Shown here piece after piece: positions 1-64,000 of a stretch of 64,000 bases of DNA. A program made the position numbers and the translations under genes. The notes beneath the pieces are model-generated. The model saw only the letters and a list, made by a program, of their open reading frames with translations, was not told the DNA's origin and ran no database searches. How positions within the stretch are numbered: the first letter of the stretch is position 1; every line of letters starts with the position of its first letter. Source of the DNA: a virus; IMG/VR virus record IMGVR_UViG_3300042305_000730, positions 1 to 64,000 of that record; one strand, given 5' to 3'.

Positions 1-470
1 CTGTATTCAGTCATTAGTCCCCAAAGGGTTTCAACCACACAAGCCATACCAATGGTGTCAATTACAATTGGGTTCATACTTTCTAGTGGTGTATCCACAT
101 TATAAGTATGTTGCTCTATAGCATGGGTTGCATAAAACCTTAGATCAGAGGGCAAAACCCAATCGTAGTAATAACCTTCTACAAGTATCTTTGTTCCAGC
201 AGCCTGTGTATTACTTAAACGGATAATACCGTTACGGGCATCTAAAGAATAGTATGCGGATGCACTAGTGTCTGAGGTAACTTCTGTAGGGGTGTTGACC
301 GTATAAGTAGCCACCCACAACAGGTCTTGGTCAATATTGGGCATGCCTAATTCGTAGGTACGTCCTACAGCATCAAAAGATGTTTGAAAGAACTTAGGGT
401 AATCACGAAGAAATCCCCTAGCAATGTCAGTTACTTGCGTGACAAATTCAGTAGCATAAAGGTTTCGCAT
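1..470 (-). CDS. Probable head-to-tail adaptor/neck protein (3' end outside window)
   Basis: Manually translated open frame MRNLYATEFVTQVTDIARGFLRDYPKFF... running off the left edge. TAAACT lies 6 nt before the ATG. Function inferred from its position downstream of the capsid gene. Confidence 0.5.
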   Translation of the reverse strand, partial: MRNLYATEFVTQVTDIARGFLRDYPKFFQTSFDAVGRTYELGMPNIDQDLLWVATYTVNTPTEVTSDTSASAYYSLDARNGIIRLSNTQAAGTKILVEGYYYDWVLPSDLRFYATHAIEQHTYNVDTPLESMNPIVIDTIGMACVVETLWGLMTEY

Positions 471-487
471 TGATCTAGTTTACTTTA

Positions 488-640
488 TTATTGATCACCA
501 GAACCAGAACCAGGAACTGTATCCTGTAGTTCTTGTCCTATAGCGGGCTGCGTTTCCCTAAATCTGCCTAAACTAAATCGGCGTACCCTAATAATGTCTG
601 TAATGCTACCTTCAGGAGTAGGGATTGTTTCTTCGCTCAC
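488..640 (-). CDS. Small hypothetical protein (50 aa)
   Basis: Manual translation MSEETIPTPEGSITDIIRVRRF...GSGDQ. GTG start overlaps the TGA of the upstream gene (GTGA). Confidence 0.55.
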   Translation of the reverse strand: MSEETIPTPEGSITDIIRVRRFSLGRFRETQPAIGQELQDTVPGSGSGDQ

Positions 641-1281
641 AACCCAACCAAAAGAAATGGGTTCAAACCTTCATCAACTGGTCCTTCATACTTAGCAACG
701 TTTTGCCAACCAACTGTAGATGAATACACATATAGAGAAGATTGGTTTAGTTCAGGTGTATGGCCTGTCCGTATGTAAAGATCACCAGGGTTCACTGTTG
801 CTGTTGGTGCGGCTGTCCCGCTGCGTAATGCATCTTCAACAAATTTACGTTTATCTACAGCGCTTAATGCACTTAAGGCAACACCTGATTTACGATAAAT
901 AGCGTAGAGTGCAGTGTGGTTATCACTGATTGCAGGGAAGACAGGATTGGTTGCACTAGCCGTACCTTTAACAGTTAGGTAGGTAGCAACACCGCTAGTA
1001 ACCGATGCAACAATAATATCAAAACGAGGATCAGCATCAGCAGCATCAAAAGTAACCGTGCTTGTTGCTACAGGGTAGTAAACATTGTTTACAATGACTT
1101 CCCCTGCTGTTAAAGTAGCGCTACCAGTTCCAGCAGAAAATACTGTAATGTTTGCACCACTAACTACGCCATGATTGCCATTACCTAGGATTTGAAAATC
1201 AAGAGAATCTGGTTCTGCTTGATCAATGCTCTGGAAAGTTACACCATAGTCACTTGCATTGGGTACTGTTAATCCAGCCAT
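637..1281 (-). CDS. Virion structural protein (head/neck region)
   Basis: 214 aa, beta-rich, contains PRFDIIV and G.A.A.P..P motifs seen in phage structural proteins. Lies downstream of the capsid gene. Confidence 0.55.
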   Translation of the reverse strand: MAGLTVPNASDYGVTFQSIDQAEPDSLDFQILGNGNHGVVSGANITVFSAGTGSATLTAGEVIVNNVYYPVATSTVTFDAADADPRFDIIVASVTSGVATYLTVKGTASATNPVFPAISDNHTALYAIYRKSGVALSALSAVDKRKFVEDALRSGTAAPTATVNPGDLYIRTGHTPELNQSSLYVYSSTVGWQNVAKYEGPVDEGLNPFLLVGL

Positions 1282-1288
1282 TTAAACC

Positions 1289-1537
1289 TCAGAGAGTGTC
1301 GTAGATATTTCCTGAATTCTTCAAGTAGTTGAAAAGGTCACGGGGTAGTTTGTAACGAGTACCATCTACAAATGAAAATTGCTTTGTTCCCCAATACTGG
1401 GTCCAAGTGCCTTTTACTCTTGCATTGATAGTGTCTGAAAGTAACTTAGCGTCCAAAACTTCTGCTTCAGGTATTTCTGAAACATAAAGGTCTTCTTCAA
1501 CTTCAATAAATTCTTTAATTGCTTTTTTTGCTGACAT
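1289..1537 (-). CDS. Hypothetical protein directly downstream of the major capsid gene
   Basis: 82 aa, AAGGAG RBS. Confidence 0.6.
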   Translation of the reverse strand: MSAKKAIKEFIEVEEDLYVSEIPEAEVLDAKLLSDTINARVKGTWTQYWGTKQFSFVDGTRYKLPRDLFNYLKNSGNIYDTL

Positions 1538-1565
1538 GTATTGCTCCTTATTTTATGAAGTTTTC

Positions 1566-1595
1566 AGGGGGGCTGAGGTTTTCCCAACCCCCCCA
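1566..1595 (-). terminator. GC-rich hairpin after the capsid gene (attenuator or RNA-stabilising stem)
   Basis: G-run and C-run arms around a short loop just 3' of the capsid stop. No clear U-tract. Confidence 0.4.
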
Positions 1596-1612
1596 AAGCC
1601 TATTACAAGTTA

Positions 1613-2698
1613 TTACGAGGAAGCGATTGCTCCACCCTTGGTGTTAATCACAACACGGGATTCTCCAGTAATCATACCGAAGCCCCAGATTGCGTACCAA
1701 GCCAAACCATGCTCACGACCGAAGTCAATGACACCACCGTCACGGAGTTCCACTGGCAAAGCAATGGCGTGTCCGAAGGCGTTGTCACCGATCATCAAGG
1801 CGCTGTATGATTCTGCGGCTACAGCCTGCGAACCCGATGCCGAAGAATCAATGTCTGCTGGGCCAGAACCCTTTTTGACTTGGGTGGTCTCAATGAACAC
1901 TACGTCATAGAGGCGACCAATTTCACCAAGCATGAAGTTACCTGGAGCGGCATACTTCGTGACTTCAATGAATTCAGGCCAGTCACGGAGCGCACGGCTC
2001 TGCGATGGGTGAACGAAGCACACGTAGGTGTCGCCAAGGCGTGGGATGTTCTGACCAGCCAAGATCTCAACAGCATCCTTGATGGATGCAGGCGAGAGGT
2101 AGCCTGGGTTTGATGCATCACCCAAGGTGCCTGCATCATATGGTGCAAGCGAACCACGAGTTGAACCAAGAGTCTTGCGACCAAAGACAACTGATGGAGG
2201 AACTGCTGCGCCACCACCGAACGGAATTGCGTTCTGGTAGAGGGTGTTGCGTGCCTGAATGTCCATGGACTGTGCCATCTGACGACCAAGCAAACGACTG
2301 GAAGATGCCATTACGTCATCAAATGCTGCGTTAAGCAACAACTCGGTGACAGCAACTGCCTTACCTTGTTCAGCAACCGTAATCTGAATCTGTGATGCTG
2401 ATAGGGAGGCTGGCTCCATACGAACACCTTCAGTCAAGACTGCGCCTGTTGCTTCATCTGTTTCAAGGTTGGTGTAACGCATGAAGTTGATTGTCAAACC
2501 TGGTTGAACACCAAGTTCTGTCTTCTTGACAGCGAACTGTTCAAAACGAAGAACTGGCATTGCTTGGAACAAAATCTCTTTTGACCAAATCTGTTGAATT
2601 GCTGGTGAAAGTGTTGCATCACTTGAATAACCTGTCGTGGTAATTGAACCAAGACCTGCTCCTGTAATTGCGCCACCTACTGGGCCTGGAAGTGCCAT
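1613..2698 (-). CDS. Major capsid protein, N4-gp56-like (HK97 fold)
   Basis: 361 aa. Motifs WSKEILFQAMPVLRFEQFA, LTEGV, YVCFVHPSQ..L, GEIGRLYDVVFIET, GW/AWYAIWG. Follows the scaffold gene. AAGGAG RBS. Confidence 0.92.
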   Translation of the reverse strand: MALPGPVGGAITGAGLGSITTTGYSSDATLSPAIQQIWSKEILFQAMPVLRFEQFAVKKTELGVQPGLTINFMRYTNLETDEATGAVLTEGVRMEPASLSASQIQITVAEQGKAVAVTELLLNAAFDDVMASSSRLLGRQMAQSMDIQARNTLYQNAIPFGGGAAVPPSVVFGRKTLGSTRGSLAPYDAGTLGDASNPGYLSPASIKDAVEILAGQNIPRLGDTYVCFVHPSQSRALRDWPEFIEVTKYAAPGNFMLGEIGRLYDVVFIETTQVKKGSGPADIDSSASGSQAVAAESYSALMIGDNAFGHAIALPVELRDGGVIDFGREHGLAWYAIWGFGMITGESRVVINTKGGAIASS

Positions 2699-2734
2699 AA
2701 CTGCTCCTTAATAATTAATGGATATAAACCTGAC

Positions 2735-3523
2735 TTAGAAACGACCTTTAGGTCGTGAACTCAATAACCTATCACGCATTTTAACATACTGATCCATTGT
2801 CATATTTCGGATGTCATCCGCATTCAACGATTGGTATTCCGTTTGGGTTTCCATGGGTCCAACAGATGGTGACGTTACCGCCGCACCTTTAACACGGCTC
2901 GGTTGAGTCGCTTGCTGGATACTCTCTATGATAGCAGCACTTCGTTGACGGAGGATTTCCACAGAAGCCTCAACTTCTTCTGGAGTATTCCCTGCTACTA
3001 GGTCAATAAGTTCAGGAATAATCTCTTCCTGTGATTCATGAATACGGCGTTGACGATAAGTCTCAAGGTCACGCAATTGGCGCTCTTTCTCAAGAAGGGC
3101 TTCTTGGGCATGGCGCTCTTCTTCAATAGCCTGGAAGCGTGTCTGCCATTCCTTATCAATATTCTGAATCTTGACATTGAAGTCGTCTTCTGCACGCTTA
3201 AGCAACTCTTTTGCGCTTAGTTCATCAAACTCACGTTGACGACGAATCTCTTCTTCTTTACGAGAGATCTCAGTTGCTTCTTTAATTGCTTTTTCTCGCT
3301 CAGTTGCAAGGACTGTGATTTGTTCTTCCATGCTTTTGTAGCGGCCTTCAGCCTCTTCAATGCGCTTGTAGAGTTTGTCTTTTTCCTGCTTGCGAATGCT
3401 CTCCACCTCATCCTCGGTGAATGTCTTACCTTTTTGCGGTGGAGCCACTTGCTCAACTGCTTCATTAAAGGCTGCAACAGCCTCTACGGGAATAAGGATT
3501 TCATCATTACTTTGCTTTGCCAT
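2735..3523 (-). CDS. Capsid scaffolding protein
   Basis: 262 aa, E/K/R-rich coiled coil (FTEDEVESIRKQEKDKLY), C-terminal MTMDQYVKMR. Lies between portal and capsid genes. Confidence 0.8.
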   Translation of the reverse strand: MAKQSNDEILIPVEAVAAFNEAVEQVAPPQKGKTFTEDEVESIRKQEKDKLYKRIEEAEGRYKSMEEQITVLATEREKAIKEATEISRKEEEIRRQREFDELSAKELLKRAEDDFNVKIQNIDKEWQTRFQAIEEERHAQEALLEKERQLRDLETYRQRRIHESQEEIIPELIDLVAGNTPEEVEASVEILRQRSAAIIESIQQATQPSRVKGAAVTSPSVGPMETQTEYQSLNADDIRNMTMDQYVKMRDRLLSSRPKGRF

Positions 3524-3581
3524 AATTTTCTCCTATGTGTTGTTCAGCAAATACTAACTTAACTTGATTTATATAAACGTA

Positions 3582-5273
3582 TTATTTGTCTTCATCAGGG
3601 ATTCGGCGTTGAGCGAATCTTGCGCCGTATGCCCTGCTAGTCATTTGGTTCATCAATTCCATTTCTACTGGTGGGACACCAGCACCTGGAAGCACTCCGC
3701 CCCCTTGGGGACTTCCTGCACTACTAACATTAGCACCTCCAGCGGACACGTTTTCTAAGCCTCCGCCTTGAGGCAATAATCCTGTAGCCATCATTACTGC
3801 TTGACCAATTTGTGCACGGAGCATATCCAGTGCACCTTGATCAAGAGCATCATCTCGTAGTTCCTCAAAGATTTCAACCATCTTCTCATTTGGAAACTCT
3901 TCACCAAGTAGTGCAAGGGCTCCACGCTTAGACTCAATACCTAAAGCCATCTTTGCCTGCACCTCGTTTAGTTTAATGAGGGCATCTACTGGTAGTGGTT
4001 CGGGCCAATGAATAGTGGTCTTATAAGTGTTTGGGTCATTAGGATCAAGGACCAAAAGCATGTCTGGTTCAGGCTGTGCTGCTTGTGATGCGTCATACTG
4101 CAGCAATTCAGGTACAAAAACAGATGCTGTCCTAATGATGATTTCGTTTAGTTTTTCAAGACCATTGGTAAAGTGAATCTTTTTCATTTGGTAACGGTTC
4201 ATCAATGGTTGATACTGGATTGCAAGAGCAACACCTGAAGTGTTGGACACTGGTTGGAACTGTCCCAAGGCTGTTTCAGGTACACCAGTAATTTCATGCA
4301 TAGCCCGTTTAATCATCTGGACGTATTCAATGGCACCAGCCATTTCACCACGGGATTCAAGGTTAAACACATTGGCTTCTTTAGGAAGACCAGCCCAGAC
4401 CTTTTTAGGACCACGCTCTAGTTGTGATGCCTTAGCACCAGTGATGATAGTTACTGGGGCAGCATGGTAGTTAATGATGTCTGAAATTTCAGTCATCTTC
4501 TCATTGAGTTCACGGTTTAGTTGGATAATGTCCCAAATATCAGACTGACCCCATGGCGATGAAGTTATTGTAATGTTAGGAATGTGGACAATAGGTACAG
4601 CACCGATTGGGTTTGCATATTGATCAATCAACTCATCATTAATAAACTGTTGAACTGATTCATCTGTCAAGATCTCTGTAAAGGTATATACCTGACGAGT
4701 ACCTTCAGGGGATGTACCCCAAAAGCGATACTTAAGTTTAAATCTAAGCAAGCGTTCTTTATCATGTGGGTGATACTCAGGAAAACAGTGAGCAGGGTTT
4801 AGCGGGAGGATGCGAATACGCCCAGGCTTAACCATTCCAGTTGGGTCTGTGTATGGTTCATCATAGGCAACTTTGACAAAGCAGTCACCAGTTATAGACG
4901 CAAGTTGTCCCATTTGCCAAAGAAGGTAATGCTTATTATTGTGGTTATCCCAAACTTCGTGAAGCAGGTGAGGGATAATTGCTTGGTTTTGCTCAGGAAC
5001 TTTAAACTGAATGCCCTTACCAAAACAAAAGTTAGTAATGAAATCGGACATGGTTTTGATGTAGTTCATCGTGACATTGTTGTCACCCATCTCACGGCGG
5101 TGTGACCAGTGATGTCCTAGATACCAAGCCCACGCAGAGGAATACCTATTGAGTCTTGGTCCGTGAACTTCAAACTCTTCGTCTGCAAGTTCAACCAATC
5201 CTAATGGACTGATTGCTACGGTTAAGTCACTAGATGCCGCCCGATAGGACGGAGACCAAAAATCAATAGGCAT
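3582..5273 (-). CDS. Portal protein (SPP1 gp6-like)
   Basis: 563 aa. Portal-type motifs TGDCFVKV, NPIGAVPIVHIPN, WGQSDI, SGVALAIQYQPL. Size and position fit. Confidence 0.88.
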   Translation of the reverse strand: MPIDFWSPSYRAASSDLTVAISPLGLVELADEEFEVHGPRLNRYSSAWAWYLGHHWSHRREMGDNNVTMNYIKTMSDFITNFCFGKGIQFKVPEQNQAIIPHLLHEVWDNHNNKHYLLWQMGQLASITGDCFVKVAYDEPYTDPTGMVKPGRIRILPLNPAHCFPEYHPHDKERLLRFKLKYRFWGTSPEGTRQVYTFTEILTDESVQQFINDELIDQYANPIGAVPIVHIPNITITSSPWGQSDIWDIIQLNRELNEKMTEISDIINYHAAPVTIITGAKASQLERGPKKVWAGLPKEANVFNLESRGEMAGAIEYVQMIKRAMHEITGVPETALGQFQPVSNTSGVALAIQYQPLMNRYQMKKIHFTNGLEKLNEIIIRTASVFVPELLQYDASQAAQPEPDMLLVLDPNDPNTYKTTIHWPEPLPVDALIKLNEVQAKMALGIESKRGALALLGEEFPNEKMVEIFEELRDDALDQGALDMLRAQIGQAVMMATGLLPQGGGLENVSAGGANVSSAGSPQGGGVLPGAGVPPVEMELMNQMTSRAYGARFAQRRIPDEDK

Positions 5274-5311
5274 TTATTACACCTTTTCTAAGAAGAAGAA
5301 TACTTAAGATG

Positions 5312-5581
5312 TTACTTCTTTTTTGCGGGTGCGGCTTTCTTGGCTACTTTTTTCTCAACAACAGGTGCTGCTGCCATAGCCTTAGTCGCAACACTCAACA
5401 AAAGAGCGGTGTTCTTTGGTCCAATCTTGGTGGACACAATTGAAACAAGGGCTGCTGCGGCAGGAACGGCAAGAGCAATTACTTCTGCCGAAAGGTCACA
5501 CTTTGCACCTACATATGTAAGGGCACCCAAAACAACACCCTTGAGTGCTGCGTCTGCTGTTTCTACTTTAGTGTTATTCAT
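5312..5581 (-). CDS. Small membrane protein, holin-like, with K/A-rich tail
   Basis: Two hydrophobic segments, C-terminal KKVAKKAAPAKKK. Confidence 0.5.
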   Translation of the reverse strand: MNNTKVETADAALKGVVLGALTYVGAKCDLSAEVIALAVPAAAALVSIVSTKIGPKNTALLLSVATKAMAAAPVVEKKVAKKAAPAKKK

Positions 5582-5608
5582 ATATTCTCCTAAGTTGGGG
5601 ATACCCGA

Positions 5609-6244
5609 TTATACAGGCTTTCGGGTTTTGTTGGTTACCTCATACTCCTGTATGTATGAGTGGTACGGTGGCCCAGTATACGGGTCAAATCGTGCGGCAA
5701 TGTTTAGGGCTTTAATTGCACTAGTTTTAGCCTGTTGGATTGTTTGCTTCTTATTGTGGGTCAACACCTGCATAGCACCTTGTGCGTATGAAGAACCTGA
5801 ACCAATGGAGTAAACACTGTTGGCTTCTGAAGCCCATGAATAATCTCCGTCAACAACGTAGATAACTCCGTTAATGGCTACAAGGATGGTTGACCCATGT
5901 TCTGCAATGTGGTCTTTATCGTCCCTGTCTGGCATGGAATATCCTTGTGCGTCAAAGCATTCACGGAGTGCCGGGATGAACTTCGCCGTAAAGAACTGGT
6001 CAAGTTTCTTCCCTTTAAGGTTTGGTGGCGGTGTCGGCGGTTGGAAGACGTGATGGAGAATGTTGATGGCTCGTACATCTCCAGCAGCGCCAAGTAAATA
6101 CTTTCCATTAGTTGCTACCTTGCTTGAACCTTCTCTTAAGGTTCCGATATGGGTGGCAAAGCCACCTGCGTCCATTGCTGAAATACGTGAGTCAACACAA
6201 ACAACTACAAACCCATCACCTTGTACGCCAACAATAGTCGTCAT
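5609..6244 (-). CDS. HslV/proteasome beta-subunit-like Ntn threonine protease
   Basis: N-terminus MTTIVGV (Thr nucleophile), DSRIS, Lys in SKV, GAAGD, IGSGS, D.YTG. Confidence 0.85.
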   Translation of the reverse strand: MTTIVGVQGDGFVVVCVDSRISAMDAGGFATHIGTLREGSSKVATNGKYLLGAAGDVRAINILHHVFQPPTPPPNLKGKKLDQFFTAKFIPALRECFDAQGYSMPDRDDKDHIAEHGSTILVAINGVIYVVDGDYSWASEANSVYSIGSGSSYAQGAMQVLTHNKKQTIQQAKTSAIKALNIAARFDPYTGPPYHSYIQEYEVTNKTRKPV

Positions 6245-6246
6245 AG

Positions 6247-7419
6247 TTATTCGGCGCTGTACTCTTTACCATGATACAGAGCCCAACCGTTATAGATGGG
6301 GATTACATCATAGGTAAAGCGGTGACTTTGGTCATCTTCGTAAGTAACGATACCAAGACCTTGTTGCCAATTCTCATACCGTGTTAACGGGCGACCGTCA
6401 AGGTCTACACCCCCGCGTGTGGACGGAATAGCGCCGTCAATACGAGCAAGGCAACCAGGAGAGGCAGCCATGATGGTGCGTGGACCATCATAGTCTTCAC
6501 GAGTTTTAAACGCTGTTTCAATTCTGTGGATGTGTCCATAAATTACGCTCGTCTTTTCTGAGTTGAGATAAATGTGTGCAGTAGAGCCTGATGACTTAAC
6601 ACGGTCCCCGTGGATGACTCGCAACTTCTCGTTGATCCAATAATCAGATGCTGGATAACCTGGACGGTACTCCACACCAAACTCATCCATGCGACAAAGG
6701 TATGGGATAGATAGTACGGGCCAAGAATCTGGAGTGTTTCCTTTTCGTAGACCATATGCCGCACCTGCATTAACAAGTAGGTATTTAGGCATGCGCTCTT
6801 CGTGATTTCCTGCAAGCCAAATGATTTTTGCTGTCGGTGCGGCTGCACGCATTTCTGCACAAAACTTAGTTGACCTATCAATTGCTGCTTGTGTTGTTTG
6901 AGCATACGAAGGGTATGTCAGGTACTTACCCATCTCTGGAAGATCTAAGTTGTCACCAACACATACGATTACATCAGGTTGGGAATCAATAATAATCTTA
7001 AGAGAAACCTGTATTGCCTTCTCATCATGTGTTGGTTCTAGTTCTCCATCACGTCCACGATAATATCCAATCTGAATATCAGGGACAACTACACATGTTT
7101 TAAACTGTGTTGCTTTCTTACTTGTCGCCTTTACTGGCGGAAGTTTTATTGCTGGTCCTTGCTTTACTATAGCCCACTCAGGACCAGTTTCCCACTTCGG
7201 AGATAACTGCACAGTAGTAGTTGTTTTAGTTTGTACAACTCCGTCTTTATCAGGAGATAACGCATGCCTAATAGATACTTTTTCAATGTTTCCAATTTCA
7301 TCTAGATCTATATCTTTTGCAACTAATAGATCTGCAATTGCCCCAAGCATCTTTTCTTTACGCTGTTTTATTTCTTGCTCGCTTGCAAGTGTTGTTAACT
7401 TATCTTGCAGATTACTCAT
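6247..7419 (-). CDS. Calcineurin-like metallophosphoesterase
   Basis: Motifs VVPDIQ, VGDNLD, AGNHEER, IHGD, YGHIHR. Confidence 0.85.
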   Translation of the reverse strand: MSNLQDKLTTLASEQEIKQRKEKMLGAIADLLVAKDIDLDEIGNIEKVSIRHALSPDKDGVVQTKTTTTVQLSPKWETGPEWAIVKQGPAIKLPPVKATSKKATQFKTCVVVPDIQIGYYRGRDGELEPTHDEKAIQVSLKIIIDSQPDVIVCVGDNLDLPEMGKYLTYPSYAQTTQAAIDRSTKFCAEMRAAAPTAKIIWLAGNHEERMPKYLLVNAGAAYGLRKGNTPDSWPVLSIPYLCRMDEFGVEYRPGYPASDYWINEKLRVIHGDRVKSSGSTAHIYLNSEKTSVIYGHIHRIETAFKTREDYDGPRTIMAASPGCLARIDGAIPSTRGGVDLDGRPLTRYENWQQGLGIVTYEDDQSHRFTYDVIPIYNGWALYHGKEYSAE

Positions 7420-7711
7420 TAGTTACTCCCAAGTTGTTAGGCAAACATAAACACTTATTGTCAGTTCCTTCTCTAAAGCATTCACGTTTTTGGTTAATAG
7501 TGTTTCGTGCTATAGAAAAACCTTCATCAATAAGTGCTTGATGAATTGCTGAATTAGATGCTGGACTTTGTAATGCCTCTAATAGCGCTTTGGCTGTAGG
7601 TACATCTAGCATCTTATGTATCCTACCTATTGGGCAGGGAGCATCCACTACTTTTGACATTTGGACTAAGCGAGATAAAAGAGTTTCCTCTTCTTCACTA
7701 CTTTTTGACAT
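7412..7711 (-). CDS. Small Cys-containing, possibly DNA-binding protein
   Basis: 99 aa with helical core, N-terminal Cys and C-terminal C..CLC. Overlaps the phosphoesterase start. Confidence 0.5.
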   Translation of the reverse strand: MSKSSEEEETLLSRLVQMSKVVDAPCPIGRIHKMLDVPTAKALLEALQSPASNSAIHQALIDEGFSIARNTINQKRECFREGTDNKCLCLPNNLGVTNE

Positions 7712-7841
7712 GCTTTTTTTCCAGTTTTTGCCGCTCGTGCTTTAGCACTTCAAGTAAGCGGAATAACTCATCTGCATCAGTAGGGCCTCCAAAGACCTTA
7801 CTCAAGTAATAAGTAATGCTATCAATGTCTTGTACACGCAT
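7698..7841 (-). CDS. Small hypothetical protein (47 aa)
   Basis: Manual translation MRVQDIDSITYYLSKVFGGPTDADELFRLLEVLKHERQKLEKKHVKK. AAGGTGG upstream. Confidence 0.45.
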   Translation of the reverse strand: MRVQDIDSITYYLSKVFGGPTDADELFRLLEVLKHERQKLEKKHVKK

Positions 7842-7907
7842 GCAACCACCTTCATTTGGTCTAGGGCAAATAGACTACCCTACACAGAAGGTTATGTCAA
7901 CCATCGG

Positions 7908-8672
7908 CTACTTCAGTCCGAGAAGTTCCTTAACTTTTGGACCAACAACAGAGTCAGCAGCAAGTTTGTTTGCTACTTTAAAAGCCTTAATAGCCTCTGT
8001 AGTGCCTTGGTTCATTTGACCATCAATAACACCTTTATAAAAGCCTTTAGCCTTCAATGCTTCTTGTAGGGGTGCATGCCCAGCAGCGGCTGGGGCGGCG
8101 GCTGGAGCCTTACCTACTGGTGCAGTAACACCGTTGGCATCCATCCAGGCTTTTACTGATGCTGGGATATTGTCGCCACAGACATAGCGAAGATGCCATG
8201 GCTCAGATGGAACTACTTCCCATGAGAAGCCAAACTCTTTGACATTCGCAATAAGCCAGTTGAGGCGCTTTGGCTCAGACGCGGAATGAACGTCACAGGC
8301 CAAACCGAGGTTATGCTGCGATTTACCAGGCGTGGCAAGCATCGCCATACCCTTCTTGAGATACCAAGTCTTGCCTTCAAAGGTTTTAGTGCTGGTTCCG
8401 TCCACTTTGTCAAGTGTGTAGCGGGTGAGAAATCCTTTTTTCTGGGTCTCGTAATCTCTATATGTGTCGCCGCTGCTAGTGGGTTTTAGTTCAACGCCTG
8501 CGGCTTTTGCCTTCTCTACCATTGCCATCCATGCACATGCTGCAATCCAGTGCATCTTGCCACCACCAGGAACAGCCTTAAGAAGATTTTCAGGAAGTTT
8601 TCCTGGTTCAATACCCTTAAGATCTTTTGGAAGAACTACGGGGACGATATAATCCCAAGCAACCTTACTCAT
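7908..8672 (-). CDS. Endolysin: M15 (VanY-like) Zn peptidase plus C-terminal peptidoglycan-binding domain
   Basis: YRDYETQ, PGKSQHNLGLACD (SxHxxGxAxD), EPWH. Ala/Pro linker, then LQEAL...IDG.....T..AIKAF...L.AD.VVGP. Confidence 0.88.
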   Translation of the reverse strand: MSKVAWDYIVPVVLPKDLKGIEPGKLPENLLKAVPGGGKMHWIAACAWMAMVEKAKAAGVELKPTSSGDTYRDYETQKKGFLTRYTLDKVDGTSTKTFEGKTWYLKKGMAMLATPGKSQHNLGLACDVHSASEPKRLNWLIANVKEFGFSWEVVPSEPWHLRYVCGDNIPASVKAWMDANGVTAPVGKAPAAAPAAAGHAPLQEALKAKGFYKGVIDGQMNQGTTEAIKAFKVANKLAADSVVGPKVKELLGLK

Positions 8673-8956
8673 GCAATCTCCTCATCATCTGGAATACCGT
8701 TTCCATTTTTATCTTCATTATTGCGACCAGTAGAAATCATCAAACCAGCCAAAGTTCCTGTAATAAACGTTGCAACGCTAGACAATACACCAAAGAACAT
8801 TTTGTCATTTTCGGCCTGAGCACCGATAGGCTGAGTAACAAATACAAGTGCCCAGAGAACACCGACAGTTGTAATGAGTAGTACAAAGCCGAGCATGCAT
8901 CCAATTACAAACTTTAAACGGGCATCTAGTTCTGCTGAAGTTAAACGTGGTTTCAT
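8669..8956 (-). CDS. Two-TM membrane protein (holin candidate)
   Basis: Two hydrophobic helices, C-terminal DKNGNGIPD. Coupled to the endolysin gene (ATGA). Confidence 0.55.
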   Translation of the reverse strand: MKPRLTSAELDARLKFVIGCMLGFVLLITTVGVLWALVFVTQPIGAQAENDKMFFGVLSSVATFITGTLAGLMISTGRNNEDKNGNGIPDDEEIA

Positions 8957-9177
8957 GGGGTAACTATCTCCTCTACTGGAAGTGGTTCTATGGATACTGT
9001 GTTCGGACTTGGATCAAAACCTAGTAATGTGTCTGGGCATGCCCCGTCTACTTGGCATGCAGGACGCTGACATTCAGACTTTTCCCAGTTTTCTGGGTCT
9101 TGGCATTCATAACGGTACTTACCGTCATAGCCACAGCCTGCTAACAAAAGTGCAGATACAAACAAAAGTCTTTTCAT
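8953..9177 (-). CDS. Small Cys-rich lipoprotein
   Basis: MKRLLFVSALLLAG-C lipobox, followed by four more Cys. Confidence 0.7.
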   Translation of the reverse strand: MKRLLFVSALLLAGCGYDGKYRYECQDPENWEKSECQRPACQVDGACPDTLLGFDPSPNTVSIEPLPVEEIVTP

Positions 9178-9392
9178 TTCTTGTCCTTATCCATGTGCCA
9201 GTCAATGTGTGTTCCTAAGCGGTCTGCAACGGAATTAACACTTTGCCTTACTTTTCGTAATTCGTGCATAACGTTTGCGTGGTCTTGACGATTTTCTGTT
9301 CGGAAATTCTTGAATTCCCTTATAAGAAAACCGACTCCAGTTCCTAGTACTGGTATTGCAGCAGCAATGACGAGGGCCCACGAATCTGTCAT
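9174..9392 (-). CDS. Single-TM coiled-coil membrane protein in the lysis cassette
   Basis: N-terminal TM, then a heptad region ending H..WH. Confidence 0.6.
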   Translation of the reverse strand: MTDSWALVIAAAIPVLGTGVGFLIREFKNFRTENRQDHANVMHELRKVRQSVNSVADRLGTHIDWHMDKDKK

Positions 9393-9398
9393 AGTCCA

Positions 9399-10448
9399 TT
9401 AACCTCTACGCTTCTTAGGAGTATTAATAGGCTCACCAATGGCAGGATGCTCACGAAGGAATCTACCCTTAGCCCTCTGCTCTGTAATAGAAAGACCTGG
9501 ATCAAGCCCAAAACCAGGAGACTTCATTCGCAGAACACCAGCAGCACCAGTTTGTTTTCTAGTTCCAATAATGTCGTGAGTGTCATAATCAGTTGCAGGA
9601 ACAATCAAACTGTCACCACTACCAAATTGCATTTGGAGATGTGACGGTATTGGTTTTGGGTGTGAGGATGTTCCAAGGTTAGTTACTGGAAGGGCAATAT
9701 CTTCACCTGCTGAAATCATTTGCTCAGCACGTGGTTTTGTTAAGCGTTCACTCCAACTACCTACACGGGTAACATTTGATTGACGTGACTTTGGGGTAGC
9801 CCCAGGAAGAACATCCCTTGCGTAGCGTTTGCCGTACTCACTACCAATAGCCATAGGGAACCCAGCAGTCGGACCAAACTCTTTGCCACGGGTTTGCTGG
9901 TAACGGCCTTTAGGTCCACCAAAGATAGCATCGCCTGCATCCATGTGGTCAATGTGTAATTCACTAGTTCCATCAAGGCGGAGTGATGGGAGATTCCCTC
10001 TCCTTATAGCCCCTTCAAATGCAGTATGGGCTTCATCCCTAATGATTGCCAAACCTTCCGCAGGGTATTCTGTTAAGAATTGGGTGCGAGCCATTTGGGT
10101 AGGGATAGTTGTACTAAGGCGACCACTTGTGTTTAGACACCCTGCACTACAACCAGCGGTCTTATCTTTACAAGCATCTGCACAACCATGCTTACCAGCA
10201 GGCATGAGGTACATACCAGTTGCTTCAACACGGCTAAGAACTGGATCATCAATCTTTTTGTTCTTTTCAAACTTTACGCTGGTAGAAAGCATTCTGGGGT
10301 TGGTACTACCAAACTGACCAGGTTTATATGGGCTCTCAGTCTTTGAAGAGATTTCAGCAAACTTTGCACGGGCAGATGGAAGATGTACACCTTCCATATC
10401 ACGAACAGATACTCCTTTTAAAATATCTTCAAGAAACTCTTTTGCCAT
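9399..10448 (-). CDS. GP88-like Cys-cluster protein
   Basis: ACKDKTAGCSAGCLNTSGR and LRLDGTSE resemble the phage gp88-type C-x6-C-x3-CL..GR / RLNGTSD family. Confidence 0.5.
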   Translation of the reverse strand: MAKEFLEDILKGVSVRDMEGVHLPSARAKFAEISSKTESPYKPGQFGSTNPRMLSTSVKFEKNKKIDDPVLSRVEATGMYLMPAGKHGCADACKDKTAGCSAGCLNTSGRLSTTIPTQMARTQFLTEYPAEGLAIIRDEAHTAFEGAIRRGNLPSLRLDGTSELHIDHMDAGDAIFGGPKGRYQQTRGKEFGPTAGFPMAIGSEYGKRYARDVLPGATPKSRQSNVTRVGSWSERLTKPRAEQMISAGEDIALPVTNLGTSSHPKPIPSHLQMQFGSGDSLIVPATDYDTHDIIGTRKQTGAAGVLRMKSPGFGLDPGLSITEQRAKGRFLREHPAIGEPINTPKKRRG

Positions 10449-10453
10449 TTAAA

Positions 10454-10987
10454 TCACCCTTGGTAGTCGTACTGGTCTTTGCGACCCTTGTTAACGTGGA
10501 TAGCACGCCTACGCATGTCTACTTCTTTAATAAGTCGTCCTTCTTCTTCAGGGCGCACAGTATCTTTTGCTTTACGATCAAGTGCTGGGTCTTGAGGTGA
10601 AAACGCATTGTCAATTGGGTCTCCGCCTTCTACGTTGGGCAAAGGATTAAATTGAGATTCCTGTAATGTCTCCATACCCGTAAGGTTTCTAGGTACGGCA
10701 TAACCTGTAGGTTGGAACGTATTAACCGCACCAGTGCTTTTTAGGTAACTGGCTAGAACAAAAGGACGACGACGTTCACGTGTTTGTGGAGGCTCTGCCC
10801 GAAATGATGCTTGAAACTCCCCAAGACGACTTGGGAACATGTACTTACCTTGCGATGACAGCCCATAAGTTTGGGCAATACCTACTGCAAGATCGTCGGT
10901 TGTAGTTAGGGCAGGAGAATCTGAGGTGTCAACACCTGTATCATCACTTGCTGTAGCATCAACAGAGGCGTAACCACTGTCGGACAT
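10454..10987 (-). CDS. Hypothetical protein
   Basis: 177 aa ORF, tightly packed in the late operon. Confidence 0.6.
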   Translation of the reverse strand: MSDSGYASVDATASDDTGVDTSDSPALTTTDDLAVGIAQTYGLSSQGKYMFPSRLGEFQASFRAEPPQTRERRRPFVLASYLKSTGAVNTFQPTGYAVPRNLTGMETLQESQFNPLPNVEGGDPIDNAFSPQDPALDRKAKDTVRPEEEGRLIKEVDMRRRAIHVNKGRKDQYDYQG

Positions 10988-10989
10988 GT

Positions 10990-11397
10990 TTAGTCGTTAA
11001 CTACCGTTACGTTTGGACGGTTCATGTGACCACCTGAGTTGTAGGAGTATTCCCACTTAGGCATGTCATCTCCTGCCATTGCACCTTCAACAAACTCTGA
11101 AAGTACCGATGGGGCTTCTACCCACGATGCGGAACCCACATGGGCACGCTCACGCATGGTGTCTGCTGCATGCTTGTACATCATTTCAGGGTTGTTGTGG
11201 TTCATTCGCATAGGCGATGGTGCGGTGTCCTCATAGGCTCCACGACCAAAGTCGTTTGGAACGTCAGTGTCGGTTGCAACACCTTCTTCAAAGCGAAGCG
11301 GTCCCTTATTACCTGGAATGCTCGGAGCCATTGTACGCTCAAACATAATTTCATTACGTGCTTTTTCAGGCATCATAGGGGCTGGTGATACTGTCAT
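10990..11397 (-). CDS. Conserved hypothetical (probable virion) protein downstream of the terminase gene
   Basis: Start re-assigned to MTVSPAPMMPE (GAGGAG RBS). Motifs GPLRFEEGVATDTDVP and ERAHVGSASWVEAP. Confidence 0.6.
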   Translation of the reverse strand: MTVSPAPMMPEKARNEIMFERTMAPSIPGNKGPLRFEEGVATDTDVPNDFGRGAYEDTAPSPMRMNHNNPEMMYKHAADTMRERAHVGSASWVEAPSVLSEFVEGAMAGDDMPKWEYSYNSGGHMNRPNVTVVND

Positions 11398-11437
11398 ATA
11401 TACTCCTCGTAGATAAGGGTTTCTTTCAAGAATACCA

Positions 11438-13003
11438 CTAATTAAAAAACGGGTTTTCGCCAACTTGAACAGTAGGCATAGTATCATGTACCGTCATAGC
11501 GCATGCGAGAGCCAGTGAATCTGGATAATCATCAAATGCACCCTTCTCATTAGGCGCTTCTGCCAGCATATATGGACCCCGATATACCTTTTCCAAGTCA
11601 TTCATTTGCTGATTAAATCGCTTCCAATTCCTAGTTCTACGGGCTTTAGAGTGCCCAGGAATAACTAACTGCTCTCGTTGGATAAGTTCAGTTAAGTGAA
11701 TCCAGCGCTCATTTTGTGCTTTTGAATCAGAACTCATTGCTAGTACTTCAATGTCAGGTAGGAGTATCTTTAGTCGTTCAGCAACTGCGCCACCAACACC
11801 TTGAGAGTCTACGCCTATGCGGAACACATCATAGTTTCTTAAAAAGTCAATAATTTGAAAGTATTGGCTTTCCCATTCCTCATTGTTAATTTCCAACCAG
11901 TTAAGGATTCGGTGCTCGTAAAACCCAAAAGGATCTGCATGGTCCCAGTCAACCCAAAGTACGGTTACAACCGTAGAGTCATTTGATCTGGCAACATCAA
12001 TACCCACCACTACTGGGGTTCTCCACCACTGTTTAACTAATGGCATTGACGTGTCATACAGCCGTTCCATGCGCTCTTCAGTAACGAACATACCCTTTTC
12101 AAGCATCCATCGGTTACAGTACGACATCTGAAACTCATCAGAGTCTTCACCAATTCGCAACTTTTCTTTAGAAATAAACTTTCCGTAGTTTGCATTGTAT
12201 TTAGAAGCAATACGGTGATCGTACTCAAAGTGGCAGTCTCGTATGTTTTTCCTACCCTGAGTGCTTCTACGCTTGTTGTATTGGATCATTTTATAAAAAT
12301 AAGATTTAGTTCTAGATGCTGTTCCAGTGAGCATGATGCTTCCGTTGTTAAACGCCAACATCGGCTTGATTGACTTGGTAATCATAAACTCATCGGCTTC
12401 CTGAGCCTCGTCAATAAGCACAAAGTGGTAGGTCTTTGACTCAATCTTTGCCTTTGGGTTACAAGTCTGCATTCGGCAGATAGAACCAGAGCGCTTCATG
12501 GTGATGATTTTTCCCTTACCACGAGTACCACCAGAGGTAGCCTTGTCATCAATCTCTGGATCTAGCAAGAAATTCATAGCATGCTCACTAGTTAAGCGAC
12601 TAACAATACGGCTAAACACCGTGTCTGCCTGGTCTTCCGTAGGAGCAAACACCCCAACCCAGAAACCTTTTTCAAACTTAGATAACCATGTGGGATAAAC
12701 TTTGGCAAGTTTTGGCAAGATAACCATCTGCGCCGCTAATACGTTAGAGAGAACTTCTGATTTTCCGCTTTGGCGAGTTGCTATAAGTGTAATCTCTTCA
12801 CCGTCACCTAAGACAATAGATTCAATAATTCGGTAAGCAATCGGGATTTGATAAGGGAAGAACTCAACATCACAAAACTGTTCTGTAAATAAAACTAATT
12901 TTGTAACTAACTGGTCAACAAATTCAGCAGAGGTCTCATCAAGTTCCTCGCCAATATCTTCAGGTAATAACTCAGATTCTTCGTCAATTAGGGCTTCAGC
13001 CAT
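11438..13003 (-). CDS. terL: Terminase large subunit
   Basis: Walker A ATRQSGKS, Walker B VLIDEAQ, coupling motif LTGT, RNase-H nuclease GIDVAR..D, DSQGVG, DDYPDSLALA. Confidence 0.93.
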   Translation of the reverse strand: MAEALIDEESELLPEDIGEELDETSAEFVDQLVTKLVLFTEQFCDVEFFPYQIPIAYRIIESIVLGDGEEITLIATRQSGKSEVLSNVLAAQMVILPKLAKVYPTWLSKFEKGFWVGVFAPTEDQADTVFSRIVSRLTSEHAMNFLLDPEIDDKATSGGTRGKGKIITMKRSGSICRMQTCNPKAKIESKTYHFVLIDEAQEADEFMITKSIKPMLAFNNGSIMLTGTASRTKSYFYKMIQYNKRRSTQGRKNIRDCHFEYDHRIASKYNANYGKFISKEKLRIGEDSDEFQMSYCNRWMLEKGMFVTEERMERLYDTSMPLVKQWWRTPVVVGIDVARSNDSTVVTVLWVDWDHADPFGFYEHRILNWLEINNEEWESQYFQIIDFLRNYDVFRIGVDSQGVGGAVAERLKILLPDIEVLAMSSDSKAQNERWIHLTELIQREQLVIPGHSKARRTRNWKRFNQQMNDLEKVYRGPYMLAEAPNEKGAFDDYPDSLALACAMTVHDTMPTVQVGENPFFN

Positions 13004-13008
13004 ACGTA

Positions 13009-13269
13009 CTAGGCTACACCATCCCCAAAATCAAACTGTAGTTGATCTGGGTTTGGTAAACGGGGTCTGTATAACTCTTTCATTTCAGCCAACTCATCCA
13101 TTACGTTCTCTACTTGCAATATGAAATCGTACATATCCTCAGTATTAGCAACCAATTGGTAGTTAATCCTCTTCAGCAACCCATGATGGGGAAAGGCGTT
13201 AATCCGATAAGCAACTTGTTGAGCAAGGGTAATTGTCTTATCCATCTTAATTTCTTCAGCGGATCTCAT
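13009..13269 (-). CDS. Hypothetical protein
   Basis: 86 aa, coupled by ATGA overlap. C-terminal DQLQFDF. Confidence 0.55.
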   Translation of the reverse strand: MRSAEEIKMDKTITLAQQVAYRINAFPHHGLLKRINYQLVANTEDMYDFILQVENVMDELAEMKELYRPRLPNPDQLQFDFGDGVA

Positions 13270-13511
13270 TTAGTTGTCCTGCTTTCTAGTTCTGCCCAAA
13301 TTACTTGTAATGCCTCTATGCAATCCCGTACTTCACTAGACGGAGAACTCTTGTATCTCCAACCATCAAAGGAAGAACCAAGTGACATAATGGTTGTATC
13401 CATCCAGGTGTATAAGGATGGCGTATCTAAACGAGATGCTCGCTGTTGCGCTTTACTAATAGGTTGGTTGTCCAAACCAACTAACGTTTTTTTGAATATA
13501 CCTATCGCCAT
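13266..13511 (-). CDS. Hypothetical protein
   Basis: 81 aa helical ORF in operon. Confidence 0.6.
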   Translation of the reverse strand: MAIGIFKKTLVGLDNQPISKAQQRASRLDTPSLYTWMDTTIMSLGSSFDGWRYKSSPSSEVRDCIEALQVIWAELESRTTK

Positions 13512-13777
13512 GTTGTAATCTCCCTGACTGTTGTGTCTAACACTCGGCCTTCTATTGCTCTGAGGATACCATCAGTTTCATTCAATGGTTCTTGTCGGCG
13601 GCAAAAACCAAACTGTAAAAGGTATTTCCCCATCTTAATTTGTGGACCTTTTCCAATTCTCCAATGCCCGCCTAATTCCTTAGTCCAACCTATGCATACT
13701 TTTGGCGTACTGCTAGTGGCTGTATCCCTAACAATCCAATAGATACGCCCAACCCCGTGAACAATATTTAAACCCAT
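13502..13777 (-). CDS. Hypothetical protein
   Basis: 91 aa. TAGACT 6 nt before the ATG. Confidence 0.55.
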   Translation of the reverse strand: MGLNIVHGVGRIYWIVRDTATSSTPKVCIGWTKELGGHWRIGKGPQIKMGKYLLQFGFCRRQEPLNETDGILRAIEGRVLDTTVREITTWR

Positions 13778-13795
13778 TGGGTTAGTCTAACGCTT

Positions 13796-14359
13796 CTAAG
13801 TACCCCAATCAAATGGTAGTTGGTTTTGGTCTTTATTTTGTTTATTAATTGCTGGGAACCCTTGATCTTGTTGCTGCTGGCTAAATGCACCATGTTGAAA
13901 CTTTGCACCAAGTGGTGTTGCTGACGGACGAGAAAAGTGTGTTGCATCAGACTTAACATACCCACCTGTCATACCGCCTGTGTTAAATGTCTTACCTTTA
14001 GATAAAGCATCATAAAAGTTAATGGCCTGATATACGGGAACATTATTGAACACATACTGGGTAGGGTTTTTTCTTCCTGCCTTGCCACGGAAATCCATGT
14101 AAATGTCACCAATTAACGTATCTGGGTTAAAGAAATATTGGACAAATGTAAACCGAGTACTGTCTTGTCCGTTCGTGTTTTCTCCCAACATTTCATCAGT
14201 GGCATTATCAATACCACCACTGGCAGCAGTCCACGGGTCAAAGTTTTCTTCTTTATTAAAGAGCGCTTCTTTAGTTTTTTCATCGGCATATGAAAAAGCC
14301 TGTAATGAGTCCTGCACACGGGCTTTGCCCATTGCTCCTAAACCTCGTGCTCTAGCCAT
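13796..14359 (-). CDS. KTSC-domain-like protein
   Basis: YVFNNVPVYQAINFYDALSKGKTFN matches the KTSC pattern Y.Y..VP......A.SKG..FN. TATAAT 6 nt before the ATG. Confidence 0.6.
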   Translation of the reverse strand: MARARGLGAMGKARVQDSLQAFSYADEKTKEALFNKEENFDPWTAASGGIDNATDEMLGENTNGQDSTRFTFVQYFFNPDTLIGDIYMDFRGKAGRKNPTQYVFNNVPVYQAINFYDALSKGKTFNTGGMTGGYVKSDATHFSRPSATPLGAKFQHGAFSQQQQDQGFPAINKQNKDQNQLPFDWGT

Positions 14360-14396
14360 GCACTAATTATAGATTACTTCCCTAAGAAGCAGTTTA

Positions 14397-15263
14397 TTAC
14401 CTTTGTGCCCGTACAGCCCTTGCGATTCCTTCTTCAAGGGATATCTTTGGGGTGTAGAAAGACAACATTTTTGTAGGGTCGCAAACGCGATATTGGACAC
14501 CTTCTGGTGCTCCAATTATCCTTTCAAACTCAGGAGAGTAACCGCATTCAGTTGCTACTAAAGTTGCCAAGTCATTAAATGAGGTGACTCGCCCAAGCCC
14601 TAAATTTACTGGACCTTGTATGTCTTGTCGCACGGCTTCTAATGTTGCCGCAACAACGTCTTCCATGTGTATGAAGTCTCTTACTTGATTACCCGAACCC
14701 CAAATTTTAAATGGATTTGCTTTTTCAACACCACGTTTAATAAATGACGGGAAAGGGTAGTCAAGTGACTGGTCCTCACCATACCCAGAAAACGGACGGA
14801 ATATATGGACTCTCAGCCCTTCTTTTTCTGCATAACTTGCAAGCATCTCTCCAGTTAGTTTTGCCCAACCGTATGTGTAGTCAGGAGATTGAATGTTGTT
14901 TAAATCAATATCCGACTCAGTTAGGTGGTGAGTAGAACCATAATCTTGCAATTTGATTGGATAGGCAGCCGAAGAAGAATAATAAATAATCCTTCCTGGT
15001 TTTGTTCTTAACGCCCACTGAAACAATTCAGAATCAATTGCGAGGTCTACTGCGACAGACAACGGCTCACCCTCTATGGTTGCTCGCCCTCCAACAATTG
15101 CCGCTAAGTGAACAACGAGGTCAAAGTGTGTTTCATCTGTTGCAAAAAACTTACGAGCATCTATTCCGTTTTTTATGTCTACACCTGTGATGTCATGACC
15201 ATCAAGCGCTTTGTGGAAATATCCCCCAACAAACCCTGCATCGCCAGTAATAATAATTTTCAT
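14397..15263 (-). CDS. NAD-dependent nucleotide-sugar epimerase/dehydratase
   Basis: ITGDAGFVG Rossmann motif, HLAA, SSSAAY, YGWAK (YxxxK), GSGNQVRDFIH. Confidence 0.92.
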   Translation of the reverse strand: MKIIITGDAGFVGGYFHKALDGHDITGVDIKNGIDARKFFATDETHFDLVVHLAAIVGGRATIEGEPLSVAVDLAIDSELFQWALRTKPGRIIYYSSSAAYPIKLQDYGSTHHLTESDIDLNNIQSPDYTYGWAKLTGEMLASYAEKEGLRVHIFRPFSGYGEDQSLDYPFPSFIKRGVEKANPFKIWGSGNQVRDFIHMEDVVAATLEAVRQDIQGPVNLGLGRVTSFNDLATLVATECGYSPEFERIIGAPEGVQYRVCDPTKMLSFYTPKISLEEGIARAVRAQR

Positions 15264-15820
15264 TTACATCCCCACATTCCATATATGTATGGTTCGCCAA
15301 ATACTGTCGTGTCCAGCATAACAAAAACATCTGGGGTCCACCCAGCATTCTTCAGAAGCATCTCAACATCTTGCTTACCCCAAGCCCAATAGTGCTCATC
15401 GTTCGTGTCATACCAAGCATCAATTGGAGTTGAAAGGACCAGTGTTTGTGATTTACTTCTTATTAAGTTTAGGACTGAACTTGGGTCTTCAACATGCTCA
15501 ATACTTTCTGAACAAATATACAAGTCTACATTTTCAATCTTTTTTAAATTAACTTCCAACGAACCAGAGTATTCATAGCCCTCTGCATAATCACCAAGTA
15601 TGGTCTTCTCAACATCCAATGCTTTGGCAATTGCACCATTACCACAACTCAGATCAGCAACTGATTTTGCCTCTGCTTGATATGCCATGTCCTTAGCAAG
15701 TTGTATTGTCATGTTTACACGAATACCATGCCCTCGCCCATAGATTGCATGGTCGTGTGGTGTGGCGTATATTTCTGCTAATTCTTTAGCAGTATAAAAC
15801 TCCCGTAACTTCTTTATCAC
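15260..15820 (-). CDS. SAM-dependent methyltransferase (class I)
   Basis: VADLSCGNG motif I, CSESIEHVEDP, LVLSTP. Confidence 0.8.
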   Translation of the reverse strand: MIKKLREFYTAKELAEIYATPHDHAIYGRGHGIRVNMTIQLAKDMAYQAEAKSVADLSCGNGAIAKALDVEKTILGDYAEGYEYSGSLEVNLKKIENVDLYICSESIEHVEDPSSVLNLIRSKSQTLVLSTPIDAWYDTNDEHYWAWGKQDVEMLLKNAGWTPDVFVMLDTTVFGEPYIYGMWGCK

Positions 15821-16527
15821 CTATAGACCGTCATGTCATGACCACGGGTTTCAATTGCGCCTACTGCTACAGGGTAATGTATTGCTTCACAATCTTCCCG
15901 TACATACGTTGGGATGTGTAGGTAGTTAAGAGCATCGTGATGGAAACATGGGTCATCTGACATGTTCGCATCAAGATCCCATCGCCAGCGAATACCAGAA
16001 AACACAGACCTTGCTATAAAAATTGCAGCGGCGGAAGCCATTGCATTCATTACTGGGTATGGGTATGCCTCAACATATGGACCACGTAAGCCGTATGTAG
16101 AAATGTACGGAGCACACAATGGGTGATCCATTTCAAGCATCCTTGGAAGAATGTCATCAGGTGGCATACAATCGGCAGCCATAAACAAAAGATGTGTGCA
16201 CCTTGGGTCTGACATTGCAAAATCGTTGACGAGACTCTGTCCCGCAGTGATATGTCGTATACGATTTTTGGTGGTGACTTCAGTCCTCTTGTCGTCTAGT
16301 GAGTATGTCCAGTATGTGCCACCAATGGCTTCAAGGCGTTCAATAAACGGCTTAAAAGGTTCTAAACCACGAGCGTCTACTTGGATCGCTGCAAAGTATG
16401 TAACGTCAGTCCAATTTCCAAACTGTTGATATTTTTCTTTTACCTGTTCTGCATTTTTCATCCAAGAACCCCAGTGGTCCTCATTGTCCATTACAAATGC
16501 TGCAAGTGTTGTTCCTACGACTATCAT
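15817..16527 (-). CDS. Glycosyltransferase, GT-A/GT2-like
   Basis: THLLFMAADC (degenerate DxD) then PDDILPRML, SDDPCF. Context supports the call. Confidence 0.6.
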   Translation of the reverse strand: MIVVGTTLAAFVMDNEDHWGSWMKNAEQVKEKYQQFGNWTDVTYFAAIQVDARGLEPFKPFIERLEAIGGTYWTYSLDDKRTEVTTKNRIRHITAGQSLVNDFAMSDPRCTHLLFMAADCMPPDDILPRMLEMDHPLCAPYISTYGLRGPYVEAYPYPVMNAMASAAAIFIARSVFSGIRWRWDLDANMSDDPCFHHDALNYLHIPTYVREDCEAIHYPVAVGAIETRGHDMTVYR

Positions 16528-17612
16528 AATTTCGCTATCCTCTCCATAACTTCATTCCAATCCGATCCACGAACTTCCATTGAAAATACATCTCTAACTA
16601 TTTCATAATTTACAATTGCTTCATCTTTACGCATTTGTGGGTTTATTAATTCTCCTAAATGATAAGCCCACTCTTCCTTACTATTTGCAACCCTACCAAC
16701 CCCTAACTCAGCAAGGTATTGGTATTCTGGTGCTTTAGAGGCAATGAAAGGTACGCCAGCAGCAGCATACTCTAAACCTTTAATAAAGGATTTGGCATGG
16801 TTAAAGGGAAGATCACTAAGAGGTACAATACCAATATCTATTGGGGGAAATAACTTTGGATAATTTAAGATTGGAGCCATCGGCATAGTACTGCAACGTG
16901 CCTTTGGAAGACCAAGTTGCTCATAGGCATAAGGTGCATCTGGGGTATGACCTGAATGGTGGAACTTTAAATTGTGTTTAGCAAACTGTTGGTGAATGTG
17001 GGGGCGCAGTGTTTCTAAATCCCCAGACCTCCAAGGTGTTGCACCCACCCACCCAACTACAGGTTTGTGTTTTGCCACATCCTTACGGCGGGTCCACCTA
17101 GCAATATCTATTCCATTGCGAACCAAGAACACATTGTTTCTGCGCTTTGAATAGAAATCGTATAGAAAGGGGGTAGAAGTAATTACTGCATCTGCTTCAT
17201 AAATCATTTTTATGTAATGGTCACGATTGTTTTCAGGATCACGCAGAGGGTCAGTGCTGACATACGCACGGTTATTTTCGTCTAACCCCTCAAAAAAGTC
17301 ATCAACGTCTACAACAATGGTTTGACCAAGTGCCTGGGCTTTTCGGACATGCTCTGTAATAGATTTACGCATAACCAATTTAAATACAAGGATATTCCAA
17401 CCATGTACGGCTTGGTCTTCTTTAATAATTTGACCGTAGCCATATTCTTCATGCCAGCGTGGGAAGCCCATACTGACCTTCCACCCAAACTTCTCTAACT
17501 CTTTCATAGGTAGCAAACAGCGGTACCAAGCGCAACCGTTAGGTTGTAATGGTTTTGTTCCCCAAGCCCAATCGTATGTTAAAAATGAAATTGTTTTGTT
17601 TTGCATGCACAC
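16524..17612 (-). CDS. Glycosyltransferase, GT-B/GT4-like
   Basis: VVDVDD, NGID, VGWVG, DIGIVPL...FN.AKS.IK.LEYAAAGVPFIAS. Confidence 0.85.
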   Translation of the reverse strand: MCMQNKTISFLTYDWAWGTKPLQPNGCAWYRCLLPMKELEKFGWKVSMGFPRWHEEYGYGQIIKEDQAVHGWNILVFKLVMRKSITEHVRKAQALGQTIVVDVDDFFEGLDENNRAYVSTDPLRDPENNRDHYIKMIYEADAVITSTPFLYDFYSKRRNNVFLVRNGIDIARWTRRKDVAKHKPVVGWVGATPWRSGDLETLRPHIHQQFAKHNLKFHHSGHTPDAPYAYEQLGLPKARCSTMPMAPILNYPKLFPPIDIGIVPLSDLPFNHAKSFIKGLEYAAAGVPFIASKAPEYQYLAELGVGRVANSKEEWAYHLGELINPQMRKDEAIVNYEIVRDVFSMEVRGSDWNEVMERIAKL

Positions 17613-17615
17613 TCT

Positions 17616-17786
17616 CTACTCGTTGTCATCCCCTTTTGCAAAGAGTGTAGCGCAATGTACAACCAATCCAAGTATTGTTATCCAAACACCCCAAGACAGG
17701 GTGTCACCTGACAGGGTGATAAGAACCATCCCCGTTCCTGCCAGAGTCCAGGTCAAGCCATGGATTTCAGATAAAAGTTTCTTCAC
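17616..17786 (-). CDS. Small two-TM membrane protein (56 aa)
   Basis: Manual translation MKKLLSEIHGLTWTLAGTGMVLITLSGDTLSWGVWITILGLVVHCATLFAKGDDNE. AAGGAG RBS, GTG start. Confidence 0.7.
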   Translation of the reverse strand: MKKLLSEIHGLTWTLAGTGMVLITLSGDTLSWGVWITILGLVVHCATLFAKGDDNE

Positions 17787-17883
17787 AATGCTCCTTAACG
17801 ATTTGCCCTATATAGGGGTACCTCTACCTACCTACGGCTTGTCTACGGGGCTCCTAGAGGGCTCTACGTGGATTGTGGTGATG

Positions 17884-19791
17884 TTATGTACGCCTAGATA
17901 TGACTGGTGCGGGTAGTATAAATGATACCGTAGTTATGGCGATGATAACTCTTCGCTCACTGACAGGTATCCCTGATCCAATTGCGGTATAGGTGTCAAA
18001 AACACCCTCGTAGATATTTAATTCTTCCTCAAAAGATTCCTTAACGGGTTCTGGGGCATCTTGCACAGCGTCAACAATGGCAAGACCATCTTCTGGAGTT
18101 ACCGCTGAAGCCACAATTGCGTCAAAGACTTCAGTTGCTTGCTCTCCTGAAACGCTTTCTAGCACTTTGGCGCTCGTCGCCAGTTCGGTGGCTTGCCCTT
18201 CACTTACTCCACCTTCTTGGGAAATGACCAAATCCACTACTTGAGCAACCTGATCGTTTGTAATGGTGGCGTTTTCAAGAACATTAACCACTTGAGCAAA
18301 CTTGTTGTCAGAAATTTCAGGTGTCAAGATAGCGCTAACGGTTTGTGTCAAAACCTCATCAGACACCTTTTCATCAAAGATAGCGTTAATAACAGTACTG
18401 AACTCTCTATCGTCAAGTGGGCTATTAAGAATCTCTTCAACAAGGGCAACAGTTGCCTCATCGGATAGGTCGCCGTCAAAGGCAGCAGTAAAGACCGCTT
18501 CTAGTTCTGCGAAAGAAAGACCAGAATCCAGGAGGTTCTCAACGATTGCTCCCATTTCTTCTACGCTTGCTTCTGCGCTAAAGACGGTATCCATCACAAT
18601 TGTAAGTTCTTCGCCTGAAAGTTCAGAACTCAACAAACTGACAAGGACTTCAGAAACTTGCTCGGTATCAGATGTATCAGCAAGCACAGCATCCATTACG
18701 GTGGCAAACTCCTCCGTTGAAAGGTCGGTGCTTAAAAGGTCATCAAGTGCAGCCGTAATCTCTTCTATTGAAGCGTCAGGCGTAAAGGTATTTTCAAGGA
18801 TGCTATCTAGTTCTGTTTCTAAAATAATGGTATCTACAACTGGTTCAATGGTTTCTAGGTCAACAGACGGTAGCGTATCGGATGGAGAAACGGTAGTGTT
18901 CTCTGTTATCGGATCAGGTAACACCTCTTCAGGAAGGTCAGGAAATGTCTCTTCAGGCTCTATTTCAATTGGTTCTGTCTCTACTGGAATGGGTTCCGTA
19001 TATGGTGGTATTACTACTGGTGTGGGTTCAGGCTGAACCTCTACAGGTGGTTGGACTGTTGGTGGTATTTCGGGTTCTGTGGTGGTTGTGGATTCAGGCA
19101 CCGACGAGGTGGTCGTAGATGTTGTCGTTGTTGACTGTTCTGGCATGGTCGTTGTTGATTGGGGCAATGTTGTTTGGGGTACGGAAGAAGTAGTTGTAGT
19201 TGTAGTTGTAGTAGTCGTAGAAGTGGTGGTTGTAGTAGAGGTAGTAGAGGTAGTAGAAGATGTAGTAGTCGTATCAGGAATTGTGGTAGTCGTAGAAGAT
19301 GTAGTTGTAGTTTCAGCAAGACCATTCCATAAAGATAAACTACTAATTGTAAGATGACCAGGTTGACAACATGTGTCTATGGAGTATTGGCGGAATGTGA
19401 AAACGTCACCTGCTTGAACGGGGACAGACATAGTTCCTGACGAGTTGTTGTTTTGTGTAATCAACGTGTAACTACCATTGATGCCATATTGTGGTGGGTC
19501 ATAAACCCAACCATCATTGGTTTGGTATGCCCAATTAAAATCAATTATGCCTACATTGGCAGGGATTGTAGTTTCAATCTTGACCCAGTTCGGACCACTA
19601 CAACCATTTGAGTCAGGGCCGTGCAAGATGATGCTGTTGTTTACAACTTCAACTGAGCCTCCACAATCCCGTGACTGGCTGTATGTCCACTCACCAAGCA
19701 TGTCGGCTTTAGCAGATGAGTTAAAAGGAGCGATCCAAGCAAGAATCGCTACAGGAAGATATATCCAAAACCCTTTACGAAGTTTAAGCAC
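17884..19791 (-). CDS. Secreted, mucin-like surface protein
   Basis: Signal peptide ending AKA-D, Cys-containing beta domain, Thr-rich then Pro/Glu linker, acidic helical repeats, C-terminal hydrophobic stretch ending SRRT. Confidence 0.75.
   Translation of the reverse strand: MLKLRKGFWIYLPVAILAWIAPFNSSAKADMLGEWTYSQSRDCGGSVEVVNNSIILHGPDSNGCSGPNWVKIETTIPANVGIIDFNWAYQTNDGWVYDPPQYGINGSYTLITQNNNSSGTMSVPVQAGDVFTFRQYSIDTCCQPGHLTISSLSLWNGLAETTTTSSTTTTIPDTTTTSSTTSTTSTTTTTSTTTTTTTTTTSSVPQTTLPQSTTTMPEQSTTTTSTTTSSVPESTTTTEPEIPPTVQPPVEVQPEPTPVVIPPYTEPIPVETEPIEIEPEETFPDLPEEVLPDPITENTTVSPSDTLPSVDLETIEPVVDTIILETELDSILENTFTPDASIEEITAALDDLLSTDLSTEEFATVMDAVLADTSDTEQVSEVLVSLLSSELSGEELTIVMDTVFSAEASVEEMGAIVENLLDSGLSFAELEAVFTAAFDGDLSDEATVALVEEILNSPLDDREFSTVINAIFDEKVSDEVLTQTVSAILTPEISDNKFAQVVNVLENATITNDQVAQVVDLVISQEGGVSEGQATELATSAKVLESVSGEQATEVFDAIVASAVTPEDGLAIVDAVQDAPEPVKESFEEELNIYEGVFDTYTAIGSGIPVSERRVIIAITTVSFILPAPVISRRT
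19079..19312. repeat. Low-complexity GTA/GTT triplet tract encoding the poly-Thr linker
   Basis: gtagttgtagttgtagttgtagtagtcgtag... read on the minus strand as TTTTSSTTTT. Confidence 0.7.
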
Positions 19792-19815
19792 AGACCATTA
19801 TAGTCTCTTATTCTT

Positions 19816-20043
19816 TTACCATTTTTTTAATGGACAAACAGCGTGTTTTAGTTTTACTTTTGCTGCCATAAAACAGCCACACTCCTTACACTGCTTAGTC
19901 ACTTTTAAAAAACTAGGACATTCTAAACAAATAGCATACCTATCAGTGGCTTCTTGTTCATCTGCCCGTGCCATATTTGGGTTTACTAAATCCCAAGGAC
20001 GAGTGTCACCTAACTTCTTTTTGTATTCTTGCCATGCGTTCAC
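19816..20043 (-). CDS. Small Cys-rich protein (DUF6171-like)
   Basis: RYAICLECP...QCKECGCFM..KVKL..A.CPLKKW. Confidence 0.65.
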   Translation of the reverse strand: MNAWQEYKKKLGDTRPWDLVNPNMARADEQEATDRYAICLECPSFLKVTKQCKECGCFMAAKVKLKHAVCPLKKW

Positions 20044-20297
20044 AAGGACTCCGATGGTTGCTGAAAGCCAGAGCCATCATGCGTCCAACCAAGAGTCACA
20101 GTATTAACCTCTTCTTGCGACATCTCTATAATTTTTGGGTCTGAACGCAATCCAGCAACTAAGGGTATGTGTATATTTCCGCCCACAGAAAAATGACCTG
20201 TAAAGTCTCCATCAACAATCACTCCAAAATGGACCATATTTAGCATTGCTTGTTGTATTACTGGGTTAACCGACATATCTTGTTCAAGTTCATTCAT
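20040..20297 (-). CDS. Hypothetical protein (possible fibre chaperone)
   Basis: 85 aa ending in a GWTHDGSGF..P motif typical of small fibre-associated proteins. Confidence 0.5.
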   Translation of the reverse strand: MNELEQDMSVNPVIQQAMLNMVHFGVIVDGDFTGHFSVGGNIHIPLVAGLRSDPKIIEMSQEEVNTVTLGWTHDGSGFQQPSESL

Positions 20298-20306
20298 ACC
20301 TGTAGG

Positions 20307-20870
20307 CTAGCACCCAAAACCAGGAAATATCCAAGCATCACAAACAGTAACAACAGGACAAGCACAGTTACAAGGGTCACATGCGGCAGGTGAACAGCGA
20401 CCATTATAAGCCACACAGTTTCTGTAAGCAAGACCACCAGGGAAACACTGAGTTTCAGTTACAGGGGACGCATTACAGGATGTACACAAAGGTGCGCCAG
20501 CACATGGATCAGGAGGTGGTGGCGGTGGTGGTTCTCCTCCTCCTCCTCCTCCACCTCCACCTCCACCTGCTGCTGCAGGAGTAACACTATTAGAGGAAAC
20601 CGAAACGGTATTTATTCCGTAACCGCTGACTGTCGTCACGGTAAATGTATAGGCAGTTCCATTACTTAAACCAGTTATTACTATAGGGGATGAGGAACCA
20701 CTTGCCGTAAGCGCACTTGGGGAAGAAACTACTTGATAAGTTGCTACGCCTTTTCCGTCGTGTGCAGCAGCAGTAAAACTTATTGTTGCTTGACCATCCC
20801 CCGCAGTTGCCGATATAGAAGTTGGTGCGTCTACAAACTTTCCGCTAGATGCGGTATTTCCATAAATCAC
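20307..20870 (-). CDS. Fibronectin type III domain plus Gly/Pro linker plus Cys-rich tip protein
   Basis: APTSISATAGDGQATISF...ITGLSNGTAYTFTV (FN3), poly-G and poly-P linker, Cys-rich C-terminus. Confidence 0.7.
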   Translation of the reverse strand: MIYGNTASSGKFVDAPTSISATAGDGQATISFTAAAHDGKGVATYQVVSSPSALTASGSSSPIVITGLSNGTAYTFTVTTVSGYGINTVSVSSNSVTPAAAGGGGGGGGGGGEPPPPPPPDPCAGAPLCTSCNASPVTETQCFPGGLAYRNCVAYNGRCSPAACDPCNCACPVVTVCDAWIFPGFGC

Positions 20871-21529
20871 GAAGCGCTCAAATCACCAATCAAATACCAA
20901 GTGTCTGCTGTGGTGGTTTTAATTAGAGTTGCAGATGAGTACCTAGCACGTAGGTATACTCCTGGCGTTGCCAGAAGTGTAGTACCTGAAACAGTAATTT
21001 GTGTTTTTCCTGTTCCTGCTTGAATAATTGTAATCTGTGAACCAGGACTTAAAGTTAATTCATTAGAGACACGCACAACATTAGCGCTGCTAGAAGTCAT
21101 TTCAATTATTTTGTTTTTATCACTATTATCTACAATGTGTAAGGAAGTAGAGTTAGTGACAATAGGTGAGTCCATATTGCTAGCGACAATTGCCCAAGAG
21201 TTGGCTTCTCGCTTAATCAACTTCATTGAATCCCATTGACCAGTAAGTAAGGTTTGACCACTAACCCCATTAAGGGTTACACCACCAGCAGTAGTTACCG
21301 ATACAGTTCCAACCCCCGTTTGTAGTAGTTCAATAGTGTCACCAATATAGAATGAGGCAGTTGAGTCGGAAGGAATGGTTACTGTAATTGGGTTTATATT
21401 ATTTAACTCTACTATTTTAGATCTATCTTCCAGCACTAATGTGTAAGTCGTATTAGTTTGTGTGTTGATAGGTGTGAATGTGCCAATTAACCCTCTTGTT
21501 GCACTATTCTCAGATAGACGAGAAATCAC
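20867..21529 (-). CDS. Tail/fibre-associated structural protein with an internal duplication
   Basis: Two similar halves, IELLQTGVGTV...LIKREANSW and TIIQAGTGKT...LIKTTTADTWYLIGDL. Confidence 0.6.
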   Translation of the reverse strand: MISRLSENSATRGLIGTFTPINTQTNTTYTLVLEDRSKIVELNNINPITVTIPSDSTASFYIGDTIELLQTGVGTVSVTTAGGVTLNGVSGQTLLTGQWDSMKLIKREANSWAIVASNMDSPIVTNSTSLHIVDNSDKNKIIEMTSSSANVVRVSNELTLSPGSQITIIQAGTGKTQITVSGTTLLATPGVYLRARYSSATLIKTTTADTWYLIGDLSAS

Positions 21530-21855
21530 GATATTTCTGCTCCAAACATTGAAAAGGACAAGTTTGCGCTAGAAGCATAAACAGTCACAACATCGGTAGC
21601 AGCCAAGGTAATACCTAGACTAAGGGTAACGGTGTCTTTAGCCATAATAACAGCATCAAAAATTATGTAGTGTAGGTTAGCCAACGTTGTTCCAGCGGGG
21701 CGAACGGCAACACGGTAAGTTGCTGATGCAGTGCCACGATTGCAGATAGACAGAGTTGAAGAAACAATTGACTTTCCTGCACCTACGGTCAAGATGTCTG
21801 TATTAGTGGTGGCTGATGGTGCGGACTGGGCTAAAACTTTATATGCTTGGGCCAC
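21526..21855 (-). CDS. Small virion structural protein
   Basis: YKVLAQSAPSATT...GITLAATDVVTVYAS..LSF..FG.EIS pattern. AAGGAGAG RBS. Confidence 0.6.
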   Translation of the reverse strand: MAQAYKVLAQSAPSATTNTDILTVGAGKSIVSSTLSICNRGTASATYRVAVRPAGTTLANLHYIIFDAVIMAKDTVTLSLGITLAATDVVTVYASSANLSFSMFGAEIS

Positions 21856-21937
21856 GGGCTCTCCTTAAGGATTGTAATGCCCCATTTTACCCTAAATGGA
21901 AGGTAGGGATTAGTTATTCTCTGTGAAGAGTGCCATG

Positions 21938-22837
21938 TTATGAAATCCTATACCGAACGATAACGATACCACCAGCGCCATTGCCAGCGTAAAACACATT
22001 ATAAACTCCTTGTGCACCGTCACCACCTTCGCCTGGAGCAACGCCATGTCTCGCTTGTTGTCCAGTGTTTCTTCCAAGACCACCATAGCCACCAATAGCG
22101 TAAGTAGCAGAAGTTCCAGTTGAGTAGGTAGAAGCAAGTCCAGCACCGCCACCACCTCCGCCGTAGCCGCCATCACCGCCGCCACCTGCACCTGACTTAC
22201 CACCGCCACCACCGCCCGAACGATAACCTTGACCAGAGTTCGGACCTGCATTACCTCCTGCGTTACCTTCACCAGAAGTGCCTGCACCTCCCTCTCTTGG
22301 GGTATCGGCACCACCATATTCTGAACCGCCACCACCGCCAGAACCACCGCCAGCGCCAGCAGGGGGGTTTCCACCACCAACACCACCTCTACCACCACCA
22401 GAGCAACTTGAAAAAGAGCCAAACGAACTTCCAGTGCCGCTTGCACCAGCACCACCTCCACCGCCCACCGTGATGGTATGGGTGCCAGCAGTTACTGCAA
22501 GTGCAGTTGCTGTACGCATACCGCCCGCACCACCACCTCCACCTCCGTTGCCACCATTGCCACCTCCACCACCAGCAACTACAACATAGTCAACAGTTGG
22601 GTAGTTGCCAAGATCTGAAATAACAAAACTTCCTGATCCTGTAAATGTGTGTGCCTTATATAAAATGCCACTTTCAACATAAGTGTTTATAGTTCCGCCA
22701 GTAGCGACCATAAAAGATTCACCACCACCAGCCCAATAAGAAGCAACTTGTCCCGTAGAGCCACGAGTTAATCGGGGGTTGAGAAAGCCAGCGCCAATAG
22801 AGCGTCCACCGCTCATTGAGTTGTTAATAAGGCCCAT
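21938..22837 (-). CDS. Glycine-rich fibre/adhesin protein
   Basis: Start re-assigned to MGLINNSMSGG. ATGG...HTFT.SG, DYVVVAGGGGG, C-terminal GAGGIVIVRY. Confidence 0.7.
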   Translation of the reverse strand: MGLINNSMSGGRSIGAGFLNPRLTRGSTGQVASYWAGGGESFMVATGGTINTYVESGILYKAHTFTGSGSFVISDLGNYPTVDYVVVAGGGGGNGGNGGGGGGAGGMRTATALAVTAGTHTITVGGGGGAGASGTGSSFGSFSSCSGGGRGGVGGGNPPAGAGGGSGGGGGSEYGGADTPREGGAGTSGEGNAGGNAGPNSGQGYRSGGGGGGKSGAGGGGDGGYGGGGGGAGLASTYSTGTSATYAIGGYGGLGRNTGQQARHGVAPGEGGDGAQGVYNVFYAGNGAGGIVIVRYRIS

Positions 22838-22848
22838 ATAGTTAGAGC

Positions 22849-23208
22849 CTACGCTATTACGTTGACATACCCGTGAATGACAATTGCGGTACCAGTTGCA
22901 GCCCAAGCACGAACAATAAGGGGTGTTGCATTACCTTTAATCAGGAGTCCAGGGGCAATTAAGTAGAGACCATTTTCGGCTTTTACGGTGTATTCAATGT
23001 CGTCAGTTCCAGCAGTTGTTCCACCCCACTGGATGGTGAGTTTACGATCTGTTGTGTCGTAGTTCTGTGCATACAACCAAACTTCATGCAGTGTTGCTGC
23101 GGTTGCCGAACCAGTATGTATTGTTGTTCCTGGACTAGAGGTAGCGGCAACAAGAATACCCCTACCGTCAGTTGATCCACTGAGAATTGTTTTGCTAAAT
23201 GTTGCCAT
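22849..23208 (-). CDS. Small virion structural protein
   Basis: MATFSK..LSGSTDGRGILV...EVWLYA...GYVNVI. Precedes an adhesin gene. Confidence 0.6.
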   Translation of the reverse strand: MATFSKTILSGSTDGRGILVAATSSPGTTIHTGSATAATLHEVWLYAQNYDTTDRKLTIQWGGTTAGTDDIEYTVKAENGLYLIAPGLLIKGNATPLIVRAWAATGTAIVIHGYVNVIA

Positions 23209-23216
23209 AAGTTCTC

Positions 23217-23741
23217 CTAATTAAATATTCTGTTGTTTAAAACTACTTGGTCATCTTCCCAGCCAGTAATTTTTGTTGTTGCAATAGCCGCCGAAGCATT
23301 AATATCTGCGTCCACAATCGTACCATCAGCCAACATGGTGGATGTGATAGTGCCAGATGGAGCGCTGAAGGTGCCCGTAAATGAAGCATTGTTGGTAGGG
23401 GCTTTTGCGTTGACCTGAGTTTGAAGGGCCGAAGTTACGCCATCAAGGTAACTAATCTCTGTAGCAGAGACATCACCGATAGACGTGGTAGATGGGAGCA
23501 CTACAGTTCCTGTGAAGGTTGGGGCGGCAGTTGTCGCCAAGCCAGTGACCACACCCGTATTGCCGTTTACCGAGGTAACGCCACCCTGGTAGGCAAGGCT
23601 GTTCCATGCGGTAGAGCCATTACCAAGTTTAAGTTTTCCTGTGTCGGTTTCGCCACCCAGTTCACCAGAGGCAAGAGTCGGGTTAGCCGCAGTCCAAGCC
23701 GCCGCCGTGTCCCTACGAATCAATATTCGTCTAGTTGTCAT
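23217..23741 (-). CDS. Fibre protein with Mtd/hyaluronidase-type N-terminal domain
   Basis: RRDTAAAWTAANPTLASGELGGETDTGKLKLGNGSTAWNSLAY. Confidence 0.75.
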   Translation of the reverse strand: MTTRRILIRRDTAAAWTAANPTLASGELGGETDTGKLKLGNGSTAWNSLAYQGGVTSVNGNTGVVTGLATTAAPTFTGTVVLPSTTSIGDVSATEISYLDGVTSALQTQVNAKAPTNNASFTGTFSAPSGTITSTMLADGTIVDADINASAAIATTKITGWEDDQVVLNNRIFN

Positions 23742-23818
23742 TGGTTATCTCCAAATGGGCTTTACAACCATAATACTATCATTGCTGGTTTGAATGGGTA
23801 TACCAGTTTACTAGCATT

Positions 23819-24721
23819 TTAGAAAGTGATGCTACCTGAACTTAAAAATTGATAAATACGGAATCCACCAGCAAGTATCACGGTTGGAGAACCTGTTGTC
23901 GCAACGGCCTCAGTAAACGAATCTGGATAGCGAATAACAACAACACCTGAGCCACCTGAACCTGCGGAGTGGTAGACACCACCTCCGAAACCAGCACCTC
24001 CTCCACCTCCGCCTCTATTTACTGATCCATTACCGCCATTTGAGTTGTTACCACCACTACCTCCAACGCTAGAACCACCAGTTCCACTTAGTCCAGCACC
24101 ACCACCACCAGCATAAAATAAAGATGTACCAGTAATAGACGAAGAGGCACCAGTTCCTCCGTTTACTCCAGAACCCGCAGACCCCTTACCGCCACCACCG
24201 CCTGCGTTTGCAGCACTTTGTTGTGCAGCACCAGCATTGCCCTGCCCAGCAATGCCAGTTCCTGGTGGATCTACATATTGGTTTTGGTTTGCTCCACCAC
24301 CACCCGATCCACCGTTGCCAGCGTTATATCTCTGACCTCCACCAATACCAGCACCACGTCCACCACCCGTAGCAGTAATTGTCGTAAAACCAGACCCAGT
24401 TATTGTTGAGTTTGAGCCGTTACTGCCTTCACCAGAACCACCGCCAATAGTTATTGAGTATGGAACTGCGGTGAGTACAGCGACTGTGCTTTCAATCATG
24501 CCTCCTGCGCCACCACCAGCACCAGACCAACCTTGATAGTTATCTGGACCGCCACCGCCACCGCCAGCGACAATGAGGTATTCAACTATTGACGGTGCGG
24601 TTACACCGCCGCCAGCCCAATAGATTGCGGCCTGGCTTGTGTTTCCACGGTTGCGTCGTGGGTTGAGGGAACCGCCAGAAACAGCCCTTCCACCAGAAAC
24701 AACCTTGTTTAGATCAACCAT
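23819..24721 (-). CDS. Glycine-rich fibre/adhesin protein
   Basis: VEYLIVAGGGGG...GGSGVVVIRYP...TTGSPT...IYQF.SSGSITF. Confidence 0.7.
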   Translation of the reverse strand: MVDLNKVVSGGRAVSGGSLNPRRNRGNTSQAAIYWAGGGVTAPSIVEYLIVAGGGGGGPDNYQGWSGAGGGAGGMIESTVAVLTAVPYSITIGGGSGEGSNGSNSTITGSGFTTITATGGGRGAGIGGGQRYNAGNGGSGGGGANQNQYVDPPGTGIAGQGNAGAAQQSAANAGGGGGKGSAGSGVNGGTGASSSITGTSLFYAGGGGAGLSGTGGSSVGGSGGNNSNGGNGSVNRGGGGGGAGFGGGVYHSAGSGGSGVVVIRYPDSFTEAVATTGSPTVILAGGFRIYQFLSSGSITF

Positions 24722-24740
24722 GTGTACACCTTTTGATTAA

Positions 24741-25178
24741 CTAAAATATCTGAGAAGCCAGAATGATTTGGTCGTCTTCAGCGAAACCGCTAGGCATTGT
24801 AACAGTTCCCGTAAACGTTGGGGACGCAAGGTTTGCCTTGAGGTCCAAAGCAGTTTGTTGAGCAGTAGAAACTGGTTTATTTGCATCACTTGTATTGTCT
24901 ACGTTACCAAGCCCCACCATACTCTTGGTTACACCAGAAACAGTTCCTGTAAATGTTGGGTTAGCGGCAGGGGCAAGTCCAGTAACGACACCAGTTTGAC
25001 CGTTTACAGAAGTAACATTATTTTGGTAACCCAAACTGTTCCACGCTATTGCGCCTGTTCCAAGTTTAAGTTTTCCTGTATCGGTCTCATGCCCGAACTC
25101 CCCAGCGGCAAGCGTTGGGTTGTTTGCGGTCCAGTTTGCAGCCGTGTCACGGCGAATAAGAATGCGGCGGTATGCCAT
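24741..25178 (-). CDS. Fibre protein with Mtd-type N-terminal domain (paralogue of 23217..23741)
   Basis: RRDTAANWTANNPTLAAGEFGHETDTGKLKLG and VGLGNVDNTSDANKPVSTA. Confidence 0.75.
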   Translation of the reverse strand: MAYRRILIRRDTAANWTANNPTLAAGEFGHETDTGKLKLGTGAIAWNSLGYQNNVTSVNGQTGVVTGLAPAANPTFTGTVSGVTKSMVGLGNVDNTSDANKPVSTAQQTALDLKANLASPTFTGTVTMPSGFAEDDQIILASQIF

Positions 25179-25357
25179 TATGCGCTCCCACCATCATCTA
25201 CAAAGTAATCATTAAGTGGGGTGTCAGAGAAGCCGCTATCAGAGATAGTTTGTGGGAAGCGCTTCCAAACACCGTCAAGATAGCGCCAAACCATACCTCC
25301 AGCGATATACTCATCTCCAGAAGATGGAGAGTTGGGGAAATCAATTGGTGCGGGCAT
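25178..25357 (-). CDS. Small protein made only of the fibre N-terminal IDFPNSP module (59 aa)
   Basis: Manual translation MPAPIDFPNSPSSGDEYIAGGMVWRYLDGVWKR... TAATG-coupled on both sides. Confidence 0.7.
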   Translation of the reverse strand: MPAPIDFPNSPSSGDEYIAGGMVWRYLDGVWKRFPQTISDSGFSDTPLNDYFVDDGGSA

Positions 25358-26829
25358 TATGCAACCACCAAACTTCCTGAAGCCGTAAATGTTCTAACGG
25401 TGTACGAACCAGAAGTTGTTTCAGTTCCGCCTGTAATAGTGGAACCTGAAACGTCTGCTGTCAGATAACGAACTATAACTACACCTGAACCACCAGCGGC
25501 ACCATTGCTGTAACTGCCGAACAAATCTCCGCCACCGCCACCACCGCCAGTGTTTGCCGTGCCAGCGACCGAAACAGTTGTTTGTCGTTTTGCACCGTTG
25601 CCGCCTCCGCCAGAACCACCAGCGCCAACAGAAACACTGTTGCCGCAAGCACCACCACCACCGCCCGCACGAGTAACGGCTGTGCCTGTTATAGATGAAC
25701 TGACTCCGTTCCCACCAGAGGTTGTTCCAACAGCACCAGCACCGCCACCACCTCCACCTCTATATCCCTCATTGGTGGGTGTGTTGTTTCCTGCACCTCC
25801 TGAGTAACCTTGGCTTGTCGTACCAGCACCACCAGCACCAACGTTGTATGAGCCACCACCACCCGAACCGCCAGAAGAACCATTAGAACTAAGTCCGCCA
25901 CCGCCACCACCGCCTGTTGAAGTGATAGTTGAAAAGACAGATGAAACGCCGTTGGTACCATTTACAAATTGAGAAGTGGACCCAGCACCACCAGCACCAA
26001 CTGTGACTGTATAAGTCCCAGGAGTGATAGCAAAAGACGCTTCGGCAGAGGCACCACCACCCGATGTAGCCCCACTTACATTTGTCCTATAACCACCAGC
26101 ACCACCACCGCCTGAAGCCTCCCCACCACCGCCAGCACCACCAGCAATGACGAGGTATTCAACAGAAAGGTTTGCTGTAGTAAATGAAACGGCAGAGGAT
26201 TCTGATGAGCCAGCACCCAAAGCGTTTACCGCTTTAAGTTTTACGTAGTAAGTAGTACCAACAGCAAGACCAGTAATGGTGATTGGGCTTGTGCCATCCG
26301 CTGGTGAAAGTGCTGTGTAAGAACCGTATGTTGTACCACCGTTAGTGGATAGCGCATATTGGTAGTTTGTAATTGTTGAACCACCATCAGCACCTGCTGT
26401 GAATGTGAGAGTGACAGACGATGCACCAGCAGACCCTGATACCGCTACAGATGTCGGTGCTGCAGTAGGTACTGTCGTAATGGCAGAAACCCAAGCGCTC
26501 CCATCCCACCGCTGTAAAGCAGATGTATCAGTAAGAAAAATGAATTGACCAGTAAAAGGTGACGGAATTACAGAAGAGCGGTTTTCAGTAGTAGTTACTG
26601 TAATGCCTGATAGTCCAGAAGCAAGTTTGGCTTGAGTTACTGCCCCAGAATTAATCTTGGCTTCAGTGATAGCGTTAGAAGCAATCTTTGCCGCTGTTAC
26701 TTCGCCTGTAGAAATAGTATAAGAGTTAGCAGTAATTAGGCCCCAAGTGGTGCCGTCAAATATCCACTTCTTTCCACCTGACGTGAAAGAATCATTTGTG
26801 GCTGGAGAGTCAGGAAAGTTAATAGCCAT
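25357..26829 (-). CDS. Fibre/adhesin: IDFP module, A-V-T-x-A-K-I repeats, FN3 and glycine-rich domain
   Basis: 490 aa, domain motifs read from the translation. Confidence 0.75.
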   Translation of the reverse strand: MAINFPDSPATNDSFTSGGKKWIFDGTTWGLITANSYTISTGEVTAAKIASNAITEAKINSGAVTQAKLASGLSGITVTTTENRSSVIPSPFTGQFIFLTDTSALQRWDGSAWVSAITTVPTAAPTSVAVSGSAGASSVTLTFTAGADGGSTITNYQYALSTNGGTTYGSYTALSPADGTSPITITGLAVGTTYYVKLKAVNALGAGSSESSAVSFTTANLSVEYLVIAGGAGGGGEASGGGGAGGYRTNVSGATSGGGASAEASFAITPGTYTVTVGAGGAGSTSQFVNGTNGVSSVFSTITSTGGGGGGGLSSNGSSGGSGGGGSYNVGAGGAGTTSQGYSGGAGNNTPTNEGYRGGGGGGAGAVGTTSGGNGVSSSITGTAVTRAGGGGGACGNSVSVGAGGSGGGGNGAKRQTTVSVAGTANTGGGGGGGDLFGSYSNGAAGGSGVVIVRYLTADVSGSTITGGTETTSGSYTVRTFTASGSLVVA

Positions 26830-26830
26830 A

Positions 26831-28420
26831 CTAAGATATTACTAGGCTTCCTGATGCAGTAAATGTACGAACAGTGTAAGACCCTGAAGTTGTTGCAGTA
26901 CCACCAGTAACTGTCCTATCAGAAAAACTTGCTGTTAAATAACGAACAATTACTACTCCTGAACCGCCGTTACCACCAGAAGCAGGGCCTACGTGAGCGC
27001 CACCACCGCCACCACCGCCAGTATTTGCTGTTCCAGCACCGCCTTCTGCTGGTGAGTTAAAACCGCCTTGCCCACCACCGCCAGCACCACCAGAACCTGG
27101 GGTTCTTGCTCCCGTATTGTTGTTCTGTGAGCCACCACCTCCACCGCCTCTTGTCACTGCCGTACCCGTTATGGACGAAGACACTCCTGCACCGCCATTG
27201 CCACCATTGGATGTAGACCAGTCCAACCCAACTGCTCCTGCGCCACCTCCACCACCTCCGCCAAGTGCCACGCCACCAGTGTGTCCACCACGACCACCCG
27301 CATATCCTTGGTTCGCTGTTCCTGCACCAGCGGTGTTTGGTTCAACACCTCCGCCACCACCTCCACCGCCACCACCGCCAGAGCCACCAGTTGAACCTGC
27401 GAATGATGCTTGTGTCCCTGCTTTGCCGCCACCAATAGATGTCACGGTTGCAAATACTGAATCTGCGCCATTTGTGTATGCCGAAGAACCTACACGTCCA
27501 ATTCCTCCAGCACCAACAGTCACCGTGTAAGTACCCAAAGCAAGAGTCATTGCTGCTTCAGCAGAAGCACCACCACCACTTGTAGCACCTGTTACGTTTG
27601 TTCGGTAGCCTCCTGCACCTCCGCCACCACCGCCAGCACTGTCAGCGCCACCACCTCCGCCACCGCCGCCAGCAATTACAAGGTATTCAACAGAAAGGCT
27701 TGCTGTAGTAAACGAAACAGCAGAAGACTCCGACGACCCAGCACCCAAAGCATTCACTGCTTTAAGTTTTACATTGTAAGCAGTACCAACAGCAAGTCCA
27801 GTAATGGTGATTGGGCTTGAAGCATCGGCGGGAGAAAGTGCCGTGTACTCACCGTATGTTGTACCACCGTTAGTGGATAGCGCATATTGGTAGTTTGTAA
27901 TTGCTGAACCACCATCAGCGCCAGCGGAGAACGTAAGTGTGACTGAACTAGAGGTAGGGGAGCCTGACACCGCTACAGAAGCAGGCGCACCTGTCGGCAC
28001 CGTGGTAATTGCAACAACCCAAGTACTACCGTCCCAACGCTGTAATTGACTTGTATCAGTTAGAAAAATGAATTGACCATTGAAAGGGGACGGGATAACA
28101 GCAGAGCGGTTAGCCGTAGTAGTTACTGTAATGCCCGATAAACCTGAAGCAAGTTTGTCTTGAGTAACGGCACCAGAATTAATCTTGGCAGTTGTTACAG
28201 CATCAGACGCAATTTTTGCTGCCGTGATATTGGCATCCAAAATCTTTGCTGTAGTTACAGCACTAGCGGCTATTTTGTCGGTAGTTACAGCGCCCGTTTC
28301 AATGGATGCCTCGGCTTGAGAAATAACCACAACCCATGCTGTGCCATTGTATTTCCACGTAGTAGTACCTACGGTGAATTCATCGTTAAGGGATGGAGAG
28401 TTAGGGAAATCTATAGCCAT
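26831..28420 (-). CDS. Fibre/adhesin paralogue: IDFP module, repeats, FN3 and glycine-rich domain
   Basis: 529 aa. FN3 segment near-identical to 25357..26829. Confidence 0.75.
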   Translation of the reverse strand: MAIDFPNSPSLNDEFTVGTTTWKYNGTAWVVVISQAEASIETGAVTTDKIAASAVTTAKILDANITAAKIASDAVTTAKINSGAVTQDKLASGLSGITVTTTANRSAVIPSPFNGQFIFLTDTSQLQRWDGSTWVVAITTVPTGAPASVAVSGSPTSSSVTLTFSAGADGGSAITNYQYALSTNGGTTYGEYTALSPADASSPITITGLAVGTAYNVKLKAVNALGAGSSESSAVSFTTASLSVEYLVIAGGGGGGGGADSAGGGGGGAGGYRTNVTGATSGGGASAEAAMTLALGTYTVTVGAGGIGRVGSSAYTNGADSVFATVTSIGGGKAGTQASFAGSTGGSGGGGGGGGGGGVEPNTAGAGTANQGYAGGRGGHTGGVALGGGGGGGAGAVGLDWSTSNGGNGGAGVSSSITGTAVTRGGGGGGSQNNNTGARTPGSGGAGGGGQGGFNSPAEGGAGTANTGGGGGGGAHVGPASGGNGGSGVVIVRYLTASFSDRTVTGGTATTSGSYTVRTFTASGSLVIS

Positions 28421-29616
28421 TATGCAATCACCAAACTTCCCGATGCTGTGAATGTTCTAACGGTGTATAAACCTGAAGTTGTGGCAGTACCACCAGTGAT
28501 GGTTTTGCCTGAGGCACTTGCCGTGAGGTAGCGAACAATGACAACACCAGAACCACCAGCGCCGCCAATTCCAGTATCAAAATTGTAGGCTCCACCACCG
28601 CCACCTCCAGTATTTGCTGTACCAGAAGTTCCATTACCTGCCGCACCACCAGCGTTAGTGCCACCAGCACCACCGCCACCGTTACCTCCTGCACCCGCTA
28701 GAGAGTTGCCTGCGGTATCTCTGCTATCTGCACCGCCTCCACCACCTGCATAGAAGGTTGCCGTTCCAGTGATAGACGAAGAAACACCTGCACCACCGTT
28801 AACTGGTACTGCACTTGAAGTGCCATTTGTTCCAACGGCTCCCGCACCACCACCACCACCATTGCTTCGTGGACTGACTTGTCCGCTTCCTCCACGAAAT
28901 CCCTGTCCAGTTGTTCCAGCACCAAAACTAGTTGAAGGGTAGGACGAGCCTCCTCCAGAACCGCCTGCCTGACCCGCTCCTCCTGATGTTTCGCTACCAC
29001 CACCACCACCACCTGTAGAAGTAATAGCATTGAAGGAGGAAGCAACCCCATTAGAGCCTGGCGAAGTATCAACAGTTGCTCCTGCGCCACCAGCACCAAC
29101 TGTTACCGTGTATGTTCCTGCAACCAAAACCATTGATGCTTCTGCACTCGCCCCTCCACCAGATGTTGCACCAGAAACGTTTGTTCTAAAGCCTCCAGCG
29201 CCACCTCCACCAGCACGGTCAGAACCCCCTCCTCCGCCGCCTGCAACAACCAGGTATTCAGCATAAAATGTTTTCGTATGCTGTGTACCGTCAGACCAAC
29301 CATCTGACAAATACACCTTCATCAAATTCGTATCTGTTTCAAAAACTGTTTGCCCAACAAAAGGAGAACCTGGTCTCGTACTGGAAGTACACACTGTTAC
29401 CACTGGAACTGTAGAAGCAAGTTTGGCTGAAGTTATTGTACTGTCAGCAATTTTGGCTGCCGTAACAGCACTAGACGCTAATTCGGTTGTACCAATAGAA
29501 CCAGCCGCAGCAACTGTTCCAGTAATTTCCCAAATCGTTCCTGACCATGTCCAAGTACGTGCACCTACCGTGTAGGTATCACCAACGCTTGGAGAGGCGG
29601 GAAAAGTAAGGGACAT
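28420..29616 (-). CDS. Fibre/adhesin paralogue with glycine-rich domain
   Basis: 398 aa. LTFPASP N-terminus, shared C-terminus GGSGVVIVRYLTA...TVRTFTASGSLVIA. Confidence 0.75.
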   Translation of the reverse strand: MSLTFPASPSVGDTYTVGARTWTWSGTIWEITGTVAAAGSIGTTELASSAVTAAKIADSTITSAKLASTVPVVTVCTSSTRPGSPFVGQTVFETDTNLMKVYLSDGWSDGTQHTKTFYAEYLVVAGGGGGGSDRAGGGGAGGFRTNVSGATSGGGASAEASMVLVAGTYTVTVGAGGAGATVDTSPGSNGVASSFNAITSTGGGGGGSETSGGAGQAGGSGGGSSYPSTSFGAGTTGQGFRGGSGQVSPRSNGGGGGAGAVGTNGTSSAVPVNGGAGVSSSITGTATFYAGGGGGADSRDTAGNSLAGAGGNGGGGAGGTNAGGAAGNGTSGTANTGGGGGGAYNFDTGIGGAGGSGVVIVRYLTASASGKTITGGTATTSGLYTVRTFTASGSLVIA

Positions 29617-29619
29617 CTA

Positions 29620-29988
29620 TTATTCCGAAGGAATAACGATTTCCACCCACTCTTGCTCTTCTTCGTCCCAACTGTACATACCCTCTTCTGGGCGAGCAAC
29701 TGGTGCTTCCCATTCAGTGGTGTCTTCATTAAGCGTCCAAGAAGGGAAAGGTTTGGGGGCGATGTATGCGTCTAGGGCAGAGTTATAGGTGTAGCCGATA
29801 CCTGCATAGCGAGCACGCATGTTGCCGTTGTACGAGGTCTGCTTCCACGTTCCACCCAACAGATTACGACAGAACTCAGCGCCTACGGCCTCTGATTCGT
29901 CGCCCTCTGCGTCTTTGCAATCATCGTTAGATACTACGATTACTCGCAATACAATGTTGTCTTCGCCAATTTCAGCAAAATGTGCCAT
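29620..29988 (-). CDS. Fibre assembly chaperone-like protein
   Basis: MAHFAEI..NIVLRVIVV...WKQTSYN...YAGIGYTY...PKPFPSW.L...WEAPV, typical of small genes next to Gly-rich adhesins. Confidence 0.6.
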   Translation of the reverse strand: MAHFAEIGEDNIVLRVIVVSNDDCKDAEGDESEAVGAEFCRNLLGGTWKQTSYNGNMRARYAGIGYTYNSALDAYIAPKPFPSWTLNEDTTEWEAPVARPEEGMYSWDEEEQEWVEIVIPSE

Positions 29989-29999
29989 GTTAATTTCTC

Positions 30000-30869
30000 C
30001 TAGAAGGTTATGCTGCCAGATGCAGTAAAAGTATATATCCTGTAGCCACCTGTTGTTGCTACGGTTGGGGAACCAGTAGTTGATACTGCTAAATCAAATG
30101 CGTTTGAGTAGCGAATGACGACTATGCCTGAACCACCGCTACCACCTACACCGTTGGCATAGTACCAGCCACCACCACCTCCACCGCCAGTACTGGCTGT
30201 GCCAGAGGTAGCAGTTCCTCCAGAACCAGCGCCTCCACCCCCCAATCCACCGCTACCACCACCACCACCATCAGTTGTTCCTCCGCCGCCACCAGCATAA
30301 TAAACAGATGTGCCTGTTATTGACGATTGTACACCCACACCACCGTTTGATCCTGAACCTGCTGCGCCAGCACCGCCTCCACCACCTCCACCTTGAGACA
30401 CACCTGATGCACCATCATAACCTTGCCTTGGTGGTCCTGCAGTACCAGACCCAGCAGCACCGCTTCCAGTACCAGCGTAAGAAGCGCTACCGCCACCTGA
30501 ACCGCCTGAACCTGCATTTGTTCCTGGATTTGATGTTGCACCTCTACCACCACCAATAGATGTCTGACTAAATGCAGAACTATTTTGACCGTTTGAACCA
30601 GCGGCAGTAGGACCAGCACCTGATCCGCCAGCGCCAATCGTTATTGTATAGGTAGTTGCAGCAGTAATTGCCGTATTACCAGTAAGCAACCCACCACCAC
30701 CACCACCACCAGCAGTTCCTCCAGAACCACCTCCACCACCTGCAACAATCAGATATTCAATAGATGATGGATTGTTTGGCATTAATACTTGTTGAAGGGT
30801 GGTTAAGTTTAACATCCCACTTTTAGTGGTTCGCTTCGGTCCAATAGAACCACCAGGTCCTCTAGCCAT
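30000..30869 (-). CDS. Glycine-rich fibre/adhesin protein
   Basis: IEYLIVAGGGGG...GGSGIVVIRY...TTGSPT...RIYTFTASGSITF. Confidence 0.7.
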   Translation of the reverse strand: MARGPGGSIGPKRTTKSGMLNLTTLQQVLMPNNPSSIEYLIVAGGGGGSGGTAGGGGGGGLLTGNTAITAATTYTITIGAGGSGAGPTAAGSNGQNSSAFSQTSIGGGRGATSNPGTNAGSGGSGGGSASYAGTGSGAAGSGTAGPPRQGYDGASGVSQGGGGGGGAGAAGSGSNGGVGVQSSITGTSVYYAGGGGGTTDGGGGGSGGLGGGGAGSGGTATSGTASTGGGGGGGWYYANGVGGSGGSGIVVIRYSNAFDLAVSTTGSPTVATTGGYRIYTFTASGSITF

Positions 30870-31228
30870 TAACTAATCTCCTCATAACTACATACTGCTT
30901 CAAGATCAGAGTTAGCAGAAGCAGTGAGGCGCAAATCATCGCCTTCTTCTAGATAAATAGATTTACTAATGACATCTAGTGTCGCATCTGGTGGGACAGA
31001 AACAGTGTGGGCAATTTCATAAGAAATAGAAGCGGAAGAACGATACAAACCAACTGAAATGTCTGCGGCATTCGTACCGTCAACGTTTGCTATGTACAAG
31101 GCATTGACCTTAAGCACCTTGCCGCTTGATGCCGCATTTGTGACAATAGCAGTAGCCGATGTTGTTACTAGTTGTACAGCCGTCTTACCTAAGATGGTTG
31201 TTACGTTGACGATATTTGGTGCTGCCAT
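30869..31228 (-). CDS. Small virion structural protein
   Basis: MAAPNIVNVTTILGKT...ANVDGTNAAD...IYLEEGD...SYEEIS. Confidence 0.6.
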   Translation of the reverse strand: MAAPNIVNVTTILGKTAVQLVTTSATAIVTNAASSGKVLKVNALYIANVDGTNAADISVGLYRSSASISYEIAHTVSVPPDATLDVISKSIYLEEGDDLRLTASANSDLEAVCSYEEIS

Positions 31229-31229
31229 T

Positions 31230-32480
31230 TTAGCCTCCGAAAACTATTGACATTGCGATTGCTTTACCTGTTGAAACTGGGGTAGCCCATTTTAGACCAG
31301 TTGCTGTAGAAGAATCTACTGTAAGAACTTGACCAGCAGAACCAGCCGTGAGACCGCCAATAGTGTTATCGGCAGTTCCGACAAGAAGGTCACCTTTAGC
31401 ATTAATGGTGTTTACGAGAGCGCTAAATGGAGAAGCGCCAACTTCAATCCAATTTGTTCCGTAATAAACATAGGTACCACCCGTAAGTGAGTTAAACCAG
31501 ATTTGCCCAGAAACAGGTGATGCTGGGGCGGAATCTTGCACACTGGCGGTTACACCTGATGCACCAATTTCAATCCACGAAGAATCGTAATAAACAAAGG
31601 TTTGTGCGGTATCGGTATCAAACCACATACTTCCTTCAAGTGGAGATGCAGGGGCGGAAGAACTAGACACCATTCGTGCGCCCGTACCTACACCACCAAC
31701 CTCAATCCATTGAGAGTCGTAGTAAACAAATGTCTTGCCAACCGTAGAGTCAAACCAAAGTTGACCAGCCAATGGTGCTGCGGGGGCTGTATCAGAGATA
31801 GTTGCGCCACCAATAATTGTTTCAGGAACCCAAGCCGTACCATTCCACTTCAAGAATTGCCCAGCGGATGCCACAGAAGCAGAAACGTCACCAATGTCAT
31901 CCAAGGTATTAATAGTTGGGATGGTTCCGTTCACCCAACGAGTTCCATCAAACTTTAGGAATTGACCGCTAACAGGGACGGTAAACAGAACATCAGAAAG
32001 GTCAGTAAGGTCTTCTACGAGGTCTGGTTCGCCACTTGCTTGTAGCCAATGGCTATCGTAATAAATGTAAGTTTCTAGTGTTGTTGAGTTAAACCAAAGG
32101 TCTCCTTCTGATGGAGAAGCGGGTGCGGTAGCAGAAACTTCTAGGCTTGCACCACCACCACCAAAGGATGCTGAGGCGGAAACAAACTTAGTACCATCAA
32201 ACTTAAGAACTTGGTCAGTAGTCGCACCTGTTGGGTCAATCTCAATGTTGTCTACAAATAGAGTTGGTGTTTTAAAAGTGTCATCGGTGCGAAGAACATC
32301 AGCACCATCACGGTAAAGGTTTACATCTCCATTACCAGAACCAGGGCCCCAAGTAAGGCGACCGCCTGCTTCAATCTTTAAGCGAGCATATGTGTCAGCG
32401 TCAACAAATACGGTTATAGCCTCAGAACCAGCAGATGTTAACTGCTTGACAGTAATAGGTACTGTAAATTTCTGTGCCAC
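31230..32480 (-). CDS. Tail fibre-like protein with repeated SP..G.LWF...YVYYD..W modules
   Basis: Four such modules, GQFLK(F/W)(D/N)GT.W repeats, AKGDLLVGTA. Confidence 0.7.
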   Translation of the reverse strand: MAQKFTVPITVKQLTSAGSEAITVFVDADTYARLKIEAGGRLTWGPGSGNGDVNLYRDGADVLRTDDTFKTPTLFVDNIEIDPTGATTDQVLKFDGTKFVSASASFGGGGASLEVSATAPASPSEGDLWFNSTTLETYIYYDSHWLQASGEPDLVEDLTDLSDVLFTVPVSGQFLKFDGTRWVNGTIPTINTLDDIGDVSASVASAGQFLKWNGTAWVPETIIGGATISDTAPAAPLAGQLWFDSTVGKTFVYYDSQWIEVGGVGTGARMVSSSSAPASPLEGSMWFDTDTAQTFVYYDSSWIEIGASGVTASVQDSAPASPVSGQIWFNSLTGGTYVYYGTNWIEVGASPFSALVNTINAKGDLLVGTADNTIGGLTAGSAGQVLTVDSSTATGLKWATPVSTGKAIAMSIVFGG

Positions 32481-32527
32481 GACCTCAATCGCTTCCTATG
32501 TTGTGACCCCGCAAGGTCTATTTGCTA

Positions 32528-33823
32528 TTAACCTACTACAACGATGGTGTAATCGTTAGCCGAAATCGTACCGTACAGAACAACTGACAGGGTGTCTGCG
32601 TTAGAACGGGTCACATCTCCAATTACCGTAGCACCAGTTGATACTTCATAAATCTGCACGTTTACATCGGTTGTATTAAAGTTGTGGGTAACAGTGGTAG
32701 TTGAAACACCTGTACTGCTTGCGGCACAACCCTGTTTAGCAATACGGGCAAGTGCTGAGGTAGTTGTTGTAACTGCACCAGCGCTGGTTTTAATACCAAG
32801 GTTTGTACGAGCAGTTGCTGCATCACTTGCACCAGTACCACCGTCTGCAACAGCAACGTCTGTACCATTCCAAACACCTGTGGTAATTGTCCCGAGGGTT
32901 GTAATTGAAGACTGACCAACATAGTTTGCAGAAATGTCTACAGAATCAGCATTAACTGTAATACGGTTTGTTGTACCAACCACATCAAGCGTATTTCCGC
33001 TCTTTGTGAGACCATCGCCAGCAATGACTTGACCAGCACCTGAGAACTGAACAAAGGTTAACCCTGTTGTTCCAAGAGTAATCGTGTCGTTTGTTGTAAG
33101 AACAAAACCGTTGTCTCCGTTTACTGTACCTTCAGCAACGAAGGTAAACATTCCTGTCGTAACTTTTGCTGATGTATTGGCATCAGTTGCGCGAGAGGCG
33201 GCACCAGAAGCAACCGCTACATAAATACCGTTTTCAGATGCTGTGCTCTGGTCTTTGAGGAGAACACGATCACCAGCAACAAGTGTGACTCCGTCAATTA
33301 CGTCGCCTGCTTCAAGAGCCGAAGCGATTGCCACTGGAGCAACGGAAGCGACTCTTACTGAATCTTTGACATCAAGACCTTGACGAGCGGCATCAACATA
33401 ACCCTTGGTGGCAATGTGTGCGGCATCTGTTGGGTCGGCAACTTTTGCGTTACCAGAGGCATCTCGCTTGACAAGTTTGCTTGCAGTTGCATCTGAGGTT
33501 GCATCTGTGAGCATCTGCCACATTGCGGCTGGTAATAGACCCGCACTATCAGTATCAGCAACAGCAAGAGTAAGGGTAACTGTGCCGTTTGATTCAGATA
33601 CGGTAAGGGCTTCAGCAATACCTGCACCACCACCTGAAACAATGGTGTGTGGTAGCGAGCGCCAAGCACTGTTTGCATAAACCTTAATTGTGTCAGTCGT
33701 GGACTGGTAAATTAAGCGGCCTTCAAAGTTACCACTTGATGGGTCTGCGCCCACAACCTCAAAGGTAGCGTTAATCAGTTGATTCTGATTAAGGTCAATA
33801 TTAGTTAGAAACTTCTGAGCCAT
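32528..33823 (-). CDS. Tail fibre/structural protein
   Basis: ATKGYVD..RQGLDVKDSVRVA...GDRVLLKDQ..ENGIYV motifs typical of phage tail-fibre proteins. Confidence 0.7.
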   Translation of the reverse strand: MAQKFLTNIDLNQNQLINATFEVVGADPSSGNFEGRLIYQSTTDTIKVYANSAWRSLPHTIVSGGGAGIAEALTVSESNGTVTLTLAVADTDSAGLLPAAMWQMLTDATSDATASKLVKRDASGNAKVADPTDAAHIATKGYVDAARQGLDVKDSVRVASVAPVAIASALEAGDVIDGVTLVAGDRVLLKDQSTASENGIYVAVASGAASRATDANTSAKVTTGMFTFVAEGTVNGDNGFVLTTNDTITLGTTGLTFVQFSGAGQVIAGDGLTKSGNTLDVVGTTNRITVNADSVDISANYVGQSSITTLGTITTGVWNGTDVAVADGGTGASDAATARTNLGIKTSAGAVTTTTSALARIAKQGCAASSTGVSTTTVTHNFNTTDVNVQIYEVSTGATVIGDVTRSNADTLSVVLYGTISANDYTIVVVG

Positions 33824-33832
33824 TAAGTGTCC

Positions 33833-34291
33833 TTACGTGAGGTAGGCGTATCCTGAGAACGCTGATGTAAAGTTTACTACAACTTGTGTGGTGCTTACAT
33901 AGGTGACTTCTCCGATAACGACTGTTTTGGCGCTATCCACGATAGATACTGATGGGTATCCACCCAAAGCATGATTAATTGTCCATGTTGTAGAGGTTGT
34001 TCCTTGAGTATGTATATGCCGAACGGAGGCTGGGTAAACAAGGTTTAATACTTGGTTAGGCGCAATCCCTGTAATGCTGGCACTTGCGTCAGTGGCAACA
34101 GTAACCGTCCCAATAGATAGAGCGTTTGGAGGGCCAGCAACGCCTGGATCGCTAACAATCAAATCTACAGTGGAAATTTCCCCAGTGACTAGAGACTCTA
34201 CTGCCGCAGAATCTTGAAGAACTACTGTACTTTTTGGAGATGTAATGACAACACTGGTGTCATCATCCAGAGTTAAGACATAATCAGGCAT
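33833..34291 (-). CDS. Structural protein
   Basis: C-terminal HTQ....W.I.H.L...PSV...FSGYAYLT module. Confidence 0.6.
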   Translation of the reverse strand: MPDYVLTLDDDTSVVITSPKSTVVLQDSAAVESLVTGEISTVDLIVSDPGVAGPPNALSIGTVTVATDASASITGIAPNQVLNLVYPASVRHIHTQGTTSTTWTINHALGGYPSVSIVDSAKTVVIGEVTYVSTTQVVVNFTSAFSGYAYLT

Positions 34292-34994
34292 ACGGGTTCG
34301 TGGAGATGGATGCGTCTACTGAAATGGTTCCAGCGGCTAGTCGTTCCCAGTCTCCTGCCGAATCTTGGACAAATAGATCAAAGGTATGAACTCCCGCTGG
34401 AATACTGTTTTTATCAGAAATATGCATTTCTAGAGTTACTCCTGCTTTTGGAGCCAAGTAACCCCTTCTATTTGCCGTAAGTGCAACAATTGTATTTTCT
34501 GCTGGAATGGATGAATACCAACGTAGATCTAGTACCGTAGTGCCAGCAGTATCCTTTGCTTGCAAGTAGGCATTAGTGACAGCCTGTAACGTGCCAGTGC
34601 TGTCTTTCCATGTAAAAGTTTTGCGGAAATCCTCATATTGTTTCATACGAAGTTCCATATATTGAGCCTCATCTCTATCAGTAACGGTGTCGCCTGTATT
34701 GACAGTAATGACCCCTTTAGTTACTTGATAGTAAACATCGTCATAAACTGCTAAGACATCATACTCTAAGTTACCAATTGGCAACTCTAGTGTTTCTGCA
34801 GCGGTTAGGTAAAGACGAACATCCCCTGATCCGTTAACCGTTGCCGTGATGTTTTTCTTAGACTGGGTAGTTGTTTGTATCTGGGCTTTAACAGCACTAG
34901 GTACCATTTTCCTTCGCCTAGTTTTGCTCTTAATACAAATTATACGATCAAACGGCAAACCACGGGAGGCAGTGTAATTAACGGTTCGGGCCAT
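34284..34994 (-). CDS. Structural protein with two similar beta domains (baseplate/fibre-anchor-like)
   Basis: L.A.ET..L..G...YDV and I.AG...FDL...G.I.V repeats. TAAACT 6 nt before the ATG. Confidence 0.5.
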   Translation of the reverse strand: MARTVNYTASRGLPFDRIICIKSKTRRRKMVPSAVKAQIQTTTQSKKNITATVNGSGDVRLYLTAAETLELPIGNLEYDVLAVYDDVYYQVTKGVITVNTGDTVTDRDEAQYMELRMKQYEDFRKTFTWKDSTGTLQAVTNAYLQAKDTAGTTVLDLRWYSSIPAENTIVALTANRRGYLAPKAGVTLEMHISDKNSIPAGVHTFDLFVQDSAGDWERLAAGTISVDASISTNPYA

Positions 34995-35014
34995 TGCAAC
35001 AGTTTACTACAAGG

Positions 35015-35314
35015 CTACTGACCTTTTTTCTTCCTTGGAAAGTCATGCCCGACCTCTAGCATCTTCTTGCGAACAAAACTTTCCATGTTTTTAACGGCAC
35101 GGTGGTCTGAAGGGGTGCTTGCCATGTGCACAATTCCATCATCCTTGATACGCAGTTGAATGTGCCCGCTGTGTGTTTTATGGCCCATCACTGGAGTGCT
35201 TGCTTGGCTTATACGGGAAAGCACCTCACGAAAAGGCTTATGGGTAGTTAGGGAGCGAATACGATCTTCACTGAGTGCATGTTGCTCCCAATTAAGGTTA
35301 TTCTCACCAGCCAT
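35015..35314 (-). CDS. HicA-like mRNase with N-terminal tag extension
   Basis: SGHIQLR..DG.V.MASTPSDHRAVKN is the actinophage HicA-like pattern. N-terminus MAGENNLNWEQH. Confidence 0.65.
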   Translation of the reverse strand: MAGENNLNWEQHALSEDRIRSLTTHKPFREVLSRISQASTPVMGHKTHSGHIQLRIKDDGIVHMASTPSDHRAVKNMESFVRKKMLEVGHDFPRKKKGQ

Positions 35315-35326
35315 CCTTAAAGATTA

Positions 35327-35566
35327 CTACATGCGGTGTAACAGGGTACGTTTCATCCGTGCATAGGCTTGCTCATACTCTTCTGTCTGCTCATCGGTGA
35401 ATACACGAACTGCGTAGATACATGGGTCTCCACCCTGATCTAACTCCTCTTCTTCCTTATCGGAAGTGGGCAACCCATCGTGGATGTAGCAGGTTGGGTA
35501 AAGGCACCATTTATGATCAATCCCAATTGCTAACCATTCATCAAAACCCATAAGTTGTTCTGACAC
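35327..35566 (-). CDS. Hypothetical protein
   Basis: FDEWL..G....WC....C..HDG.P....E......DPC...VR. AGGGAG RBS. Confidence 0.6.
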   Translation of the reverse strand: MSEQLMGFDEWLAIGIDHKWCLYPTCYIHDGLPTSDKEEEELDQGGDPCIYAVRVFTDEQTEEYEQAYARMKRTLLHRM

Positions 35567-35575
35567 ATTTTCTCC

Positions 35576-35734
35576 CTATTTTGAAACCGCTAATGTTACT
35601 TGATACTCCCCATATTCAGGTTGGTCAATAGCAGTTACCATCGCAGTCTTGAACCCTTGGGTGTGGGCTAGTGTAACAGCCTGTTCCTTTGCGTCAAGCA
35701 TCTGGGGCGTAAAAATATGATAAGTGATTATCAT
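35576..35734 (-). CDS. Small hypothetical protein (52 aa)
   Basis: Manual translation MIITYHIFTPQMLDAKEQAVTLAHTQGF...VTLAVSK. Confidence 0.5.
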   Translation of the reverse strand: MIITYHIFTPQMLDAKEQAVTLAHTQGFKTAMVTAIDQPEYGEYQVTLAVSK

Positions 35735-35749
35735 GCCATTGTCCTATCA

Positions 35750-35908
35750 TTAATAATCATATTTTGAAAACTTCTTTATTTTCTTCTTTTCTTTGCGATC
35801 ATTAGAGGATTTACGGTTTTCTTTATGAATGTGCAAATCTTTGTAATGTCCTTCTAAGTCATCTTCCTCTTGAAGAAACTGCTTACTTAAGTTATTATTT
35901 TGATTCAT
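35750..35908 (-). CDS. Small tagged protein, acidic then basic (52 aa)
   Basis: Manual translation MNQNNNLSKQFLQEEDDLEGHYKDLHIHKENRKSSNDRKEKKKIKKFSKYDY. Confidence 0.55.
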   Translation of the reverse strand: MNQNNNLSKQFLQEEDDLEGHYKDLHIHKENRKSSNDRKEKKKIKKFSKYDY

Positions 35909-36040
35909 ATTTATTAAGAAGCAAGACTGACAACCTTTGTTCTAGTCTTTTGTTTTCTTGTACAAGGATTTGCCTAAAGCGATCCTTACCGTACTGGCCT
36001 AATCCATGTTGTTTTTTCATAACTTTAAGCATAGTATAAG

Positions 36041-37330
36041 TTAGAACAACCTGATAGACAGGCTGCCATCCTTTCCTCTTATGACACCTGGTCTACTGTT
36101 CTTATTTTCTTCTTTTATTTCTCTTTGCCTTACTGCAACATGATCCATGCGTTTTACGTTTACGCTCTTAGGTAATGGTGGTGCAGTTGGGGCAAGTTTT
36201 TCATAACCAGGAAGGGTGCTTTGCGTCTTTGGTGGCAGTGGTGCAGTGTAATGGGCGTGTACAGCCTGAGAATACTCTCCAACATCACCAAGACCTAATT
36301 GTTTTAAACCTTCACGGACATGGGGATGGTTCTCCACCATTTGACCTAAATACAGATGTCGGGCAGTAGTTGCGTACTTTGAGTTTTTTGCTGCTAACTT
36401 GCCAGTCTTTTCTTCTATATTTTGCCTTAAAGGCGCTAAGTGCTTGTCGGCAAGGGCATCCATATCTGGCAAAGACTCAATACCAGCCTTTCCATGCATA
36501 GCAACATGCAACCTAGTTGCTGCGTACAATGCTTGTTCGTGCCGATCTCTCCACCCTTTAAAGTTTACGCCGTAACCACCACCAGTTTTCTTAAGATCTA
36601 AAACCCGTTCATCATTTTCAATAGGGTTTAGGTAGCGCTCGTTTACCTCGTCACCACTCTCAAAATCCGTTGTTGTTCCAAACCTATCCTTATACCCATC
36701 TGCAACACCCTCAAACACAGGAGAGGTTACTACCTTACCTTTAGTAGTTGATTTGGCAGTTTCTATTTCTCGGTACCCAAGCCTTTTACCATTATATTGT
36801 GTTGTTCTAGCGCCTTGAGCACTTAGGTGATCTTGGTCTTCTTTATGACCCCATTCGTGGGTAAATGTGTTTCCTAGGTCGTGATGTGATGCAGGGTCAC
36901 CATGTACGTTATATGCGTTCATTACTATTTTGTTATCCCCAGCACTGTACTGTCCAGCCCGTTTAGTGGATCGCAGTCCTTCAACTCTAATTGGGTTTTT
37001 TTCCAACATAGTTTTTGAAATGTTAGTGGATGCTATTGCTTGAGGTATATCCTTCTTTACAACCCCATATACAGAATATCTATGTAAGTTACCTATATCT
37101 GATGAGCCAATACTTGTTGCTTGTCTAATATCTTGTTCTCGTTGCTTAGATCCATACAGTGGATCATTACGAGACTGTGTTGCGGTATCTGGGTGGAAAA
37201 GTAAACCTTGTGGGTTTTTGGAGCGTGGCGTTCCACCAGACCCTCCATAAGAGTGCGTATCTTCGTAAGGGGTTGTTTTGTCATCACCTTCAAAGTAAGT
37301 ATTATTAAACTGTTCTCCAAGGTTAGGCAT
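36041..37330 (-). CDS. Zn metallopeptidase-like protein (HExxH)
   Basis: AGQY, FTHEWGH, downstream FEGVAD. N-terminus MPNLGEQF. TATAAT a few nt before the ATG. Confidence 0.65.
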   Translation of the reverse strand: MPNLGEQFNNTYFEGDDKTTPYEDTHSYGGSGGTPRSKNPQGLLFHPDTATQSRNDPLYGSKQREQDIRQATSIGSSDIGNLHRYSVYGVVKKDIPQAIASTNISKTMLEKNPIRVEGLRSTKRAGQYSAGDNKIVMNAYNVHGDPASHHDLGNTFTHEWGHKEDQDHLSAQGARTTQYNGKRLGYREIETAKSTTKGKVVTSPVFEGVADGYKDRFGTTTDFESGDEVNERYLNPIENDERVLDLKKTGGGYGVNFKGWRDRHEQALYAATRLHVAMHGKAGIESLPDMDALADKHLAPLRQNIEEKTGKLAAKNSKYATTARHLYLGQMVENHPHVREGLKQLGLGDVGEYSQAVHAHYTAPLPPKTQSTLPGYEKLAPTAPPLPKSVNVKRMDHVAVRQREIKEENKNSRPGVIRGKDGSLSIRLF

Positions 37331-37347
37331 AGGTTAATTATAAACCA

Positions 37348-37521
37348 TTATCCACCGTTAGAGTAAAAACCCCTACCTACAAGGTTTACTGCTGGAGAAA
37401 AGTAAACAGGGCGCAATCTTTCATTACAGTCAGGACACAAGATTGTTCTTTGCTCATCGTAGATACTACGGGTTTCTTCGTGCCGATGGTCGTTTGAACA
37501 CTTGTAGGCGTATGTGGGCAT
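37348..37521 (-). CDS. FmdB-family zinc-ribbon protein (57 aa)
   Basis: Manual translation MPTYAYKCSNDHRHEETRSIYDEQRTILCPDCNERLRPVYFSPAVNLVGRGFYSNGG. Confidence 0.8.
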   Translation of the reverse strand: MPTYAYKCSNDHRHEETRSIYDEQRTILCPDCNERLRPVYFSPAVNLVGRGFYSNGG

Positions 37522-37523
37522 AG

Positions 37524-38099
37524 TTATAAGCCTAACTCTTCTTTTGCCTCAGCGTGATACCCGCCCCCATCTCGTTCTTCTGCCCCAGGGTCAGTATTGA
37601 ACTGTTGAGTACTTATATACTGAACATGCCCTGATGTTACTAACTGGTGTGGAATTACATAAGAAGTAGAGCCTGGGTCTTCCCAACGATTTCTATACTT
37701 GTTAATACTGGTTTTGCTATTTTCCTTTACCCGCATGTTTTCTTGATAATCCTTGGGCGGTTTAGGTGCGTTGTCGCTGTATCCCTCTTCGTGTGGGTCT
37801 TCAAAAGTCATCATTGACGGGCGTTTATTAATTTGGTAAGTGTGCATATATGTTGTGAAATCAGGACCGTTATTATCTTCTTGTATTCCCTCTTCAGTCA
37901 TTTGACTGTAATACTGTTTTTCATGGGCATGCTGCATCATTAATGATCGGTCTAAAGCGGCATTTATTGTCCCAGCGTGAAACCCACTCTTTTTATAACC
38001 TTTTCTGAAAGGCTCAGCATGACTGGCAAGCACATGTGGGGGTGTTGGGTTATTACTAGCGTGATACACCGTAATGTTAGTTGGATCTTTCCTAGACAT
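37524..38099 (-). CDS. ADP-ribosyltransferase-like protein
   Basis: ITVYHAS, GFHAGT..AA.DR, Y.N..ED.GS.SYVI. Confidence 0.45.
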   Translation of the reverse strand: MSRKDPTNITVYHASNNPTPPHVLASHAEPFRKGYKKSGFHAGTINAALDRSLMMQHAHEKQYYSQMTEEGIQEDNNGPDFTTYMHTYQINKRPSMMTFEDPHEEGYSDNAPKPPKDYQENMRVKENSKTSINKYRNRWEDPGSTSYVIPHQLVTSGHVQYISTQQFNTDPGAEERDGGGYHAEAKEELGL

Positions 38100-38620
38100 T
38101 ATTTAAACCCCTTTAAGTTCTTTCTTGCTCTGTGTTTTCCTTTGCTACCAAGTCCAGGTGCAGGTGCGGCAACCTTTCTGCTCCCTTGATCAAAAAATAC
38201 TTCACCCTCACCCTCATGACCTATTCCGATGATGTGTTCCCGAGGAACTAGGTAGATGTGGAGTTTGTTGTCTTGACCGTAGTGGTGGATGCCAAACTCT
38301 TCTTTATTTGGATTATTGCCCGTCCACTCAGGATATATAGAACCACTTCGTATTTTGGCACTTTTAGGAACACCACCTCTGTGGGTTACTTGAACCTGAT
38401 CAGGAAGGTTAACTTCATTCTTTAGATGCTGTTGCAGGTTTTGGTAGGGTTCACCACTCCTGTCTTTTGCTTCGTGTAAGTACTCTTTAGGCCACTTAGT
38501 AGTGCCATGTGACCATTGCTCTATATCACTCTCATAATCAGTACCTTCAAAGTATGGGGCATGTCCCTTTTCCCAACTTTCAGAAAACTGATCCCAATTA
38601 ATACCTTCGTGTGCAGCCAT
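38099..38620 (-). CDS. ADP-ribosyltransferase-like protein (R-S-ExE type)
   Basis: VTHRGG, RSGS, HIYLVPREHI...EGEGEVF. N-terminus MAAHEGINWDQF, K/R-rich tail. Confidence 0.55.
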   Translation of the reverse strand: MAAHEGINWDQFSESWEKGHAPYFEGTDYESDIEQWSHGTTKWPKEYLHEAKDRSGEPYQNLQQHLKNEVNLPDQVQVTHRGGVPKSAKIRSGSIYPEWTGNNPNKEEFGIHHYGQDNKLHIYLVPREHIIGIGHEGEGEVFFDQGSRKVAAPAPGLGSKGKHRARKNLKGFK

Positions 38621-39282
38621 TACATGCCTGGGAGTCGTGGTTGATCGTAATATTCTTTAGGTGCTGGCTGCTTTGCAGGGCGGAGCATCTGTTTAAGGAA
38701 CTGCTTGCCTGCCATAACTTCTTTTTGAGGAATATAACCTTCATAAGCACCAGCCATGTCCAATATTTGTTTTGGATTACGCATAATCACGGGTGCTATA
38801 TCTTCTGGTTCAGGTTCTTCAGTCCGTTCAGCATCTGTCAACATGTCAGGGTTAGACCCGTGTGGGACTGCTATACCTTTATTGACAGCAGTTTTAGACA
38901 GTGCGCTGCTAAATTTAGTTAAAGACGAGCCTGTTACCATCTGTGCATGTGGGTGGTCTTGTTGGGCTAGTGCCATGACCGTCATCATGTGGGGGCGAAC
39001 ACGCTTGTCTGCTCGCATACTGTCAACCGTAAGGGTTTCAGGAGTTCCGTAAAACAACTCGGTTGGGTACTTATGTGATTCAGATAGTCGGGTTGGGTAA
39101 CCATCTTCACCAAAATTAGGGTATTCCTGTGCTTTTTGATAAGTAAACTTTGCTTCACCTACTGGATGTATAGGCTTTTCATTGTCAAGGCTTGAATAAC
39201 TTCCTTCAGTACCAACAACACCATATATCCTGCGGCGCTTTGCATAACTGTCGTCAGGTACGTTTTTATAGTACTGAGCCAT
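38620..39282 (-). CDS. Hypothetical protein (possibly degenerate GNAT-like)
   Basis: 220 aa, TAATG-coupled. C-terminal DQPRLPGM. Confidence 0.45.
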   Translation of the reverse strand: MAQYYKNVPDDSYAKRRRIYGVVGTEGSYSSLDNEKPIHPVGEAKFTYQKAQEYPNFGEDGYPTRLSESHKYPTELFYGTPETLTVDSMRADKRVRPHMMTVMALAQQDHPHAQMVTGSSLTKFSSALSKTAVNKGIAVPHGSNPDMLTDAERTEEPEPEDIAPVIMRNPKQILDMAGAYEGYIPQKEVMAGKQFLKQMLRPAKQPAPKEYYDQPRLPGM

Positions 39283-39461
39283 TACTTATCCTTCTTCTTT
39301 GCTTTACGCTTCTCTAGAAGGTATTGTGGGTCACGCTTGGTAAACCCTGCGCTTTGATGGAGTTCGTCAATAGTAATAGGCTCACCGTCTATCCAGGTAT
39401 GCCCTTTAGGGTTGGTGTTAGATTTCCAACGGAATTGGGGGCTTTCGTGCCTAGGGTCCAT
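39282..39461 (-). CDS. Small tagged basic protein (59 aa)
   Basis: Start re-assigned to MDPRHESPQF because of the TAATG overlap with the upstream stop. Confidence 0.55.
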   Translation of the reverse strand: MDPRHESPQFRWKSNTNPKGHTWIDGEPITIDELHQSAGFTKRDPQYLLEKRKAKKKDK

Positions 39462-39829
39462 TAATCTATTTTCCTTTCTGGGTGCTTCATTCCAGGTTTC
39501 CAACCCATACCCTCGGCATACCCAATTACTTTAAAGCCCTTTTTGCTGTCAAAACTTTGCATAACGTTACCATCAGGCTTAATAAGGTCGGGGAATGCAT
39601 CGGCATCATCATGTTCCCAAGGTTCAATTTCTGACCAATCATGGGGAACGACCTTATGTAGATGCTCACCAAACTCACTGGCATAAGTAATGTCTTCTGT
39701 AGCGTGTACATCGTCATCCCCGTCTGCTTGGGGTACTACAGACCCACCTACAGGTATCTTATTTGGTGAACCGTGATACAAGTAAGGGCCAAATAGTTCT
39801 TCGTTGATGTGTGTATGCTTACGAGTCAT
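39461..39829 (-). CDS. Arr-like ADP-ribosyltransferase
   Basis: LYHGS....VG..V.P, VHATEDITYA..FG.H.H.V.P. N-terminus MTRKHTHINEELF. Confidence 0.55.
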   Translation of the reverse strand: MTRKHTHINEELFGPYLYHGSPNKIPVGGSVVPQADGDDDVHATEDITYASEFGEHLHKVVPHDWSEIEPWEHDDADAFPDLIKPDGNVMQSFDSKKGFKVIGYAEGMGWKPGMKHPERKID

Positions 39830-39832
39830 TAG

Positions 39833-40243
39833 TTAATCCTCATACTTAATAGCATGTCCTTGGTTTTTGTGAAAACTTTCCCAACGAGACACTGTATCTT
39901 CAGGCATTACCCCACCATCTGCATTAGATAGATTAGGAATACTTCCCGCCTTATCTAACATAAAGTCCATAGCAGCACCATGTGCTTCCCTTCGTGAACC
40001 AAAGTCTCGTGTTTGTGTACCACGCCCTACTAAACTAATTTCTTTTCTAGCAGGATTGTGCCACTCCCAACCATACTTACCAGTTTTTACTTGGGTTAAA
40101 GAATCTTGCACACGCTTGCCTTCTCCACGTTTATACATTTCTGTCATTGTGCTTTCAGACATGCCAGGAGCGCCATACGTAGCAACCTGCTCGTAGATAT
40201 GTGGTCGCCATTCATTAAATTGATACTCATTAAGTGGTTTCAT
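39833..40243 (-). CDS. Hypothetical tagged protein
   Basis: N-terminus MKPLNEYQF. CCATCTATACTTGAT immediately upstream. Confidence 0.6.
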   Translation of the reverse strand: MKPLNEYQFNEWRPHIYEQVATYGAPGMSESTMTEMYKRGEGKRVQDSLTQVKTGKYGWEWHNPARKEISLVGRGTQTRDFGSRREAHGAAMDFMLDKAGSIPNLSNADGGVMPEDTVSRWESFHKNQGHAIKYED

Positions 40244-40260
40244 GAATCAAGTATAGATGG

Positions 40261-40872
40261 TTATAAAGAAGTGTCTGGAGAAATAACTGTGTCAAATGGG
40301 TCAGACACATCTAACCCCTCTGGATACCAGATTTTAGTGTTTGTAATGTATTTAGGGCGTTCGTCTGTCAATTTAACAAAAGACTCGTCAAACACCAGCA
40401 TACGGTTACCAGGCCAAGCGCCCACACGACCACAGTCTAAACGCACAAAGTTAAAGTGTTTATGCTGATCAGGGGTTGAGGAATACATATCGTCATAGGG
40501 CGCAGCAGTAAACATATACCTACCTGTTTCCCAGACCCCTTCTTTCATATACACCTTCACGGCTAGTTCAGACAATGCACTGTATTCATGGGTAGTGAAA
40601 TCTTGCCCGTAACAACTCCATACCTGTAGGTGGTCTAAAGGGTGGTGGTGTTTAGCAGGCGTATAGAAAGTTAAAGCGTGAAGGGGGACATGTTGGACTA
40701 AAGCGCCGTTTTCTAGGAGTAGGGATACTCCCCATGCCCTATTAGGGATTGCAGACAGCCCATAGACTAAGCAGGCTGTATATTCCCCAAACCCTTTTTC
40801 AAAGTTATACAGAAACTCATTCTGCACATAACAGTAAAATGGTTTAGGAATGTCTGTAATGTGCTTTGCCAT
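40261..40872 (-). CDS. Conserved phage hypothetical protein
   Basis: CYV..EFLYN...G.GE...V.GL.AIP.RA...LENGA....PLHAL...LQ.W.C...HK......LD.G....P.NR. TATACT upstream. Confidence 0.6.
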   Translation of the reverse strand: MAKHITDIPKPFYCYVQNEFLYNFEKGFGEYTACLVYGLSAIPNRAWGVSLLLENGALVQHVPLHALTFYTPAKHHHPLDHLQVWSCYGQDFTTHEYSALSELAVKVYMKEGVWETGRYMFTAAPYDDMYSSTPDQHKHFNFVRLDCGRVGAWPGNRMLVFDESFVKLTDERPKYITNTKIWYPEGLDVSDPFDTVISPDTSL

Positions 40873-40879
40873 TTACATA

Positions 40880-40922
40880 AGTATATACGGACACATCAAC
40901 GGCGAACTTTTTCGTTTATACT
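40880..40922. promoter_or_regulatory. Divergent leaderless-type promoters
   Basis: TATACT 7 nt before the ATG of 40872 (minus) and TATACT 6 nt before the GTG of 40929 (plus). Confidence 0.55.
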
Positions 40923-40928
40923 AGACAA

Positions 40929-41438
40929 GTGCCAGCACGAGAGTACGTCAACAAGGGACAGTTCCCAGAGTCTAAATATCGTAATAAACTACTGTATCGT
41001 GCTGTTACCTTGCATGACCCTGAAATTACTGAGAGATTACACGCAGGAACTATTTCCGCCCCAGAAGTACTCAAACATCTAGGTTCCTCTACAGGAGTAG
41101 GAATGCATTGGGCTGGGGGCGGTCCAGACATGCTATACAGTAGTCGTATGCATGGTGCGGTAAACGACACCCCTGCCACTGTAGTTATGACTATTCACCA
41201 TAACGACCAAATGACCGACAACACTTGGCATGGTGAATTTAAAGGTCAAGGAGCCACCCTTGGTGAATACCATCCAACAGTACCAACACAGGCGATAATG
41301 CACAGCATGGCGGTAGACACTGGTGACCCTACCAAACCAATGCAGTGGGATAGTGACCCCCATTGGAGACCTCTTCCTGGCTCTGCTGGTCTAAAAATTG
41401 AAACATTTTACGATAGAAAACTAGATCGTAATGGGTAA
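40929..41438 (+). CDS. ADP-ribosyltransferase-like protein
   Basis: LLYRAV, GVGMHWA. N-terminus MPAREYVNKGQF. No clear ExE. Confidence 0.4.
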   Translation: MPAREYVNKGQFPESKYRNKLLYRAVTLHDPEITERLHAGTISAPEVLKHLGSSTGVGMHWAGGGPDMLYSSRMHGAVNDTPATVVMTIHHNDQMTDNTWHGEFKGQGATLGEYHPTVPTQAIMHSMAVDTGDPTKPMQWDSDPHWRPLPGSAGLKIETFYDRKLDRNG

Positions 41439-41727
41439 GCGACTCACTGCACAGCAGATCATGGATAACTACCAACCTGGGGATATTCTTAGGCATCAAG
41501 AACCTGAAGAGTTCTGGGGATACAAATTAGAAGAGGCCAAAACTAACAAAATATCTAAAGATAAGACTTTGTATCAAGATATTGAAGAACGTGGGCAGCA
41601 AAAACCAATCACCCTTGGCTATAAAGGGCTTGGTGCTCCTTCTATCTTGGATGGTCACCACCGTTTAGCAGCATTACACCACATGAACCCTAACCAGTTT
41701 GTTAAGTACCGAAGGGTAACCCCGTAA
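41431..41727 (+). CDS. ParB/Sulfiredoxin-like domain protein
   Basis: I...GQQKPI.L.......ILDGHHRLAA. C-terminal HHMNPNQF. Confidence 0.75.
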   Translation: MGKRLTAQQIMDNYQPGDILRHQEPEEFWGYKLEEAKTNKISKDKTLYQDIEERGQQKPITLGYKGLGAPSILDGHHRLAALHHMNPNQFVKYRRVTP

Positions 41728-42074
41728 TGCCAGCACATGAAAGCCTGAGTAACTACCAATTTCGCTACCGCCCTGCCAAAATGAAGGCATTCCAGCATGA
41801 AGTCGCTGCTGTGGATAAAAAAACAGGTAAAAACGTAGGTTACCTACTCTGGAGGAACAGTGGCTCAGTAGATGAAGTGTATGTAAGTGAGCCAAAGCGT
41901 CGTATGGGCATGGCTACCGAAATGTGGAATCATGCAAATCGGGTGGCAGATGCTGCAAAAGGCAATGTTCCGCACCCAGAACACTCTTCATCCCGTACCG
42001 ACGCAGGCGATGCTTGGGCGAAATCTGTAGGTGGATACATTCCACCGAACACCATGGACAAGGAAAAACGATAA
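41727..42074 (+). CDS. GNAT acetyltransferase
   Basis: VG.L.W, VYV....RRMGMAT.M, HS..RTDAGDAWA. N-terminus MPAHESLSNYQF. Confidence 0.8.
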   Translation: MPAHESLSNYQFRYRPAKMKAFQHEVAAVDKKTGKNVGYLLWRNSGSVDEVYVSEPKRRMGMATEMWNHANRVADAAKGNVPHPEHSSSRTDAGDAWAKSVGGYIPPNTMDKEKR

Positions 42075-42520
42075 TGGCTGCACACGAACACTTAAACCCT
42101 GAGCAAGTTAGGGCTATAGCAGAAGCACATGGTGATAAGTATTTTGCCAACTACAAAGACCCAGTAAAACGTGATCGTGGTTGTTGCTATGACTATTCTG
42201 AGCATTTCGGTGAGTTTGGTAATGTAAAAGGAACAAAGATTAAACCATATGAAACTGAGCAAGATGGCGAAGCACATGCAATTAACGTTGTCCCAACCAG
42301 TCAAGGCCCTCACGCAGTAGATTTTACATACCTACAATTTGATAAAACAGCAAAAATGCCACATTTTGAACCATTACATGAATATACTGCACGTTTTAAG
42401 AACAGATTCCCAAAAATGATTGAGTATCCACTACAAACTCCTTCAGGATCTGTAGAACACTTCTACCCAGACATGAATTGGGAATATAAAGGCCCAACTA
42501 ACGAGCACGGCAATTGGTAA
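42074..42520 (+). CDS. Papain/transglutaminase-fold Cys enzyme (C-H-D)
   Basis: Start re-assigned to MAAHEHLNPEQV (TAATG). RGCCYDYS, AHAINV, AVDFTYLQF. Confidence 0.55.
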   Translation: MAAHEHLNPEQVRAIAEAHGDKYFANYKDPVKRDRGCCYDYSEHFGEFGNVKGTKIKPYETEQDGEAHAINVVPTSQGPHAVDFTYLQFDKTAKMPHFEPLHEYTARFKNRFPKMIEYPLQTPSGSVEHFYPDMNWEYKGPTNEHGNW

Positions 42521-42573
42521 TTGCCCTTTAGACGGCAAATTTTTCACCACCCAAATAGCCCTATACTTGATAA

Positions 42574-42879
42574 ATGCCTGAGTACACCTTTCAGTACGGC
42601 CCGTCTGACGAAGATGTGCCACATGAAGTCATTGCGAAAGAGGATAACAAAGTTGTAGGTCGTTTATCGTGGCACCCACAGATTGAAAATGTCTTTGTTG
42701 AAGAAAACCACCGTAGGAAAGGTATCGCTACAGGAATGTACCGTCATGCCCAGCACATTTCTACCCAATTTGACGATGTAGCACCGCCCCAACATAATCC
42801 AATTCGCACTGTAGAAGGCGACGCTTGGGCTAAATCTACGGGTGACACACTTCCTCCACGTATTACCCCACGTAAGTAA
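42574..42879 (+). CDS. GNAT acetyltransferase
   Basis: VGRLSW, VFV...HRRKGIATGM, RTVEGDAWA. CTATACTTGATAA upstream. Confidence 0.8.
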   Translation: MPEYTFQYGPSDEDVPHEVIAKEDNKVVGRLSWHPQIENVFVEENHRRKGIATGMYRHAQHISTQFDDVAPPQHNPIRTVEGDAWAKSTGDTLPPRITPRK

Positions 42880-42896
42880 CCATCTATACTTGATAA

Positions 42897-43202
42897 ATGG
42901 CAGCCTCAGACCATCTTCACCCTACGTTATTCCATGGGTCTAGACAACAATTTAAGCCAGGGGACACTATCCAGCCCGTTACTGAGGCAACCTACAAAGA
43001 ACGAGGCTATTCCACCCCAATGCCTGCCTTTGCCACTGAGAATCTGAATCGGGCGAGGGCCTTTGGGCATGTCTATGAGGTAGAGCCTCATGACTGGAGA
43101 GATGTAGAATGGGAAGAAGACGAGGGCGAGGGCGCTGAAGAAGGCGACTACGCAGCACTAAGTCATACCAAAGGCTACAAAGTCATACGTAAGGTGAAAT
43201 AA
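42897..43202 (+). CDS. Arr-like ADP-ribosyltransferase
   Basis: LFHGS...FKPGD.I.P, AFAT.....A..FG.VYEVEP. N-terminus MAASDHLHPTLF. Confidence 0.65.
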   Translation: MAASDHLHPTLFHGSRQQFKPGDTIQPVTEATYKERGYSTPMPAFATENLNRARAFGHVYEVEPHDWRDVEWEEDEGEGAEEGDYAALSHTKGYKVIRKVK

Positions 43203-43546
43203 TGCCTAAACCAATCAAATATCAGTACGATGAGGGTGGACCTGATGTTGATCACCGTATTAATGCAAGGCAAGGACACTCTACCGTAGGGTTTTTGGCG
43301 TGGCAGGGTAATACTACAGATAAATACAACCATGTTCACGCCGTATATGTGCGACCAGATATGCAGCGAAAGGGTATTGCAACCAAGATGTGGAAGCATG
43401 CTCATTACATTTCTGAACAATTTGAGTCAGTAGCACCACCAAGACACTCTCCAACCCGTACTAATGATGGTGACGCTTGGGCGAGGGCCGTTGGGGGAGA
43501 CATACCACCAAAAAAAGGAACACTGCCCATGACTTGGGAGTTGTAG
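43202..43546 (+). CDS. GNAT acetyltransferase
   Basis: VGFLAW, VYVRPDMQRKGIATKM, HSPTRTNDGDAWA. Confidence 0.8.
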   Translation: MPKPIKYQYDEGGPDVDHRINARQGHSTVGFLAWQGNTTDKYNHVHAVYVRPDMQRKGIATKMWKHAHYISEQFESVAPPRHSPTRTNDGDAWARAVGGDIPPKKGTLPMTWEL

Positions 43547-43649
43547 AGCCAAATTTAGGTCTACGTTAGGGCAAAATGGTGTGTGTGCAATTTTTTGGGA
43601 TGGGTCTATCTGGTGGGTTGATGCTTAGTGGGGGGTGGGCCCTCCTCCC

Positions 43650-43810
43650 CACGCAACCCTCAACCTCTACTTAAGGGTGGGGGGTCTACCCTCAACCCTC
43701 AACCCTCACTAGAGAGTTCACCCATCAACCCTCTACCTATACTGTAGGGTTAGTGGATGGTTGAGACTTTGGGCGAATCCCTTGTGTCATATGGGCACAA
43801 CCCTCAATGG
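43650..43810. repeat. Cluster of short (C)AACCCTC direct repeats and imperfect palindromes
   Basis: caaccctcaacctctacttaagggt, accctcaaccctcaaccctcactagagagtt, caaccctctacctatactgtagggtt, caaccctcaa in a non-coding convergent junction. Confidence 0.65.
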
Positions 43811-44300
43811 CTCAATAGGAGCCTCTAGGAGCGTCTGATAGGCGGATACGCCTACTCATAGGGAATCGTCCTTTGCTCCTCTCCTATGGCATCCTGACGC
43901 TTCTCAGAGGGATCTAGGGATGAAGGGCGATAAGCATCACTCCACGTGGCATTGGCGGGCTAGACGTGGGTCTATGCCGGGGGGTCAGCACGACATTGGG
44001 ATGCTAGGGGAGCATTTGCACTGGTTCCGGCACTCCAGTGATTGATATCTCACTGCATATGCATGCACTCACCAATGACCGATTCATTCATGCATTCCTT
44101 CCCTTCATCCCTCCTCCTGATAGATGAATTGAGTGGTGATGTGCTGGGCGAAATACTCCACGTGGCACTCCACAATGGAATGGTTCATATCGAGATATGC
44201 CATCGTTCGGATGGAGGCTCTCCTCATCCATGTGCTGCTCTTCTGTCCCCTCTCCGATGATCCTGTGACGTGCTTTTCAGTGATGTAGGTGAACTTGGGC

Positions 44301-44343
44301 AAAAAAAAGATCCCCATGACAACTTGTGCCATGGGGATCTTTT
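44301..44343 (-). terminator. Intrinsic terminator (probably bidirectional)
   Basis: AAAAAAAAGATCCCCATG...CATGGGGATCTTTT directly after the helicase stop. Confidence 0.85.
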
Positions 44344-44354
44344 CGGAACGTTGG

Positions 44355-45836
44355 TTACGAGTAAGACCGAAGAATTGCCATCGCCATTGACTCATTGTCC
44401 TCAGAGATCAGATCGTTGCTCGTGCCCTCCAGCACGCCGATCATGACCTTATTCTTCGCCTCAATGAGCATGAGCATCTTCTCGTCCATCGTTGTCATGC
44501 CCTCAATGCCAGCAACCATGATGTGCGAAACAGTCTCACGGGTCTGCCCGAAACGATTGATGCGATCCTCCACTTGAAGCAGATCAGCCGATGTCCACGA
44601 CAGTGAGCAGGACACATGGTGACGTGCGGAGTGGAGCGTGATGCCCGTACCGGCACTCTGCACGTTGCCAATCAGGACACGTGCATGCCCACTCTGGAAT
44701 GCATCCACTGCTTCCATCTTTGCCTTGTCATTCATTCCACCTACGATGCGAACAGCGTTGTGGGATTCAGCGAAGTGGGCGAAATATGCATCGGCTTCAT
44801 CCTTGAAGTTGGTGCTCATGAACACTTGCTCACCATCGTCCAGCAGATTCTCCACGTACTTGATCACAGGCTTCACTGAGCCCATCGCACAGATGTGGCG
44901 GAGTTCATTAATGCGAACTAATGCCTCAGCGAGCATCGCCTTCTGAGCACGTACTTCGCCTTTGGTATTGCGAATCCATTCAATGAGATTCTCTTCGCAT
45001 GCGATGTAGTTCGCAACACGCTTCTCATCCATCTCAATCGTGACTTGTGTACGCCCCTTATTCGGGAGTGTGAGCACTTCACTTCGCACACGGCGGATCA
45101 TGAATGAGCCCGTGAGCAGATCATGCAGTTCTTTGACGTGAGCCGCACCACGACTTCCGAATGCATCAATCTTCGGTGCATAGCGGTTGATGAAACCATT
45201 GATGCCACCCTTGAAGGTTGCTCCACGATCCAGCATCTCTACGACTGGGAGTAATTCCATCGGATGAGCCACGAGCGGTGTTCCACTCATGGCAACACGG
45301 ATTCCGGAGGTTGAGACTGTCTTGGCAATTTCAACGCACGCTTGACTACGTTTCGCACGCTTGCCACCCTTGATGCGCTGACACTCGTCCACGATGATTC
45401 CAGCAACGTTGTGCTTCAGTAAGTTCTTCCATCCAGCCAGTGATGCATCACCAATCAGCAACACATCTGCTTTGGGCAATTCAGTGATTTTGTGCTTGAC
45501 AGGATTTGTTCCAGTGATCGTATGGACACTCACTGTTGGTGAGAACTTTGCGAACTCACGAGCCCACTGCAAACGCATGGACGGTGGTACGACAATCAAC
45601 ACTGGAGTCATGCCTGCGTTTACAGATGCTGTTGCGATGGCAATCGCAGTTGCTGTCTTACCAACGCCCTGCTCATCAGCGATCAACACGGTGCGATTGT
45701 CTAATGCAAATTGACAACCAGTCACTTGGTGATCTAACAGTGGTTGCGCGAGTGATGGCATTGACAATTTGGTTTTAGTGATTGGTGCATTCTTCATGAA
45801 TTGCTGAAGATCTTGAAGTGCTTTTAACTGTGACAT
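44355..45836 (-). CDS. SNF2/HARP-like SF2 helicase (annealing helicase-like)
   Basis: IADEQGVGKT, IVDECQ, MSGTP, GTGITL, QVEDRINRFGQ. Start re-assigned to MSQLKAL (GAAAGG RBS). Confidence 0.88.
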   Translation of the reverse strand: MSQLKALQDLQQFMKNAPITKTKLSMPSLAQPLLDHQVTGCQFALDNRTVLIADEQGVGKTATAIAIATASVNAGMTPVLIVVPPSMRLQWAREFAKFSPTVSVHTITGTNPVKHKITELPKADVLLIGDASLAGWKNLLKHNVAGIIVDECQRIKGGKRAKRSQACVEIAKTVSTSGIRVAMSGTPLVAHPMELLPVVEMLDRGATFKGGINGFINRYAPKIDAFGSRGAAHVKELHDLLTGSFMIRRVRSEVLTLPNKGRTQVTIEMDEKRVANYIACEENLIEWIRNTKGEVRAQKAMLAEALVRINELRHICAMGSVKPVIKYVENLLDDGEQVFMSTNFKDEADAYFAHFAESHNAVRIVGGMNDKAKMEAVDAFQSGHARVLIGNVQSAGTGITLHSARHHVSCSLSWTSADLLQVEDRINRFGQTRETVSHIMVAGIEGMTTMDEKMLMLIEAKNKVMIGVLEGTSNDLISEDNESMAMAILRSYS

Positions 45837-45870
45837 GGTGAGCCTTTCATTGGTTGAATAGATGGTGCTG

Positions 45871-45917
45871 ATTCTATCGGTTTGGAATGGATTTGACGGG
45901 ACATTACAACCTTTTTT
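45871..45917 (-). promoter_or_regulatory. Early-type promoter with TGTAATG box
   Basis: AAAAAAGGTTGTAATGTCCC...ATTCCAAACCGATAGAAT. A 14-bp core is repeated at 47552-47565 with the same spacing to the box. Confidence 0.6.
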
Positions 45918-45924
45918 GGGCAAT

Positions 45925-45965
45925 AAAAAAGCCCCAGCACATCAGGGATTGATGCACTGGGGCTT
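45925..45965 (-). terminator. Intrinsic terminator, GCCCCAG-stem family
   Basis: GCCCCAG...CTGGGGC followed by TTTTTT on the minus strand. Confidence 0.8.
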
Positions 45966-45978
45966 CGCATGGCCCGAT

Positions 45979-46812
45979 TCACCACAGGGCTAAAGCGGTG
46001 CTCCCGTACTTTTCTTCGCAGACACTGCCCATGCCTACTTGGCGACTGCGCTCATCGGTGAGTGTCCTTCCACAGCAGAAGCACCTGCCCAAGTTATTTG
46101 CGAATGCCATTTGGCATTCCGCAAAGTCCTCATGGCTCAAGTCGGCAAGCAACGTCATCACACGTTCTGCCTCCACCAATGACATCACTGGTGAGTTCGC
46201 AGACAAGTCACTGTCAGACAATGCTCCACCAAGAACACGCTTCAGTACCCACACTGTTCCACCCTTGCGGTGTGACTTGATCAGACCGTAGAAGTCAAGA
46301 TCATTGTTGCCTGTATGTGACTTGAAAGCGAAGAAATACTCTGCACCTTCAGCGGTGAGATAACGCAGTGACTTCACACTGCTGTTCACCAACTGCTCAA
46401 TGCGATTATGTGAGTGCGATCCATCCTTGACGGGGTCAATGCATGAACCCTTGCGATGGATCGTGAACCACTTAGTGTTCACCTGACATGCGTAACCTGC
46501 ATTCGCATCCACGTCATGACCGCAAGCGAGACAAGGCTTCGCATACTTATTTGCAATCACCCGATCAGCATTCGCAATTCCGGCATTAGTCAAAGATTCC
46601 TGCTGAATTGGATCTACCTTTTTCGGCACTGGCACAGCCAACAGCATGTTGATCAATGCACTGGCATCTTTGGATGTGTACGTGGCTTGCTTTGCAAAGA
46701 TGAACTCACTTGCCGATGTCGTAGTCGGGTCAATGCCCAACAGATCTGCCCGTTCAATTACGAGTGACACGGCGAATGACAATTGCTTTTCGGACATAGG
46801 ATTATCTGACAT
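45979..46812 (-). CDS. DUF6011-like zinc-finger protein
   Basis: N-terminal SEKQ..F...ASALI motif, NKYA..C..CG..V, C-terminal GRCFCCGRTLTDERSRQVGMGSVC. Confidence 0.7.
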   Translation of the reverse strand: MSDNPMSEKQLSFAVSLVIERADLLGIDPTTTSASEFIFAKQATYTSKDASALINMLLAVPVPKKVDPIQQESLTNAGIANADRVIANKYAKPCLACGHDVDANAGYACQVNTKWFTIHRKGSCIDPVKDGSHSHNRIEQLVNSSVKSLRYLTAEGAEYFFAFKSHTGNNDLDFYGLIKSHRKGGTVWVLKRVLGGALSDSDLSANSPVMSLVEAERVMTLLADLSHEDFAECQMAFANNLGRCFCCGRTLTDERSRQVGMGSVCEEKYGSTALALW

Positions 46813-46844
46813 AACTTCTCCATTTCATTTTGGTTGGTAAGCCC

Positions 46845-46874
46845 AGCATATGTCCGATGGCAATGGAAATACAA
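46845..46874 (-). promoter_or_regulatory. SigA-like promoter
   Basis: TTGTAT-18 nt-TATGCT. Confidence 0.5.
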
Positions 46875-46898
46875 CTACTCAATTTGGGCTCAAACAGC

Positions 46899-46937
46899 AA
46901 AGAGCCCCAAACCTCCGATCATGAGGCTTGGGGCTCT
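46899..46937 (-). terminator. Hairpin terminator, GCCCCA-stem family
   Basis: AGAGCCCCAA...TTGGGGCTCT, weak U-tract. Confidence 0.7.
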
Positions 46938-46957
46938 AGGAGCATTACAGGTTTTTA

Positions 46958-47515
46958 TCAACTGATGCGCTGAGTGCCATCCTGAGTCCAACGCTCCATG
47001 GTATTCGGATACATCAGGTCTTCATGCTCCTCTTCCCATTTGAGTTGGCAAGCCTTCTCCATGATTACATCGCCCATTGACTGAGTGAAGAAATACATTT
47101 CAGTCCGAACTCCATCCCGCCACATCTTGCGAATCTGCTCATCTTCAATCGCTGAATACTTCACTCCACGCACAATGTCACGGCGTGACAAGCGTGCAGT
47201 GAATCCTTCACCTTCAACATCAATGAACTCATCAACAAAATCCTTCGGATGAAAGTCAGTTGTGTAATCCTTGTCAATCGCAACTTCAACCCAACTGTCA
47301 AGATCTGCAAAGCCCGAGTTGAGAACTGCCTGCACGAGTTGATCAGTGAATCGGAACGGGTACTGACCTGCGAACTCAATCATCGCTTCAATGACTCCGC
47401 ACTCGGAGCAAATCTCAGTTGTGTTATCTACTCGTGAGATTGCACCTGCATACATTCCGGCAAACTCACGATTTGGGATTGGTTCACTACAACGTGGACA
47501 ATCTTTGATTTCCAT
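46958..47515 (-). CDS. Hypothetical protein with N-terminal Zn finger
   Basis: CPRC...GAISRVDNTTEICSECG..EA. Confidence 0.65.
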   Translation of the reverse strand: MEIKDCPRCSEPIPNREFAGMYAGAISRVDNTTEICSECGVIEAMIEFAGQYPFRFTDQLVQAVLNSGFADLDSWVEVAIDKDYTTDFHPKDFVDEFIDVEGEGFTARLSRRDIVRGVKYSAIEDEQIRKMWRDGVRTEMYFFTQSMGDVIMEKACQLKWEEEHEDLMYPNTMERWTQDGTQRIS

Positions 47516-47547
47516 TTCTATTTCCTTTCGGTTGGTTGGTGTACATC

Positions 47548-47594
47548 AAGATATCGGTTTGGAATACCTCTGCAAGGACATTACAGGTTTTTTT
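47548..47594 (-). promoter_or_regulatory. Early-type promoter with TGTAATG box
   Basis: AAAAAAACCTGTAATGTCC-TTGCAG-16 nt-TATCTT. Shares ATTCCAAACCGATA with the 45871 promoter. Confidence 0.6.
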
Positions 47595-47599
47595 ACATG

Positions 47600-47631
47600 A
47601 AAAAGCCCCAGCCATGTGACTGGGGCTCTTT
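47600..47631 (-). terminator. Intrinsic terminator, GCCCCAG-stem family
   Basis: GCCCCAGTCACATGGCTGGGGCTTTTT on the minus strand. Confidence 0.8.
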
Positions 47632-47648
47632 CACTTACCTTGATGGGA

Positions 47649-48707
47649 CTAGGAGCAGACTGCGGTCAGCCTTTCCAGCACCATCTTGTCGTAGTCAGCC
47701 TGAGCATTGGAGAGCAGGCGTGAGTAGTTGCGGTTGTAGCGATTCTTATCGCCACCACTGAAGTGCTGGTGGAATGTCGTGGTTGCCTGCACAACACCAA
47801 GTGCTGTGTTCTTCCACGGGGTGACACGTGGGTCATCCCTCCACAAGTTTTCTAACAGATCACGCTTTGGATTCTGCTTGCCAGCCGAGCGTGTGTCAGG
47901 TGTGGATGTCTTGACAGTGATCATCTTGCCAGCCTCATCCTGTGTGATGATTTCTGCCAAGTTGATTGGGAAGAGATCCGAAACCAATGCAGTGAATTGG
48001 TTGTCAGTGACTGCCCATGCGCTCAACTTTTCAAGAGCAACCAACATGTCATCCGAAGTCTTGAACACGATGTCCAAAGCATTGCGAACGGACGTGAGAT
48101 CTCCCATTGAGTTTCCACTGTGGCGGAACTTGATCTGCTGACCCTCTTCACCGAGAGCCATTGCAAGAGTGTTGTCACACACCACTGCCTGCATCACACG
48201 CTTGATGATGGTTTGATTCTTACCGTCATGCGATGTTGTTGCGAGAAGTGTTGGGCGGAACTCAAAGCCTGCCGATGATGTCACCGAGTCAGGAACTGAG
48301 ATCTGAACCCATCCACGTGCTGACTTACTCAAAAGACCTGCAGAGTCAATACCGAGTTCTGACGAGTCAATGATTTGGTTCAGGTTGTCCAACAACACTT
48401 CGCCGTACTGGTGGATCTGATAACGATCCGACACTACGCCGAACACATTGCCATCTGTACCGTGCACGATTGCTTGTGTGTTTTCAATCTGACGGAATGC
48501 ACCGTCTGCAGTTTGCTGGAACACTGGACGTGACACAGCCTCAAAGTTGAAAAGCCTGCGCCGAACATCTTCCACTGGAATGAATCCATCGTAAGAGTTT
48601 GGCTCATCGCCCTGATCCTCTGCACGCCAGTGCCATGCCTTGCCACGCTTCAACACATTGCCAATCAAGGTCATTGTGTTGAGCCACTTGCTTGTTTCTG
48701 CGCTCAT
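47649..48707 (-). CDS. DUF932 (TIGR03299-like) phage/plasmid protein
   Basis: WH, GVVSDRYQIHQ, SAG.L, LLATTSHDG, VVCDNTL..AL, FRHS. Confidence 0.85.
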   Translation of the reverse strand: MSAETSKWLNTMTLIGNVLKRGKAWHWRAEDQGDEPNSYDGFIPVEDVRRRLFNFEAVSRPVFQQTADGAFRQIENTQAIVHGTDGNVFGVVSDRYQIHQYGEVLLDNLNQIIDSSELGIDSAGLLSKSARGWVQISVPDSVTSSAGFEFRPTLLATTSHDGKNQTIIKRVMQAVVCDNTLAMALGEEGQQIKFRHSGNSMGDLTSVRNALDIVFKTSDDMLVALEKLSAWAVTDNQFTALVSDLFPINLAEIITQDEAGKMITVKTSTPDTRSAGKQNPKRDLLENLWRDDPRVTPWKNTALGVVQATTTFHQHFSGGDKNRYNRNYSRLLSNAQADYDKMVLERLTAVCS

Positions 48708-48759
48708 GATTATTACCTTTTATCTTTCCGACCCGTAGGTCTTATTGGTTGAGGATCTC

Positions 48760-48789
48760 ATTGTAAGCACGTCACGTCCCATAAAGCAA
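48760..48789 (-). promoter_or_regulatory. SigA-like promoter
   Basis: TTGCTT-18 nt-TACAAT. The leader contains a GACC-TACG-GGTC hairpin. Confidence 0.55.
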
Positions 48790-48825
48790 CTTAATCAAAA
48801 CATAAATATCTGAGCCATACAGCAC

Positions 48826-48853
48826 AAGAGCCCCAGCCATATGACTGGGGCTC
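48826..48853 (-). terminator. Hairpin nearly identical to the 47600 terminator
   Basis: GCCCCAGCCAT(A/G)TGACTGGGGCTC on the plus strand in both copies. Confidence 0.7.
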
Positions 48854-48876
48854 CGGAACTAACGTGTGTTTACTGG

Positions 48877-49344
48877 CTAACCAATCTTGCTCCACTGTCC
48901 CACGGTCTTATCAAAGGCAAGAACGATTGGGTGAGAGATTGCAGGCATTACAGAGTTTTGCACTACATCTTCAGCAACTTGTCGTGCAAGTTTTTCAACC
49001 ATTACTCCGAAGTCTCCGTTGATCATCAACTCTTCCAACGTATTTGTTGAAGTAAGAACCTGAACAATTTGACTGTCCCAATTGATTTCTTCAACACACT
49101 CAACAACAAGATCCTTCAACTTCATATCCAATTCAGAATCAATCTTGTCAGACAACTCGCTTTCAATCTGATCGTCAATTGTGTTCTTTGCGTTGTAGAT
49201 GAAATCTTCTTGTGCATCTTCCATTTCCCCGACCCGTTTTTCCAAATCGTGAATGACTTTCCACAAGTTCTCAACTGTTGTTTTCCACAAGTCTTCACTC
49301 GGTAGTGGTGCAAATGTTGTGGCATTTGGGTAACTGTTTTCCAT
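48877..49344 (-). CDS. Acidic helical hypothetical protein
   Basis: 155 aa, AAAGGAG RBS. Confidence 0.65.
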   Translation of the reverse strand: MENSYPNATTFAPLPSEDLWKTTVENLWKVIHDLEKRVGEMEDAQEDFIYNAKNTIDDQIESELSDKIDSELDMKLKDLVVECVEEINWDSQIVQVLTSTNTLEELMINGDFGVMVEKLARQVAEDVVQNSVMPAISHPIVLAFDKTVGQWSKIG

Positions 49345-49370
49345 GATGTGCTCCTTTAGTAGTGGTTTGT

Positions 49371-49580
49371 TTATGAGAAGTAATTTGACGATTTCAGAAC
49401 GGACATTACAGAAGTTCCTTCTTCATCTGCAATATCAATGATGCGCTCCTCATAACCATTGTTGAAGTCTTCTACTTCCTGTCGTGAAAGTTTATTGAAG
49501 TCTACGAAGACGCACTGTTCAATGTGGATGAAAGTTCCGTTGTCAAGATCAACTACCACGATGTCTGATTGCGTTGCCAT
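49371..49580 (-). CDS. Small acidic hypothetical protein
   Basis: 69 aa, TGATG-coupled. Confidence 0.6.
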   Translation of the reverse strand: MATQSDIVVVDLDNGTFIHIEQCVFVDFNKLSRQEVEDFNNGYEERIIDIADEEGTSVMSVLKSSNYFS

Positions 49581-49966
49581 CAGATGCCTCCCCTATCTTC
49601 GTAGAACGTGACAGCATCTTTGATGTTGTTTGAGTACTCACCGGAATAAGCGGAGAAACCTTCCTTCGTTGCACTCACTCCCCACGTCACATATGGATCA
49701 CGGTCGTTTGGGTCTTTCATGCAGATTGCAATCCACGTTGCGAGCGTGTCGTCAGGGATGCGCTTTGTCTTTTTGGTGCAAGCAATAACTACTGCACCGT
49801 TGGGCAAAATGTCACCAATTTGCAATTCTTTATCACGCATGTCCTGCGTGAGGGTTGTTGTTTGTGTACCCACGTTTTCTCCTTTGGTATGGTTGTTGCT
49901 CAATGCTTCGTCCACAAACTTCATGAACGCTTTGTTGTACTTGTTGTACAAGTCTTCGGTTGTCAT
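49580..49966 (-). CDS. Hypothetical protein
   Basis: Start re-assigned to MTTEDLY (AAAGGAG). L.NGA.V...PYVTW.....G.Y motif. Confidence 0.6.
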   Translation of the reverse strand: MTTEDLYNKYNKAFMKFVDEALSNNHTKGENVGTQTTTLTQDMRDKELQIGDILPNGAVVIACTKKTKRIPDDTLATWIAICMKDPNDRDPYVTWGVSATKEGFSAYSGEYSNNIKDAVTFYEDRGGI

Positions 49967-50007
49967 TACTTGCTCCTTTGCTTGGTTGTTGTTTTGATTA
50001 GTTGTGA

Positions 50008-50469
50008 TTACCAAGATGATTGGTAATGGAAATCCCAACTGTGATCCATTGTAAGGCAATTTTCCAAAATAGCAACTGTGTCCTCAAGATCACTGAAGTA
50101 CAACTCATCGTAGTTAGTTGAGCCGAAAAAGAAACCTTCTTGATTCGGGAGCAATTCTTCTGCTTTTGAGTGATCGGCAAGAACCTGTTTACACAAGTCA
50201 AGCAGTTCAGTCAATGTTTCCCTGCTCACATAACTCTCACGGCAGTCATCCTCGCCATCTTGACAATTCTCAACGAAGTACTTGTGGATTTGGTTTGACT
50301 TGCGCCATTGACCGACTTTCATTTCAACAGAAATGCTTGGGCTGTCCTTAACTAGGTGTTTGGAATCATCGCCAAGTGCCTCTTTCAGCATGGTGTAAAC
50401 ACCAGCCTTGCTAAAGACGTTGCTTTCGGATGTGTATTGCTTTGCGTGTAGGTACATATCTAATCCCAT
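50008..50469 (-). CDS. Conserved phage early protein (MGLDMYL family)
   Basis: MGLDMYL, WRKSNQIH.YFV, Q.G.DDC, LLP...GFFFG...YD, YQSSW. Confidence 0.75.
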   Translation of the reverse strand: MGLDMYLHAKQYTSESNVFSKAGVYTMLKEALGDDSKHLVKDSPSISVEMKVGQWRKSNQIHKYFVENCQDGEDDCRESYVSRETLTELLDLCKQVLADHSKAEELLPNQEGFFFGSTNYDELYFSDLEDTVAILENCLTMDHSWDFHYQSSW

Positions 50470-50583
50470 GACTATCTCCTTTGTTGGTTGTGATTAATAC
50501 ATTACAGGGTTTTGGTTGAAACTACTCCCATAGGAGCCACATTACAAGAATTGTTCCGGCAATGCACACAAATAATGCCAGTG

Positions 50584-50751
50584 TCATTGTTCGCCTCCAC
50601 AACGGCAATTGCCATTACATGAAGCGAATTGTGTTTGCAGGCTGTCGTAACCATTCTCAGCGCACTTGACGCACCTCCATACATCCGAAGGTAGATCGGG
50701 TGCTGGACGAAAGTCGTGGTTACATAGGATCACCGCTGTTGGTACGTTCAT
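50584..50751 (-). CDS. Small Cys-rich protein
   Basis: MNVPTAVILCNHDF...WRCVKC...CNGNCRCGG, ATGA-coupled to the upstream gene. Confidence 0.45.
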   Translation of the reverse strand: MNVPTAVILCNHDFRPAPDLPSDVWRCVKCAENGYDSLQTQFASCNGNCRCGGEQ

Positions 50752-50951
50752 TGTGTCGCTCCCTTGATGAACTCTTGTGCTTTGCTTTCGGACACTTCTT
50801 CTGCGTCCCACGCAACATCAAATCCAGCGTCCTGACTGTACGTTGGTTGTTCAGGATTGCCCCAATTATCCATTGCTTCTTCTTTGCTGTTGGCTTCAAC
50901 TAAAAACTCATGCTCAATGCTTTGTGAAACCTTCACAATGTAGTAACTCAT
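50748..50951 (-). CDS. Small acidic hypothetical protein
   Basis: 67 aa, VEANSKEEA motif. Confidence 0.6.
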   Translation of the reverse strand: MSYYIVKVSQSIEHEFLVEANSKEEAMDNWGNPEQPTYSQDAGFDVAWDAEEVSESKAQEFIKGATQ

Positions 50952-51211
50952 GATACGTACTCCAGTTCATAAGCCTTGACAACGAAATCTTCGTGACTTG
51001 TGGACATATACAGGTTCATCAAACCTTTCAGTTCATCTTCGCCACCTTCGCAGTAGAAGAAGATCCTGTCATCCCGTTGTCCGAGCGAATCAAAGTCTTC
51101 ATTAATTTCGGGATCGTATTCTCCAAATGAGATGTATTGCTGTTCTTCAATTCCGGAGTCGTACCACTGAATGATGCAGTGCGCTCCTACTGGCTTGGTG
51201 TTATTGGACAT
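50948..51211 (-). CDS. Small acidic hypothetical protein
   Basis: Start MSNNTKP (GGGAGG RBS), DD.IFFY motif. Confidence 0.6.
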   Translation of the reverse strand: MSNNTKPVGAHCIIQWYDSGIEEQQYISFGEYDPEINEDFDSLGQRDDRIFFYCEGGEDELKGLMNLYMSTSHEDFVVKAYELEYVS

Positions 51212-51377
51212 TGTCTTCCTCCCAATCAAGTAATGCGTAAGCCCATGCGTTGCAATCGGTGCATGGGCATTTTGGTTCATGTCCTTCAGGTTGCTGTGGT
51301 TGTGGTGTCATGACCAACATTGTAGACACATCGGAATGGACATTACAACCTCCTTCCAAACATTATTTTGTAAACAC

Positions 51378-51417
51378 AAAAGCCCCACACCCTGAAAGGA
51401 TAAGGGAGTGTGGGGCT
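51378..51417 (-). terminator. Intrinsic terminator, GCCCCA-stem family
   Basis: AGCCCCACAC...GTGTGGGGCT plus TTTT on the minus strand. Confidence 0.75.
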
Positions 51418-51487
51418 ATGCCTACCAACCACAGTAGGTTTGTGCTTTGCATCTGCTCCGTCTAGCGAAACAGATCAAATCTATGCA

Positions 51488-51919
51488 CTACTTGTGACTA
51501 CGACCAAGTGCCGTGACCGCAGTTTGTACTGCAATGAAGATGTTGTGAGATGTGCCCAAGACTTGTGTTGGTTCTAATGGATCAACAATCTCAAACCACG
51601 GGTTCTCTAAATACTTAAACTTCTTCTTGTCTCCAACTAGTTCATCCAACTGTGCATCTGTAGTGATTCCCCACTGCCACAAATCTGCTTGATCAACCAC
51701 TTCAATAGTTTCCTTCGCACGGATTTGCAAGCGAAGAATGCCTGCTACCCGAACTACATAACTGCGGTGCAGGTTGTAAATGTAGGCGACAGTTTTGTTA
51801 TCTGAACCTACATACCATTCTGCGCCAGTTTGCTCAGTGTTCGGAGCAACATTCCATGTAACCATTGGCAAGGACATTACAGAAGTATTTGTGAAGTTAA
51901 TGTCTCCAGTAGATTTCAT
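51488..51919 (-). CDS. Hypothetical protein
   Basis: 143 aa, GI.TD..L...NPWFEI motif. Confidence 0.6.
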   Translation of the reverse strand: MKSTGDINFTNTSVMSLPMVTWNVAPNTEQTGAEWYVGSDNKTVAYIYNLHRSYVVRVAGILRLQIRAKETIEVVDQADLWQWGITTDAQLDELVGDKKKFKYLENPWFEIVDPLEPTQVLGTSHNIFIAVQTAVTALGRSHK

Positions 51920-52086
51920 ATACGGTTACCTCGCATCTCTGTCCAACTAAAATGGTTTTCTTCATCTTTTGGATCAAGTCCCATTTGTGAACACCATTCT
52001 GCATAGGTTGCATTGTCATTAAAAATCTTGATAGACGGCTTAATGCGGGGCGCAATTTGCCCTTCAGAATCAGAAATATTAGTCAT
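51916..52086 (-). CDS. Small hypothetical protein (56 aa)
   Basis: Manual translation MTNISDSEGQ...YAEWCSQMGLDPKDEEN..., ATGA-coupled. Confidence 0.5.
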   Translation of the reverse strand: MTNISDSEGQIAPRIKPSIKIFNDNATYAEWCSQMGLDPKDEENHFSWTEMRGNRI

Positions 52087-52095
52087 AGTAAGCAC

Positions 52096-52266
52096 CTACC
52101 CGAATACAGCATCTCGGTAGATTTCTTCCATGTCTTCTTCTTCCTCTTCATCCTCTGACTCATTTGGTTCCACATCTTCGGGATCTGTTTCATCCCTAAT
52201 CTCACCAGCGGTACGAGCCTCATCAGCCATTTCCCACTCAATACCACTGTCAAAGTAGTGTTTCAC
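52096..52266 (-). CDS. Very acidic small protein (56 aa, 24 D/E)
   Basis: Manual translation MKHYFDSGIEWEMADEARTAGEIRDETDPEDVEPNESEDEEEEEDMEEIYRDAVFG, GTGA-coupled. Confidence 0.55.
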   Translation of the reverse strand: MKHYFDSGIEWEMADEARTAGEIRDETDPEDVEPNESEDEEEEEDMEEIYRDAVFG

Positions 52267-52580
52267 AGTCCATCCTCATATTCATCACTGTATTTATCTA
52301 CTTGCAGTGCAACAGAGCCATTATGTGGCAACTCGGTAACAAAGTAACCAATGCGATTGACATACGCACGACCACTGATAATCCAAGTTCCTTCATCTCC
52401 GTCTACCCATGTCCAAACATTTGCATCTGATTGGGCATAGACGAAGTCAAACTCTTCGCCGTAGGTCTCAAACATTGTGCCATTCCAACTGCTGTTTGGA
52501 TCAATGTGGTTGTTGATTGGTTTGTAAACGCTTTCCCAATCATCTACTGCTTGACTCATTTCCTCTGTTACTTCAGACAT
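52263..52580 (-). CDS. Conserved phage hypothetical protein
   Basis: W...YKPI.N, MFETYGEE..FV, VWT..DGD, VNRIGY.VTE.P. Confidence 0.7.
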   Translation of the reverse strand: MSEVTEEMSQAVDDWESVYKPINNHIDPNSSWNGTMFETYGEEFDFVYAQSDANVWTWVDGDEGTWIISGRAYVNRIGYFVTELPHNGSVALQVDKYSDEYEDGL

Positions 52581-52609
52581 TACAAACTTTCCTTTCGTTT
52601 TGGTTGTGG

Positions 52610-52894
52610 TTAGGAGGCTATCGTGCCGAGATCGGATTCAACAACCCCAGTTTCAATCCATTCTAAGTCAATGCTGTACAAGAAGACAATATGACCTTCG
52701 GGCGCACGAAACTTCACATGCACACCACATCGTGATGCGTCATCATCTACAACATCAACTAAGTCTTCGTCTACCCAACCTAAATACTTCATTTGCAAAA
52801 CCTCTTCAGGGCTGTAGTAAGAAGTCGTGTTAATGGCTGGTATCAACAACATCTCTTCAACTAAGTCTTTACGAACTACGTAGTAACCGCTCAT
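52610..52894 (-). CDS. Hypothetical protein
   Basis: 94 aa ORF in operon. Confidence 0.55.
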   Translation of the reverse strand: MSGYYVVRKDLVEEMLLIPAINTTSYYSPEEVLQMKYLGWVDEDLVDVVDDDASRCGVHVKFRAPEGHIVFLYSIDLEWIETGVVESDLGTIAS

Positions 52895-52896
52895 TG

Positions 52897-53079
52897 CTAT
52901 TGTCCTTCCATTTCAATAAGTGTTTCCATAACTTCCCAACCAAGTTCTATTGAACGGTCGTGCAGTCCTTTGGCGATTGTGTCTAGCGTCTCTTCACATT
53001 TCTCTTGTGACCAGTCAGGGCGCAACGATTGAACATCTTGCCATGACCACCTGATTACTACCATTTCATCTTCATTCAT
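52897..53079 (-). CDS. Small hypothetical protein
   Basis: W...DV...RPD.....C...L motif. AAAGGAG RBS. Confidence 0.6.
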   Translation of the reverse strand: MNEDEMVVIRWSWQDVQSLRPDWSQEKCEETLDTIAKGLHDRSIELGWEVMETLIEMEGQ

Positions 53080-53268
53080 TGCTGTTCTCCTTTGATTGTG
53101 TCAATGACTATCCTGCAAACTTGGTCTAAAACTTCTTCAGACATTCCATCAAAATAACAAAGTAAGTTTTCTTGTAATTGTTCTGTAAGAGTTATCACAT
53201 CCATTGCTGTTCTCCTTCGTTGGTTGATGTTTGGAACAGTACCGACAACCAGTAACCATTACAACCTT

Positions 53269-53718
53269 TTATTTAGATTTTTCTCCAGCCTTGCCACGCA
53301 CAGCCTTTTGTAAGAATCCGTGCTTCCTTGCAAGCATGACCCTCTTCGCTGATGTGCTCTTAGAGATCTTGAAGGCTTTAGCAATATTTGGAATTGGTGG
53401 TACACCGTAGTTACAGGACTCTTTATAGATTCGGGCAACTTCTTGCAACACATTCTCTGATAAAGCAGAGCCCCTGTAAGAGCCACTCTCTTCAGTAGTC
53501 AATACTGGCTTGTCCGTTACATTCTTCCTAGCATTTTTGACAAACTGCACAAGTGGAACTTTTCGGTATGTTTCAATTGTTATTGGTGAACCGTCCAATG
53601 AGGTGATGCTGACATAACTAAACACCAAGTGATCAGCCATCTTGTCTAAGCCGACAGTGACTTCATATTCAGTTTTAGAAATGGGATCTTTCCAAACTTC
53701 AGTGTGTAACTTCCTCAT
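53269..53718 (-). CDS. HTH DNA-binding protein (DUF6214-like)
   Basis: C-terminal L..VA.IY......P...IA.AF.IS.STS...V..AR..GFL. Confidence 0.6.
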   Translation of the reverse strand: MRKLHTEVWKDPISKTEYEVTVGLDKMADHLVFSYVSITSLDGSPITIETYRKVPLVQFVKNARKNVTDKPVLTTEESGSYRGSALSENVLQEVARIYKESCNYGVPPIPNIAKAFKISKSTSAKRVMLARKHGFLQKAVRGKAGEKSK

Positions 53719-53993
53719 GCAACCTTCTCTCTACGCAGGTTCCTACGCCCTCGGTTGGTAGTCCCACCCCAAATACCAACTGCATGATTGTCTAACGCAT
53801 ATTGCAGACAACTTTGCTTTACTGAGCAGACATTACAGAAGTTTTCAATGACTGCTTTGTAATTGTGTGTGGAGCCAAACTCAATAAAGAAGTTATTGAC
53901 ATCGGAGCCAACGCAAGCCCCAAGTTTCATCCATTTGGGATCTTCACGAAGAACTTCTCTGTAGTTGTGTCCACCATCAATCAAATCCGTCAT
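53715..53993 (-). CDS. whiB: WhiB-family Fe-S transcriptional regulator
   Basis: W...GAC.....FF, C..CSVKQSCL.YAL, GIWGGT...R. Start re-assigned to MTDLIDGG (ATGA). Confidence 0.9.
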   Translation of the reverse strand: MTDLIDGGHNYREVLREDPKWMKLGACVGSDVNNFFIEFGSTHNYKAVIENFCNVCSVKQSCLQYALDNHAVGIWGGTTNRGRRNLRREKVA

Positions 53994-54322
53994 TGTGCTT
54001 CCTCCATCTGCCAAAACCCAAACAATGCTCCGTCTGAGTCTGACGCACCAAACGTGCAACCTTCGGGAGAGATTGCATCCATCACGTTGTATAGGTGCTG
54101 AAGCAAAAATGATTCTTGCTCATAATCCCGTTCCGCATTTGGATTGATCATATTGAAAAGAACATCTTCCCAATCTTCTAAAATTGAATCCTTGATTTTG
54201 TTATCGTGCTCACCAATTACTGAGAGGAATACTTTTGCCAAATCCTCGTTACGGAGTGTTCCCTCACTAACAACTTGGTTTACCCAAGTGTCTGCAAGAG
54301 GTTGGATATTCTCATACGACAT
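53990..54322 (-). CDS. Conserved phage hypothetical protein
   Basis: VSEGTLR.EDL, P.G..FGA...DGA.FGFW. Start MSYENIQ (AAAGGAG). Confidence 0.65.
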   Translation of the reverse strand: MSYENIQPLADTWVNQVVSEGTLRNEDLAKVFLSVIGEHDNKIKDSILEDWEDVLFNMINPNAERDYEQESFLLQHLYNVMDAISPEGCTFGASDSDGALFGFWQMEEAQ

Positions 54323-54378
54323 TTGTTGCTCCTTTGGTAGGAGCATCACATTAGTGGTTGCGAATGGGTTCGGCAACC

Positions 54379-54537
54379 CTATTCTGAAATATTTTCTATT
54401 TCTTTTGCTGTGTAAAGTGGCAACACTTTATTCATGTGGGCACACTTGTGAGTTGGATTTTCAGACAAGTTAATAAACACCGTCACTTGCTCTGAGCAAT
54501 GTGGACACATATACTTTGTCCCTGATTTTGAGGGCAT
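54379..54537 (-). CDS. Small zinc-finger protein
   Basis: MPSKSGTKYMCPHC...PTHKC. AAGGAG RBS. Confidence 0.55.
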   Translation of the reverse strand: MPSKSGTKYMCPHCSEQVTVFINLSENPTHKCAHMNKVLPLYTAKEIENISE

Positions 54538-54547
54538 TACAAACTCC

Positions 54548-55075
54548 TTAGTTCTGTGGATTCCACGGGCTCCAGCCTGCCACATCGTACAATAATTTAC
54601 CAGCAACCAAGTTAGTTTTTGCATCCAGTAGTGGTTCTTGTGTGCAAATACCCATTTCTTTACAAATCAAACCTGCATAATATTTGTGATCGGGTTTCCA
54701 ATGGACTCCATTCAATTGGAGCAAACCACTGTCTGATCTATGAGACCAATCAGATACACCCGTGACATTACAGGCTTTGTCCACGATGTCTCCGCCTATG
54801 CGGTTCGGGCATCCACCTGATTCTCGGAGGATAATGTGACCCAACTTTTCCCATGTGTCGGGAGCCCATCCTGCCTCCGAAGCCAAGCGTGGGAGCCAAC
54901 TAATATCACCATGGGCATACACAATTGGAACAGGCTTATCTAACTGATCCACTGGTACGTAACTTACTTTTACTTTGGAACTTTGCTCTGAGGAAACTGT
55001 TGGTGCTACCGCTATTACTGTTGCCATTACTAGATTTGCAATTAGTGTAGTGAGTGTCGCCGTAAGTTTGATCAT
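54548..55075 (-). CDS. Secreted lytic transglycosylase (SLT/lysozyme-like fold)
   Basis: Hydrophobic N-terminus, catalytic RESGG, DSGLLQLN, LLD..TNL.AG..LY...GWSPW. Confidence 0.8.
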   Translation of the reverse strand: MIKLTATLTTLIANLVMATVIAVAPTVSSEQSSKVKVSYVPVDQLDKPVPIVYAHGDISWLPRLASEAGWAPDTWEKLGHIILRESGGCPNRIGGDIVDKACNVTGVSDWSHRSDSGLLQLNGVHWKPDHKYYAGLICKEMGICTQEPLLDAKTNLVAGKLLYDVAGWSPWNPQN

Positions 55076-55098
55076 CCATCATCCTTTGTTCGGGTAAT

Positions 55099-55120
55099 AA
55101 AAAAGCCCCATCACTGGGGC
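55099..55120 (-). terminator. Intrinsic terminator, GCCCCA-stem family
   Basis: GCCCCAGTGATGGGGCTTTTTT on the minus strand. Confidence 0.8.
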
Positions 55121-55158
55121 GGTTGTTCCTATTGGGAACACCTATAGTTTACCTCAAA

Positions 55159-55569
55159 TTAGGCTCTCAGCAACCTCTGTAGCATAATTTTTAGATCTCC
55201 CAAGTCCTTACTGCTCTTGGGAATTACGCTGATGTCAATATTTTTATTTATATTGTTGTGTGCATCAACACATTCGGAGCAATTACAACCTTGTCTGTAT
55301 CGTGTAACAGTTCCATGTGCTGCAAAGTTTGTAACCTTATTTACCTTCTGTAACGGCGTTCTTTCTTGTGGTGTTAAACCACCCCACATACCGTAAGTTT
55401 CATTTATTCCTATTTCTTTGCATTCTTTCCAAACTGGACAGACATTACAGACATTTTTAGCAATCGCGTAATACAGTTCAGGGTTGGGAGCATCAAATGG
55501 AGGAAACCATATATCTCCCGCACGATTTTTACATGCGGATTCGGACATCCAATCGGGAGGGGTTTTCAT
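55159..55569 (-). CDS. whiB: WhiB-family regulator with extra C-terminal HG..YxxGCxCxxC domain
   Basis: W...SAC.....IWFP, AK.VC.VCPV.KEC, YGMWGGLT..ER, then HGTVTRYRQGCNCSEC. Confidence 0.88.
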   Translation of the reverse strand: MKTPPDWMSESACKNRAGDIWFPPFDAPNPELYYAIAKNVCNVCPVWKECKEIGINETYGMWGGLTPQERTPLQKVNKVTNFAAHGTVTRYRQGCNCSECVDAHNNINKNIDISVIPKSSKDLGDLKIMLQRLLRA

Positions 55570-56000
55570 GCAATATCTTCATCAGACTCTACCCATGTAG
55601 TGAGGTCATCAAGCATGTAAAAAACTGGTATTCCTATACGCTCTGCTTCTTCTACTTCATCTATTGTCCCCGTAGAACTTTCGGAATCGTAAACCAAAAC
55701 AGCATCACAACGTTTCAATACTTGGAAGCAATACTCATTCCAATGCTCTGCACTGTGTTGGTGACGTTGTTGCCAGTAGTAAGTTAGGCTCGGAATAACA
55801 GGAAGACATACGCCCGTGGTGTACAACTCTTCCGCCATGTCAATTGCTGCGTTGCAATTTTCCTCAAAGTCCTCATACACATATGGGCCAGCAATGTACA
55901 CGTGCGGTAATACCACGTGGGCAAGTGATCTTAGAAACTCTTTGTTCACACCTTCTGCCACTATGTCTTCGGAGTAGTTTCTCAAATGGAAGCCTTTCAC
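55566..56000 (-). CDS. DUF4406/nucleoside 2-deoxyribosyltransferase-like protein
   Basis: VYIAGPY, P.IP, L.RCDAV, S.G...E...A...GIPV. Confidence 0.7.
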   Translation of the reverse strand: MKGFHLRNYSEDIVAEGVNKEFLRSLAHVVLPHVYIAGPYVYEDFEENCNAAIDMAEELYTTGVCLPVIPSLTYYWQQRHQHSAEHWNEYCFQVLKRCDAVLVYDSESSTGTIDEVEEAERIGIPVFYMLDDLTTWVESDEDIA

Positions 56001-56075
56001 TCTAATTCCTATTCATATTAGAGCGAGCGACCAAATAAAAGCAAGCAAGTAAGATAACTATGAATCCCTTTGGCA

Positions 56076-56297
56076 TTAGTTTTCTCTCTTCCAGCGCATA
56101 CCATTGCGGAAATACACAGTGGCGTAGCAGACAGCCATAAAGATAAACCCATATTGTTTGGTTTGTAGGGCAAACAATACCCAAAGTATTTCATTGGCTG
56201 TAAGGAAGAAAAAAGCAGTGGCTTGTTTCTTGCCCACGTACCACATACCAGTAACACCAAATATAGCCAATAGCCATGACCACGCCTGATTGCTCAT
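56076..56297 (-). CDS. Small PnuC-like membrane protein
   Basis: Three hydrophobic segments, WSW.L...GV.G....G.K......NE.LW......QYGFI...Y..VY..N...W. Confidence 0.55.
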   Translation of the reverse strand: MSNQAWSWLLAIFGVTGMWYVGKKQATAFFFLTANEILWVLFALQTKQYGFIFMAVCYATVYFRNGMRWKREN

Positions 56298-56341
56298 ATT
56301 GTACTCCTGTTGTTGAACGACTTAGTCCAACACTACTACAA

Positions 56342-56584
56342 CTATTTAGTTGTGGTATTCCAGTTGTACACGGCTTGGTGAAGAACGCCCAAAACATCGT
56401 CAGGGTTCTCGTCTTCGTTCTCTAAGGCTTGGCAGTAACTATTAGCCGCTTTGATGATGTTTTCAGCACTGGCGAGTTTCTTGGCAAAAGAATCAACCAA
56501 TTGACGCAATGCCTGCTTGTCATCGTATGCACGAGCAAGAGATACCTGTAAGTCTTGGATTACTGCAAACTCAAATGATTCCAT
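56342..56584 (-). CDS. Coiled-coil hypothetical protein
   Basis: 80 aa, GAGG RBS. Confidence 0.55.
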   Translation of the reverse strand: MESFEFAVIQDLQVSLARAYDDKQALRQLVDSFAKKLASAENIIKAANSYCQALENEDENPDDVLGVLHQAVYNWNTTTK

Positions 56585-56636
56585 AAAACCTCACTTCATA
56601 GGTTATATACCAGCGTACAGCCTATGAATGGGCTTG

Positions 56637-58073
56637 TCAAGTGTCTTCAGACAAATCTAGGACATCTTGGTACATGGTGTTGGCTTGCTGGGGATTTAAG
56701 CCACCACTAGCCAGTTGCCTAGACACATCACCAGCATTTTGCCCAAACAAGCGACTGAGTACGCCACTGCTACCTCTGGCTTCTACTTCCAAGCGAACCA
56801 TGTCCCTAGTGTCACTTATGTCCTTGAACTTTTCAACAAGGTTAAACAGACGCTCCACTTCTCCTGAAAGTGCTGGGTCAAGACCCTGTCCTTCTAGTTC
56901 TTCAGCGAAGCGAGCGAAGAGTACACGACTTACTTGCATCTCCAATAATGCCCTCAATGCTGCCTGTAACTGATCCTTAGTTTTGATCTCTACAGGTAAC
57001 TTAAATCCACACTCAGAATCTTGTCGGAATGCAGGACAACGTGCGCTGAGATAGCAACTATTGCATTGGCGCAAAAGTCCACTTTTATACGAGATTACAG
57101 GAACCTTTTCAACACCTAAACTTTCAATATCTTCTTCACCAGCAAGGGTTTTAGCCAATTGTGGGGTGAATTGTTCAATACCTATGACAGGTAGCAATAC
57201 TTTGTCATCTTCGTGCCGCATCTCAGCACCCCGGATAGCAATAGTTGACCCCCTCGGTGCCACATTTGGAACAGAAGCAGGATTGCTCGGATAGTTGATA
57301 TCCGTGACACTTTCCGATAGACCAATTTCTTGCTCATCGTCCATTTCTTGAGGCTCATAGACCCCAAAAACAACCTTCTCCCACGCTTGCCAAGAAACAA
57401 TTGCAAGCCTCGCAACCTCAGAGTTGTCATCCTGAATGATTGCATCGTAATCAATCCCTAACTTAAGGATGTCTGCTCGGTGCTTCTTTCGGGACGAATC
57501 CTTTTGTTGGGCGGGGTATCGGCGTAAGCCATGACCGTCCCAAATCTGAGTTTCCCCATACCTAACTGCTGATGTCCATGAGCCAACAATTACCGAATCC
57601 CACGGCAACGCTGCAATAACATCGGGCTTAGAAGATAAGCCTATTAACTTGGCATCCCAACGCTGAATCAAGTTCCTAATGCGAGAAATGGTCTTACCAT
57701 TTACTGCCTTGTCACTAATTGCTGCCCTTCCATGCTTTTGGCAAAGCCAAGCAAGGCGTTCCATATCATTAGGGTCATTCCATACAGGGATGTACCGCTC
57801 TCCCAGCCAAGTACCGTCATAATCGGGTCTCCCAATGACCATTGCAATGTTTTCGTAGTGCTGGCGCACGAAATCGTCGTATCTACTGACATCCTCATCA
57901 TTTTCAGATGTGTACAGAATGATCTCTCCCGATGGGAACATTACAGACAAATCCAATTCCTTTTTCTTAGGAATGGGCAGGTGAGTAAGGTTTACAGCGT
58001 ACTTCGTAACTCCCGATGCCTGTAATAACGACCTGTGGGATGCCTTTTCAGCATTGGCAAAATATACCTTCAC
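56637..58073 (-). CDS. Large conserved phage protein: possible degenerate TGT/DpdA-like domain, Cys4 cluster and helical C-terminus
   Basis: PVW, A..D, WDSV..SW.S..RYG.T..WDG, then CNSCYLSARCPAF...C. Confidence 0.4.
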   Translation of the reverse strand: MKVYFANAEKASHRSLLQASGVTKYAVNLTHLPIPKKKELDLSVMFPSGEIILYTSENDEDVSRYDDFVRQHYENIAMVIGRPDYDGTWLGERYIPVWNDPNDMERLAWLCQKHGRAAISDKAVNGKTISRIRNLIQRWDAKLIGLSSKPDVIAALPWDSVIVGSWTSAVRYGETQIWDGHGLRRYPAQQKDSSRKKHRADILKLGIDYDAIIQDDNSEVARLAIVSWQAWEKVVFGVYEPQEMDDEQEIGLSESVTDINYPSNPASVPNVAPRGSTIAIRGAEMRHEDDKVLLPVIGIEQFTPQLAKTLAGEEDIESLGVEKVPVISYKSGLLRQCNSCYLSARCPAFRQDSECGFKLPVEIKTKDQLQAALRALLEMQVSRVLFARFAEELEGQGLDPALSGEVERLFNLVEKFKDISDTRDMVRLEVEARGSSGVLSRLFGQNAGDVSRQLASGGLNPQQANTMYQDVLDLSEDT

Positions 58074-58555
58074 TCATTGTCTCCCACATTTTTATATAGA
58101 GATTGAACATCTAATTCATGTGCAAGGTCTGTCCAAATCTGACGTTCTTTGGGCTTATTGTCTCGCCATTCTGGGCGAACAAAGTTGGGAAGACACACCA
58201 ACAGGCTAGGGATACCATCTTGCATAACTAACGTAACCGCTTCAGGGCTCGTATCTACATACCAGTCAATCTTGCCATATACCGCATTTAAGTCACGAAC
58301 ACGGTCACGAAAGGATGTTGAACCTGTTCCCTTGACTGTGTCTGTGAGGGCAAACTTATAACCTTCCCTCTTTGCCCATGAGTTTAGCATGGTGGGGTCA
58401 GTATCACCACTACCTAAGATAATCATACGTCCGTGGTACCTTGCGTACAAGGCTTCGTAAAGTTTCTGACCGTCTGGAATAGGTTGGCGAGCACCTGGAA
58501 CCATTGCTTTATCTGTTGCTGCATAAGCAAGCACATCAAAAGTGACAATAAGCAT
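58070..58555 (-). CDS. HAD-like fold protein
   Basis: Start re-assigned to MLIVTFDVLA (TAATG). YVDTSP...GIPSL resembles HAD motif IV, motif I is degenerate. Confidence 0.45.
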   Translation of the reverse strand: MLIVTFDVLAYAATDKAMVPGARQPIPDGQKLYEALYARYHGRMIILGSGDTDPTMLNSWAKREGYKFALTDTVKGTGSTSFRDRVRDLNAVYGKIDWYVDTSPEAVTLVMQDGIPSLLVCLPNFVRPEWRDNKPKERQIWTDLAHELDVQSLYKNVGDNE

Positions 58556-59013
58556 TAATCGTACATTCCCATTGCCGTGCGTTCTTTGTGGGCAACATAC
58601 CCTGAACCTACTGGGCAATAGTGGCAAAGGTACTGACGGTTGGCTTTTGGTACACCTGCTTTGCGTCCAATAGTTTTAGAGTCATCTTCCCAATCAATAC
58701 AACTACCTTTTGGTGCATTGTGGCGATGAAAGCATTTCAAGGCTTCTACTCTAAGATCATCACGAATCTCACGAACTTCAATTTCGTTCTTCATTAGTTC
58801 TTTTTTAATGCCTGTTTCACCGTCAAGGGCATCATAAGTGGCTTGGTCACACCGAAAGATCTGTGACATGTGTGCTTCAGGGCGTTGATCTTGTGCCTTA
58901 CCAAGATGCATTTTGATAATCTCTTGCAACTCCATGTCATTATCTGCGTTGCCATCATAATCACGCATTTTGTGCATGATTCCACAAGAGTTACATACTA
59001 AAAGTCTTGGCAT
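58555..59013 (-). CDS. Cys/His-rich (Zn-binding) conserved phage protein
   Basis: RLLVCNSC, C...H..P...C.D, YLCHYCP. Confidence 0.6.
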   Translation of the reverse strand: MPRLLVCNSCGIMHKMRDYDGNADNDMELQEIIKMHLGKAQDQRPEAHMSQIFRCDQATYDALDGETGIKKELMKNEIEVREIRDDLRVEALKCFHRHNAPKGSCIDWEDDSKTIGRKAGVPKANRQYLCHYCPVGSGYVAHKERTAMGMYD

Positions 59014-59061
59014 ATTGTGCTACTTTCTATAAACTTGTTAATTTCCGTAGTCTAGCAGTTT

Positions 59062-59250
59062 TTAATCCTGATAATCGTCTGGGTTCAATCCTAACTTACG
59101 CAGAGCATCATCAATTTCTGATTCAGCCTTGCCAAACTCACCTTTTTTCTTAAACCCTTTAGCACTACCTGCTGGGTGAAACTGTTGTTGTTCCCCGCGT
59201 TTTGCTAATTTCTTACGGCGGAACTCCGCCATATCAATAATGTCCCCCAC
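59062..59250 (-). CDS. Small hypothetical protein
   Basis: 62 aa, IIDMAEFRRKK. Confidence 0.55.
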   Translation of the reverse strand: MGDIIDMAEFRRKKLAKRGEQQQFHPAGSAKGFKKKGEFGKAESEIDDALRKLGLNPDDYQD

Positions 59251-59261
59251 ATTACAACCTT

Positions 59262-59465
59262 TTACAGGCTAATTACTGGGTCTTTTGCCTCAGCCAGTGG
59301 GCTTTTTGGAGTCAAATTGTATTGCGACTGCACCACCATTTGACGCTTTAGCGCAAAGCCTTCTTCTACATCGCCACCACGACTTGGGGTAAGCGACTTA
59401 AATGATCCATCGGTATAACCCATACGTAGATCAGCATTCTGTGAGCGAGATGTGTTTACAGCCAT
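59262..59465 (-). CDS. Small conserved (probable virion) protein
   Basis: MAVNTSRS.N..L..G.TDG..K...P. TAAAAT 5 nt before the ATG. Confidence 0.55.
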   Translation of the reverse strand: MAVNTSRSQNADLRMGYTDGSFKSLTPSRGGDVEEGFALKRQMVVQSQYNLTPKSPLAEAKDPVISL

Positions 59466-59481
59466 GATCTATTTTACCACC

Positions 59482-59772
59482 TTAGTTACCCATTGGGGTA
59501 TGGTATGTATCTCCAGGAAGTTGGCGATACCACATACCGTCAGATTGAATATCCTCATGGACATGCTTACCGTCCCGAACCATGTAGTCAGGTAGTGCCA
59601 ATTGTGCTTTCATATGCATGTCTCGTGCCATTCGTTCAGCATCCATATGTGCGGTTTCACCACGAAATGTTGCATGGTGTTTACCTTCTCGCATCACGAC
59701 TGCTTCCATACCATCATCTTTAATGTGATGACCAATACCCAAACCTAAATACTTTGCTTCCCACGTACCCAT
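59482..59772 (-). CDS. Hypothetical protein
   Basis: 96 aa, F.GETAH.DAER.A.D. Confidence 0.55.
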   Translation of the reverse strand: MGTWEAKYLGLGIGHHIKDDGMEAVVMREGKHHATFRGETAHMDAERMARDMHMKAQLALPDYMVRDGKHVHEDIQSDGMWYRQLPGDTYHTPMGN

Positions 59773-59775
59773 TAT

Positions 59776-60612
59776 CTACCGCTTTCCTAGTTTAGATGAC
59801 CCAATTTTAGCAGGCTTGCCCATAGAAGCGCCAGTAACTGAACCAAATGAGATGGCTGGTGCTCCTGGTTGTCCTGGACCTGCTGGAGCATGGGGCGAAT
59901 TAATGCTTGTAGTTTGGCTCGCTTGACGAGCATCTGTTACGTTGGCTTGAATAGTTGGAGCACTTGTGTTGTTGCTGTAACCACCAACAGAAGGTTGTGC
60001 TTTTGGCGCTCTTGGCTGACGAGCCTTGCCACCAGCAACACCTTGTTTAGCAACTCGTGCTTGCTGTTCTGGAGTTCCCTCTTTAGCAATAGATGATTGC
60101 AACCCACGGCGAGCCTTAGCAGTTTGAGCGTTTCGTGCCTTTTGAGCAGGGGACAACTGCTTACGCTGTGGTGTTTGTGCCATAGCACTGCTGTTGTTGG
60201 GGTTATAAGCGTTGAGGTTTTGACCACCAAGACCTTGTTGGTTGGCTGTCATACCAGAATTATCACCAAACCCAGTAAAGGCACCAATATTGATACTGTT
60301 ATCTACAGTGTCACCACTTACTGCAGCGCCTTTCTTACCCCTTCTACGCCCACCACCGCCACCGCCAAAACCACCACGGTCATAGACATTGAGTGGATTT
60401 CCTCCTGAATACATGCTGTTCATTAGGTTTGCACTAAAACCACCTTGTGCACCAGCAGCATTATTTGGCATGTTAGATGCACCAAAATCTTTGGAGACAC
60501 CTGCAGCAGGAGCACTAAACTGTGGAACTGGTGCTGCTTGTCCTCGGTTTATCCTACCTGTAGCGTTGTACAAGGGTTGAGGATTTTGAGCACCAAATCT
60601 GTTTGTAGGCAT
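59776..60612 (-). CDS. Low-complexity basic G/A/Q/N-rich protein (probable internal virion protein)
   Basis: 278 aa, composition suggests disorder. Confidence 0.55.
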   Translation of the reverse strand: MPTNRFGAQNPQPLYNATGRINRGQAAPVPQFSAPAAGVSKDFGASNMPNNAAGAQGGFSANLMNSMYSGGNPLNVYDRGGFGGGGGGRRRGKKGAAVSGDTVDNSINIGAFTGFGDNSGMTANQQGLGGQNLNAYNPNNSSAMAQTPQRKQLSPAQKARNAQTAKARRGLQSSIAKEGTPEQQARVAKQGVAGGKARQPRAPKAQPSVGGYSNNTSAPTIQANVTDARQASQTTSINSPHAPAGPGQPGAPAISFGSVTGASMGKPAKIGSSKLGKR

Positions 60613-60618
60613 AATCTA

Positions 60619-60939
60619 TTATACCCAAAGACTTTGCATGGAATATCGCCCTGAACCACTGAACTTGTCATCATTCATTTGTGCTCGTTGGAACATAACG
60701 GGAGCACCAGAAACCCATGAACGGTAGGTCGGGGCATAACGGTCTACAGATAGCACGTCCATTACCTTTAGTTCCTGTTTAAGGAATCCTCTACGTTCTG
60801 GCATAAGTTGTTGAGGAACAATTGGGCGAGTAGCACGAATAGTGTCTAAATCAGAAATAGCGCTTTGCAGCGCAATATCAACCAGCATCTCTTCACGAGA
60901 TTGCCAAGGTCTACGAGTTCTGAAGTTGTCTACAGGCAT
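60619..60939 (-). CDS. Conserved hypothetical protein
   Basis: PWQSREEMLVD.AL...RP.VPQ. TAATG-coupled. Confidence 0.6.
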   Translation of the reverse strand: MPVDNFRTRRPWQSREEMLVDIALQSAISDLDTIRATRPIVPQQLMPERRGFLKQELKVMDVLSVDRYAPTYRSWVSGAPVMFQRAQMNDDKFSGSGRYSMQSLWV

Positions 60940-61202
60940 TAATAACCGCTGTCGTCATACTCGTGCCCATCATATGAACCAATATCATCGTTAGGCTCAT
61001 GCATGTTTTCATCTGCTTCCGAATAATTCTCTGCAATACCAGCGGCATCAATTCCACCCCACATTGCCTGTTCTTTGGCAATGGCTTCTTTGACACGTGG
61101 GTCATCACCAAAACCAACACCGATTTCAGCGTACCTACTACCTAATGCATCTTTAGTAACTTTGCGGTTTGAATGATGTCGTGTATCTTCGCCTTTAGGC
61201 AT
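60939..61202 (-). CDS. MPKG-leader family protein 1 (acidic tail)
   Basis: MPKGEDTRHHSNRKV... Confidence 0.7.
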   Translation of the reverse strand: MPKGEDTRHHSNRKVTKDALGSRYAEIGVGFGDDPRVKEAIAKEQAMWGGIDAAGIAENYSEADENMHEPNDDIGSYDGHEYDDSGY

Positions 61203-61402
61203 TAGTAACTCTTTTCTGTTTCGCTAAATCCTGAATCTGGCTCTAAACCATCATTGCCACGGGCATCTTCCATCGCCTCATGTGCATCACGGTCATCTTT
61301 ACCGTAATTAGGACTAGTCATTGCAGCCATGTTTGCAATATCAAACGAAAATCGGCTTACTCCACGATTTGGGTGATGGCGAGTGTCTTTTCCTTTAGGC
61401 AT
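61202..61402 (-). CDS. MPKG-leader family protein 2
   Basis: MPKGKDTRHHPNRGV... Confidence 0.7.
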   Translation of the reverse strand: MPKGKDTRHHPNRGVSRFSFDIANMAAMTSPNYGKDDRDAHEAMEDARGNDGLEPDSGFSETEKSY

Positions 61403-61578
61403 TATTCATCATCTCCGTACCATGTAGGTTGTGCCATTGGGTCATATCCCTTACTGCTTGGGAAAATCTTGTCAGCAAGTTTGTTCAAAGTAGAAGTTTC
61501 TGCCTTCTTACGCTTCCTAAAAGCATCTAAATTAACGATGCGAGCATCGTGATTACTAGTGTCCTTACCTTTAGGCAT
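61402..61578 (-). CDS. MPKG-leader family protein 3 (58 aa, not in the ORF track)
   Basis: Manual translation MPKGKDTSNHDARIVNLDAFRKRKKAETSTLNKLADKIFPSSKGYDPMAQPTWYGDDE. Confidence 0.7.
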   Translation of the reverse strand: MPKGKDTSNHDARIVNLDAFRKRKKAETSTLNKLADKIFPSSKGYDPMAQPTWYGDDE

Positions 61579-61847
61579 TACTTGTCTCCTGACGGAATTT
61601 CCTCATTAAGTTTATCAGCATGGGCCTTTGCTTGCCATTCATGATCATATGGAACAATCCCTGCAGGGTTTACATGGGGCATTCTCCTCAACTTATCCCC
61701 CACATTCGGGGTGTACCCAATAAACCATTGCATGCCTGATGAACGAGATTGGGTAAAATCGTTTTGTTGAGAGTTACTCCCACGATAATGGTGATAACGA
61801 CCTACCTGACGTTTTGCGTTATGGCGTTCGTCCTTACCACCCGACAT
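61578..61847 (-). CDS. MPKG-leader family protein 4
   Basis: MSGGKDERHNAKRQV... Confidence 0.65.
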   Translation of the reverse strand: MSGGKDERHNAKRQVGRYHHYRGSNSQQNDFTQSRSSGMQWFIGYTPNVGDKLRRMPHVNPAGIVPYDHEWQAKAHADKLNEEIPSGDK

Positions 61848-63901
61848 TACGGATTCTTTGTGCGGGGATTGGCTTTGGTGTTAGTTGGTCGGCTAGTACG
61901 GGCTGCGTTTGGCGCACGAACATGCGCTGCTGGACCACCTGTAGATAGGACGGTTGCATTCTTATTAGTAGAAGAAGCCTTACCAGATGTGCTGGCTACT
62001 GCTGGACTCCCTACAGTGGCACCTTTTACATTTCCGTAAGTATTACCATCACCAACGTTTGCTTGAACCGTAGCGTAATTGTTGTTAATGGAACCAGTAC
62101 CACCCTTACCAGGAGTTCCACCACCGCCACTGTTGTCGTTAAATGCGTTGATGTTCTGCCCGCCAAGACCTTGTTGGTTTACATTGTGACCACCTGCAAA
62201 GAACTGCGTCCGTGAGTATGAGGGGGCAGAAGAAACTGCTGCTGGTGCTGGTGGGGTAGACCTTGAGGTTGGCGCAGAAGCACTAGGTGCTGCTGCCATT
62301 GGTGCTGCTGGTTCTGAGGATTTAACATCGCCGCCAAAGAAGCCTTTAAATCGTGATGACATGCTTGGCTTACTCGTGGCGGCTGGGGCAGCACCCTTCA
62401 CACCTAGGTCATCATCAGAAATATCATAGAAAGTTGATTTACCTGTTGATTGAATTGCTGTAGATGCTGCTGGATTAAATGGGCGAATGCTGCTTTCCCG
62501 ATTTCTACGCATTTGATTTACTGCAGCAGTGCCTTTTGCTTGACTCTTAGTTCCTGTAATGGGTGAACCTTTACCTGTCTTATCTGTGTTTAGGATGTAT
62601 GGTCCACCAGATTTCTTTTCAGTGTCTGCTTTAGCAGTAGTAGAAGGCTTAACTGCCATCTCTGCGTCTAATGCTGCATTTGCTGCTGATTCTTTAGCAG
62701 TAACTTCATCTGCTTTTGCATTGAACTCTGCATCTTCTTCAGCCGTAGGTACTCGTGGTAAAGCACTACCGTAACCACTTTTCTTTGACTTACTAAAACG
62801 ATCTACGTCAACAATGTTATTTGAACTGTCTGAACGAGGAACCTGTGCTGCTAAAACAGGCTCTGACTTTGGTGTTTCAGCAGCGGGTTCTGCTTTCTTA
62901 GCCTTACTTGGCTTTTCTTTTGGTGTTTCAGCAGGTGTCATACGTTCAACTGCCTGTGTCACTACATCTTTCTTCTTAGGTTCTGCCTTTTTCTTATCGC
63001 TTTTTTTAGCGGTAGGGGCGGATTCACGACCATCTTCAAGTTTGTAAGAGCCACCAGCAGCAATAACATCTGAAAGTAGTTGGTCCATCTCTTCTGGCTT
63101 CATTGGCTTAGTTGCTTTTTTCTTATCTGCAGCAATTTGCTTAGGGGTAGCCCATTTGCCCCTTTTCCAATCTTTTTCACTTTGTGATGGGATATAGTCT
63201 GGTTCTTTTTTCTTAGATGCCACGGGCTTCTCCAATGATTGGGGTAATGCAGGTTCTTCTACTTTACCAGTTTTAGAAAGTTCATATGCTTTTTTTACGT
63301 TTTCTAATGAATCCGTAGAGTAATAGCCATCATCACCTAGTGTCTTTTGTTTAGAAGAATTATAATTTCGTACAGAAACTGTGTCAGTGCCAAGTTTATC
63401 CCCTACTGCCCATGGGCTTAATTGGTTACCTATCCACTCAGGGATTTTATTGGGTTGAGGAATACCAAAATCTTGCCCTAATATAGGTGCTTCCCCCACA
63501 TCTATCCCGTAACTGTAATAGTCACCACCATATTCTCCAGGTTTTTTGGGTTCACCCTTTGAGTTTATTGGGCTCGGCCTATCAGAAGAGTCCATTGCCC
63601 ATTGAAACGGCGTTACTAGTCCTTTTTCTAAATAATCTGCTCTAGCATTCCATTCTTGACCAAGATAGTCATTACTATCATTTACCCCTTCCATAATCTC
63701 TTTTTGGGTATATTTGGGTTTTTTCTTTTTTGCCTCTGCCGCAGCAAGACCTGTTCTACGCTCTTTAATCCAAGTGTCGTGTTCTTGTGCTGAAAGACGA
63801 TGCTGCATCCCCAAAATTTTGTTGGCTTCTGGGACATGTATAGGGTCAACGTTGAAGCGTGTAAGCCCCTCTAGTGGGTTATCTTTCTTCTTCTTAACCA
63901 C
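61847..63901 (-). CDS. Large, mostly disordered K/A/P/S-rich protein (probable internal virion protein)
   Basis: 684 aa, low complexity. Shares a QQGLGGQN motif with 59776..60612. Confidence 0.6.
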   Translation of the reverse strand: MVKKKKDNPLEGLTRFNVDPIHVPEANKILGMQHRLSAQEHDTWIKERRTGLAAAEAKKKKPKYTQKEIMEGVNDSNDYLGQEWNARADYLEKGLVTPFQWAMDSSDRPSPINSKGEPKKPGEYGGDYYSYGIDVGEAPILGQDFGIPQPNKIPEWIGNQLSPWAVGDKLGTDTVSVRNYNSSKQKTLGDDGYYSTDSLENVKKAYELSKTGKVEEPALPQSLEKPVASKKKEPDYIPSQSEKDWKRGKWATPKQIAADKKKATKPMKPEEMDQLLSDVIAAGGSYKLEDGRESAPTAKKSDKKKAEPKKKDVVTQAVERMTPAETPKEKPSKAKKAEPAAETPKSEPVLAAQVPRSDSSNNIVDVDRFSKSKKSGYGSALPRVPTAEEDAEFNAKADEVTAKESAANAALDAEMAVKPSTTAKADTEKKSGGPYILNTDKTGKGSPITGTKSQAKGTAAVNQMRRNRESSIRPFNPAASTAIQSTGKSTFYDISDDDLGVKGAAPAATSKPSMSSRFKGFFGGDVKSSEPAAPMAAAPSASAPTSRSTPPAPAAVSSAPSYSRTQFFAGGHNVNQQGLGGQNINAFNDNSGGGGTPGKGGTGSINNNYATVQANVGDGNTYGNVKGATVGSPAVASTSGKASSTNKNATVLSTGGPAAHVRAPNAARTSRPTNTKANPRTKNP

Positions 63902-63904
63902 TAC

Positions 63905-64000
63905 TTATCTCCAAGTAGGGCGAAGAGAACTAAGTTTGGCACGGCGTTCAGCATCAATGTATTCAGCATTCTGACGCTCATCTACACGAGGGATACCTTT
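63905..64000 (-). CDS. 3' end of a gene starting outside the window
   Basis: Manual translation ...KGIPRVDERQNAEYIDAERRAKLSSLRPTWR then TAA. Confidence 0.5.
   Translation of the reverse strand, partial: KGIPRVDERQNAEYIDAERRAKLSSLRPTWR

What the first reader, a model, noticed from the sequence alone, without database searches (positions are those of the whole stretch)
35015..43546. Array of unrelated toxin-like enzymes sharing a portable [HN]-[LIVM]-[NS]-x(1,2)-Q-F tag: candidate capsid-addressed effector payload
Seen in sequence: eleven otherwise non-homologous ORFs on both strands begin with variants of one short motif. They are MAGENNLNWEQH (HicA-like, 35314), MNQNNNLSKQF (35908), MPNLGEQF (HExxH peptidase, 37330), MAAHEGINWDQF (ART-like, 38620), MDPRHESPQF (39461), MTRKHTHINEELF (Arr-like, 39829), MKPLNEYQF (40243), MPAREYVNKGQF (40929), MPAHESLSNYQF (GNAT, 41727), MAAHEHLNPEQV (papain-fold, 42074) and MAASDHLHPTLF (Arr-like, 42897). 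Two more carry it near the C-terminus: the ParB-like protein (HHMNPNQF) and 37524..38099 (YISTQQF). I did not see the motif at N-termini in the fibre module or the early region. Established: T4 internal proteins use a short N-terminal capsid-targeting sequence, and T4 Alt is an ADP-ribosyltransferase ejected with the DNA. Inference: this is a tag-addressed set of covalent-modification and nuclease effectors loaded into the head and delivered at infection for host takeover or anti-defence. I do not know of a description of it in actinophages.
Basis: partly seen in the sequence, partly recalled or inferred. Interest (0 to 1): 0.9.

Follow-up and report, generated by a model that had tools for sequence, protein, structure and literature searches.

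The report
Shared N-terminal tag on phage effector genes
A lake-water phage of actinobacteria carries a block of small, unrelated enzyme genes that nearly all begin with the same 12-residue peptide, most likely an address label for loading them into the virus particle, though that role is inferred and not shown.

Summary
The window belongs to a 96,978-bp myovirus with a whiB gene, so the host is probably a freshwater actinobacterium. Seven of 21 ORFs between 35.0 and 43.5 kb have Q-F within their first 14 residues, against 1 of 89 elsewhere (binomial P about 1e-8). Ten fit a looser pattern and none do outside.

The consensus is M-[A/P]-A-H-E-x-[L/I/V]-[N/S]-x-x-Q-F, with a short form M-A-L-[N/S]-P-x-Q-F.

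- Selection acts on the peptide: ART-like orthologues show 15 synonymous and 0 non-synonymous differences in the tag codons.
- The tag is strictly N-terminal.
- It sits on at least 25 unrelated cargo families in relatives.
- It is absent as an N-terminal tag from 185,579 prokaryote genomes.

The cargo types (GNAT, ParB-like, Arr/ART-like, HExxH peptidase) match the modules of phage "polyvalent proteins". The same GNAT family occurs fused up to 12 times in giant proteins. In high-GC relatives, tagged genes are translationally coupled to portal and neck genes.

This resembles the T-even internal-protein locus with its capsid-targeting leader. Capsid loading is my best reading (about 0.4) but rests on context only. 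The phage has no prohead protease, co-folding gave no answer, and in the GNAT the Q-F lies in the first β-strand. I found no description of the tag in the papers I searched.

The parts
35015..35314 (-). Tagged ORF, 99 aa, MAGENNLNWEQH (variant ending Q-H); fold unverified ('HicA-like' not confirmed)
   Evidence: no Pfam hit; 80% orthologue in G003
35750..35908 (-). Tagged ORF, 52 aa, MNQNNNLSKQF (short form)
   Evidence: orthologues MEDKKSLSSQF and MNKNKLSNQF in L005 and L004
36041..37330 (-). Tagged HExxH metallopeptidase-like protein, 429 aa, MPNLGEQF; TATAAT-N6-ATG just upstream
   Evidence: Tox-MPTase2 E=0.03; relatives MALGPQF, MTLGSQF, MPLGPQF
38099..38620 (-). Tagged ART-like protein, 173 aa, MAAHEGINWDQF; conserved R81, S92-G-S94, E138-G-E140
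   Evidence: tag codons 15 synonymous against 0 non-synonymous differences among orthologues; no Pfam or PDB sequence hit; AF2 model poor
39282..39461 (-). Tagged ORF, 59 aa, MDPRHESPQF
   Evidence: family of 54-58 aa proteins in five loci
39461..39829 (-). Arr-like small ADP-ribosyltransferase-like ORF, 122 aa, degenerate tag MTRKHTHINEELF before LYHGS
39833..40243 (-). Tagged ORF, 136 aa, MKPLNEYQF (short form); preceded by TATACT-N6-ATG (TATACT at 40255-40250)
40929..41438 (+). Tagged ORF, 169 aa, (GTG) MPAREYVNKGQF; preceded by TATACT-N6-GTG (40917-40922)
   Evidence: relative has MPAHEYVNKGQF
41727..42074 (+). Tagged mini-GNAT, 115 aa, MPAHESLSNYQF
   Evidence: Pfam weak; AF2 pLDDT 92.8; all top Foldseek hits are GNATs, including RimI; 1,717 relatives, solo and fused
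42074..42520 (+). Tagged ORF, 148 aa, MAAHEHLNPEQV; Cys/His protein, papain-like fold unverified
   Evidence: only an Atlas lead to Tox-PLDMTX at 0.91
42897..43202 (+). Arr-like ORF, 101 aa, MAASDHLHPTLF directly before FHGS; preceded by TATACT-N6-ATG (42885-42890)
   Evidence: Arr-ms E=0.0089; family alignment; 4 of 11 members hit Arr-ms
41431..41727 (+). Untagged ParB/Srx-like (DGHHR) ORF, 98 aa; relatives of this family carry the tag
   Evidence: ParB_N E=1e-5 for the tagged relative L011:2510-2830
42574..42879 (+). Untagged GNAT paralogue, 101 aa; lacks exactly tag residues 3-8; own TATACT-N6-ATG (42562-42567)
43202..43546 (+). Untagged GNAT paralogue, 114 aa
37348..38099 (-). Untagged island genes: Zn-ribbon protein (37348-37521) and a 191-aa ORF with VYHAS...FHAGT motifs (37524-38099; no significant family hit)
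38620..39282 (-). Untagged 220-aa ORF (MAQYYK...); its high-GC homologue lies between the terminase gene and a tagged GNAT in L024
40261..40872 (-). Untagged 203-aa ORF at the head of the minus-strand half; TATACT-N7-ATG upstream (40885-40880); absent from the tag-bearing genome G003
40873..40928 (.). 56-bp divergent control region with two back-to-back TATACT -10-like boxes placed 6-7 nt before the start codons (leaderless-type layout, inferred)

Best explanation
The island is a 'disaggregated polyvalent protein'. It holds the kinds of effector modules that other phages fuse into one giant virion-delivered protein: mini-GNAT, ParB/DdrB-like nuclease, Arr/ART-like ADP-ribosyltransferases and a zincin peptidase. 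Here they are encoded as separate small genes.

About half of these genes carry a portable 8-12-residue N-terminal peptide (M-[A/P]-A-H-E-x-[L/I/V]-[N/S]-x-x-Q-F). I propose that this peptide is an address label that gets each module incorporated into the assembling head, which is N4-gp56-type and has no protease. The modules would then be ejected with the DNA and act on the host at the start of infection. This is functionally like the capsid-targeting leader of the T-even internal proteins and Alt, but probably without cleavage of the leader.

Shown: the tag exists, it is N-terminal, it is selected at the protein level, it is portable across at least 25 families, and it is restricted to phage contigs. 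The cargo belongs to polyvalent-protein families, and tagged genes are coupled to portal and neck genes in relatives.

Inferred: binding to a head component, packaging, ejection and the roles of the effectors.
For: 1. Unrelated proteins share only the leader, clustered in one hypervariable island. This is the defining layout of the T-even Ip locus (PMC12373910; PMC9026906).
2. Selection acts on amino acids. Tag codons show 15 synonymous against 0 non-synonymous differences among ART-like orthologues that are only 69-77% identical overall. Codons vary freely at the fixed positions in GNATs.
3. The position is strictly N-terminal.
4. The same families occur with and without the tag. GNAT paralogues differ by exactly residues 3-8, and ParB-like proteins are tagged in relatives but untagged here. 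The tag therefore adds a separable property rather than catalysis.
5. The cargo matches polyvalent-protein modules. The GNAT family has 1,717 relatives, including giant proteins with up to 12 GNAT repeats. Mycobacterium phage Tonenili gp97 fuses ParB, GNAT, further modules and a second GNAT just upstream of the portal gene. Iyer et al. 2017 predict capsid delivery for such proteins and for solo GNAT and ParB genes next to late genes, and note that P1 DdrB is in the head (PMC5512222).
6. In high-GC relatives with the same portal and capsid lineage, tagged genes lie inside the head and neck module and overlap structural genes. Examples are GTGA with the portal stop in L011, TAATG into the portal start in L021, and chained overlaps in L013 and G001.
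7. In the window, the minus-strand half runs without a gap or terminator-like site into the tail-fibre genes.
8. The tag is phage-only. The pattern scan found 21 viral contigs, against 6 chance-level internal matches in 185,579 prokaryote genomes.
Against: - There is no direct evidence of virion location.
- No T4-type or HK97-type prohead protease is present, so the T4 mechanism cannot apply as such.
- Island genes in the low-GC phages have their own -10-like boxes (TATACT-N6-ATG). All 5 copies in the genome lie in the island, so timing may differ from the structural genes and could be early.
- Half of the island genes, including ART-like, GNAT and ParB-like ones, lack the tag.
- In the confident GNAT model, Q-F lies in the first β-strand and A-H-E-S-L forms a short helix with pLDDT about 81. 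The tag is therefore not a free disordered peptide there.
- Cultured Streptomyces phages with the same portal type (GiJojo) have no tag.
Confidence: 0.4

Rival explanations
1. Host-hub or common-partner docking motif. The peptide is a short linear motif that brings many different modifying enzymes to one conserved actinobacterial machine (for example RNA polymerase, the ribosome or a replisome part) or to one phage-encoded partner, after ordinary expression in the infected cell. There is no packaging.
For: - The tag is conserved between phages of low-GC freshwater and high-GC hosts, as expected if the receptor is a conserved host protein.
- Island genes have own host-type -10 boxes.
- The cargo is dominated by protein- or nucleic-acid-modifying enzymes.
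- One ParB-like subfamily extends the tag to Q-L-x-M-F, which resembles the bacterial sliding-clamp motif Q-L-[SD]-L-F (the resemblance is from my own knowledge).
Against: - The general tag (L-N-x-x-Q-F) does not fit the clamp motif. I know of no actinobacterial hub that binds such an N-terminal peptide.
- Strict N-terminal placement is not needed for a docking motif.
- Coupling to portal and neck genes in relatives is unexplained.
Confidence: 0.2
2. Inherited module-start element without an address role. The peptide is the conserved N-terminal cap (short helix plus the start of the first β-strand) of polyvalent-protein modules. It could be a remnant of inter-module junctions or processing sites, or a stability or refolding element, kept when modules became separate genes.
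For: - In the GNAT model the tag is partly structured and Q-F is in β1.
- In Arr-like proteins the tag abuts the FHG[ST] strand.
- Eighty-two of 105 diverse solo GNATs carry Q-F in their first 18 residues.
- Internal GNAT repeats in giant proteins are preceded by similar segments, such as T-A-G-x-N-G-D-L-P-x-G-L-x-F-x-Y and A-P-H-P-x-N-V-E-Y-K-F.
- Modules in giant proteins start after an enriched [KRH]-T-A-[AGS] junction, 132 seen against 19 expected. Solo genes start M-A-A at the matching place, for example K-T-A-A-R-D-L-P-P-L-H-H-G-T against M-A-A-S-D-H-L-H-P-T-L-F-H-G-S.
- A two-domain protein keeps a tag-like G-A-P-Q-F at its domain junction.
Against: - Junctions in giant proteins are mostly not followed by a tag-like element: 10 of 132, against 2.5% at random positions.
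- Untagged GNAT paralogues fold-align without residues 3-8, so the cap is dispensable for the fold.
- One cap sequence shared by folds as different as GNAT, ART, ParB and zincin is hard to explain structurally.
- This reading is compatible with, and does not exclude, an address role.
Confidence: 0.2
3. RNA-level feature. The conserved first codons serve translation initiation of leaderless or translationally coupled mRNAs, or act as recombination adapters for cassette shuffling.
For: - Five island genes have a -10-like box 6-7 nt before the start codon, which is the leaderless layout.
- Shine-Dalgarno sequences are not evident upstream.
- An 18-nt exact repeat precedes two genes.
Against: - Upstream DNA is not conserved among tagged genes, and the tag codons differ synonymously while the residues stay fixed.
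- Most tagged genes are internal to operons.
- High-GC and low-GC phages keep the same peptide with different codons.
Confidence: 0.04

Closest known systems
T-even phage internal proteins (IpI, IpII, IpIII and the variable Ip locus) and Alt, with their capsid-targeting sequence (CTS)
   Same: A cluster of otherwise unrelated, non-essential-looking small proteins shares only a roughly 10-residue N-terminal leader, in a hypervariable locus of a contractile-tailed phage. At least one cargo type is an ADP-ribosyltransferase, like Alt.
   Different: - There is no sequence similarity to the T4 CTS.
- There is no gp21-type protease and no L/I-x-E cleavage logic.
- The head is N4-gp56-type with a separate scaffold.
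- The cargo here is mostly enzymes of polyvalent-protein type rather than small basic inhibitors.
- Packaging is not shown.
Phage-type polyvalent proteins (Iyer, Burroughs, Anand, de Souza and Aravind 2017), for example Mycobacterium phage Tonenili gp97 and P1 DdrB
   Same: The domain repertoire is the same: RimI-like GNAT, DdrB-like ParB, ART/Arr and zincin peptidase. The genes lie next to late or structural genes. The window's GNAT family is found inside giant multi-module proteins.
   Different: Here every module is a separate gene, and many carry their own N-terminal tag. That paper, as far as my term search of it went, mentions solo GNAT and ParB genes but no shared N-terminal motif.
Encapsulin cargo-loading peptides
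   Same: A short terminal peptide on unrelated enzymes would dock them to the inside of an HK97-fold shell without proteolysis. This would be the mechanistic analogue if the capsid protein is the receptor.
   Different: Encapsulin peptides are usually C-terminal and have a different consensus. No binding to the capsid protein was shown here. This is an analogy from my own knowledge and was not tested.
MuF-toxin fusions and N-terminal packing domains of contractile-injection-system payloads
   Same: These are other known ways of addressing toxins and effectors to phage heads or phage-tail-like particles through an N-terminal part.
   Different: Those use whole domains or signals of about 50 residues. 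No MuF domain was seen on the tagged proteins.

Membership tests
T4-type CTS-bearing internal proteins | Short conserved N-terminal leader shared by otherwise unrelated proteins of one phage | tested here: met
T4-type CTS-bearing internal proteins | Leader ends in a prohead-protease (gp21, Peptidase_S77) site and is removed; the phage encodes that protease | tested here: not met
   No PF03420 or PF04586 match in the 99%-complete genome. The PF03420 search also found nothing in any control genome, so that half of the test is weak. Only an HslV-family peptidase lies near the portal gene, and it is absent from tag-bearing high-GC relatives.
T4-type CTS-bearing internal proteins | Sequence similarity of the leader to the T4 CTS (MKTYQEFIAE-like) | tested here: not met
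   The consensus M-[AP]-A-H-E-x-L-[NS]-x-x-Q-F is unrelated. The T4 sequence is from my own knowledge.
T4-type CTS-bearing internal proteins | Proteins present in the virion and ejected with the DNA | not testable with these tools
   Needs virion proteomics. The phage is known only from metagenomes.
Phage-type polyvalent proteins (Iyer et al. 2017) | Two to fifteen effector domains in one polypeptide | tested here: not met
   Island genes are single-domain, 52-429 aa. Fused relatives exist elsewhere.
Phage-type polyvalent proteins (Iyer et al. 2017) | Characteristic domain repertoire (RimI-like GNAT, DdrB-like ParB, ART, MPTase) | tested here: met
   GNAT by fold; ParB_N E=1e-5 in a relative; Arr-ms weak in 4 of 11 members; HExxH with Tox-MPTase2 E=0.03. 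All sequence hits are below Pfam cut-offs except for the untagged GNATs.
Phage-type polyvalent proteins (Iyer et al. 2017) | Encoded among late or virion structural genes | tested here: met
   The island adjoins the tail-fibre genes with no gap. In relatives the tagged genes lie inside the head and neck module and overlap those genes.
GNAT acetyltransferases (for 41727-42074) | GNAT fold with the R/Q-x-x-G-x-A/G acetyl-CoA loop | tested here: met
   AF2 pLDDT 92.8. The top Foldseek hits are all GNATs, but with modest scores (best E=4.4e-4, TM about 0.56). R59-x-G61-x-A-T64 is conserved. It is a shortened form that appears to lack the usual first two helices, judging from the order of secondary-structure elements in the model.
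Arr-type ADP-ribosyltransferases (for 42897-43202 and 39461-39829) | Match to the Arr-ms profile above its cut-off; H-G-T ... Y/A-x-T ... V-Y-x-V-E-P motifs | tested here: inconclusive
   The motifs are present, but Pfam scores are below the cut-off (16.6 against 25 bits), and the family profile found no PDB sequence.

The most novel reading that the evidence does not exclude
One of the most abundant freshwater phage lineages (more than 600 IMG/VR contigs, and over 4,000 protein clusters for its capsid protein) uses a universal, uncleaved 8-12-residue N-terminal peptide to load dozens of different enzyme families into a protease-less N4-type capsid. This would be encapsulin-like cargo loading in a tailed phage. 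Modules that other actinophages fuse into giant polyvalent proteins would here be delivered as a mix-and-match set of separately tagged proteins. The 'Trojan-horse' ADP-ribosyltransferases reported in freshwater actinophages would then be injected host-takeover or anti-defence effectors, not anti-grazer toxins.
Probability: 0.33. Interest if true: 0.8.

Novelty: new variant of a known kind. Interest (0 to 1): 0.62.

Why it matters
If the tag is a packaging address, it would have several uses:
- It would be a sequence-readable marker for injected effectors in uncultured actinophages. Anti-defence and host-takeover candidates could then be listed straight from metagenomes, as was done for T-even Ip genes.
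- It would show how polyvalent-protein modules can be delivered without fusion or proteolysis.
- It would offer a minimal tag for loading foreign proteins into phage heads of Actinobacteria.
- It would challenge the published reading of ADP-ribosyltransferases in freshwater actinophages as toxins aimed at eukaryotic grazers (PMC6802176).

If the role turns out to be different, a 12-residue peptide kept on at least 25 unrelated families across low-GC and high-GC phages still marks an unknown shared interaction.

Tried and rejected
- **Co-folding.** Capsid protein (A1) + scaffold (A2) + tagged ART-like protein (A3) scored 0.00, so there is no verdict and no evidence either way.
- **AF2 of the ART-like protein.** pLDDT was 46.9, which is unusable, so no fold search was run.
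- **Profile searches of PDB sequences.** The ART-like and Arr-like family profiles found nothing.
- **ESM Atlas.** Nothing for the ART-like protein. Only a weak lead (Tox-PLDMTX, 0.91) for 42074-42520.
- **DNA search of cultured phages.** No match for the island. The peptidase had no tblastn match.
- **Word-index search for longer fused forms of the GNAT.** None found. The full HMM search then did find them.
- **The look-up of encoding contigs.** For P0154 it gave high-GC contigs, several of them about 155 kb, which my simple ORF caller could not resolve.
- **Phylogenetic profile for a receptor.** I looked for genes shared by tag-bearing G000-G003 but absent from the tag-less GiJojo. There were too few genomes, and only neck, lysin and unknown genes emerged.
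- **HslV-like peptidase, the 203-aa ORF and the 220-aa ORF as tag partners.** I rejected all three because each is missing from some tag-bearing genomes.
- **Shared motif with head proteins.** None was seen by eye in the capsid, scaffold or portal proteins.
- **β-clamp-motif idea.** It fits only one ParB-like subfamily.
- **MAKLNGQF at 79805-80311.** Chance.
- **Bacterial pattern hits.** They are internal to unrelated, non-phage-looking reading frames.

Full report
**What the window is.** The window is the first 64 kb of a single 96,978-bp viral contig, judged 99% complete. Almost all genes lie on the minus strand.
- It encodes an N4-gp56-family major capsid protein (1613-2698), a scaffold (2735-3523), a portal (3582-5273), a large terminase (11438-13003) and an HslV-family peptidase (5609-6244).
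- Beyond the window it encodes a putative tail sheath, tube, tape measure and baseplate, named from N-terminal sequence and order and from homology to Streptomyces phage GiJojo's annotated tail genes. It is therefore a myovirus.
- A WhiB gene at 55159-55569 (E=1e-13) fits the published rule that whiB marks actinophages (PMC6802176).
- GC content is 44.6%. The island DNA recurs almost unchanged in at least 20 lake-water metagenome runs.
- The capsid lineage is very common: more than 600 IMG/VR contigs and over 4,000 protein clusters.

**The observation.**
- Q-F lies within the first 14 residues in 7 of 21 island ORFs and in 1 of 89 ORFs elsewhere in the window (Fisher p=2.6e-5). From composition, P(>=7 of 21) is 9e-9.
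- A looser pattern picks up 10 island ORFs and none outside.
- As a background from the same phage lineage, only 5 of 1,582 ORFs flanking the capsid gene in 80 relatives match. Two of those five are homologues of the tagged peptidase.
- The only other match in the whole genome, MAKLNGQF at 79805-80311, is not kept in its orthologue.
From 44 distinct long-form instances the consensus is M-[A26/P15]-A43-H32-E35-x-[L29/I8/V6]-[S22/N16]-x(1-2)-Q-F. There is also a short form, M-A-L-[N/S]-P-x-Q-F and similar.

**It is a peptide, not a DNA element.** Upstream DNA is not conserved among the tagged genes, and the fixed residues use different codons. Among ART-like orthologues that are 69-77% identical overall, the eleven tag codons show 15 synonymous and no non-synonymous pairwise differences. 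In GNATs from low-GC and high-GC phages the same residues are written with different codons. In 1.77 Mb of related phage DNA translated in six frames, a relaxed motif gives 44 distinct N-terminal instances and 14 internal ones, many of the latter in doubtful frames.

**It is portable.** Relatives found through one tagged protein and through a back-translated tag pattern (21 viral contigs) carry many more tagged ORFs. After the first 16 residues were removed, the 102 distinct sequences that the scan picked up fell into 42 BLAST clusters. Setting aside evident artefacts from internal methionines, at least about 25 unrelated cargo families remain.

The same family can occur with or without the tag. 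The window's three GNAT paralogues align so that the two untagged ones lack exactly residues 3-8, A-H-E-S-L-S. ParB-like proteins are tagged in relatives but untagged here. The same pattern scan over 185,579 prokaryote genomes gave six hits, about the number expected by chance. All were internal to unrelated, non-phage-looking reading frames. As an N-terminal tag the peptide is therefore known only from viral contigs.

**What the cargo is.**
- **GNAT (41727-42074).** With 105 homologues, AF2 gives pLDDT 92.8. All top Foldseek matches are GNATs, including RimI, though with modest scores (best E=4.4e-4, TM about 0.56).
- **Arr-like (42897-43202, 39461-39829 and relatives).** They share [LF][FY]HG[ST] ... 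A-T ... V-Y-E-V-E-P motifs. Four of 11 members give weak Arr-ms hits, best E=9e-4, all below the cut-off.
- **ART-like (38099-38620).** It has invariant R81, S92-x-S94 and E138-x-E140 but no database match.
- **Peptidase (36041-37330).** It has H-E-W-G-H and a weak Tox-MPTase2 hit.
- **ParB-like.** The proteins carry DGHHR, and one tagged relative reaches ParB_N at E=1e-5.
- 'HicA-like' and 'papain-fold' remain unverified.

**Link to polyvalent proteins.** The tagged GNAT matches an internal domain of Mycobacterium phage Tonenili gp97. This is a 751-aa protein that fuses a ParB-like segment, a GNAT, unassigned regions and a second GNAT. It lies two genes and a tRNA cluster upstream of the portal gene.

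A full HMM search with the GNAT family found 1,717 relatives. Many are solo proteins of 100-140 aa. Many others are giant proteins with several copies of the domain, up to 12 in 3,303 aa. Iyer et al. (PMC5512222) defined such phage polyvalent proteins. They noted solo GNAT and ParB-like genes beside late genes and predicted delivery from the capsid, citing P1 DdrB in the head. A term search of that paper found no mention of an N-terminal motif.

Of 105 diverse solo GNATs, 82 have Q-F within their first 18 residues. Their consensus is M-[APS]-A-x-[ED]-[NH]-L-[NS]-x-x-Q-F-x-[YF]. The tag therefore reaches far beyond this phage.

**Context that bears on function.** In high-GC relatives with the same portal (51-55% identity) and capsid lineage, tagged genes sit inside the head and neck module and overlap structural genes:
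- In L011, a tagged ParB-like gene starts with a GTG that overlaps the portal stop codon, and a second one follows the capsid gene.
- In L021, a tagged gene ends TAATG into the portal start codon.
- In L013 and G001, tagged genes are chained by one-base overlaps with neck genes.

In the window, the minus-strand half of the island (40872 down to 35015) continues into the tail-fibre genes with no gap of 60 bp or more and no terminator-like site on that strand. These facts point to co-expression with virion proteins.

Against that, the low-GC islands have their own signals. The string TATACT-N6/7-start codon occurs five times in the whole genome, and all five are at island gene starts (40929+, 42574+, 42897+, 40872-, 40243-). 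The same layout marks island genes in relatives. I read it as a -10 box placed for leaderless transcripts, which are common in Actinobacteria. That reading is my inference, and it leaves the timing open.

**Mechanism.** The closest known system is the T-even internal-protein locus. Ip proteins share only an N-terminal leader that directs them into the capsid (PMC12373910). Ten residues suffice, and they can carry foreign proteins in (PMC9026906).

The present array has the same logic but fails two membership features. The leader is unrelated in sequence, and there is no T4-type or HK97-type prohead protease. The tag-bearing high-GC relatives also show only portal, scaffold and capsid genes in the head module. 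If the tag is an address, it probably works without cleavage. The receptor should be a high-copy core component such as the capsid protein or scaffold, since a dozen cargo types would compete for it.

My single co-folding job (capsid + scaffold + ART-like protein) returned no answer. In the GNAT model, residues 3-7 form a short helix and Q-F lies in the first strand. In Arr-like proteins the tag runs straight into the FHG[ST] strand. The tag is thus an N-terminal cap fused directly to the first strand of each cargo, not a long flexible leader.

**A second reading.** In giant polyvalent proteins the motif [KRH]-T-A-[AGS] occurs 132 times against 19 expected, and it often lies at module starts.
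- Arr-like modules there begin K-T-A-A-R-D-L-P-P-L-H-H-G-T. The solo gene here begins M-A-A-S-D-H-L-H-P-T-L-F-H-G-S.
- One giant protein has K-T-A-S-D-W-D-Q-F where the solo ART-like protein has M-A-A-H-E-G-I-N-W-D-Q-F.
- Internal GNAT repeats are preceded by G-D-L-P-x-G-L-x-F-x-Y or A-P-H-P-x-N-V-E-Y-K-F, which resemble the tag.

Solo genes thus start where fused modules start, and the tag may descend from a module-start segment. However, only 10 of 132 junctions are followed by a tag-like element. The canonical tag is therefore a feature of the solo genes and not simply a junction remnant.

Tonenili also has three head-module proteins (gp245, gp240, gp239) that share an N-terminus, R-I-[VT]-T-A-R-E-Q-[FA]-E-M-L-[LQ]-P-W. 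This resembles the extended tag H-L-N-H-E-Q-L-R-M-F-V-P-A-K-E of tagged ParB-like proteins. A T-A-[GR] motif recurs in Tonenili's large head protein gp249 as well. From its N-terminal sequence I take gp249 to be a protease-scaffold fusion, though Pfam did not confirm that. This suggests, but does not show, that these are maturation sites of capsid-internal proteins in a cultured phage, where the idea can be tested.

**Verdict.** The capsid-address reading is the best single explanation (about 0.4) because it accounts for these facts:
- strict N-terminal placement
- portability
- the tagged/untagged split within families
- the polyvalent-protein repertoire
- coupling to portal and neck genes
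- restriction to phage contigs

It remains an inference. The main rivals are a docking motif for a host or phage partner (0.2) and a module-start structural or processing element (0.2). An RNA-level role is unlikely (0.04).

I found no description of this tag in the papers searched. Published work reads the ADP-ribosyltransferases of freshwater actinophages as anti-grazer toxins, and this array offers a different, testable view. The scan had flagged this same stretch before (e1-6013079, e1-6013072, e1-6013073, e1-6013080), but the texts were withheld.

Noticed in passing
window 40246-40263 (-) and 42877-42894 (+); also 40917-40922, 42562-42567, 40885-40880: TATACT placed 6-7 nt before a start codon occurs five times in the 97-kb genome, and all five are at island gene starts. 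Two copies are embedded in an exact 18-nt repeat, TAACCATCTATACTTGAT. The same layout marks island genes in relatives. I read it as an island-specific -10 box for leaderless transcripts.
   Followed up: partly
window 5609-6244 (-): An HslV-family (N-terminal Thr, MTTIVGV...) peptidase gene lies in the head module next to the portal gene, in a phage that has no canonical prohead protease. It is present in G000 and G003 but not in the high-GC relatives.
   Followed up: partly
proteins P0152-P0171; L027:8512-10767 and L028:2348-6058 (Mycobacterium phage Tonenili): Giant polyvalent proteins hold up to 12 GNAT repeats. Their modules are separated by an enriched [KRH]-T-A-[AGS] motif, 132 seen against 19 expected. 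The same motif recurs in Tonenili gp97 and in its large head protein gp249, which looks like a protease-scaffold fusion. It is a candidate maturation-cleavage site.
   Followed up: partly
L028:7899-8276, 10216-11814, 11807-13108 (Tonenili gp245, gp240, gp239): Three head-module proteins of a cultured mycobacteriophage share an N-terminus, R-I-[VT]-T-A-R-E-Q-[FA]-E-M-L-[LQ]-P-W. It is a possible counterpart of the tag in a tractable system.
   Followed up: no
window 60939-61847 (-): Neighbouring small ORFs begin MPKGEDTRHHSNRKV and MSGGKDERHNAKRQV.
   Followed up: no
window 25178-29616 (-): Four consecutive ORFs in what appears to be the tail-fibre region (named from position only, not tested) begin with the same motif, M-[AS]-[IL]-x-F-P-x-S-P-x-x-x-D-x-[FY]-T-x-G. 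They look like paralogous fibre N-terminal attachment domains.
   Followed up: no
L012:1234-2001 and L022:1048-1815: A 255-aa two-domain protein (ParB-like plus a Cys-rich domain) has the short tag at its N-terminus (MPRPVGPQF) and a second tag-like G-A-P-Q-F at the domain junction. It looks as if two tagged cassettes had fused.
   Followed up: no
window 45928-45966 (-): A strong terminator-like hairpin (17 pairs plus a T-run) lies just upstream of the SNF2 helicase gene. A 558-bp convergent gap at 43547-44104 closes the plus-strand half of the island.
   Followed up: no
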